From positions 23,102 to 49,860 of the forward strand of contig CAZTUO010000001.1 in assembly GCA_964616355.1 (NCBI GenBank): a DNA stretch of 26,759 bases, read 5' to 3'. The DNA comes from an uncultured Nitrospira sp. GTDB lineage: Bacteria; Nitrospirota; Nitrospiria; Nitrospirales; Nitrospiraceae. The stretch's first letter is position 1. Every line of letters begins with the position of its first letter. The notes beneath the pieces are model-generated. The model saw only the letters and a program-made list of their open reading frames with translations. It ran no database searches and was not told where the DNA came from. Positions 1 to 26,759 of the stretch are shown in pieces. The position numbers and the translations under genes are program-made.

Positions 1-795
1 GACGGCCTCCTGCACGTCTCCGAGATGTCCTGGACGCACGAAGTCCGCCATCCGTCGCGACTGGTCTCGGTGGGGGACCAGGTGGAGGCGCAGGTCCTGA
101 ACGTGGATCCGAACAACCGCAAGATTTCCCTGGGCATGAAGCAGACGGCGCCGAACCCCTGGGATACGGTCGAAGCGAAGTATCCGCCCGGCACTCGCAT
201 CGAGGGCAAAGTGAAGAGCCTGACCGACTTCGGCGCCTTCATCGGGTTGGACGAGGGGATTGACGGGCTCATTCACATCTCCGACATGTCCTGGACCAAG
301 CACATCAAGCACCCCTCGGAGCTGTTCAAGAAGGGGCAGAAGGTCGAGGCGGTGGTCCTCCGCATTGACAAGGAGAAGGAACGGCTGTCCCTCGGGTACA
401 AGCAGCTCATGCGGGACCCCTGGGAGGACTTGATTCCACAGCGGTACCGCGTCGGCGAGGAGACTGTCGGCAAGGTCATGAAGATCACCGACTTCGGGGT
501 CTTCGTCGAGCTGGAGGGCGGCGTGGAAGGGCTCATTCATATCAGCGAGACCGGCCTCGAGCCGCACACCCGCCTGGAAGAGAAGTTCAAGCTGCAGGAC
601 GAAGTCCATGCCAAGATCATCAAGGTGGACCGCGAGGAGCGCAAGATCGCGCTGAGCCTCCGCGAGTACCAGATGGACTCCCAGCGCAAGCAGGTGGAGG
701 AGTTCCACGCGACTCAGGGGGCCCTGGATCAGAGCCTGGGCCGGGCGGCGAAGAAGACCAAGCGGCGCGGCGACGCGGAGTCCGAGGAGTCCTAG
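1..795 (+). CDS. rpsA: 30S ribosomal protein S1, 5'-truncated by the window edge
   Basis: Frame is open from base 1 (DGLLHVSEMSW). It contains successive S1 repeats (GKVKSLTDFGAFIGL..GIDGLIHISDMSW; GKVMKITDFGVFVELEGGVEGLIHISE). Stop TAG at 793-795. Confidence 0.97.
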   Translation, partial: DGLLHVSEMSWTHEVRHPSRLVSVGDQVEAQVLNVDPNNRKISLGMKQTAPNPWDTVEAKYPPGTRIEGKVKSLTDFGAFIGLDEGIDGLIHISDMSWTKHIKHPSELFKKGQKVEAVVLRIDKEKERLSLGYKQLMRDPWEDLIPQRYRVGEETVGKVMKITDFGVFVELEGGVEGLIHISETGLEPHTRLEEKFKLQDEVHAKIIKVDREERKIALSLREYQMDSQRKQVEEFHATQGALDQSLGRAAKKTKRRGDAESEES

Positions 796-820
796 AATCG
801 GGGAGCGGGACGGGAAGCCC

Positions 821-1717
821 ATGAGCGAGGATGCATCGGAGAAGGGGCGGCGGCGACGGCCGTGGCGGTTCATTCTGTGGACCCTCGTGATCGGATTGGC
901 GTTGGTCTATCTGGTCAGCGCCGTCTTTCCCGATCTGGACCTCACCCCGGGCGATCGCGTCGCGTTGATCCGGGTGGAAGGCGTGATCCTGGATGCTGAG
1001 CAGACGGTGGGCGACCTGAAGCGGTTCGCGGACAGCCCCTCCGTCAAGGCCATCGTGCTGCGGATTGACAGCCCCGGTGGAGGCGTCGTGCCATCCCAGG
1101 AGATCCACGAGGCGGTTAAGCGGGTCCGGGCGAAGCACAACAAGGTCGTGGTGGCCTCGATGGGCACCGTCGCCGCGTCCGGGGGGTACTACATCGCGGT
1201 CGCGACCGACCACATCGTCGCGAACCCCGGGACATTGACGGGGAGCATCGGGGTCATCATGGAGCTGGCCAACCTGGAAGGCCTGCTCCAGAAGATTGGC
1301 GTGGAGAGCGTGGTCGTCAAGAGCGGGCCGCACAAGGACCTCGGGTCGCCCTTCCGAAAGATGAGCGAGGACGAGCGGCAGATCCTGCAGTCGGTGCTGG
1401 ACGATGTTCACAGGCAGTTCATCGAAGCGGTTGCGGAGGGGCGCGAGCTCGATATCGCCAAGGTGCGCCCCCTGGCTGATGGGCGCATCTTCACGGGGCG
1501 CCAGGCGAAGGAAGCCAACCTGGTTGACGACTTGGGCGATCTGGACGAGGCCATCCGGGTGGCAGCGGATCTGGGCGGGATCGAAGGGGAGCCCAAGGTG
1601 GTCGAGCCGCGGCGCCGATTCTCGATCCGGGATCTCTTGGAGAGCAGGCTCTTCGGCCCGCTCCACCGGCTGAATTTCCAAACAGGGGTGAGTCTGAAAT
1701 ACCTCATGGCGTTCTGA
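821..1717 (+). CDS. sppA: Signal peptide peptidase SppA (S49, short form)
   Basis: N-terminal TM helix, LRIDSPGG, AASGGYY (catalytic Ser region), GSIGV, KSGPHKD, DGRIFTG. Confidence 0.95.
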   Translation: MSEDASEKGRRRRPWRFILWTLVIGLALVYLVSAVFPDLDLTPGDRVALIRVEGVILDAEQTVGDLKRFADSPSVKAIVLRIDSPGGGVVPSQEIHEAVKRVRAKHNKVVVASMGTVAASGGYYIAVATDHIVANPGTLTGSIGVIMELANLEGLLQKIGVESVVVKSGPHKDLGSPFRKMSEDERQILQSVLDDVHRQFIEAVAEGRELDIAKVRPLADGRIFTGRQAKEANLVDDLGDLDEAIRVAADLGGIEGEPKVVEPRRRFSIRDLLESRLFGPLHRLNFQTGVSLKYLMAF

Positions 1718-1795
1718 AGCCGGCCTAGTCGAGCCTGCACCGGAGCGAGACCTGGCGCCACCCCCAGCGCTCGGCTGGGCAAGGAGGAAGAAGGG

Positions 1796-2074
1796 ATGAC
1801 GAAAGCACAGATCATCGAACGTGTTGCGGAGCAGGTCACGACGCTCACGAAGCGACAGGCAGAGGTCGTCGTCAATACGATCTTCAACTCTATCCGCAAC
1901 TCCCTGCAAAAGGGGGACAAGACTGAGATCCGGGGATTTGGCAGCTTCCGGCTGCGCTCCCGCCGCATGAAGGAGGGCCGCAATCCCAAAACCGGCGCCA
2001 CCGTGAGCGTGCCCGCCAAGAAGGTGCCCTTCTTCAAAGCGGGCAAGGAGTTGAAGGAACTGCTCAACAAATAG
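1796..2074 (+). CDS. ihfB: IHF/HU family DNA-binding protein, most likely IHF beta
   Basis: EIRGFGSF, GRNPKTG and PFFKAGKELKE motifs; AAGGAGG SD upstream. The rpsA-sppA-ihfB neighbourhood favours IHF beta over HU. Confidence 0.85.
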   Translation: MTKAQIIERVAEQVTTLTKRQAEVVVNTIFNSIRNSLQKGDKTEIRGFGSFRLRSRRMKEGRNPKTGATVSVPAKKVPFFKAGKELKELLNK

Positions 2075-2098
2075 GCTCGGGTACCGGGGAGCCATCCC

Positions 2099-3091
2099 AT
2101 GGGGATGTTTGATCGGAACGAGGAGCCCGCCGTTGCCGCCGTGACTTGGACCGAAGGTGCACTGAAGCGCATGGAGCGCGCCCCCGCGTTCCTGCGTGGA
2201 ATGGTCAAGCGGCTTGCCGAGAAGAAGGCGCGCGAGCTGGGGTACGCGGAGATTACGGAGGAGATCCTCGACCAGTTCAAGAGCCAGATGATGGGCCGCA
2301 TGGGTGGCGAGGCCGGCCTGACCGCCGCGGCGGACCAGATGGCTAGGGGCCAACTCCCCTGGACAGCTGCCGCCCGGGAGCGGCTCGAGACAGTGCCGGA
2401 GTTCATGCGCGGCATGATCAAGCAAATCGCCGAAGAGCTGGCGCTCAAGGACGGCCACTTGGAAGTCAACGTCGAGCTCTTCGAAAAGGTCGAGGCGCTG
2501 GGCGATCTCCAGGAGCGTCCTGGCCCGCCGATGGAGTGGACCGACGAGGCCCGGGCCTTGCTCCAGAACAAGGTGCGGGAGGCTCCACCGATCGCGATGG
2601 AGTTTGTCCTCGACATGCTGCAACGGGACACAGAGGATCTGGCGCGGGAGCGGGGGCTCAGCCGCATCGATGAGGCCGCGTTCCGCGCTGTCTGGGAGGC
2701 CCCCCAAGAGCGGATCACGTGGACTGACGAAGCCTGGAAGCGACTCCAGACCTCTCCGGATTTTGTGCGCAGCGGGATCCGCAAGGCCGCCGAGCGCCGG
2801 GCCAGAAAAATGGGGCTCAAGGAGATTGACTCCGAGCACCTCACGCAGTTCCGGAACGAAGCGATGATGAAGGCGGTCAAACGGATCCGGAGCTTCGGGT
2901 ACCGGGAGCTGACCTTCGACGCGTTCGAAGACGCCATGGCGAAGGTCAAACGGCTTCAGGGCAACGAGCAGGCCGAGAAACGCCTGGCGGAGATCCGCGA
3001 ATACATGAAAAAGAAACCGGGGGTGGGCGTGCTTGGCGAAGAGCTCATGGAGCGGTTCCGCAAGTATCTGCGAGGCGAAGGGCCGCTGTAG
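2099..3091 (+). CDS. Protein of four tandem PCP_red-like (BchB/ChlB C-terminal type) helical domains, function unknown
   Basis: Four repeats start WTEGA, WTAAA, WTDEA, WTDEA. Repeats 1, 2 and 4 continue P-x-F-[LMV]-R-x-x-[VI]-[KR]..[AT]E..A...G...[IV]; repeat 3 is divergent. Family call is from pattern recall. Confidence 0.75.
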   Translation: MGMFDRNEEPAVAAVTWTEGALKRMERAPAFLRGMVKRLAEKKARELGYAEITEEILDQFKSQMMGRMGGEAGLTAAADQMARGQLPWTAAARERLETVPEFMRGMIKQIAEELALKDGHLEVNVELFEKVEALGDLQERPGPPMEWTDEARALLQNKVREAPPIAMEFVLDMLQRDTEDLARERGLSRIDEAAFRAVWEAPQERITWTDEAWKRLQTSPDFVRSGIRKAAERRARKMGLKEIDSEHLTQFRNEAMMKAVKRIRSFGYRELTFDAFEDAMAKVKRLQGNEQAEKRLAEIREYMKKKPGVGVLGEELMERFRKYLRGEGPL

Positions 3092-3105
3092 GGCCCAGCC
3101 ACCAG

Positions 3106-3780
3106 GTGAAGACGCTTGCCTTCCTCCTGCTGCTCCTGCTCCTCTCCCTCGCTGGCTGCGCCGCAGGGCTCAAGCGGGACGGACGTTGCCTGGCCAGCCT
3201 GACCCCGGAGTTCCTATCGGCACGCCAAGAGCTGGATGAGCTGGAGGCGGCCTGGCGCGCGGCGGAGCGGGCCCTGGATCGGAACGAGGCTGCCAAGGGG
3301 CCGGGTCCTGGAGACGGCACGCTCCGGCCCGCCCACGGGAGCGATTCGTTCACCGGTGCCGAGACTCCCTCCGCGGAGGCTCGCCGGGCCATGCAGGAGG
3401 CCTACCGTCGCTGGGTCGAGGCGAAAGCCCGGCACCGGACGACGCTGGCCTGGTACGAACGCGTCTACGACCGGGTCCGCACGAGACAGGAAGAGGAAGA
3501 GATCCTGTCGCAGGCTCGCGTGGTGTTGATCACGGGCCCGGGGCTTCTGCTTTACCCCGTCATCTACTGGAACGTCCATCACGTCTTCTGGGACGGACAA
3601 GACCCGGATGCAGCATCGGATGGCGTCACACAGTTCTGCGAGGGTCGTTTGGCGGCGGGGCTGGGCGACGGGGAGCTGCCCGGGACGGCGAACCTGGCCG
3701 TGGCGAAAGAACGGGGAGCAGACGCAGGTGCGGGAACAGCCGCGCAGCAGGAGAAAAGTGGTGGAGGGACATCTCCCTAG
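3106..3780 (+). CDS. Hypothetical lipoprotein
   Basis: GTG start 15 nt after the upstream stop; MKT + poly-Leu + LAGC lipobox; helical/coiled-coil middle and one hydrophobic segment (VVLITGPGLLLYPVIYW). Confidence 0.7.
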   Translation: MKTLAFLLLLLLLSLAGCAAGLKRDGRCLASLTPEFLSARQELDELEAAWRAAERALDRNEAAKGPGPGDGTLRPAHGSDSFTGAETPSAEARRAMQEAYRRWVEAKARHRTTLAWYERVYDRVRTRQEEEEILSQARVVLITGPGLLLYPVIYWNVHHVFWDGQDPDAASDGVTQFCEGRLAAGLGDGELPGTANLAVAKERGADAGAGTAAQQEKSGGGTSP

Positions 3781-3976
3781 GAGGATGAGGAGACGTCAGT
3801 TACTTTGGGGCACAACCAAAGCACACACCTCCACCGCTTCACTAAATCACGGCAGTCCTCCTTTGTGCAAGCGAGGGCAGGCCCGTCGCCGTGGAAGTGA
3901 ATCACCGTGATTTTTCGCGATGTTCCAATGAGACGCCGCCTCGGCTCTTTCCTGCCGGAGACGGCGTCCGCGAGGC

Positions 3977-4297
3977 TTACTTCGACAAGGTCTGCTTCGG
4001 CCAAAATTTGTGTCGAATCTGGGGCAGGGGGGCGTTCTCGAAGTTGGGGATGTCGTAGAGGCACCGGTCAATCGTCTGAATCTCTTCCTCCGTCAGCTCC
4101 AAGACGACTTTCTTCTTCCAGAACTGATCGAGCACGTAATAGTCGGCGGTCTGCGGCTTTTCGGCGAGCAGCGCCTGCATGGCCTTGAAGCCCTCGGTGT
4201 CGGTGCCTGGGATCCGCCCCTTGTTCTTGTCCAGGCACCATTTCAAGACCTCCGCGATCCCATACATGGTCAGCTCGATCTTCACCTTTTCGGCCAT
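3977..4297 (-). CDS. Hypothetical protein, 106 aa (MAEKVKIELTMYG...)
   Basis: C-terminal part of track ORF 3977..5665. ATG at 4297 is preceded by GAAGGAGGGA, and the composition is globular-like, unlike the upstream antisense part. Confidence 0.8.
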   Translation of the reverse strand: MAEKVKIELTMYGIAEVLKWCLDKNKGRIPGTDTEGFKAMQALLAEKPQTADYYVLDQFWKKKVVLELTEEEIQTIDRCLYDIPNFENAPLPQIRHKFWPKQTLSK

Positions 4298-4389
4298 TGG
4301 TCCCTCCTTCGCGTGGGTGCTTATTCTACCGTACCGCTGCGCCGGACTGCCAGAGGCAAGACCGGGGCGGCCCCGGTGAGCCCGGGCGA

Positions 4390-4420
4390 TTGCGAAAGCG
4401 CGCCGCGCCTCTGGTATACT
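4390..4420 (+). promoter_or_regulatory. Putative sigma70 promoter for the FG-GAP gene
   Basis: TTGCGA (4390-4395), 19 nt, TATACT (4415-4420) with an extended -10 TGn. Confidence 0.45.
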
Positions 4421-4513
4421 ACGTTCCTTGGCCGGGATGCGACGAATGACATGCCTGCACGACCTCGCACCGTGCGATGCACGGCGCTCCCGAACATCTG
4501 CCGGGTAGGGACG

Positions 4514-5710
4514 GTGAACGCGCAGGGGTGCCCGAGGCGTCCCTGGGCCGGCGCCGGAAGCGCATTGCTCGCGGCCGCCGCGCTCGCCTGTGCCTTCGGC
4601 GGATGCTCGCAGAAAGACCCCTACCAGCCACCCGATCTCCTCTATCTGTTCGCCAGCTACCCCGTGGGGAAGAATCCCACCTCTGTCACGACCGCGGACC
4701 TCAATGGGGACGAGTTCACCGATCTGGTGACCACGAACATCGGCAACAATACGTTGTCGGTCCTGTTCGGCAACGGCGATGGCACGTTTCGAGAGCAGAT
4801 TGCCATCGAGGCGGGCAAAGAGCCGCGCGCGCTTGCCTTGGAAGACTACAACGCCGATGGATTCACCGACGCGGCCGTGGCGTGTTCCGGCAGTGACCAG
4901 GTCGCAGTCTTTTTCGGAGTCCAGGGGGGCACGTTTCGGGTCGGGCACCGATACTCCGTCCACCGTACCCCCGTCTCGATTGCGGCGGGCGATGTCAACG
5001 GGGACGGGAAAGCGGATCTCGTGGTCGCGTTGCGAAACGATAAGGTCCGCGTGCTTCTCGGGAACGGCGACGGGACCTTTCGCGAGGGGCCCCAGTACGA
5101 GTTCGGCGATACGCCAACGTCTCTGGCGGTCGGCGATCTGAATCGGGATGGCAAACTCGACATCGCCGTAACCAACGGCGGACCCATGAGCAGCGCGGTG
5201 TCCATCTGGCTCGGCCGGGGTGACGGGACGTTCCAGGGGCCGACCGACTATCGAACTGGGAAGCGCCCGCTGAACGTGGCTTTCGCTGATTTCAACAACG
5301 ACCAACTGACCGACTTGCTCGTGATCAACGGGGAGCGGGATACGTTCACCGTGTTCCTGGGAAAAGGCGACGGGACGTTCCAGGAAGGAAAGGAGTCCGG
5401 CGCCGATGCGGGGCCGGTCTTCGGCGTCGCCCGGGATTTCAACGGGGACCGTCTGACCGATGTGGCCATCGCCAACATCCAGTCGAACAACCTCTCGATC
5501 CTGTACGGCCGTGGAGATGGGACGTTTCGCTACCCTCCGATCAACTACCGGACCAAGGCCGGTCCCTTCGCCATGGCCACGCTCCACCTCCGGACGAATG
5601 ACAGGAGCGAGCCGGGTCTGGCGGTCGCCGACAACGGCAGCGGGAGCGTCACGATTTTTCTCCATCGGGGGATCAAAGCGCCAACAGGTGGGCCGCCTTC
5701 CTCGTCGTAA
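4514..5710 (+). CDS. FG-GAP/VCBS repeat beta-propeller lipoprotein
   Basis: Six clear D-[LFVY]-N-x-D-x-x-x-D repeats spaced about 55 aa, each followed by GxGDGTF-like motifs, plus a degenerate seventh. Signal LLAAAALACAFGGC. GTG start at 4514 is inferred. Confidence 0.85.
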   Translation: MNAQGCPRRPWAGAGSALLAAAALACAFGGCSQKDPYQPPDLLYLFASYPVGKNPTSVTTADLNGDEFTDLVTTNIGNNTLSVLFGNGDGTFREQIAIEAGKEPRALALEDYNADGFTDAAVACSGSDQVAVFFGVQGGTFRVGHRYSVHRTPVSIAAGDVNGDGKADLVVALRNDKVRVLLGNGDGTFREGPQYEFGDTPTSLAVGDLNRDGKLDIAVTNGGPMSSAVSIWLGRGDGTFQGPTDYRTGKRPLNVAFADFNNDQLTDLLVINGERDTFTVFLGKGDGTFQEGKESGADAGPVFGVARDFNGDRLTDVAIANIQSNNLSILYGRGDGTFRYPPINYRTKAGPFAMATLHLRTNDRSEPGLAVADNGSGSVTIFLHRGIKAPTGGPPSSS

Positions 5711-5726
5711 TCGGGCCGCTCGTTTC

Positions 5727-5755
5727 TTGACAGCCCTTCATCTCTGGGCTAGAGT
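5727..5755 (+). promoter_or_regulatory. Putative sigma70 promoter
   Basis: TTGACA (5727-5732), 17 nt, TAGAGT (5750-5755). Confidence 0.6.
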
Positions 5756-5817
5756 GGCCGATATCTTCATCAAGCCCTGCCGCAGGCGATGGTTGCTGCT
5801 TCAAAGGACCAGTAAGT

Positions 5818-6018
5818 GTGAGGACATTCCTCTGGTGGTTCGGCATCGGGTCGCTCACCACCCTCTCGGTGCTGATGGTACAGGGCGGTGTCCGCGACCT
5901 GATCTACGCCAGTCATCCGGCGGGGAGCGCCCAGGCCCTGCTCACCTTCACTATCACCATCGCGGGCGGAGGGCTGCTCGCCGGGTGCCTGGCGCTGATT
6001 ATGAATCGGCTCAGGTGA
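5818..6018 (+). CDS. Small membrane protein, 66 aa with two TM helices
   Basis: Two hydrophobic stretches; lies downstream of a good promoter and fills an otherwise empty interval. Confidence 0.6.
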   Translation: MRTFLWWFGIGSLTTLSVLMVQGGVRDLIYASHPAGSAQALLTFTITIAGGGLLAGCLALIMNRLR

Positions 6019-6033
6019 CGGCGCACAAATGGC

Positions 6034-6063
6034 TTGACAGCGGCGCGAGCGAAGGAGTAGAAG
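6034..6063 (+). promoter_or_regulatory. Possible sigma70 promoter
   Basis: TTGACA (6034-6039), 18 nt, TAGAAG (6058-6063); the -10 lacks the final T. Confidence 0.35.
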
Positions 6064-6124
6064 CCTCCCTGGTTCGGGCCGCGCAGGAAGGACCACGAAC
6101 GGTCGCTGCAGAGATGGGGCGGGC

Positions 6125-6313
6125 ATGCATTGTTTGAAATGCCAAGGCTTCATGATGGTGGAGCGGCACTACACGCTCGTGAACCGGCGGCTCTACGCCC
6201 GTTGCCTCAACTGTGGCTTTTGGCTGGATCTCGCGGATCTGCTCAGGTTCTTTCACAGGGTGATTGATAGTGGAGTCCGGGGCGCCAAGGTCCGTGAAAC
6301 GCTCACGCTCTGA
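6125..6313 (+). CDS. Small zinc-ribbon-like protein, 62 aa
   Basis: MHCLKCQG...RCLNCG gives two CxxC pairs; GGGG-type SD upstream. Confidence 0.7.
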   Translation: MHCLKCQGFMMVERHYTLVNRRLYARCLNCGFWLDLADLLRFFHRVIDSGVRGAKVRETLTL

Positions 6314-7253
6314 CCGCCGTCCGGCGGCCTCCTCGTCGTGCGGTCCGCTTGGGCGGCTCCGCCGGCCCACCGGCTGGCGCGGCAGGAGCGCCGTCGCGTT
6401 GGGTCTGTTCGCCTGCCTCCTGGCCGCCGGCCTGGGCTGGTCTTCGCTCGCCCAGGCGGAGCCGCAGCCCCCCGTGAAGCCGCCCGTCCACAAGGTGTTG
6501 GGCCCTCGGGCTTGGGCCCACGGTATCCTGCTTAAAGATCTCAGGACCGGCCGAACGATCTACGAATTCATGGCTGATCGGCGCCTTTCCCCCGCCAGCC
6601 TCACCAAGATCATGTCAGCTCTGGTCATCCTGGAAGAAGGCCATTTGCACGACTACGTCACGGTGAGCCGGAAGGCGGTGGCCGCGCCCAAGATCCGCCT
6701 GGGGCTACGAGCCGGGCAGGTGTTCCACCTGGAGGATCTCCTCAAGGCGATGCTCATCACCTCCGCGAACGACGCCTGCCTGGCTGCCGCGGAGCATGTC
6801 GGTGGCTCAGAGGAGGGCTTCGTCGCATTGATGAACCGGAAGGCGGCGGCGATGGGGCTCCAGGACACGCACTTCAGCAACGCGTGCGGATTCGATGCCA
6901 CTACCCATTATTCAACTGCGGCCGACCTGGCCAAGCTCACCGAGATCGCCCTGCAGGATCCTGTCTTCCGAGCCTTTGTCCGCGAGAAGTACGAGGTGAT
7001 CAGCGCCGTCAACGCCAACCGGTCGTACCTCCTCCGGAACACCAACCGCCTGCTCGGCGCTGTGCCCGGCGTCGAGGGCGTCAAGACCGGCTTTACCTCT
7101 CAAGCCGGGCGGTGCCTTGTCGCCAAGGTCTCACAGGACGGGAAGGAACTGCTGCTGGTGCTTCTCCACGCCAATCGTCGCTGGAATTCGGCGATGCACC
7201 TCATCAACTACGGCTTGCAGACCCTCGACCAGACCGCCAACGTCATGCGGTAA
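6264..7253 (+). CDS. dacA: D-alanyl-D-alanine carboxypeptidase (peptidase S11); start uncertain and possibly further downstream
   Basis: SxxK (PASLTKIM), SxN (SAN), H-F-x-N-x-x-G, KTG (VKTGFT); signal peptide ending LAQA. Confidence 0.9.
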   Translation: MIVESGAPRSVKRSRSDRRPAASSSCGPLGRLRRPTGWRGRSAVALGLFACLLAAGLGWSSLAQAEPQPPVKPPVHKVLGPRAWAHGILLKDLRTGRTIYEFMADRRLSPASLTKIMSALVILEEGHLHDYVTVSRKAVAAPKIRLGLRAGQVFHLEDLLKAMLITSANDACLAAAEHVGGSEEGFVALMNRKAAAMGLQDTHFSNACGFDATTHYSTAADLAKLTEIALQDPVFRAFVREKYEVISAVNANRSYLLRNTNRLLGAVPGVEGVKTGFTSQAGRCLVAKVSQDGKELLLVLLHANRRWNSAMHLINYGLQTLDQTANVMR

Positions 7254-7415
7254 GCGACAGGCGGACGCCTTCGGGCGCCGTGACTGGGGCCGTTGAGCTG
7301 GCGGGCCTCATGCGGAGCGGACCCTGGGTGGCAACCAGGATAGGAACGAGACCGTCGGCCCCGCTGCGCGGTGTCAGCGGCCACTTCTCATCGCGGCTGG
7401 GTGTCGGGCCCACGG

Positions 7416-7955
7416 TCAGTGCGGGAGGGTGAACTCGACGTTGATGTCTTTTCCGAGGTAGTTCACGAGGAAGCCCTGCTTCTCATAGGTCATCGCGGCG
7501 CCCATGACGTTTTCGTCGCCGAAGTCTTCTTTCCCCAGGAGCTTGCGGATTTCCTCGGGACTCTCGCTGTTCAGGACGTTGCGAAAGATCCCGCGTGCCT
7601 TAAAGGCAAAGCGATTATTGATGAAGATGAGGTCCACCTTGCCGTCCATCAACCGCACGCCGGCCATGGGCCCAGTGGGCTTCCGCTGGTCCAGCAACAG
7701 GATGAAAGTCCCTTCCTGCTCCGCCTTAACTCCGGGGATCTTCTCATTCACCAGGACATCGGTGGCCTTGGATTCTGGATCCCCCAGTTTGACGCCGTAC
7801 AGGGAAATCTCGGTGCTCTTGATCGCTTTGGGATCCATCACGTCGTTCTTCGTCAGCTCATACGGCTCGGCTCCGGCTGCGGCGGCCAACCAGCCGGAGA
7901 GCATCAGTGCGGATGCGAAGGATCGCAGCCAGACCCCCCACCGTCGTGCGTGCAT
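7416..7955 (-). CDS. Hypothetical exported protein, 179 aa
   Basis: C-terminal part of track ORF 7416..8642. ATG at 7955 with AGGGAGG SD, signal peptide ending AGA-EP, and a promoter upstream. Confidence 0.8.
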   Translation of the reverse strand: MHARRWGVWLRSFASALMLSGWLAAAAGAEPYELTKNDVMDPKAIKSTEISLYGVKLGDPESKATDVLVNEKIPGVKAEQEGTFILLLDQRKPTGPMAGVRLMDGKVDLIFINNRFAFKARGIFRNVLNSESPEEIRKLLGKEDFGDENVMGAAMTYEKQGFLVNYLGKDINVEFTLPH

Positions 7956-8038
7956 CGGATCCTCCCTAAGCTGGTGGCCGAGCCTCCAGCGCAAGAGCCG
8001 GGACGAGGCCAAAGAAAGTCGGGTAAAAAAACGGCGCC

Positions 8039-8067
8039 ATTGTAGCCGAGGCTGGGTGAAGTTGCAA
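8039..8067 (-). promoter_or_regulatory. Putative sigma70 promoter for the 179-aa gene
   Basis: Minus strand TTGCAA (8067-8062), 17 nt, TACAAT (8044-8039). Confidence 0.65.
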
Positions 8068-8168
8068 GGCAACGGCCGGCGGGGCGCGGGGGGCTCCGTG
8101 CAGACTGCGGGATTGCCGTGAGCGGGCGTCCGCGGGGCGGCACGACGGCCGTATGAAGACAGAGGGCG

Positions 8169-8651
8169 ATGCTGACGATCAGGTCCGCCACGGAGCGGGA
8201 TTTCCCCGATATTCTCAGGATTCAGCGGGACGCCTTTTCCGAGTACGTCAACGTCTACGAGGTCAGCGCGTGGACCACGGAGACGCTGGAAAGCCTGGCG
8301 GCGGACGCGCGGGAGAAGGCCATTCTGGTGGCGACCCTGGACGACACGATCGCGGGCTCGGTCCGGTTCTGGACCGTGGCCGGCGTCTGCGTCATTCGCC
8401 TCCTCTCGGTGGATCCCGTGCGACAGGGCCGCGGGATCGGCAAAGCCCTGCTGCGGGAGGTCGAACGGAGGGCTTCCGGCGCACACAAGCTCTACGCCTG
8501 CACGATGCTGCGGACGGCCCGCAATGTCCACCTCTTCCTGTCCCTGGGCTATGAGCCGGAGACGATCCTCCCCCGACATTATCACAAGCTCGACCTCATC
8601 TGCTTCGCCAAGTACCTCGAGCCGGCCGTGCCGGGGTCGCAAGCCTCCTGA
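8169..8651 (+). CDS. GNAT family N-acetyltransferase
   Basis: IRSATERD N-terminus; motif A LSVDPVRQGRGIGKALL; late FLSLGY motif. Confidence 0.9.
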   Translation: MLTIRSATERDFPDILRIQRDAFSEYVNVYEVSAWTTETLESLAADAREKAILVATLDDTIAGSVRFWTVAGVCVIRLLSVDPVRQGRGIGKALLREVERRASGAHKLYACTMLRTARNVHLFLSLGYEPETILPRHYHKLDLICFAKYLEPAVPGSQAS

Positions 8652-8681
8652 CCGGCCGCCCGTCCAATCGGCAGCGTCACC

Positions 8682-9635
8682 CTACCGAGACTGAGCTACC
8701 CCGGCCGACCCGGCGGGGAGGGTGTCGCCAGAGCCCTCCGGTTCGAGCTGCAGCTCGGCGAGGACGGTCCGGCAGAGACGCAGGAACTCCCGGGCTGCTA
8801 GGCCGAGGTGCCGTCCGGCCAGATGGATGAGGCCCACGGAATGGCGCGGAACCGGCTCATACAGGGGGATGGCGCGCAGCGCGGCCTCTTGCAGGCGCGG
8901 GCGGACGTAGAGCTCCGGAAGAATGGTGAACCCCGCGCCGTGACGGATTGCTTCGAGGATCCCGTCCGGGGACGTCATCTCGACCGAGACCTGCGGCCGC
9001 ACGCCGGCGGCTGCACACTCAGCCTCGATCATCTTGCGGAGGCAGTAGTCCGCCGGCATGAGCACCAACGGAAGCTCCGCCAGCTCGCGCATCCGCATCC
9101 GGTTCCGCAAGTGGCGAACCTGCGCCGGCGCGACCAGCACGAGCCGCTCCTGAAACAGTCGTGACACGACCACGTGCTCCTGCGGGACCGGGAGCAGGCA
9201 GAGGCCTAGGTCCAGCCGGCTCGCCAGGACGGCGGAGACGATGTCCGCGGACGGCAACGCGTGGATCTGGAGGTGCACCCCTGGGAACCGCTGCCGAAAC
9301 CGGCTGACCAGCGGCGGGATGAGGTAGGAATTGACAGTCGAGAGGGCGCCGACCTGGAGCCGCCCGCGCGCGCCGTTGGTCAGCTCGTGGATCGCCTCCC
9401 TGGCATGGTCCACCTCGCGCAAGAGGCGCTCGGCGTGCGCGCGCAGGATCTCGCCGGCCTGGGTCAACGCCACTTTCCGCCCCAACCGGTCGAAGAGCGG
9501 GGCGCCAAGTTCGTCCTCGAGCGCCGCGATCTGGACGGACAGGGAGGGTTGTGAAACGTGCAGGGTCTCAGCGGCCCGCGTAAAGCTCTGGTGCGACGCG
9601 ACGGCGAGGAAGTAGCGCAGATGCCTGAGCTCCAT
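8682..9635 (-). CDS. LysR-type transcriptional regulator, CynR-like
   Basis: HTH LRYFLAVASHQSFTRAAETLHVSQPSLS..LFDR. The N-terminal half resembles E. coli CynR as recalled; this was not aligned. Confidence 0.92.
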   Translation of the reverse strand: MELRHLRYFLAVASHQSFTRAAETLHVSQPSLSVQIAALEDELGAPLFDRLGRKVALTQAGEILRAHAERLLREVDHAREAIHELTNGARGRLQVGALSTVNSYLIPPLVSRFRQRFPGVHLQIHALPSADIVSAVLASRLDLGLCLLPVPQEHVVVSRLFQERLVLVAPAQVRHLRNRMRMRELAELPLVLMPADYCLRKMIEAECAAAGVRPQVSVEMTSPDGILEAIRHGAGFTILPELYVRPRLQEAALRAIPLYEPVPRHSVGLIHLAGRHLGLAAREFLRLCRTVLAELQLEPEGSGDTLPAGSAGVAQSR

Positions 9636-9650
9636 CGGGTCCTCTGTGCG

Positions 9651-9716
9651 ATAGATAGATTTTATTCAATGAATTGAAACAATGTATTGGACCTATGGAT
9701 CGTAACCGCGTACAGT
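9651..9716. promoter_or_regulatory. LTTR operator and promoter region between the LysR and globin genes
   Basis: ATA-N9-TAT at 9651-9665 and ATG-N9-TAT at 9682-9696, both T-N11-A; palindrome TTCAAT-GA-ATTGAA at 9665-9678; plus-strand TTGGAC (9687-9692), 18 nt, TACAGT (9711-9716). An AT-rich patch in GC-rich DNA. Confidence 0.65.
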
Positions 9717-9805
9717 GCCCTCGTCAATGGGAATCCGATCGCAGGGCGACCCGCCGCGCGACGGGCGCGGTGGGCCGTGGGGGAACTCACCACAGGGAGG
9801 GCACC

Positions 9806-10276
9806 ATGCACAGCGGAGAAGTCAGGGGGGCAAGCGGCTGGATCGCGGCCGCCGTGATGCTGGCCACGTTGAGCTGTACGGGGATGCGGACGGGAGCAGG
9901 GCCGGCGACCGGCCAGCCTCTCTATGACCGGCTCGGGGGCAAGGCAGCGATCCAGGCGGTCGTGGACGAATTCGTCGCGAACGTCGCGAAGGACGGGCGC
10001 ATCAACGGGCGCTTCGCCAACGTGGACATCCCGAAGTTAAAAGGGCATCTCGTGGACCAAGTCTGTGAGGCCACTGGCGGGCCCTGCCGGTATCGGGGTC
10101 GGGATATGAAAGCTGCCCATGCCGGCATGAGGATCACAACCGGCGACTTCAATGCCCTAGTCGAGGATCTGGTCCGTGCCCTCGACACGTTGAAGGTCCC
10201 GGAGCAGGAAAAGCAGGAGCTTCTGGCCCTGCTGGGCCGCATGCAGAAGGACATCGTGGAGCTTCCCGAGCGGTGA
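9806..10276 (+). CDS. glbN: Group I truncated (2/2) haemoglobin with a predicted lipoprotein signal
   Basis: LYDRLGG, GGP and proximal His (MKAAH) motifs. ATG at 9806 follows AGGGAGGG. Hydrophobic N-region ends LATLSC. Confidence 0.9.
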   Translation: MHSGEVRGASGWIAAAVMLATLSCTGMRTGAGPATGQPLYDRLGGKAAIQAVVDEFVANVAKDGRINGRFANVDIPKLKGHLVDQVCEATGGPCRYRGRDMKAAHAGMRITTGDFNALVEDLVRALDTLKVPEQEKQELLALLGRMQKDIVELPER

Positions 10277-10300
10277 GGGACCAGGTTGGCCCGAGGCCGA

Positions 10301-10588
10301 TCAAGGCTGCCGGTGAGCGTCGAGCACGAGGCTGGCCAGAGTCCGGAGTCGTTCGAAGTACCCGACCGCCTCTTCCGGGATGCCCGGCAGGAGTGCGTCC
10401 AGGTCGGCCAGGCAATCCGCCAGGATCTCTCTCCGCTGACGGTCGAGGCCATCGGCCGAGTCGAGAAAGTACGTCACGCAGCCGCTGATCACCGTATCGA
10501 GGGTCATCAGTTCGCCTTCGCTGGCCGTGGTGAAGATGGGCCATCCGGCATTGCGGTGGACCTCCCATAGCGCGGCAATCGCGTTCAC
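10301..10588 (-). CDS. Hypothetical protein, 95 aa, helical
   Basis: Protein-like composition; starts 30 nt after the upstream gene on the same strand. Confidence 0.65.
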   Translation of the reverse strand: MNAIAALWEVHRNAGWPIFTTASEGELMTLDTVISGCVTYFLDSADGLDRQRREILADCLADLDALLPGIPEEAVGYFERLRTLASLVLDAHRQP

Positions 10589-10618
10589 GTGGCGACCTCC
10601 CGTAGTCCGGGTCCCGGG

Positions 10619-11005
10619 TCAATGCGTCCCGAGCCAGCCGAGTGCGTTCAGCAAGAGCAGCGCCAGGGCGCACAGCGCCAGGCCGAAGAACCGGTAGTCG
10701 ATGTCATCCCGATGCAGGAGCCACTCGAGGATTCCATGGCGCCACCGCTCCGGCCCGACCGTGAACAGCAGGCCCTTCGCCACCATGAGCCCGCCAGACA
10801 GCACCCAGAGCGGCTGGTACCGGAGGCCCTCCGTCCCGACCAGGAGCAGCAGGCCGAGCAGGACGCCCACCCCTTCCCAGCGGAGCATGGCGGGGGAGAC
10901 GCCGAGGACTTCCCGCATCCGCGTCACGACGTGGCGCGGCGCGACCAATAGGGCTAGCCCGTCGGCCATCCAAATGCCGGCAATCGCTGCCAGGACGTAA
11001 TTCAT
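10619..11005 (-). CDS. Hypothetical membrane protein (about four TM helices)
   Basis: Several hydrophobic segments; same strand as and downstream of gdhA. Confidence 0.75.
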   Translation of the reverse strand: MNYVLAAIAGIWMADGLALLVAPRHVVTRMREVLGVSPAMLRWEGVGVLLGLLLLVGTEGLRYQPLWVLSGGLMVAKGLLFTVGPERWRHGILEWLLHRDDIDYRFFGLALCALALLLLNALGWLGTH

Positions 11006-11073
11006 GGCCGGAACCTCGGGCTGGCCGATGCCGCGGTCTCGCTTCTGCCGCGGTCGCCGAGGCCGTGCCCAGG

Positions 11074-12330
11074 CTATGGGTAGAGGCCGCGGGCCAGATG
11101 GGCCTGCGCCACCTTGTCAATGCCGCTCATGAGCGCGGCCATCCGCATGGAGACTCGGTGCGTCTGGGCAAACTGCAGGGTGCGCTGGAACGCGGCGGTG
11201 ATAATCTCGTAGAGCCGGTCCTGAATGTCCTTAGCGCTCCAGAAGAACCGCTGCGCATCCTGCACCCATTCGAAGTAGGAGACGATGACGCCGCCGGAGT
11301 TGGCCAGGATGTCGGGGATGATGAAGACGCCGTTCTCTTCCAGAATCTTATCGGCGTCGAGCGTCGTTGGCCCGTTGGCCCCTTCGGCCAGGATGCGGCA
11401 GCGGACGCGTGCCGCATTCTTCGCGGTGATCTGCTCGGACAGCGCCGCTGGCACCAGCACGGTGCAGTCCAGGGCTAGCAGCTCCTCGTTCGTGATAAAG
11501 TCTCCCGCTTTGCTCTCGCGGAGCGGCTGTCCTTCGTCCCGATAGCGCTGCAGCAACGCGGGCAGGTCCAAGCCCCTGGCATTGTACACCCCCCCGGAGA
11601 CGTCACTCACCGCGATCACCTTGGCGCCCGCCTCGGCCATGATCCGCGCGGTGTTGGCGCCGACGTTGCCGAAGCCCTGCACCGCCACGGTCGCCTTGTC
11701 GAGCGAGAGGCCCAGGTGCCGCATCGCCTCCAGGGTGACGTACACGACGCCGCGGCCCGTGGCATCCTCCCGCCCAAGGCTTCCGCCAATGGACAGGGGC
11801 TTCCCGGTCACGACACCGGGCACCGCGTAGCCGACCTGCTGGCTGTAGGTGTCCATGATCCAGGCCATGACCTGCGCGTTCGTCCCGACATCCGGTGCCG
11901 GTACGTCCTTGTCCGGGCCGAGCAGCGGGAAGATGTCGGCCGCGTACCGTCGGGTCAGGCGTTGCAGCTCGCCACGCGACAACTCTTTAGGCGAGACACG
12001 CACCCCGCCCTTCGCGCCCCCGTAGGGCAGGCCGGCCACCGCGCACTTCCAGGTCATCCACATGGCCAGGGCGGCCACTTCTCCCAGACTCACGGAGGGA
12101 TGGTACCGGATTCCTCCCTTCGACGGCCCGCGCGACGAATCGTGCTGCACGCGGTAGCCGGTGAACACCTTGACGCTCCCATCGTCCATTCTGATCGGCA
12201 CGCTGACGATCAACGAGCGCTCGGGTAGCTTCAGGCGCTCCCGCAGGTTGGGGTCGAGGTCCATCAATTCCGCGGCCTGATCGAACTGTGCGACCGCCAG
12301 GCGATAAGTGTCGGTATCCAATTCGGTCAC
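11074..12330 (-). CDS. gdhA: Glu/Leu/Phe/Val dehydrogenase, probably glutamate dehydrogenase
   Basis: [49 protein letters not shown] start at 12330 with GGGAGGGAG SD, overlapping the lipB stop. Confidence 0.93.
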
Positions 12331-13151
12331 GATGGTCTCCCTCCCGGTGGGAGAACGACTTCCCGACGCTTCTCTGCAGCTTGGGTGACCGGCTGGGCCT
12401 CTGTCCCGATCGCGTCCAGAAGGGTGACTTCGGTCCAGGTCAGCCCGAAGACTTCTGCAAACCGACTGGTCAGCCGAGCGCGAACAGCGGCCATGTCCAC
12501 GGAATGTCCGAGCAGAGCGGCCATGGAGGTGACCGACACACCCGGGATCCCGCAGGGGACGATGCGGGCGAATGGCTCCAGGTCCACGGTCACGTTGAGC
12601 GCGAACCCGTGCATCGTGATCCCGCGGACAATCCGGACCCCCACCGCCGCGATCTTCGCGGGCTGGGAGTCTCCGACCCACACCCCCGGCAGGCCTTCCC
12701 TGCGACAACCGATGATGCCCCACTCATCCAGCGTCCGGATCACGGTCTCTTCAAGCATCCGGACATAGGCCTTCGGTCCCGGACAATAGTCCTGCAATCG
12801 GAGGATCGGGTAACCCACGAGTTGACCTGGTCCATGGTAGGTGATGGACCCGCCCCGCTCCACCCACACTACAGGATGACCACCGATGTGCGAGGGGACT
12901 GCCTCACCGTGCCAGTGGGCGGGTTGCCCCCGCCGCCCAACCGTGTAAACCGGGTCGTGCTCGAGCAGGAGTAGCGTGTCCGAACAGTGGCCCGCCGCTC
13001 GGGTCTCGACAAGACGGTGTTGGAGTGCTCTGGCGGTCTCATACGCGATCTGGCTGTGTTCCATCAAGGCAGCGGGGTGACGGGCGCGCCCGGTGGGCGC
13101 CGGAATCGGTTCCGTCAAAGGCCGCGTGGTGGGTCCAAGCATGAGACTCAC
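12327..13151 (-). CDS. lipB: Lipoyl(octanoyl) transferase; start uncertain
   Basis: LEHDPVYTVGRR, RGGSITYHGPGQLVGYP, KIAAVG, HGFALNV, IVPCG. Confidence 0.95.
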   Translation of the reverse strand: MSLMLGPTTRPLTEPIPAPTGRARHPAALMEHSQIAYETARALQHRLVETRAAGHCSDTLLLLEHDPVYTVGRRGQPAHWHGEAVPSHIGGHPVVWVERGGSITYHGPGQLVGYPILRLQDYCPGPKAYVRMLEETVIRTLDEWGIIGCRREGLPGVWVGDSQPAKIAAVGVRIVRGITMHGFALNVTVDLEPFARIVPCGIPGVSVTSMAALLGHSVDMAAVRARLTSRFAEVFGLTWTEVTLLDAIGTEAQPVTQAAEKRREVVLPPGGRPS

Positions 13152-13195
13152 GACCGCATCGCCGACGCGGAGATGCGGTGCCGGTGCGTGTAAAA

Positions 13196-13224
13196 ACTAT
13201 ATCACAGGGTCCCTAGGCCAGCAA
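13196..13224 (-). promoter_or_regulatory. Putative sigma70 promoter for lipB-gdhA
   Basis: Minus strand TTGCTG (13224-13219), 17 nt, TATAGT (13201-13196) with extended -10 TGn. Confidence 0.6.
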
Positions 13225-13363
13225 CGAACCGATTTCCCTACGCCACTGGAATGGTTGATCGGGCCGAGCCCCGTGGCTTCTCCCCCAATGGCCGGGACTG
13301 GCCTGGGGGCTCCGCTCACCGGGCACTCAACCACGGAGACAGATCGCCGATAGAGCAAGTACG

Positions 13364-13591
13364 ATGTCCACTCGCGGGCAGACACTGACCTGTGACGAGC
13401 GGCTTGCCGCCGAGGCCGCGTTCAGAGGGGAACCCCTGGAGCCCGGCTGGTCCCAGTCCGCGCAGGCGATTTACTTCGGCATCCTCGCGGTGACCCAAGG
13501 CCGGGATATCACGCTCTTGGCGGACAGGCTGCCAGATGAGGCGGGGATCTGCTGTGGGGAGGAATTGGCCGGCGGCGGCCGTTCTCCATGA
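13364..13591 (+). CDS. Small hypothetical protein, 75 aa
   Basis: The only plausible ORF in the gap between lipB and htrA; LTCDERLAAEAAFRGEP looks like a folded helical segment. The SD is weak. Confidence 0.55.
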   Translation: MSTRGQTLTCDERLAAEAAFRGEPLEPGWSQSAQAIYFGILAVTQGRDITLLADRLPDEAGICCGEELAGGGRSP

Positions 13592-13607
13592 GCGGGGCTG
13601 GCGCCGG

Positions 13608-14666
13608 CTAGCGGGACACTTGCGGGGCCGGCACCCTCGGCAGCGTGATAGAAAGCTGCCCGGTTTTGCGGTAGACCGACAGCTTGGCGGGAGACTCGCT
13701 CGACTGGAGAAACAGATGCCAGAAGTCACCCAGGTTGTAGATCGGCGTATTGTCAATGGCGGTGATCACGTCGCCGTCCTGAAGGCCGGATTGCGCAGCC
13801 AGCTTGACGGACGCCACCTGAACGGCGAGCACGCCGCGATCCACATCCAGGTCGAAGCTGGCGGCGACACTGGGCGTCACCGTCAGGGGCACGAACCCGA
13901 GGTCCGGCCTCAGCACAGTGCCCCGCACCATCATGGAGGCGATGTTCGGATAGGTGGCGTCAATCGAGATGGCATAGCTGATCGCCTGGGCGGCAGGCGC
14001 AACGGCCGCGTTGATCCCCACCACGTGCCCTGAGAGGTCCACGAGCGGGCCCCCGCTGTTGCCGGGATTGATTGCCGCATCGGTCTGGATCAGATCGTAC
14101 AATGTCTCACCGTTCGGAGCCAGAATGGCGCGGTCCAGGGCGCTGACGACGCCGACGGTGACCGTGGACCCCCCCTTGAGAGCGAAGGGGTTGCCGATAG
14201 CCACCACCGTTTCGCCGATCTGAAGCTCCGAGGATCGCCCGAGGCGCGCCGGCACGAGATCCTTGGCCTCGATCTTGATCAGGGCCAGGTCGAGCAGAAA
14301 ATCCCGCCCGACCACGCGGCCGGGGGTCAACCGGCCGGAGGGAAGCCCGACCACCAGGCTCTTGATCCCTTCCACCAGGTGGTTGTTCGTTAAGATAAAC
14401 CCCTGTGCATCAATAATGATCCCCGATCCCGACCCGGGCGGCAACGGATGCTGGAAGGGGTTGGGAGGGACGCCGCGGGTCATGACCGTGACGACCGAAG
14501 GTCTCACCGCTGCGACCACCTCCGCCACAGTCATAGTCTTGCTCTTGACCGGCTGGGTCGGAGGTTCGGCTGTGGCGGTGCCGAAGACGGACAGCATCAG
14601 ACCGAGGCTGAAGAGTAGGCCCAGGCCCTGTCGCGCTCGCCCGCCGGTCTGGCGCGTCACGTGCAT
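13608..14666 (-). CDS. HtrA/DegP-family trypsin-like serine protease with one PDZ domain
   Basis: GSGSG, TNNHLV (His), DLALIK (Asp), QTDAAINPGNSGGP (Ser); signal/TM segment; C-terminal GLQDGDVITAID PDZ motif. Confidence 0.93.
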   Translation of the reverse strand: MHVTRQTGGRARQGLGLLFSLGLMLSVFGTATAEPPTQPVKSKTMTVAEVVAAVRPSVVTVMTRGVPPNPFQHPLPPGSGSGIIIDAQGFILTNNHLVEGIKSLVVGLPSGRLTPGRVVGRDFLLDLALIKIEAKDLVPARLGRSSELQIGETVVAIGNPFALKGGSTVTVGVVSALDRAILAPNGETLYDLIQTDAAINPGNSGGPLVDLSGHVVGINAAVAPAAQAISYAISIDATYPNIASMMVRGTVLRPDLGFVPLTVTPSVAASFDLDVDRGVLAVQVASVKLAAQSGLQDGDVITAIDNTPIYNLGDFWHLFLQSSESPAKLSVYRKTGQLSITLPRVPAPQVSR

Positions 14667-14768
14667 CGCGGCCCCCTCCCAGGTCCCCCAACAAGTTCGT
14701 TGTGACCGCTTGCTCTCCAGCGTGTCGTTCCGGCCCAGTTTAGCAAAAACTCCCAGGTTTCTGACCAG

Positions 14769-14803
14769 AAAACAAAACGGGCGAGGCGTTGGGGCCTCGC
14801 CCG
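14769..14803 (-). terminator. Intrinsic terminator of the sigma factor gene
   Basis: 10-bp stem CGGGCGAGGC/GCCTCGCCCG (14778-14803), followed on the minus strand by TTTTGTTTT. Confidence 0.8.
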
Positions 14804-14828
14804 CTGGTCGGCCATGTCCACTGGCCTC

Positions 14829-16082
14829 CTATTTGATCGACGCGAACATCTGCATGACTTCTGGGGATTTGAGCTTCTTGAGAGCTTTCGCCTCGATCTG
14901 CCGGATTCGCTCGCGAGTGACGCACAGGTTCTGCCCGACCTGCTCCAGCGTCCAGGGCTCGTCCTGTCCGATTCCAAACCGCAACCGAATTACCGTCTGC
15001 TCCCGTGGGGTGAGGGTGCTGAGGATGCGGTCCAGTTCGCGCGACATCTCCGTACGGTGGACGTGTGAGTCTGGAGGAAGCGCTTGGCGGTCCGCAAGCA
15101 ACTCTCCGAACAGGGTCTCCCCGTCACCCACGGGGTTCTCGAGTGAGATGGGCTCCTGGAACGCCTGCAGCGTTTCCTGGATCTTCCCCGGGCCCAGCTT
15201 GAGCGCCTTGCTTAACTCTTCGGGCCGCGGCTCCCGCCCGAGCTGCTGCACCAGCCGCCGAGACGTTCGGAGGATCCGGTTCGAGGCCTCGGTGAGGTGG
15301 ACGGGAATCCGGATCGTTCGGGATTGATCCGCCAGGGCACGAGTGATTCCCTGCCGAATCCACCACGTGGCATAGGTGCTGAACTTGAACCCCTTCCGGT
15401 ACTGGTAGCGCTCGGTAGCTTTCATAAGGCCGATATTGCCTTCCTGTACCAGGTCGAGCAGTGAGAGGCCGCGACCTGTGTAATGCTTGGCAATATCCAC
15501 TACCAGGCGGAGGTTATAGCGCACCAACTCATCCTTGGCGTGTTCGAAGGCGCCCCGGGCCGCGAGGATCTCACGGCGACACGCGGCCAGGCGCTTGGCC
15601 TTCGGAGTGCCCCCCTTGCCGGCCGCCCTTGCCTCAGCGATCAGCATGTCGAGCCCAGTGGTAATCCGATCCAGGGCCGTCGCCGAAAAGCCGCTCAAGC
15701 CTAGCGCCTGGCGAAGGTTCAGGAGGGTCTGGCTAAGCGTCTCCGTCTTCCGGAGCCGGGCCCCAATTCGGATCGCTTCGCGAACCTGACGGCGGATCGT
15801 CCGAGTGCCCCGGTCTATCTGTTTCGCCAGGGCGATCTCCTCTTCGCGGGTCAGGAGCGGCCGCTCTCCAAAGGACCGGAAGTAGACAGATTCCAGCGCC
15901 AACGAGGTATCCTCCGGTTCCTCGCCCTGCGGCCTGCGTGGCTTGGCGGGGTTGGCGGGCGATGCCGCCGGGCCTTGCTCAATAAGCTCAAGAATGTCGC
16001 TGGCTTCGGAGTCATCCGCTTCCAGCTCCAGCGCCACCGCCTGCCCCCGTTCGTGGCTGTCCAATAGCAAGTCTTTTTTCAT
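14829..16082 (-). CDS. Sigma-70 family sigma factor, RpoD-like paralogue
   Basis: Region 1.2 LLTREEE; region 2 NLRLVV..QEGNIGLMKA..KFSTYATWWIRQ..RTIRIPVH; region 3; region 4 TLEQVG..VTRERIRQIEAKALKKL. Confidence 0.95.
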   Translation of the reverse strand: MKKDLLLDSHERGQAVALELEADDSEASDILELIEQGPAASPANPAKPRRPQGEEPEDTSLALESVYFRSFGERPLLTREEEIALAKQIDRGTRTIRRQVREAIRIGARLRKTETLSQTLLNLRQALGLSGFSATALDRITTGLDMLIAEARAAGKGGTPKAKRLAACRREILAARGAFEHAKDELVRYNLRLVVDIAKHYTGRGLSLLDLVQEGNIGLMKATERYQYRKGFKFSTYATWWIRQGITRALADQSRTIRIPVHLTEASNRILRTSRRLVQQLGREPRPEELSKALKLGPGKIQETLQAFQEPISLENPVGDGETLFGELLADRQALPPDSHVHRTEMSRELDRILSTLTPREQTVIRLRFGIGQDEPWTLEQVGQNLCVTRERIRQIEAKALKKLKSPEVMQMFASIK

Positions 16083-16366
16083 GATCTCCGTGCCCTCTTA
16101 CGTTCGGCGCCTATGACCCTCTCCTCCCCGGCCTCTCCATGAGACACCTCGGCCCCATACCCTCATTAGTGTCGGGCAGGAGTCAAAGGATTCGCCCCAA
16201 GCCGAGCCGTCAGGAGAAGCTCCTCGTCAGAGGCCCATACCGACGGAAGGGTGAACCAGGAGACGAGAAGGTTTGGTTCCAGTTAAAATAAATCGGGCGA
16301 CCGCAAAATCAAGGGGGAGTAGTCAAAGAGGGAAAATAGCCATAACTCAGCGAAACATCATGACTT

Positions 16367-17062
16367 TTACTCGAAAATGCTGAACCGGTCTAAATCCTCC
16401 TCCTTGCCAATGACCACGAGGACATCCCCCTTTTCCACGGTATCTTCCAGGGAGGGGGTAAAGTTGAACACTTCGTCCTTGACCATGCGTCCCTTCACCA
16501 TCCGGGTGACCTGCTTTTTAATCCCGATCACGTTCAGCCGGTACTGCTCACGGATACGCGCCTCCTGCAAGCGCAGCCCGGCTAGCTTGTCCGGAACCGT
16601 AATCTCCTCAATGCTGTAGCCCGGGGCGAGCTCCAGGTACTCCAGCACCTTGGGGGACACCAGCCGGTGGGCCAGCCGGATCGCCGCGTCCCGCTCGGGG
16701 TAGATGACCTCGTTGACACCGAGGTTCGTGAGGATCTTGCCGTGGGTATTGGTGACCGCCTTGGCGATGATAGACTTAATCCCCATCTCCTTCAGGGTCT
16801 GGACGATGAGGATGCTAGCCTCGATGTTCTCCCCGATGCTCACGACCGCCACATCCACGTTCTGGGTGCTGACGGCCTTGAGGGCCCGTTCATCAGTCGC
16901 ATCGCACTGCACGGCAAACGTCACTAAGTCGCTGATGGCCTGGATCTTGGTCTCATCGCGGTCAATGGCGAGGACCTCGCACCCCTTCTTGACGAGCGTT
17001 TCTGCGACGCTGTAGCCAAACCGGCCCAGGCCGATCACCGCAAATTGCCGCTTGGTCGCCAC
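16367..17062 (-). CDS. trkA: TrkA/KtrA family potassium-transport RCK subunit
   Basis: FAVIGLGRFG Rossmann motif, DATD, IIAKA, YPERDAA, C-terminal TrkA_C domain (GDVLVVIG). GTG start at 17062 is inferred. Confidence 0.9.
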   Translation of the reverse strand: MATKRQFAVIGLGRFGYSVAETLVKKGCEVLAIDRDETKIQAISDLVTFAVQCDATDERALKAVSTQNVDVAVVSIGENIEASILIVQTLKEMGIKSIIAKAVTNTHGKILTNLGVNEVIYPERDAAIRLAHRLVSPKVLEYLELAPGYSIEEITVPDKLAGLRLQEARIREQYRLNVIGIKKQVTRMVKGRMVKDEVFNFTPSLEDTVEKGDVLVVIGKEEDLDRFSIFE

Positions 17063-17093
17063 GTGTTCCCCCAGGTGCTGTGGTGGCAGGGCG

Positions 17094-17894
17094 TCATTCC
17101 GACCCGCGGCGAGCGGGGCCCTGCTCCTGGTTTGCAAAACTCTTCATGAGTGGCGTGAGGATGTCAATGGGGACCGGGAAGATCGTCGTCGAGTTCTTCT
17201 CCGCGGAGATCTCCACTAGCGTCTGCAGATACCGGAGCTGCAGGGCCATCGGGTGCTGGGCCATCACCTGGGCCGCTTCGGCCAGGCGCTGGGCGGCCTG
17301 GTATTCCCCCTCCGCGTGGATGATCTTCGAGCGCCGCTCCCGCTCGGCTTCCGCCTGCCGCGCGATCGCACGTTGCATCTCCTGGGGCAGGTCCACGTTC
17401 TTGACCTCGACCGCCGACACCTTCACGCCCCAGGGCTCGGTCTGTTCGTCAATGATCCGCTGGAGCTGCGTGTTGATCTCGTCGCGTTTGGCGAGCAGGT
17501 CGTCCAGGTTGCTCTGCCCCAGCACGCTGCGGAGCGTGGTCTGGGCCATCATCGAGGTTGCATACAGGTAGTCTTCGACCTCCACGATGGCCCGTTGCTG
17601 GTCCACGACCCGGAAGTAGATCACCGCGTTCACCTTCACGGAGACGTTGTCCTTGGTGATGACGTCTTGCGGCGGCACGTCCATGGCCACCGTCCGCAGG
17701 CTCACTCGCACGAGCTTGTCTATGAACGGGATGATCACGACGACGCCGGGCCCGTTGCCGCCAATGATGCCGCTGGCCAGGCGGCCGAATCGGAAGACGA
17801 CCGCGCGCTCGTACTCGCGCAGCACATGGAAGCCCATCGCGACGAGTAAGCCGGCGAGGACCACCAGAACCAGAGGGCTGAACAGCAGACTCAT
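17094..17894 (-). CDS. SPFH/stomatin (slipin) family protein
   Basis: [53 protein letters not shown]. Confidence 0.95.
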
Positions 17895-19234
17895 CAGGAG
17901 TCCCCCTTCTTGGCTAGGGGCTTGACGTAGAGCTTCAAGCCGTCAATCCGCGTGACTTCTGCGTACTCGCCGGCCTGCAGGGGCTGCTCGCTGATCGCGT
18001 CCCAGAGCTCCCCGTGCACCAGCAGCTTGCCCTGCGGGGCTAGCGCGGTCTTGGCTACTCCGACCAGACCGACCATGCCTTCGCTCCCAGTCCGAGGCCG
18101 GCGGCGCATCGCGCGCACCGCCATGCCGGCGACGAAGAGGCTGAAGGCGCCGGCGAGCGTCACGACCGGGAGGATGACCGACCAGGAGATCTTGAGGAAC
18201 GGCGCCTCGGCTTTGACCAGCATGAGCGAGCCCAGGATCATCGAGATCACCCCGCCGATCGCCAGCAGCCCGTAGCTGGTGACGCTCACTTCCAGAATGA
18301 ACAGGATGATCCCCAGCAGGATGAGTAGCACCCCCGCATAGTTGACCGGAAGCGACTGGAGCGAGTAGAAGGCCAGGATCAGGCTGATGGCCCCGACGAT
18401 GCCCGGCAAGATGGCGCCGGGGTTGTACAGCTCGGCCAGTAAGCCGATCATCCCGATGGTCATGAGCACATAGGCGATGTTGGGGTCGCTGAGCGCTTTG
18501 AGCATCTCCAGTCGCCAGCCCATCGCGAACTCGCGGATCTCCGCGCCTTTCGTGCGGAGCGCGACAGTCCCGGCCCCCACCGCGACGGTCCGCCCCTCCA
18601 GCCTGTCGAGCAACTGCGTCAGATCGTCCGCCACCAAGTCAATGATCTTCAACCGGAGCGCTTCCTTCTCCGTCACCGAGACGCTCTTCCGCACGGCCTC
18701 CTCGGCCCAGGCCACGTTCCGCTTGCGTTGCTCGGCGATGGACTTGATGTAGGCTACCGAGTCGTTCTCGATTTTCTCCTTCATCGTCTTGTCCATCTCG
18801 CCCCCGCCCATGGCCACCGGATGGGCGGCGCCGATGTTCGTTCCCGGCGCCATGGCGGCGACGTGGGCTGCGAGCGTGATGAAGACACCGGCCGAGGCGG
18901 CGCGGCCCCCCGACGGCGACACGTACACCACGACCGGAATGGGGGAGTTGGTGATGTCCTTGATGATCAGCCGCATCGAGCTGTCCAGCCCGCCGGGCGT
19001 GTCCAGCCGCAACACCAGCGCCTGGGCGCTCTGCTCTTCGGCGAAGGCCAGAGCATCGTGAAAGTATTCCGCCGTGACCGGGTTGATGACCCCTTCATAG
19101 GTGGCGAGCACCACCGTCTGGGCCGCTGCTGCAGGGGCAGCGGCGACGCCGAGCAGAAGGGCCACAGCGATGACGAGGCGGAGCCCGGGGAGAAGCCAGA
19201 CGCAGACGGCGGAGCCGCGCGCCACCAGAGTCAT
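17894..19234 (-). CDS. nfeD: NfeD long-form membrane-bound serine protease (ClpP class)
   Basis: LDTPGGL, GRAASAG (Ser), [14 protein letters not shown] (Lys), TM region, C-terminal GELW OB domain. The stop overlaps the SPFH start at 17894. Confidence 0.93.
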
Positions 19235-19271
19235 CGCGCAATCCTTGGTGGAAATGCTTGAGATATCTTGG

Positions 19272-19300
19272 ATAATACGGCCAGGGCGGCACCCTGTCAA
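19272..19300 (-). promoter_or_regulatory. Putative sigma70 promoter for nfeD-SPFH-trkA
   Basis: Minus strand TTGACA (19300-19295), 17 nt, TATTAT (19277-19272). Confidence 0.75.
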
Positions 19301-19324
19301 GGAATCGGAGCCGCGCCGGGTCGG

Positions 19325-19353
19325 TTGCAATGCCTTCCTGGTTCTCCTAGAAT
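19325..19353 (+). promoter_or_regulatory. Putative sigma70 promoter for trmI
   Basis: TTGCAA (19325-19330), 17 nt, TAGAAT (19348-19353), then 7 nt to the ATG at 19361. Confidence 0.7.
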
Positions 19354-19360
19354 GCCCGCG

Positions 19361-20287
19361 ATGACGCGGCTTCGGGACGGTGAACGCATCCATCTCGTGG
19401 ACAAGAAGGGGCGCCAGTACGCGCTCACGCTCAAGGCCGGCGAGGTGTACCAGTACAGCGGCGAGACGATCCCGCACGACGCGCTGATCGGCCGGCCGGA
19501 CGGCTCCCTGGTCACCCTGTCGCGCGGAAAGCGCATGCTCGCGCTGCGCCCGACGCTCGGTGACTATGTGCTCAAGATGCCGCGAGGCGCCCAGGTAATC
19601 TATCCCAAGGATCTCGCTCTGATCGCGATGTGGGCCGACATCTATCCAGGGGCTCGGGTCTTCGAAGCGGGCACCGGGTCGGGGGCGTTGACGATGGCCT
19701 TGCTGCGCGCGGTCGGCGAGCGGGGCACTGTCGTGACCTATGAGCCCCGTGAAGATTTCGCCCGGACGGCGCTCAAGAACATCGAGCGCTACCTCGGCCC
19801 GGCCCCCAACCTCACACTGCGTCGGCGGGATGCGGCGGCGGGCATCGAACCGGAGGCCGGGGACGGGGCCTTCGACCGGGTCGTGCTGGATCTGCCCGAG
19901 CCCTGGCGAGTGGTGCCCCATGCCGCGACGGCTCTGCGGTCCGGGGGCATCTACCTGAGCTATGTGCCGACGGTTCCCCAGGTGATGCAGACGGTCGAGG
20001 CACTCGAGCAGGCGTCGGTCTTCGGGCTCATCCAGACCTTCGAAACGTTGCTCCGGACCTGGAACATCCAAGGGCGGAGCGTCCGGCCCGACCATCGTAT
20101 GGTCGCGCACTCCGGGTTTATCACGGTCGCCCGCAAGGTGGAGCCGGGGCTCTGGTCGCGGCAGAGCGCGGCCGGCGAGGCCGTTCCCGCGGAACCAGTG
20201 CCGCTCCCGGACGCGTCGGCTTGGGATAGGGATGCTGATGAGGATGCTGGGAGCGACGAAGGGGACCAGGACCGTGAAGCGACTTGA
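19361..20287 (+). CDS. trmI: tRNA (adenine-58 N1)-methyltransferase
   Basis: QVIYPKDL, EAGTGSGALT, DLPEPW, RPDHRMVAHSGF; acidic C-terminal tail. Confidence 0.92.
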   Translation: MTRLRDGERIHLVDKKGRQYALTLKAGEVYQYSGETIPHDALIGRPDGSLVTLSRGKRMLALRPTLGDYVLKMPRGAQVIYPKDLALIAMWADIYPGARVFEAGTGSGALTMALLRAVGERGTVVTYEPREDFARTALKNIERYLGPAPNLTLRRRDAAAGIEPEAGDGAFDRVVLDLPEPWRVVPHAATALRSGGIYLSYVPTVPQVMQTVEALEQASVFGLIQTFETLLRTWNIQGRSVRPDHRMVAHSGFITVARKVEPGLWSRQSAAGEAVPAEPVPLPDASAWDRDADEDAGSDEGDQDREAT

Positions 20288-21029
20288 CGCAAAAGTCGCC
20301 TTGATCACGGGTGGAGGCGTCGGCATCGGTGCGGCCGTCGCGCGGCTGTTCGCCCGCGAGGGCGCCGCCGTCGTCGTCACCGGCCGGCGGAAAGACGTGA
20401 TCGAGCGGGTCGCCGAAGACATTCAGCGCACCGGGGGGCGGGCCCTCGCAGCGGCGGGAAGCGTCGCGGACGAGAGCCATGTCCGGTCCGCCGTCGCGCA
20501 GGCGGTCCGGGCCTTTGGCAAGCTGGACGTCCTGGTGAACAATGCTGGGATCGGAGCCTTCGGGATGACTCTCCACGACACCTCCGACGCGACCTGGGAG
20601 GCTCTCCTCGCCACCAACCTCACCGGGGTGTTTCGCATGACCCGCGCGGTGATTCCGGAGATGCTCAATGCGGGTGGCGGCTCAATCATCAACGTGTCGT
20701 CGATCGCAGGGCTCGTCGGCATCCCGTTGAGCGCCGCCTACAGCGCGACCAAGGGTGCCCTCAACGCGCTGACCAAGTGCGTCGCCGTGGAGTACGCCAA
20801 GCAGGGCATCCGCTGCAACGCCGTCTGTCCCGGGCTCGTGGACACGCCGATGGCGGCCCCGCTCATGAGCGATCCGGAGCGGCTTGCCCAGGTGCTCGCC
20901 GTCTATCCGCAGGGGCGGGCAGGCAAACCAGAGGAAGTGGCGCAGCTCATCCTCTATCTGGCGTCCGACGAGTCGGCATGGGTCACTGGCGGTCTGTTCC
21001 CGATTGACGGCGGGATGACCGCGCAATGA
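20274..21029 (+). CDS. Classical short-chain dehydrogenase/reductase
   Basis: TGGGVGIG, NNAG, SS, YSATK, NAVCPG, IDGG. GTG at 20274 overlaps the end of trmI. Confidence 0.93.
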   Translation: MKRLDAKVALITGGGVGIGAAVARLFAREGAAVVVTGRRKDVIERVAEDIQRTGGRALAAAGSVADESHVRSAVAQAVRAFGKLDVLVNNAGIGAFGMTLHDTSDATWEALLATNLTGVFRMTRAVIPEMLNAGGGSIINVSSIAGLVGIPLSAAYSATKGALNALTKCVAVEYAKQGIRCNAVCPGLVDTPMAAPLMSDPERLAQVLAVYPQGRAGKPEEVAQLILYLASDESAWVTGGLFPIDGGMTAQ

Positions 21030-21054
21030 AAAATGACCTGATGAGGAGCAAGCC

Positions 21055-21390
21055 ATGACACCCGAACAGTGGAAGCCACGGTGTTGGGATCTGCTGATGG
21101 TGACCTTGTGCTGCCTGGGGCTGGCCCTCATTGGTCTGCAGGCGGCGTTGGCCGGCGGCCCCGTCGAGTTCACCGGCAGCGTCCTCAAGGTGGACCCCGC
21201 CTACAACAAGTTGACCGTAGTCAAGCAAGGTGGCGGCGCGCGCTTCACCTTCATCGTGGACGACAAGACCCAGTTCGAGGGGACGACCTTCAAGGCCCTC
21301 AAGAAGGGCGATGCCGTGACCGTGCTCTACGTGGTCAACGGCAGCCAGTACTTGGCGAAGAAGGTCAGCGCCAGGGGCAAGGAGAAATAG
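21055..21390 (+). CDS. Small exported hypothetical protein, beta-rich
   Basis: Signal peptide ending ALA-GG; mature part FTGSVLKVD..FIVDDKT..LKKGDAVTV looks OB-fold-like; AGGAG SD. Confidence 0.75.
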   Translation: MTPEQWKPRCWDLLMVTLCCLGLALIGLQAALAGGPVEFTGSVLKVDPAYNKLTVVKQGGGARFTFIVDDKTQFEGTTFKALKKGDAVTVLYVVNGSQYLAKKVSARGKEK

Positions 21391-21422
21391 GGAGGGCAGC
21401 CAGCGCGGCGCCCGCGGACCCC

Positions 21423-22277
21423 GTGGAGATCAACACCCACACCCAGCTCTGCGGCTTGCTCGGCAACCCGGTCGAGCATTCGCTCTCCCCGGCCATCCAC
21501 AATGCGGCCTTTCAGAAGCTGGGGCTGAACTTCGTCTATCTCGCCTTCCGGGTGGAGGATCTCGCCGGGGCGATACGCGGCATCCGGGCGCTGGGGAACC
21601 TGCGGGGCTTCAGCGTCACCATTCCGCATAAGGTTGCGGTCCTCTCCTATCTCGACGAGGTCGAGCCGACCGCCAGACACATCGGATCGGTCAACACCAT
21701 CGTCGTCGAGGACGGGAAGCTCATCGGATACAACACGGACGCGTCCGGGGCGCTCCGAGCCCTGAGGGAGGCGGGGGTAGGGCTCAAGGGGCAGCACGTC
21801 CTGATGCTGGGGTCCGGCGGGGCAGCCCGTGCCATCGCCTTTGCGCTGGCCCTCGAGGGGGGCGTCGCGGGCCTCACGATCCTGGGCATTGACGAGCGGG
21901 AGCGGCACGGCCTGGTCGCCGACCTCCGCGCGCGCACGTCGCTCCCCGTGGAAGAAGGGCCGATCTCTGACGACCGCCTGCGCCGGGCCATCGCGGCACA
22001 CCAGGTCCTGCTCCACTGCACGCCGGTCGGCATGTACCCGAAGGTCGAGGAAACCTGCGTGCCGGCCGCCTTGCTGCGCCCCCACCTCGCGGTCATGGAC
22101 ATCGTATACAACCCCCTCGAGACGCGCCTGTTGCGGGAGGCCCGCGCGGCCGGCTGCAAGACGGTACCCGGGATCGAGATGTTTTTGAACCAGGCCGTCG
22201 GACAGTTCGAGCTCTGGACGGGTCGGCCCGCCCCGGCGGACGTCATGCGGGCCGTCCTCAACGCCCGGTTCGCATGA
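21423..22277 (+). CDS. aroE: Shikimate dehydrogenase
   Basis: GNPVEHSLSP, VTIPHK, NT, NTD, GSGGAA, TPVGM, DIVYNP. GTG start at 21423 is inferred. Confidence 0.95.
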   Translation: MEINTHTQLCGLLGNPVEHSLSPAIHNAAFQKLGLNFVYLAFRVEDLAGAIRGIRALGNLRGFSVTIPHKVAVLSYLDEVEPTARHIGSVNTIVVEDGKLIGYNTDASGALRALREAGVGLKGQHVLMLGSGGAARAIAFALALEGGVAGLTILGIDERERHGLVADLRARTSLPVEEGPISDDRLRRAIAAHQVLLHCTPVGMYPKVEETCVPAALLRPHLAVMDIVYNPLETRLLREARAAGCKTVPGIEMFLNQAVGQFELWTGRPAPADVMRAVLNARFA

Positions 22278-22774
22278 ACATCGTCCTGATCGGCTACCGG
22301 GGAACCGGGAAGAGCAGCGTGGGGAAACTCTTGGCCGAGCGGCTTGGCCGGGAGCTCGTGTCCACCGATGAGGAGATCGTCCGGCGCACCACCCTGCCGA
22401 TCCCCGAGATCGTTAAACGGTTCGGCTGGGACTATTTCCGCGACCTGGAATCGCAGGTCTGCCGAGATCTGGCGGCCAAGGACGGCCTCATCATAGACAC
22501 GGGCGGCGGCGCCATCCTGCGGCAGGAGAACGTGGAGCGGCTGAAGGCGAACGGGCGGCTCTTCTGGCTGACGGCCGAGGTGAGCACGATCGCCCAGCGG
22601 ATCGCGGGGGATACCCAGCGGCCGTCGCTGACCGGGGCGAAAAGCTTTATCGAGGAGATCGAGGACGTGCTGCGGGAACGGCTGCCTAGGTACCGGGCGG
22701 CCGCGGACGACGTCATCCCGACGGACGGCCGGCCGCTGTCTGCGGTTGCGGAGGACATCCTCGCCAAGCTCTAG
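22274..22774 (+). CDS. aroK: Shikimate kinase
   Basis: P-loop GYRGTGKS, DTGGG, QRP; ATGA overlap with aroE. Confidence 0.95.
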   Translation: MNIVLIGYRGTGKSSVGKLLAERLGRELVSTDEEIVRRTTLPIPEIVKRFGWDYFRDLESQVCRDLAAKDGLIIDTGGGAILRQENVERLKANGRLFWLTAEVSTIAQRIAGDTQRPSLTGAKSFIEEIEDVLRERLPRYRAAADDVIPTDGRPLSAVAEDILAKL

Positions 22775-22787
22775 ACGGGCCCTCGTA

Positions 22788-22816
22788 TTGCAATGCCTGG
22801 GGGGCCATGCTATGCT
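22788..22816 (+). promoter_or_regulatory. Putative sigma70 promoter for the RRM gene
   Basis: TTGCAA (22788-22793), 17 nt, TATGCT (22811-22816) with extended -10 TGn. Confidence 0.7.
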
Positions 22817-23019
22817 GGTGAGCGCAATTCATCGCTGCGGGGCCGAGTGATGGAGAGCCGAGTGGAGAGGCCCTGATCGATGTTGCCTTGCGAGAGGAAG
22901 CTGGCCGGACAGTGTGAGTGACCTGATGGTGCTGCGTCGCGACGCGCCTTCGCGTCCCACCTCCGTCTCCCCACCCCTCTCCTCCAAGACAATGTCAAGA
23001 GCCGTGTAGGAGGTTAGCC

Positions 23020-23325
23020 GTGGGTACCAAATTGTATGTGGGCAGCCTGCCCTATTCCACCACCGAGCAGCAACTCAACGAGCTGTTCTCCCAGTATGGA
23101 ACGGTCCAGTCCGCGAAGGTGATCACCGACCGGTACACCGGACAGTCGCGGGGGTTCGGATTCGTCGAGATGGCGACGGGCGAGGAAGCCCAAAAGGCCA
23201 TCGCGGCCCTGAACGGGTCCACGCTGGGCGGCCGCACGCTGGTGGTCAACGAGGCTCGACCGCAGGAGAAGCGACCCTACGGCGGGGGTAGCGGAGGTGG
23301 CGGAGAGGGGAGAGATCGCTGGTAA
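23020..23325 (+). CDS. Single-RRM RNA-binding protein with a Gly-rich tail
   Basis: RNP2 LYVGSL, RNP1 RGFGFVEM, VNEARP; TAGGAGG SD. Confidence 0.96.
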   Translation: MGTKLYVGSLPYSTTEQQLNELFSQYGTVQSAKVITDRYTGQSRGFGFVEMATGEEAQKAIAALNGSTLGGRTLVVNEARPQEKRPYGGGSGGGGEGRDRW

Positions 23326-23362
23326 GTCCCACCGCGGACCAGAGTTTCCGCAGGCAATGTCG

Positions 23363-23397
23363 AGGGGGCCGAAGCTGAGCAGCGGCCCCTTTTGTTT
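23363..23397 (+). terminator. Intrinsic terminator after the RRM gene
   Basis: Stem GGGGCCG (23365-23371)/CGGCCCC (23383-23389) followed by TTTTGTTT. Confidence 0.8.
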
Positions 23398-23481
23398 GAA
23401 GGCTGACTGAGGCCCCCCTTCCTGGGCCGACACGATCTGGCTTGAGAAGCGTTCCAGCCTGGCGGCTGTCATCAGTCGTGT

Positions 23482-23558
23482 GCGCCCGTAGCTCAGTTGG
23501 ATAGAGCGTCGGGCTTCGAACCCGCAGGTCGCCCGTTCGAGTCGGGCCGGGCGCACCA
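23482..23558 (+). tRNA. tRNA-Arg(UCG), 77 nt, CCA encoded
   Basis: Acceptor GCGCCCG/CGGGCGC, D stem GCTC/GAGC with A20, anticodon TCG at 23516-23518, T arm GCCCG-TTCGAGT-CGGGC. There is one U:C mismatch at pair 27:43. Confidence 0.97.
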
Positions 23559-24740
23559 TAATGTTTCAAGCACTTCCGCATCGCCGCCGCGCCGCGCCGC
23601 GCCGGCCGGTTGCAGGGAGGTTGCAGATTCGGCCTCGGCCAAGGGGTCATCGAGTCGGTCGACGGCCTGGCGGTTCCCCCCGGGGATGAGATGCCCGTAG
23701 AGGTCGACCGTGACCTGGATCGAGGAGTGTCCCATCTGCTCCTTGACGTAGACCGGGCTTTCCCCTTGCTGCAGCAGCAGGCTCGCGAAGGTATGGCGGA
23801 GGTCATGGATGCGGATCTGGCGCAAGCCTGCCGCACGCAGGGCGGGATAGAACACGCGATGGCGGAGGTTGTCCGGGTCGAGGAGCCCGCCGGTTTCGCT
23901 ACAAAACACCCAGGGCGACATGGCCGCTCCGGTCGCCGCGGCCTCCAGTTCCCGCTCGGTGTAGAGGTCTTTCAACGTGCGCGTGAGGGCTTGCGAGAGG
24001 TCGACCCGCCGCACCTCGCCGCTCTTGGGCGTGGTGAGGTGCCCGTGGCTCCAGGACCGCTGCACCAAGAGGTAGCGGCTGCGCAGGTCGAGGTCCCCCC
24101 ATTGGAGGGCGAGCAGCTCGCCCAAGCGCAAGCCCGTCCGCACCGCGCAGAGAAACAGCGGGTAATACCGCGGGGCGTGCCGCTGAATGGTCCGCAAGAA
24201 CGCGGACACTTCCTCGCGCGTCAAGGGGTTCACCTTCCGCCGCTTCGAAATCCCCGGGAGGAAGCGTCCCGGCTTGAGGGCCACGTTGGTCGATACCAGG
24301 CCGTCCTCAAGCGCTTGGCTGAGCACGCTCGACAGCACGCGCACCGTATTCGCCACGGTCTTCGGAGCGAGGCCTCGGGTCAGTTGCTCCGTGACGAACG
24401 CCCGGACCTTGTCCCGCGTGATCGATCGCAAGGGGAGCGCGCCCAGGGCCGGGAGAATCCACTGCCCCAGGCGCTTGGCGTAATCCCGCGCCGTGTTGGG
24501 CTTGCGGACCTGGCGGATATGCTCCAGCCAGGCCGTCGCGTACTCCGCCAGCGTCGGGCTGGCCGGCTCGGCCGGAAAGGCGCCCTGCCCCAGGGCCAGC
24601 CGCGCGGCGATCTGTTGCGCCGCGCGGTGCGCGGCCTGCTTCCCCGCCGCGCCCACCCCGATCCGCTTGGCCTTCCGCTGGCCGCGGTGGGCGACGAACA
24701 CCCACCACGCCCCCTTCCATTCGCGCACCCGGACGCCCAT
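23493..24740 (-). CDS. Tyrosine integrase with N-terminal arm-binding and SAM-like domains
   Basis: Full catalytic set: TGLRLGE (R), TPKSG (K), HDLRH (H, R), MGH (H), DLYGH (Y). ATG at 24740 (MGVRVREWKGAWWV) is inferred. Confidence 0.95.
   Translation of the reverse strand: MGVRVREWKGAWWVFVAHRGQRKAKRIGVGAAGKQAAHRAAQQIAARLALGQGAFPAEPASPTLAEYATAWLEHIRQVRKPNTARDYAKRLGQWILPALGALPLRSITRDKVRAFVTEQLTRGLAPKTVANTVRVLSSVLSQALEDGLVSTNVALKPGRFLPGISKRRKVNPLTREEVSAFLRTIQRHAPRYYPLFLCAVRTGLRLGELLALQWGDLDLRSRYLLVQRSWSHGHLTTPKSGEVRRVDLSQALTRTLKDLYTERELEAAATGAAMSPWVFCSETGGLLDPDNLRHRVFYPALRAAGLRQIRIHDLRHTFASLLLQQGESPVYVKEQMGHSSIQVTVDLYGHLIPGGNRQAVDRLDDPLAEAESATSLQPAGAARRGGDAEVLETLWCARPDSNGRPAGSKPDALSN
23608..23626. 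repeat. Direct repeat GGTTGCAG x2, candidate integrase arm-type sites
   Basis: GGTTGCAG at 23608-23615 and 23619-23626 (11-bp period), about 50 bp from the tRNA end. Confidence 0.5.
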
Positions 24741-24753
24741 GCCTTTTTTGAGG

Positions 24754-25011
24754 TTACCGCTCGCCGGATCCCGGCCGGACTGCCGCGACGATCTCGTCGA
24801 CCACCCGGCTGAGGTCCTCGCGTCGAGGGTCGACACGATACTGTTCCATCCAGTGCTCAAAGGCTTCGCGCTTCACCAGTACCTTCTTCCCGATCCGGTA
24901 GTGCGGCAACGGATGCTGCGGGTCATGCAGCCGGTCTCGCAGCCACCGAATCGAGCACGAAGCATAGGCCGCGAGGGATTTGAGATCAAGGTATTCCTTG
25001 GAGGAGGACAT
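24754..25011 (-). CDS. Excisionase/recombination-directionality-factor-like winged HTH protein, 85 aa
   Basis: YLDLKSLAAYASCSIRWLRD..LPHYRIGKKVLVKREAFEHW fits the Xis/HTH_17 pattern; it ends 13 nt before the integrase start. Confidence 0.85.
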   Translation of the reverse strand: MSSSKEYLDLKSLAAYASCSIRWLRDRLHDPQHPLPHYRIGKKVLVKREAFEHWMEQYRVDPRREDLSRVVDEIVAAVRPGSGER

Positions 25012-25340
25012 CACGCGATGATGTGGACCAGCCACACCCCCTTGCGCGTCTCGATCCGCTCGACCTGATGCACGCCATGCTCCTGACAGACCGCCTCCCA
25101 GACCGCCCTCGCCGGCATCGTGGCGGGATACATCGTGGCGTACACCACGCGATGGAGGCCGCGGGCATCCAGCGACTCCCGCACCACCGCCGGGTCCCCC
25201 GCCGCCGTCCCGCGCGCCCGCGCTTTCCAGCGCGCGACGGCCTCCCGCAGGCCTGCGATCGTGCGCTCGCGCTTGGCCACCTCCCACTCCAGCGTCGCGG
25301 CGCGGCGCTGGTGCTCTTGGCACTCCGGGCACCCCATCAC
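25011..25340 (-). CDS. Hypothetical protein, 109 aa, N-terminal CxxC and coiled coil
   Basis: Start overlaps the upstream stop (GTGA) and its stop overlaps the xis start (TGATG); CPEC followed by a heptad-like helix. Confidence 0.7.
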   Translation of the reverse strand: MMGCPECQEHQRRAATLEWEVAKRERTIAGLREAVARWKARARGTAAGDPAVVRESLDARGLHRVVYATMYPATMPARAVWEAVCQEHGVHQVERIETRKGVWLVHIIA

Positions 25341-26269
25341 CGCACCCTCCCGAGGTACGCGGCGGTCACGCTCTCGCGCGAGTGCCCCAGGTCCTCCGCG
25401 ATCGTCATCCGGGCCACCGCGAGGCGGTCGCGACTGATCTGGTCCGTCTCCCCACCCCGCACCGGCGCGGGCGTGCCCGTCAGCTGCTCAAATCGCTCGG
25501 ATGCGTATTCGTGCCGCAGGCCGTGGCTCGTGATCCCGCGCGCCCGCGTGATCCCCTCCCGTTCGAGGACGTGGTAGTATTCGCGCCGGACCTGGGCGTA
25601 GGTCATCCCGTAGCGCGCCCCCTGGCCGAGGCTTTCGGCCCCGCTGGTGAGCGCCTTCGCCCGGTCCAGCGCGGCGCGTTGCTCAGGCGTCTCGATGCGC
25701 ACCACCCGATCCCGCCCCCCTTTCGTCCCGCGGTTCACATCTACGTATGATCCACGATCCGCGAGGTGCGGGCGGATCATGAGCGATTCCCGGACGCGCA
25801 AGCCGAATTCACGTTGCAGGCTCAGCGCCGCCGCGATGCGCGGATGCCGCTCCGCCAGCTGCGCGATCCGCTCCCGCGCGTCGATCCCCCGCGCCGACCA
25901 GCTCTTGTCCACACGCGCGGCGTACGTGCGCCGGGTCTCGGTCCGGTAGTCCCGTGCGATCTGGTCGACGAGGCCGGGCTTGCCGATCCACCCCGCGAAG
26001 GTGCGGAGCACACTCAGCCGATTCTGATATTCTGATCTACTCAGGTTCCGTTCGCGCCAGGCCTCGCAGAGCGCGCGGACATGCCGGCCGCCGAGGCTCC
26101 GCACGCTCGGCAGCTTGTACCCGAGCTCGCGAAGCTGCTTGAAGGCGGCGTACAGCACGTCGCTCCGCTTTTCCAGTGTCGCGGTACTCAAGACCCGCGC
26201 GCGATCATGCGAGATGCGGCCGTGGACGCGCAGCAGCGCCGCCAGCTCGCGTTTCCAGTCCGCTCCCAT
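25337..26269 (-). CDS. Second tyrosine-recombinase-family protein (Phage_int_SAM_2 + Integrase_1-like)
   Basis: FGLRVRES (R), GTKGGRDR (K), HGLRH (H, R), LGH (H), AAYLG (Y); N-terminal YQNRLSVLR SAM-like helix. ATG at 26269 is preferred over GTG at 26317. The Pfam assignment is from recall. Confidence 0.88.
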   Translation of the reverse strand: MGADWKRELAALLRVHGRISHDRARVLSTATLEKRSDVLYAAFKQLRELGYKLPSVRSLGGRHVRALCEAWRERNLSRSEYQNRLSVLRTFAGWIGKPGLVDQIARDYRTETRRTYAARVDKSWSARGIDARERIAQLAERHPRIAAALSLQREFGLRVRESLMIRPHLADRGSYVDVNRGTKGGRDRVVRIETPEQRAALDRAKALTSGAESLGQGARYGMTYAQVRREYYHVLEREGITRARGITSHGLRHEYASERFEQLTGTPAPVRGGETDQISRDRLAVARMTIAEDLGHSRESVTAAYLGRVR

Positions 26270-26759
26270 GATTTCGCCCTGACCGATCCCTCGCGCCGGC
26301 TCGCGATCGCCGCGCACAGGACAATTGCGCGCGATGGGGGTACGTGAATAGCTACGACCCCACTCGAGAGCGGTCCCCGCTCTACGAGTGCCCTCCTGCC
26401 CGGAGGGTGCTGGGTCTCCTTACTCCCGCGCCTGGCGTCACCGCGTCCGTGACGCTGCGCGCTGGGTGCAGCCTCTGCGCGATCGAGCCGTTACCCGTCT
26501 CGCACTCGCACAGGGCGACGTGTGCTCAGCTCGGCTTCTGAGCCTTCCCGCTCGCTTGATCGCGCGTCGCACTCACGATCAGCGTTTTCCCCCGATGCCG
26601 CCGCGTCCGGCCTGCCATCGCGGATTGCCACCCGGGCCGTTCGGGGGCGGGGAGTCCAGCGTCCGTCGCCGTGCTCGACGCACTGCCTGTCACGGATTGG
26701 CCTCACGCCCTGACGCTGCGACTCGCTCGCTCGCACACAGACGCGCTCGCGCGCGTTTC

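Follow-up and report, generated by a model that had tools for sequence, protein, structure and literature searches.

The end of a 26,759-nt stretch of DNA from an uncultured Nitrospira sp. (GCA_964616355.1 CAZTUO010000001.1:23102-49860; hereafter the window) probably belongs to a ~7-kb integrative mobilizable element, of which it holds the integrase-proximal half. The element would occupy the 3' end of a tRNA-Arg(TCG) gene in the chromosome of Nitrospira and carry a MOB_M relaxase, here called YR2. A first-pass annotation had proposed that YR2 is a relaxase of the MpsA, TcpM or MobK type and not a second integrase; judged from sequence, the homology to MpsA and the gene content of relatives favour this reading, with YR2 as a putative MpsA-type (PF12834 plus PF12835, MOB_M class) relaxase with the tyrosine-recombinase fold. 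YR2 is an unremarkable member of a class recognised not long ago, new only in its host phylum, and the hammerhead ribozyme in the leader upstream of it is the one unexpected extra.

Gene order and ends of the element

On the minus strand a non-coding leader is followed by YR2, ORF109, an Xis-like ORF and Int, and the order, overlaps and gap that had been claimed were all found: the GTG start of ORF109 shares GTGA with the stop of YR2, ORF109 and the Xis-like ORF meet in a TGATG overlap and a gap of 13 nt precedes Int.

23482 to 23558, plus strand: tRNA-Arg (anticodon TCG), the integration target (ARAGORN; Rfam tRNA 67.5 bits)
23512 to 23557, no strand assigned: att core repeat, tRNA-proximal copy, equal to the 46-bp repeat of the Kam-Ns4a element
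23493 to 24740, minus strand: Int, tyrosine integrase, 415 aa
24754 to 25011, minus strand: Xis-like ORF, 85 aa, helix-turn-helix
25011 to 25340, minus strand: ORF109, 109-aa clade-specific protein, GTG start with an in-frame ATG at 25337
25337 to 26269, minus strand: YR2, 310 aa, ATG start
26270 to 26759, minus strand: non-coding leader 5' of YR2, candidate oriT and/or processed RNA

Translation of the four genes YR2, ORF109, Xis and Int is coupled, and by this, we propose, the proteins for excision and transfer would be made together. Int matches PF00589 (89.3 bits), PF14659 and PF22022 in Pfam as well as the phrog_1 integrase profile (7e-74), and its catalytic residues can be read from the sequence as R205 (TGLRLGE), K239 (TPKSGEV), H312/R315 (HDLRHT), H338 (MGHSS) and Y348 (DLYGH). 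The 85-aa Xis-like protein is probably a recombination directionality factor; it falls slightly under threshold for both PF12728 HTH_17 (26.0 bits, cut-off 27) and the TIGR01764 excisionase (25.3 bits, cut-off 28.8) and matches the phrog_1840 excisionase (6e-7).

The last ~21 codons of Int run antisense to the tRNA and the att core, which is the 3' half of tRNA-Arg(TCG) and is identical to a 46-bp perfect direct repeat in Nitrospira sp. Kam-Ns4a (L001, 5169-5214 and 12661-12706). The window has the tRNA-side copy (23512-23557) alone, the distal copy lying past its end, and the distal half of the element is known from relatives only. Two of these are complete: L001, of 7,492 bp, is bounded by perfect 46-bp repeats and L003, of 6,893 bp and situated in a tRNA-Lys, by perfect 47-bp repeats. 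The rest of the element, which the first-pass annotation had proposed to recover, is seen in these two, and they have no T4SS, coupling protein, capsid, terminase or packaging genes and no relaxase, canonical or otherwise, besides the YR2 homologue; their other cargo consists of a DUF3987-like helicase, a primase-type zinc-finger protein, small ORFs and a toxin-antitoxin pair. An integrase (PF00589, 89 bits), att repeats in the complete relatives and the lack of T4SS and coupling genes in L001 and L003 agree with what is expected of an integrative mobilizable element.

ORF109 has zero Pfam matches and its homologues number five among 5.8 billion proteins and six among 1.8 billion representatives. 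The predicted model (pLDDT 85) has a helix at residues 4-42 followed by a beta-beta-alpha-beta-beta domain, for which the PDB gave nothing better than E 0.087. ORF109 is kept after YR2 in six of seven distinct clade loci, being missing in L128/L129.

YR2 and its relationship to MpsA

YR2 scores over the Pfam cut-offs for PF12835 (35.2 bits, cut-off 23) and PF12834 (30.6 bits, cut-off 22) and under that for PF00589 (22.3 bits, cut-off 27.1); MpsA of SGI1, taken from L004, matches PF12835, fails PF00589 and has no PF12834 score. The two proteins are 33% identical over the catalytic domain (BLASTP, E 1e-17), and a profile of the YR2 family aligns with MpsA over 262 columns (hhalign, 99.6% probability, E 1.2e-23), whereas against Int of the same element it reaches 85% and E 6e-6. 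Profile placement, which had been put forward as a check, sets YR2 with PF12835/PF12834 and MpsA and away from PF00589.

The catalytic residues of YR2 are R158, K183, H249, R252, H296 and Y305, of which H249 is kept in at least 90% of 34 family members including MpsA and the other five are invariant, and the R-K-H-R-H-Y set attributed to both recombinases can thus be located in YR2 as well as in Int. The first-pass annotation had also remarked on a distinct motif style; the GTKGGRDR motif is indeed present, as is an insert of ~40 residues between HGLRH and LGH, and each is a trait of the family that MpsA has too. As had been suggested, YR2 has no arm-binding domain; its AlphaFold model (pLDDT 90.5) has two domains, a core-binding domain and the catalytic fold, and the best folds are lambda Int 75-356, Xer (XerA), IntI and Cre at a TM of about 0.6.

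YR2 therefore has the homology to a validated MpsA, the PF12835 match and the catalytic fold and residues of the MpsA family, and what is missing is the MpsB partner of the mpsAB module. No MpsB homologue was found at the YR2 locus when the 98-aa four-helix protein was looked for directly downstream; ORF109 does not resemble MpsB in sequence and is predicted to fold differently. MpsB homologues lie downstream in six distant loci only (L067, L069, L074, L076, L078 and L079), and ORF109 is a clade-specific accessory protein that occupies the mpsB position of SGI1 and is unrelated to MpsB.

In the mechanism that we propose, the element would enter and leave the chromosome at the 46-bp att core derived from the tRNA, through Int and the Xis-like protein; after excision YR2 would bind a site in the non-coding region 5' of its own gene and nick one strand via Tyr305, giving a covalent protein-DNA intermediate for export by the T4SS of a co-resident conjugative element. 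A T4SS supplied in this way is supposed since the element itself lacks one; a literature search found no helper conjugative system for this host. The helicase, the primase-type zinc-finger protein, the small ORFs and the toxin-antitoxin pair would maintain the excised or integrated form, and the hammerhead would cut a long transcript to leave a structured leader with a 5'-OH ahead of the YR2-ORF109-xis-int message.

The leader upstream of YR2

The 490 nt at 26270-26759 have no Pfam match and no ORF conserved among relatives, and they fold better than 100 out of 100 shuffles (z = -4.3). In an alignment with five relatives mean identity is 60% and the indels are not in multiples of three. The region had been described as a non-coding hairpin array; that it is non-coding and structured is borne out by the lack of a conserved ORF and by covariation, but part of it is a ribozyme and no simple array of hairpins. 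The leader runs past the window end, reaching about 670-830 nt in relatives.

26343 to 26355, minus strand: GTAGCTATTCACG, which fits the motif GTAnCTATTCAC(G), directly 3' of the three-way junction
26356 to 26416, minus strand: three-way junction of 22 pairs, supported by covariation
26694 to 26709, minus strand: conserved GGCGTGAGGCCAATCC box, from the leader alignment
26734 to 26759, minus strand: 3' part of a type I hammerhead, from GAAAC through the 3' strand of stem I

The pieces of the hammerhead within the window are GAAAC (26759-26755), stem III (ACGCGC/GCGCGU), GUC (26742-26740) and the 3' strand of stem I, UGUGUG (26739-26734), with cleavage predicted after C26740; the 5' part (stem I, CUGAnGA and stem II) lies past the window end. 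All five distinct clade loci with a long leader have a complete hammerhead on the same strand, with the core CUGAnGA ... GAAA ... UH, G10.1-C11.1 and A15.1-U16.1, and there are compensatory changes in all three stems (stem I ACACA/UGUGU, CCACC/GGUGG and AGGACC/GGUCCU; stem II GCCCC/GGGGC and GCCAC/GUGGC; stem III ACUCGC, ACGCGC, ACCGC and ACGC). The pattern has no matches in 1.82 Mb of other sequence or in 10,000 shuffles. Rfam returned no hammerhead match at E <= 0.1 or <= 10, and its RAGATH-1-hammerhead model assigns the core identically at 15.6 bits against a gathering threshold of 56.3, the length of the stem II loop (13-26 nt) being the likely cause. In the window the ribozyme precedes the YR2 start by about 470 nt, and in relatives by about 390-530 nt.

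The three-way junction is closed by GACCC (26416-26412) and GGGTC (26360-26356) and comprises hairpins at 26407-26391 and 26390-26361. Its cells are paired in 89% of cases as against 37-48% with the partners slid, 13 pairs are changed on both sides and none of 500 shuffles attains the observed values; sense-strand G-U/U-G wobbles occupy six cells and A-C one. The motif GTAnCTATTCAC(G) that follows it is found in eight clade loci and in none of 74 other loci compared, with the variant CTAGCTATTCAC at this position in L005 and the one-mismatch variant GTACCTACTCACG in L129. RNAalifold pairs CGTGAG of the GGCGTGAGGCCAATCC box with TTCACG at 26348-26343, with zero covariation support. Furthermore, the Nitrospira-clade leader has a conserved inverted repeat with a spacer of 22-31 nt, and a G-rich tract that lies past the window end. 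L128 and L129, in which YR2 is 71% identical, are without the ribozyme, yet the GCACTCTCT...AGAGAGTGC repeat is kept, and so, in variant form, is the end motif.

With part of a ribozyme in it, and with a structured element borne by the transcribed strand, the leader is not simply readable as the DNA substrate of YR2, and it has no sequence similarity to known oriT, what is present being a conserved structured non-coding region that is partly ribozyme. It is a serious possibility, which we nevertheless hold to be only tentative, that the leader is mainly an RNA device, either a 5' leader processed by the hammerhead or a small RNA aiding or controlling expression of YR2-xis-int, and that the oriT, if any, is elsewhere, for example at the long inverted repeat and G-rich tract past the window end. 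The same-strand hammerhead of all five long-leader loci, the predominance of wobbles over A-C cells in the junction and the features that L128/L129 keep without a ribozyme would all suit such a device. However, covariation cannot separate RNA from folded single-stranded DNA, and oriT regions, too, usually consist of a hairpin with a conserved single-stranded motif after it. The roles of RNA and oriT are compatible, not exclusive.

There is a precedent in SGI1, the transfer of which requires sgm-sRNA; this RNA, whose gene lies between oriT and mpsA, is processed out of a transcript of 650-700 nt (PMC9299015), and the position and orientation of sgm-sRNA relative to mpsA match those of the putative Nitrospira leader RNA. 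We think it rather doubtful that an RNA of ~400-500 nt, matured by the hammerhead and ending in the three-way junction, is the functional counterpart of sgm-sRNA; such an RNA would be encoded between the relaxase gene and the oriT-like inverted repeat. Were it that counterpart, MpsA-type relaxosomes would in general have an RNA cofactor, matured in this case by self-cleavage, and a defined job in conjugative DNA processing would fall to a bacterial hammerhead.

Other roles for YR2

The complete active site and the core-binding-like PF12834 N-terminal domain mean that true recombination by YR2 is conceivable, and a conventional recombinase that resolves multimers of an excised, replicating circle, or inverts a segment, at sites in the leader has to be weighed, unlikely as we consider it. 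The closest structures to the YR2 model are those of recombinases and integrases (lambda Int, XerA, IntI and Cre), the helicase- and primase-like proteins suggest that an excised circle might be replicated and then have to be resolved, the leader has long conserved inverted repeats and the nick site of MpsA was never mapped. Against this, in profile comparison the match to a real integrase is ~18 orders of magnitude poorer than that to MpsA, YR2 is below the general PF00589 threshold and the 22-31-nt spacer of the leader repeat is unlike 6-8-bp core sites. The relative L005 moreover has a separate serine resolvase beside its YR2 homologue, as SGI1 also does.

A replication role would likewise make sense of the replication-type genes found in relatives, and YR2 could in principle use its tyrosine to nick the excised circle as an initiator of rolling-circle replication. 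This is very unlikely, as Pfam, TIGR and phrog profile searches revealed no homology of YR2 to any Rep family, to our knowledge no member of the YR2 family acts as an initiator, and the helicase and primase-zinc-finger module suggests another route of initiation. That the element is a P4- or PICI-like phage satellite, moving by hijacked capsids in a cycle that YR2 serves, is the most improbable reading, for whilst a small tRNA-inserted island with Int, an AlpA/HTH_17 Xis and a primase-helicase-type replication module resembles the satellite cores, the complete relatives have a relaxase homologue and no capsid, terminase, packaging or capsid-redirecting genes, and the YR2 family is nearly missing from viral collections (one locus in 2.9 million IMG/VR contigs, and two weak matches in 50,697 phage records, one of them an SGI1 fragment).

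Comparison with known mobilizable elements

The system closest to a MOB_M relaxase reading of YR2 is the SGI1 module of oriT, sgm-sRNA, mpsA and mpsB, in which MpsA and MpsB are essential for transfer and oriT lies upstream of mpsA, the nick site of MpsA being one that could not be mapped (PMC6414798). Both elements have PF12835, the GTKGGR motif with its insert and the catalytic residues, a small ORF right after the relaxase gene, a GC-rich non-coding inverted-repeat region upstream on the same strand, and Int, Xis and a toxin-antitoxin pair, and SGI1 is not self-transmissible, as the Nitrospira element would not be either. They differ in that YR2 and MpsA are only 27-33% identical, that YR2 has a PF12834 domain for which MpsA does not score, and that ORF109 is not related to MpsB; furthermore the Nitrospira element is about 7 kb as opposed to about 43 kb, is without traN/G/H and sgaDC, is inserted in a tRNA and not in trmE, has its relaxase gene in one operon with xis and int, has a hammerhead in the leader and resides in Nitrospirota.

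The first-pass annotation knew of no described example in this kind of host, which holds for the host phylum alone, since PF12835 ('INT_DTR_like') has been used since 2023 as the signature of MpsA-type relaxases in islands (PMC10484663), and MOB_M is the commonest chromosomal relaxase in six species, 96% lying beside an integrase (2026 preprint, bioRxiv 10.64898/2026.01.13.699239). The MOB_M iMOBs of these surveys share with the Nitrospira element the pairing of a tyrosine-recombinase-like relaxase with an adjacent true integrase, on small chromosomal islands that have no mating-pore genes; they come from six species of Pseudomonadota and average 23 kb, whereas the element described here is at the small extreme and from another phylum.

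MobK of pIGRK and TcpM of pCW3 are likewise tyrosine-recombinase-fold relaxases with oriT in the intergenic region before the gene, although by their descriptions they are plasmid-borne, shorter and without a core-binding domain, and they are reported to have no significant similarity in sequence even to each other (PMC8152469). MobK depends on its Tyr and on Mg to nick the oriT upstream of it (PMC8152469), and the pIGRK oriT requires an inverted repeat and a G-rich tract, both of which the Nitrospira-clade leader has.

Hundreds of bacterial hammerheads are known near integrase genes (Perreault et al. 2011, PMC3088659), and the Nitrospira ribozyme shares their genomic setting, as a hammerhead with the consensus core within an integrative element's polycistronic unit; it differs in being in the leader of a MOB_M relaxase operon, in its unusually long stem II loop and in escaping Rfam at gathering thresholds. 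The wider relatives of YR2 occupy islands and conjugative backbones: those of L013, L058, L052, L054 and L056 adjoin integrases, and others are found within plasmid- or ICE-type modules with ParM, primase-Zn or DUF1173.

Gene order and catalytic residues

The region is best read as part of an integrative mobilizable element in a Nitrospira chromosome, in which a homologue of the MpsA-type (MOB_M) relaxases, YR2, is fused in one operon with xis and int. Its genes within the window are:

25337..26269, minus strand, YR2, second tyrosine-recombinase-fold protein (310 aa)
25011..25340, minus strand, ORF109 (109 aa), GTG start overlapping the YR2 stop as GTGA, in-frame ATG at 25337
24754..25011, minus strand, Xis-like ORF (85 aa), TGATG overlap with ORF109
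23493..24740, minus strand, Int, tyrosine integrase (415 aa), 13-nt gap after the Xis-like ORF
23482..23558, plus strand, tRNA-Arg(TCG)

These ORF coordinates bear out the order, overlaps and 13-nt gap described in the first-pass annotation, and the R-K-H-R-H-Y set that it had claimed for both recombinases is complete in each, with all six residues located in YR2 (R158, K183, H249, R252, H296, Y305) and in Int (R205, K239, H312, R315, H338, Y348). Int overlaps the tRNA-Arg(TCG) in antisense over its final ~21 codons. The Int frame thus crosses the att core antisense (window 23493-23558, the tRNA 3' half), as it also does in the relatives L001 (tRNA-Arg) and L003 (tRNA-Lys), and it is therefore the targeted tRNA that sets the C-terminal tail of Int.

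YR2 and the MpsA family

YR2 is above threshold for PF12835 (Integrase_1, 35.2 bits) and PF12834 and below it for the general PF00589, and nearly all of the more than 680 homologues found carry both PF12835 and PF12834. The SGI1 genes used for comparison were recovered from locus L004, where a 99-aa ORF comes directly after a 321-aa ORF that contains HGERHH and has SYLG at its C-terminus; the two are taken as mpsA and mpsB since their residues and sizes agree with the published MpsA and MpsB. The L004 record (GenBank OR851053.1) is deposited as 'UNVERIFIED_ORG: Salmonella phage S.Kent 1-2-1' (Salmonella Kentucky), but its DNA most likely comes from SGI1 rather than from a phage, and it presumably includes the SGI1 oriT region.

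YR2 is 33% identical to MpsA (E 1e-17), and the GTKGGRDR-type motif and long insert before LGH that had been noticed in YR2 are both seen in MpsA too, GTKGGR and the insert before LGH..Y being common to the two proteins. The YR2 family profile matches MpsA with 99.6% probability (E 1.2e-23) over 262 columns that include the N-terminal domain, against E 6e-6 for the element's own Int. The AlphaFold model of YR2 (pLDDT 90.5) has a two-domain fold, core-binding plus catalytic, and as previously claimed the arm-binding domain is absent from it; its nearest structures are lambda Int 75-356, XerA, IntI and Cre.

YR2 is thus almost certainly a member of the MpsA family, and on grounds of homology it probably functions as a relaxase. 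This reading, the main proposal of the first-pass annotation, is supported by the homology to MpsA taken together with what is already known of MpsA, MobK, PF12835 and MOB_M. SGI1 transfer requires both MpsA and MpsB, with oriT upstream of mpsA (PMC6414798), whilst MobK carries out Tyr- and Mg-dependent nicking of an upstream oriT, for which both an inverted repeat and a G-rich tract are required (PMC8152469). The three prototypes of tyrosine-recombinase-like relaxases, MpsA, MobK and TcpM, have been reported to be without significant mutual similarity (PMC8152469).

The novelty that had been claimed for the arrangement was put too strongly, as it is of a known kind: PF12835 already serves as a signature of relaxase-like islands (PMC10484663), and MOB_M, defined in a 2026 preprint, is more frequent than any other chromosomal relaxase across six species and lies near an integrase in 96% of cases (bioRxiv 10.64898/2026.01.13.699239). 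What is new here is the host phylum, the small size and an orphan protein in place of MpsB; the element is otherwise routine, and only its ribozyme-containing leader could lift it above that.

The element extends MpsA-type (MOB_M) relaxases, and the island layout of an integrase plus a relaxase-like recombinase, to the Nitrospirota. To our knowledge the conjugative biology of this phylum of nitrifiers is almost undescribed, and nothing useful was found in the literature on conjugative elements of Nitrospira. Furthermore, YR2-type proteins carry only integrase labels in public annotation. At ~7 kb with clean att ends, the members of this element family are among the smallest candidate relaxase-bearing islands, and therefore make a convenient minimal system for how the tyrosine-recombinase fold works as a relaxase.

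ORF109

A search of 5.8 billion proteins gave 5 homologues of ORF109 and one of 1.8 billion representatives gave 6, and every convincing homologue belongs to this clade; searches of Pfam and NCBIfam gave no match and PHROG no significant one. An MpsB-like identity was considered and discarded, as direct comparison gave no similarity. In the model of ORF109 (pLDDT 85) a helix of 40 residues leads into a beta-beta-alpha-beta-beta domain, and no structural neighbour of the model was found in the PDB. Its conserved position after YR2 and its translational coupling suggest an accessory role.

Distribution of the YR2 family

The 72 YR2-family loci in reference genomes are almost all from Pseudomonadota. 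They include small islands in which a true integrase lies a few kb from the YR2 homologue (L013, beside citrate synthase, is one), and a locus with a type I restriction-modification system as cargo (L022); in Burkholderia-type replicons the genes sit amid ParM, primase-Zn/DUF7146, Lar and DUF1173 backbone modules. MpsB homologues directly follow the YR2-family gene in only six loci, all of them distant. A phage satellite was set aside as the main explanation, since hardly any members of the family occur in the phage and viral collections searched.

Host, att ends and the rest of the element

Over window 16868-22784 the chromosomal flank shares 91% identity with the complete genome of Nitrospira sp. 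Kam-Ns4a, where the same tRNA is occupied by a related element (L001) of only 78% identity (flank and element together compared over window 16868-26257). This difference points to a single hot spot at which elements were acquired independently or replaced. The L001 element measures 7,492 bp and is flanked by perfect 46-bp copies of the tRNA 3' half (5169-5214 and 12661-12706), and a second relative, L003, lies in tRNA-Lys with perfect 47-bp repeats 6,893 bp apart. The tRNA-side att copy of the present element is at 23512-23557 and the opposite end is beyond the window end, so the content of the distal half is judged from the relatives L001, L003 and L005.

The complete relatives begin with a toxin-antitoxin pair and a divergent ~200-aa protein. 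The next gene, which L001 and L005 have and which was not detected in L003, encodes 139 aa including a CHC2 zinc finger of the DnaG type (phrog_6088 primase, 1.7e-13). There follows a protein of ~455 aa that matches phage primase-helicases in their helicase part and is homologous to the L005 DUF3987 protein at 2e-141, and then two small ORFs, a 670-830-nt non-coding region, YR2, a small ORF, Xis and Int. The complete relatives are without genes for a T4SS, coupling protein, canonical relaxase, capsid or terminase; the search for transfer, replication and capsid genes that had been proposed for the rest of the element thus yields, by way of the relatives, only the primase-type zinc finger and the helicase-like protein. 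The 92-aa ORF upstream of the leader was considered as a ribbon-helix-helix relaxosome protein, an idea dropped when searches gave no support.

In Kam-Ns4a an additional gene (472 aa) separates the tRNA from the gene for shikimate kinase, and just outside the distal att repeat lie a group II intron (L001 1996-3957, with Rfam D1-D4 and domain V matches and an RT/maturase ORF) and a DUF763 gene. In L005, a 61%-identical relative, a serine resolvase (6639-7316) lies between the small ORF and Xis, and a second island (9309-14843) with an arm-binding-domain integrase, AlpA and a DnaB-domain protein adjoins at a tRNA cluster; the two may form a tandem island array.

The leader upstream of YR2

The 490 nt upstream of YR2 have no family match. 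Folded as single-stranded DNA they do better than 100 of 100 shuffles (z = -4.3). The hairpin array of the first-pass annotation stands in part, a portion of it being instead a predicted hammerhead ribozyme. Alignment with five relatives gave the junction, ribozyme and inverted repeat among these features:

beyond the window end, just after the last upstream ORF: long, sequence-conserved inverted repeat GGCACTCTCTGTC-N22-GACAGAGAGTGCC (copies at L001 9336-9371, L003 9349-9393, L007 97-132, L009 1884-1919)
26759-26734, minus strand: hammerhead 3' part, the window ending mid-ribozyme, predicted cleavage after C26740 (complete copies at L007 284-352, L001 9521-9590, L003 9546-9605, L005 4817-4887, L009 2068-2133)
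26416-26356, minus strand: three-way junction directly upstream of YR2
26355-26343, minus strand: motif GTAnCTATTCACG

The hammerhead is of type I and predicted on the YR2 strand, with all core nucleotides present, compensatory changes in all three stems and a long stem II loop (13-26 nt). The call is based on a purpose-made descriptor and covariation and not on Rfam: the strict descriptor finds 5/5 distinct clade sequences with the long leader, none in 1.82 Mb of other sequence and none in 10,000 shuffles. In Rfam, neither the window nor five loci had a ribozyme match at E <= 0.1, and a scan of 743 nt at E <= 10 only spurious microRNA-type hairpins, whilst a scan of 96 nt returned RAGATH-1-hammerhead at 15.6 bits, below the gathering threshold, with an identical core assignment. 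A search of 23400-26759 for sigma-70 promoters and intrinsic terminators found none, and is uninformative for this host.

In the three-way junction 89% of cells over 22 pairs are paired, a share that falls to 37-48% on sliding the partners, and 13 pairs have changes on both sides; no shuffle reached the observed values. Motif GTAnCTATTCACG is found at 8 clade loci and at 0 of 74 other loci examined, L005 having a one-base variant. A metagenome scan with the 18-nt motif GGGKYGTASCTATTCACG gave 44 loci, of which 43 were chance matches and one, L098, a real twin of L003.

The leader may be an oriT, a processed RNA or both. Its layout, hairpins and then a conserved single-stranded motif, fits an oriT, and the GGCACTCTCTGTC...GACAGAGAGTGCC repeat, after which the G-rich tract GGCGGGCGGCGGGGGGCGGGGG comes, also beyond the window end, may be a binding site for a protein or an element of an oriT; however, the predicted ribozyme points to a leader strand that would be transcribed and processed. 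In the junction, moreover, there are more sense-strand wobble pairs than A-C cells. A processed RNA would have a striking parallel in SGI1: there a 650-700-nt transcript, placed and oriented with respect to mpsA as the leader is to YR2, is processed into an RNA essential for transfer (PMC9299015). That the leader is the substrate of YR2 is proposed only tentatively. Bacterial hammerheads close to integrases have been described as a class, so far without explanation (PMC3088659), and the leader ribozyme offers a testable link between their role and the need of SGI1 mobilization for a processed RNA.

A 71%-identical YR2 homologue (L128 886-3384 and L129) lies in a lower-GC element, where a DnaB/AAA_25 helicase follows instead of ORF109-Xis-Int, indicating that the relaxase-plus-leader module moves between different element backbones. 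These loci are without the ribozyme, yet retain a repeat GCACTCTCT...AGAGAGTGC related to GGCACTCTCTGTC...GACAGAGAGTGCC and a one-mismatch end motif; in the sequences compared, the inverted repeat and end motif are thus more constant companions of the YR2 protein than the ribozyme is.

Follow-up and report, generated by a model that had tools for sequence, protein, structure and literature searches.

The question raised by this locus is what is encoded by approximately 490 nt of hairpin-dense DNA next to YR2, a tyrosine-recombinase-like gene, at the end of the window (the whole stretch of DNA that was analysed, 26,759 nucleotides from an uncultured Nitrospira sp.). The region has a GC content of 70% and forms part of a spacer of 0.67–0.83 kb that is found 5' of every close YR2 homologue. 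The original prediction gave two readings for it, namely, that it is the DNA on which YR2 acts or that it encodes a structured leader or non-coding RNA of the operon. Both fit the kind of system found here, since YR2 is related to MpsA of SGI1 and the region upstream of mpsA in SGI1 holds an oriT together with an essential small RNA. The accompanying claim that the region has no convincing ORF was borne out: it aligns entirely within the intergenic spacer of homologues, gap runs that are not multiples of three number 10–19 per homologue pair, and its long GC-rich ORFs have no Pfam match; the region is non-coding.

YR2 and its mobile element

YR2 (25340..26269; minus strand, as are all features below unless stated) encodes an MpsA-type tyrosine-recombinase-like protein with the domains PF12835 and PF12834, whose catalytic set of R158, K183, H249, R252, H296, and Y305 is invariant or nearly so in 30 homologues (alignment A2). 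The SGI1-type MpsA ORF used for comparison (1528-2493 of locus L194) is a PF12835 protein, and L194 was identified as mobSGI1 because its gene geometry, its oriT inverted repeats, and its P5 promoter (ttgacg-16-taatat) agree with the published landmarks. YR2 matches this ORF by BLASTP at 33% over 184 aa (E = 1e-17), and the YR2 family profile matches it by hhalign at 99.6% (E = 1.8e-23, 260 columns). On these sequence and profile comparisons, YR2 is a homologue of SGI1 MpsA, an atypical relaxase. The AF2 model of YR2 (pLDDT 88.9) has a two-domain fold like that of lambda Int/Xer/Cre, and full-length alignments of the predicted structure were obtained with lambda Int 75-356, Cre, and XerH.

According to recent work, the commonest chromosomal relaxases are those of the tyrosine-recombinase-like (MOB_M) kind. 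They adjoin integrases, and their oriT lies upstream of the relaxase gene (bioRxiv 10.64898/2026.01.13.699239). YR2 resembles TcpM, MobK, and MpsA in its R-K-H-R-H-Y set, integrase neighbour, small mobilisable island, and upstream candidate oriT, its placement in MOB_M being made only through homology to MpsA. The published members have been described as having no core-binding or arm-binding domain (PMC8152469), whereas YR2 keeps an N-terminal core-binding-like domain, seen as PF12834 (residues 44-113 by Pfam) and in the two-domain model. Outside the relaxase work, nothing specific was found in the literature on PF12835 or on integrase-linked RNA motifs.

Downstream of YR2, the remaining operon genes together with the attachment end span 23482..25340, comprising a 109-aa ORF (25011-25340), an HTH_17 excisionase-like gene (24754-25017), the integrase YR1 (23600-24743), and a tRNA-Arg(tcg) at 23482-23558 on the plus strand. 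The gene order is identical in three homologous loci (L005, L008, and L006, the last from Nitrospira sp. Kam-Ns4a), while the contigs of L009-L012 are shorter and stop after the ORF following YR2. Genes for a zinc-finger (CHC2) primase and a helicase lie upstream of the non-coding region. The module would be built like mobSGI1, with a non-coding region followed by an MpsA-type relaxase (YR2), a small ORF, xis, and int. The 109-aa ORF has no similarity to the 99-aa MpsB-like ORF of L194 (E = 1.4), and a scan of 24700-26759 revealed neither a sigma-70 promoter nor an intrinsic terminator. Within Nitrospirota, the element is rare, as judged by searching 60 relatives at the DNA level and 400 genomes at the protein level. 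A single-protein search of the genome contigs gave no YR2 match, and an alignment-based search did retrieve homologues.

Conserved structure of the non-coding region

The six stems, the GACCC/GGGTC pair, the direct repeat, and the inverted pair quoted in the original prediction are all present at the positions given there. Against dinucleotide shuffles, folding is moderately better, with z = -1.96 for the plus strand, -2.80 for the minus strand, and -1.99 for the ribozyme-defined RNA, and at 70% GC such single-sequence scores say little by themselves. The decisive support is comparative. The check for covariation in homologous upstream regions was made on alignment A4, composed of six distinct sequences (five to six independent Nitrospira-type sequences exist), and compensatory changes were found: 82.4% of cells are paired vs 74.8% in shuffles (0/500), both-side changes occur at 33 pairs vs 16.4 +/- 2.8 in shuffles (0/500), and the covariation score is 0.271 vs 0.06–0.09 with slid partners. 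On these aligned sequences, the hairpin-rich structure is confirmed as real and conserved.

Read 5' to 3' on the minus strand, the first helical domain beyond the predicted ribozyme cleavage site (26652..26724; A4 helices 3-5) holds the conserved GCGUGAGGCCAAUCC block, and its helix 3 has both-side changes in five of nine pairs in a part of the alignment that is less certain. A long-range helix, CCCCCGA...UCGGGGG, then encloses a conserved internal region (26589..26647); it is found in the single-sequence MFE fold and has compensatory changes, reading CUCCGGC/GCCGGAG, CUCGGC/GCCGAG, or CCCCCGA/UCGGGGG according to lineage. The hairpin of stem 6 (26554..26583, stem 26557-26581; A4 columns about 215-245), also present in the MFE fold, is conserved in position with a sequence that differs per lineage. 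Further 3' is a 16-pair helix (26471..26519; A4 helix 11) with 89.5% of cells paired and both-side changes in 7/16 pairs. Helix 12 (26425..26466) surrounds stem 4, GCGUCAC/GUGACGC (26435-26455), which forms helix 13 with both-side changes in 5/7 pairs and whose loop GGACGCG is kept in the window, L008-L011, and L006. The three-way junction (26356..26416) consists of a closing helix (G)ACCC/GGGU(C), stem 3 CCCUCC/GGAGGG (26391-26407), and the 13-bp stem 2 (26361-26390); its helices 14-17 are 90–100% paired, with both-side changes in 10 of 22 pairs.

Among the predicted stems, 2, 3, and 4, like the junction, remain paired across five independent homologous elements by means of compensatory changes. 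In contrast, stem 5 (26524..26543) is a variable hairpin insert that is not alignable to homologues, L011 having a different and longer insert in its place, and stem 1 (26306..26335) is a lineage-specific hairpin between the motif described below and the start codon, present only in the window and L008-L011, absent from L005 and L006, and showing no compensatory change. Comparison lends no support to the direct repeat (10 nt) or the inverted pair (8 nt), although both are present, and in L008-L010 the latter contains an A-C mismatch.

The sole AU-rich segment of the region is a 14-nt single-stranded motif, GUAGCUAUUCACGU (26342..26355), in which GUAsCUAyUCACG is invariant across all Nitrospira-type loci, and a related motif, G[UC]hAAC[AG]yUCAmGU, occupies the equivalent place in 20 proteobacterial loci. 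The motif lies 72 nt from YR2 in the window and 0–145 nt from the start codon across loci, abutting the GUG start in L160 and L162. A search for a complementary partner gave nothing consistent, and a metagenome-wide scan with the 17-nt motif gave 74 loci, all chance matches except one copy of L005. The motif was considered and rejected as a sigma-70, sigma-54, or ECF promoter: its hexamers match poorly, a covarying hairpin has the GGAAAC box as its loop, and no promoter was detected by the scan. RNAalifold proposed that the new 5' end (UGUG) pairs at long range with the motif (CACG); this was likewise discarded, as the 5' end covaries with ribozyme stem I and the motif is invariant.

Hairpin covariation by itself cannot distinguish an RNA from folded single-stranded DNA. 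The GNRA loops are on the sense strand, and the alifold energy is better on that strand (-91.1 vs -82.2 and -56.1 vs -50.3). The count of G-U vs A-C pairs favours the sense strand if the structure is predicted there and is not decisive with each strand folded separately.

The truncated ribozyme and the comparison with SGI1

The last 26 nt of the window (26734..26759) make up the 3' half of a canonical type I hammerhead, a ribozyme truncated here by the contig end; because half of the ribozyme is missing, it could not be seen in the original prediction. The minus strand 26759-26740 reads GAA-ACGCGC-gcga-GCGCGU-C, comprising G12-A13-A14 (26759-26757), stem III ACGCGC/GCGCGU with a GCGA loop (26756-26741), and C17 (26740), followed by the stem I 3' strand UGUGUG (26739-26734), so that G12-A13-A14, the A15.1-U16.1 pair, and H17 after GU are all present. 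The predicted self-cleavage site is between 26740 and 26739.

Complete ribozymes with all core nucleotides occur at the homologous place, on the YR2 strand, in L009, L011, L006, L005, and L162. The C3-U4-G5-A6-N7-G8-A9 core (CUGAnGA) and G10.1-C11.1 are invariant in these five and lie beyond the contig end in the window, and GAA, A15.1-U16.1, and a GUC cleavage triplet complete the homologue ribozymes. All three stems covary: stem I, which is open (type I order), reads ACACA/UGUGU, GCCACC/GGUGGC, or AGGACC/GGUCCU; stem II, GCCCC/GGGGC or GCCAC/GUGGC; and stem III, CUCGC/GCGGG, CCGC/GCGG, or CGCGC/GCGCG. The hammerhead descriptor gave 0 matches in 7.6 Mb of the element's own genome and none in other loci, including the proteobacterial homologues. 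Rfam RF00163 matches only weakly at L012:1105-1168 (18.4 bits vs a gathering threshold of 34) and not at all in L005, L006, and L162, probably because of the large stem II loops. The CUGAnGAGCCCC...GGGGCGAAAC style of ribozyme was also found in 25 IMG/VR phage contigs.

Hammerheads are known near integrase genes, and those of prophages are thought to split polycistronic RNAs into gene-length mRNAs (PMC3088659). The present ribozyme resembles the prophage and integrase hammerheads (RF00163; Perreault 2011, PMC3088659) in its core, GUC triplet, and three covarying stems and in its intergenic place beside recombinase genes, in the sense orientation of a polycistronic unit. It differs in that the window copy is the 3' half only, the Rfam score is below threshold, and, rather than being simply intergenic, it lies where an oriT-like and an RNA-like part meet within a conserved region of non-coding RNA.

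In SGI1, the oriT is followed by the essential processed sgm-sRNA and then by mpsA, the oriT being distal and the RNA core gene-proximal (PMC9299015). A primary RNA of 650–700 nt is cleaved to species of 330–450 nt, whose core, between oriT and mpsA, is essential in trans, and mpsAB expression is independent of sgm-sRNA (PMC9299015). The present locus is like mobSGI1 (Kiss 2019, PMC6414798; Nagy 2021, PMC9299015) in having a homologous protein downstream of a 0.7–1 kb non-coding region, a distal GC-rich inverted-repeat block with UCUCUGU/ACAGAGA in its main hairpin, a proximal RNA domain (here a predicted one) of 280–400 nt on the gene strand that is cleaved from a longer transcript, and an integrative mobilisable element as its carrier, which encodes its own integrase and excisionase. 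Unlike mobSGI1, the 5' end of the RNA would be formed by the predicted hammerhead ribozyme and not by host RNases, neither sequence nor covariance-model similarity is detectable between the RNAs, an MpsB homologue is missing, YR2 has its own N-terminal domain, and the host is of the Nitrospirota, with an element of approximately 7 kb carrying a primase and a helicase. The proteobacterial covariance model R1 misses L194, with which no alignable blocks were seen, and it also misses the Nitrospira-type regions. The proteobacterial counterpart 5' of YR2 homologues is itself structured, with 91.1% pairing vs 81.9% and both-side changes at 31 pairs vs 12.1 (0/500 shuffles).

A hairpin, gcACUCUCUGU...ACAGAGAGUgc, occurs once per locus in 27 loci that span phyla, 470–1340 nt 5' of the YR2 genes, and shares UCUCUGU/ACAGAGA with IR3 of the SGI1 oriT. 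It has no copy in the element's own 3.8-Mb genome, in which its position is an assembly gap between contigs C186 and C1; in homologues, it lies approximately 250 nt past the position equivalent to the window end. Since the 490 nt lie 3' of a sense-strand hammerhead and directly before the gene, with the IR3-like hairpin well beyond them, they hold the position of the RNA and not that of the oriT. The original prediction is thus partly supported: its structured RNA fits the window, whereas the oriT expected for a YR2 substrate would fall outside it.

The best explanation, held with moderate confidence as one joint reading, is that the window ends inside the mobilisation module of an approximately 7-kb integrative mobilisable element at tRNA-Arg and that its terminal region would be a ribozyme-released structured RNA domain of approximately 400 nt, the positional counterpart of sgm-sRNA, with the oriT just outside. 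Transcription of the non-coding region would run along the YR2 strand, probably as read-through from the primase and helicase genes that precede it, which is proposed because no promoter or terminator was seen. The hammerhead would cut this transcript between 26740 and 26739 and leave a 3' product that begins with a 5'-OH and consists of a multi-helix domain (26739-26342) ending in the 14-nt motif, with the 72-nt spacer and the YR2 coding sequence behind it; the distance from the ribozyme cut to the motif is approximately 370–440 nt. The domain would take the position of the sgm-sRNA core, between the oriT and the mpsA-type gene, on the same strand and matured from a longer transcript, and, by analogy with SGI1, it may be an RNA factor needed together with the relaxase for conjugative mobilisation, the ribozyme standing in for RNase-dependent 5' maturation. 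The oriT proper would probably be the IR3-like hairpin with the inverted repeats that follow it, in the C186/C1 gap.

Alternative readings and wider relevance

The domain might instead be only a cis-acting 5' untranslated leader without any role in trans. The ribozyme would then divide a single transcript between the replication genes and those for recombination and mobilisation, and the structured 5'-OH leader would determine how stable, or how well translated, the mRNA of YR2, orf109, xis, and int is. Such a leader would fit the constant place of the domain directly 5' of the YR2 gene, the closeness of the motif to the start codon, the operon without a promoter of its own, the promoter-like TTGACA-17-TAGTAG that L160 has where others have the ribozyme, and the gene-length mRNAs attributed to prophage hammerheads (PMC3088659). 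It is nevertheless rather unlikely, as the RNA acts in trans in SGI1, the one studied relative, with mpsAB expression independent of it (PMC9299015), a covarying structure of 400–800 nt is far larger than stability elements usually need, and the ribosome-binding region is unsequestered in the folds.

Another reading takes the hairpins to act as DNA, the region being all or part of an oriT nicked by YR2, or a folded single-strand substrate like integron attC or CTX attP, with the transcript incidental. YR2 belongs to a relaxase-like recombinase family, tyrosine recombinases are able to act on folded single strands, the SGI1 oriT is a GC-rich inverted-repeat array 5' of mpsA, and the covariation is equally compatible with DNA hairpins. 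However, the SGI1 oriT is the distal block and the RNA core the gene-proximal one, the IR3-like hairpin is outside the window, a predicted self-cleaving ribozyme on the sense strand is meaningful only for RNA, GNRA tetraloops and apical inserts of variable length are RNA-like, and L038 and L028 can dispense with the middle of the spacer, all of which make this reading improbable. Integron attC and CTX attP are similar in that conserved hairpins, variable in their apical parts, adjoin a tyrosine recombinase gene, and the present region differs from them in its one copy per element without a cassette array, its same-strand ribozyme, and its GNRA loops.

A replication origin, or a single-strand initiation signal recognised by the CHC2 primase and helicase of the element, is suggested by the genes upstream, and satellite-like elements often have their ori beside rep genes. 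It is very unlikely here, as the region has no iterons and no AT-rich unwinding element, its GC content is high, and it travels with YR2 and not with the helicase, L166, from Pseudolysobacter antarcticus, and L167 carrying it without primase or helicase neighbours. Functionless chance pairing in GC-rich spacer DNA, which the single-sequence z-scores of only about -2 would allow, is hardly credible as it is contradicted by the covariation controls, the cross-phylum conservation, and the ribozyme.

The preferred reading, a ribozyme-released RNA of the mobilisation module, was also compared with other RNAs of mobile elements. The integrase-associated RNAs of Rfam (int-alpA, STAXI, and C4/P4 CI RNA) are likewise structured RNAs beside integrase or excisionase genes, and P4 CI RNA is also processed from an operon leader, but the RNA here is much larger. 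The suggestion of an int-alpA motif failed, with no Rfam match at E <= 10 in 22500-26759; no Rfam family matches the window, and none matches the homologous loci at permissive thresholds besides the sub-threshold RF00163 in L012. The IS110 bridge RNA is similarly a structured RNA in the 5' non-coding region of a mobile-element recombinase gene, but the IS110 enzyme is of the DEDD class and YR2 of the tyrosine class, and no programmable internal loops or target complementarity are found here, 8-mers complementary to the att sites occurring at chance level only.

It is conceivable, though on present sequence comparisons doubtful, that a large class of structured RNAs goes with PF12835 (MpsA-type) relaxases, ranging from Nitrospirota to Beta- and Gammaproteobacteria, and that sgm-sRNA, far from being peculiar to SGI1, is a diverged representative of this class. 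The RNA would then be an obligate subunit of a ribonucleoprotein relaxosome, and the Nitrospira RNA, with its own hammerhead, would mature without host RNases. If the preferred reading is true, the covarying helices, the invariant single-stranded motif, and the oriT-like hairpin would provide a structure model to guide mutagenesis, and a ribozyme exactly at the oriT/RNA boundary would give a clean handle on RNA maturation. Hundreds of plasmids and islands carry PF12835 proteins annotated as "integrase domain-containing", which probably function as mobilisation enzymes, and if the region is the same kind of factor as sgm-sRNA, the requirement for an RNA would be general to this relaxase family across phyla.

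Covarying structure in the spacer upstream of YR2

The region at 26270-26759, directly upstream of the tyrosine-recombinase-like gene YR2 (25340-26269, minus strand), was compared with homologous contigs whose YR2 homologues are 61–84% identical. All of its 490 nt align within the intergenic spacer of the homologues, most gaps between homologues have lengths not divisible by three, and its GC-rich ORFs match no Pfam family; these results exclude its being the 3' end of a gene. The hairpin-dense non-coding region of the original prediction was confirmed, with all six stems, the direct repeat (26450-26459, 26711-26720) and the inverted pair (26446-26453/26689-26696) found in place. Folding energy was better than that of dinucleotide shuffles by only approximately two standard deviations, which is unconvincing at 70% GC, so a comparative test was needed. 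RNAalifold predicted 102 pairs from six distinct sequences, 38 of them with compensatory changes; pairing cells reached 82.4% against 74.8% in shuffles, the covariation score was 0.271 against 0.06–0.09 for slid partners, and two-sided changes were seen in 33 pairs against 16.4 in shuffles (0 of 500 in each comparison).

Conservation differs among the predicted stems. The three-way junction, composed of stem 2 (26361-26390), stem 3 (26391-26407) and their closing helix (26356-26360/26412-26416), is well supported, stem 4 (26435-26455) is retained with a conserved loop, and a 16-pair helix at 26471-26519, absent from the original prediction, is likewise supported. Stem 6 (26557-26581) persists as a hairpin of changing sequence, while stem 5 (26524-26543) is a variable insert and stem 1 (26306-26335) is lineage-specific. 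Directly 3' of the junction lies an invariant single-stranded motif of 13-14 nt, GUAsCUAyUCACG (26342-26355, minus strand), 0-100 nt from the YR2 start codon. It ends in CAC followed by GUG, which is itself the YR2 start codon in two lineages, L160 (874-888) and L162 (5256-5272); in others, the motif stands 30-100 nt upstream of the start. The suggested comparison with Rfam, int-alpA included, gave no family for the window region or its homologous loci.

A type I hammerhead at the 5' boundary

In the homologue alignment, CUGAUGAG...CGAAAC lies 5' of where the window sequence starts, and a canonical type I hammerhead was parsed in five homologous loci (L009, L011, L006, L005, and L162). Its core comprises CUGAnGA, the G10.1-C11.1 pair, GAA, A15.1/C15.2...G16.2/U16.1, and C17, and stems I, II, and III each covary. 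Within the window, 26759-26734 covers GAA, stem III, C17, and the 3' strand of stem I; the end of contig C1, which is also exactly the end of the window (C1:23102-49860), cut off the remainder. A hammerhead descriptor found no match across 7.6 Mb of the window's genome, counting both strands, or in approximately 70 proteobacterial loci; it matched same-style ribozymes in 25 IMG/VR contigs (L169-L193), often several per contig. Type I hammerheads of this style are common in viral contigs (e.g., L170:11649-13181), with up to four on one contig, and one near-identical ribozyme recurs across approximately 20 different IMG/VR contigs. The Rfam type I model gave only 18.4 bits, in one homologue. Bacterial hammerheads have been documented near integrase genes (PMC3088659).

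The ribozyme orientation identifies the YR2 strand as the functional one, and cleavage is predicted to yield an RNA whose 5'-OH end is at 26739. Between the ribozyme and the integrase, neither promoter nor terminator was seen. L160, whose YR2 homologue is 71% identical, has no hammerhead; an AT-rich promoter-like TTGACA-17-TAGTAG (553-585) stands in its stead approximately 300 nt before the gene, and the 5' hairpin of L160 has an 85-nt apical insert.

The YR2 protein and its element

YR2 contains PF12835 and PF12834 domains, a conserved catalytic R-K-H-R-H-Y set, and a predicted two-domain fold of the lambda Int/Xer/Cre type. PF12835 homologues occur on 216 plasmids, with hosts including Burkholderia, Paraburkholderia, Acinetobacter, Cupriavidus, and Aeromonas (e.g., NZ_CP125298.1:270354-271283), and are almost absent from phages. 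The single "phage" match, OR851053.1 (3144 bp; Salmonella Kentucky sample; record title "Salmonella phage S.Kent 1-2-1"), corresponds by published landmarks to the mobilisation region of Salmonella Genomic Island 1 (SGI1): a UvrD-like S023 end, the P5 promoter ttgacg-16-taatat, oriT inverted repeats at published offsets, a 321-aa PF12835 ORF (mpsA), and a 99-aa ORF (mpsB). It is probably island rather than phage DNA. Since YR2 matches the 321-aa ORF at E = 1e-17 and its family profile does so at 99.6% probability over 260 columns, YR2 is, by sequence comparison, an MpsA homologue. For SGI1, MpsA has been proposed to act as an atypical relaxase (PMC6414798), and it is classed alongside TcpM and MobK in MOB_M (PMC8152469; bioRxiv 10.64898/2026.01.13.699239), a family that adjoins integrases in small mobilisable islands (bioRxiv 10.64898/2026.01.13.699239).

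On the minus strand, the region is followed by YR2, a 109-aa ORF, an HTH_17 excisionase-like gene, an integrase, and tRNA-Arg. The closest named YR2 homologue is from Nitrospira sp. Kam-Ns4a (L006), a complete chromosome in which the element occupies the same tRNA-Arg beside the same host genes. Downstream of YR2, L005, L006, and L008 carry an ORF of approximately 95 aa, an HTH_17 gene, and an integrase, shorter contigs stopping earlier. The upstream order was read in L005, L006, L011, and L012, whose contigs reach far enough: a helicase-type ORF (approximately 455 aa where complete, in L005 and L006), two small ORFs, and a spacer of 668-830 nt. The L005 element sits in tRNA-Lys(ttt), the 3' half of which forms a 47-bp direct repeat (5779-5825 and 12672-12718) delimiting 6.9 kb; a ParE-type toxin pair lies at its far end. 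Close by the left part of the Kam-Ns4a element, but outside it, L006 carries a group II intron at 1996-3957 (minus; RF02003 and RF00029) that includes a reverse transcriptase ORF. The missing upstream half of the window's element was found on another contig of the same genome (C186:4834-6568), with a 196-aa homologue (minus strand), the helicase C-terminus, a 108-aa ORF, and a 92-aa ORF within which the contig terminates. In this assembly (629 contigs, 65–66% GC), breaks flank the most hairpin-rich 350-400 nt on both sides.

The wider family and SGI1

An alignment-based scan gave 72 loci with YR2 relatives, mostly in Beta- and Gammaproteobacteria, and relatives at 38–53% identity have upstream non-coding regions of 0.5-1.3 kb. 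At their 3' side, the proteobacterial regions form a multi-helix core that contains GNRA loops and ends in a related motif, G[UC]hAAC[AG]yUCAmGU; these regions covary strongly (91.1% vs. 81.9% paired; 31 vs. 12.1 pairs changed on both sides). Neither the Nitrospira-type nor the proteobacterial regions correspond to any Rfam family. A covariance model of the 3' core matches 17 loci, in each case immediately 5' of the YR2 gene, and one orphan fragment (L167:2470-3073), in which the 5' hairpin and first approximately 100 nt of the core give way to unrelated sequence; a complete copy of the same orientation is found 7 kb downstream of this fragment, and toxin-antitoxin genes separate the two. In both phyla, the region begins with one hairpin per locus of invariant base, gcACUCUyU...ArAGAGUgc, and variable apex (6-90 nt), and its middle is dispensable in some loci. 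More distant relatives (the Paraburkholderia/Caballeronia plasmid clade and others), checked for the former at chromosomal loci L040-L050 and L074, have neither 5' hairpin nor 3' motif; PF12835 proteins of the plasmid collection may work differently. An sRNA-Xcc1 (RF02221) match of 72 bits, above the gathering score, lies 1.7 kb upstream of one YR2 homologue (L029:4258-4340, minus).

Upstream of mpsA, SGI1 carries a promoter, oriT (125 bp, IR3-IR2-IR1), and the sgm-sRNA core, in that order; sgm-sRNA is the 3' part of a primary RNA of 650-700 nt and matures by successive cleavages to species of 330-450 nt (PMC9299015). The YR2-linked family similarly has an IR3-like hairpin, sharing UCUCUGU/ACAGAGA with IR3, then further inverted repeats and a structured domain on the same strand as the gene. 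The Nitrospira hammerhead stands at the boundary where SGI1 makes its RNA 5' end, and 370-440 nt separate its cut from the motif. In contrast to SGI1, the Nitrospira element lacks an MpsB homologue, YR2 retains an N-terminal domain, and similarity of RNA sequence or covariance model is not detectable.

A purely cis-acting leader is the foremost rival, with the motif at or near the YR2 start; in SGI1, sgm-sRNA is essential for transfer and acts in trans, not via mpsAB expression (PMC9299015). Alternatively, the region could act as DNA, with oriT function inside the window; by the SGI1 order, oriT lies probably just beyond it. A replication signal is a further, unlikely reading. The best-supported interpretation is a ribozyme-released structured RNA domain of an MpsA-type mobilisation module, which would be transcribed from the YR2 strand, be cleaved, and function as RNA.
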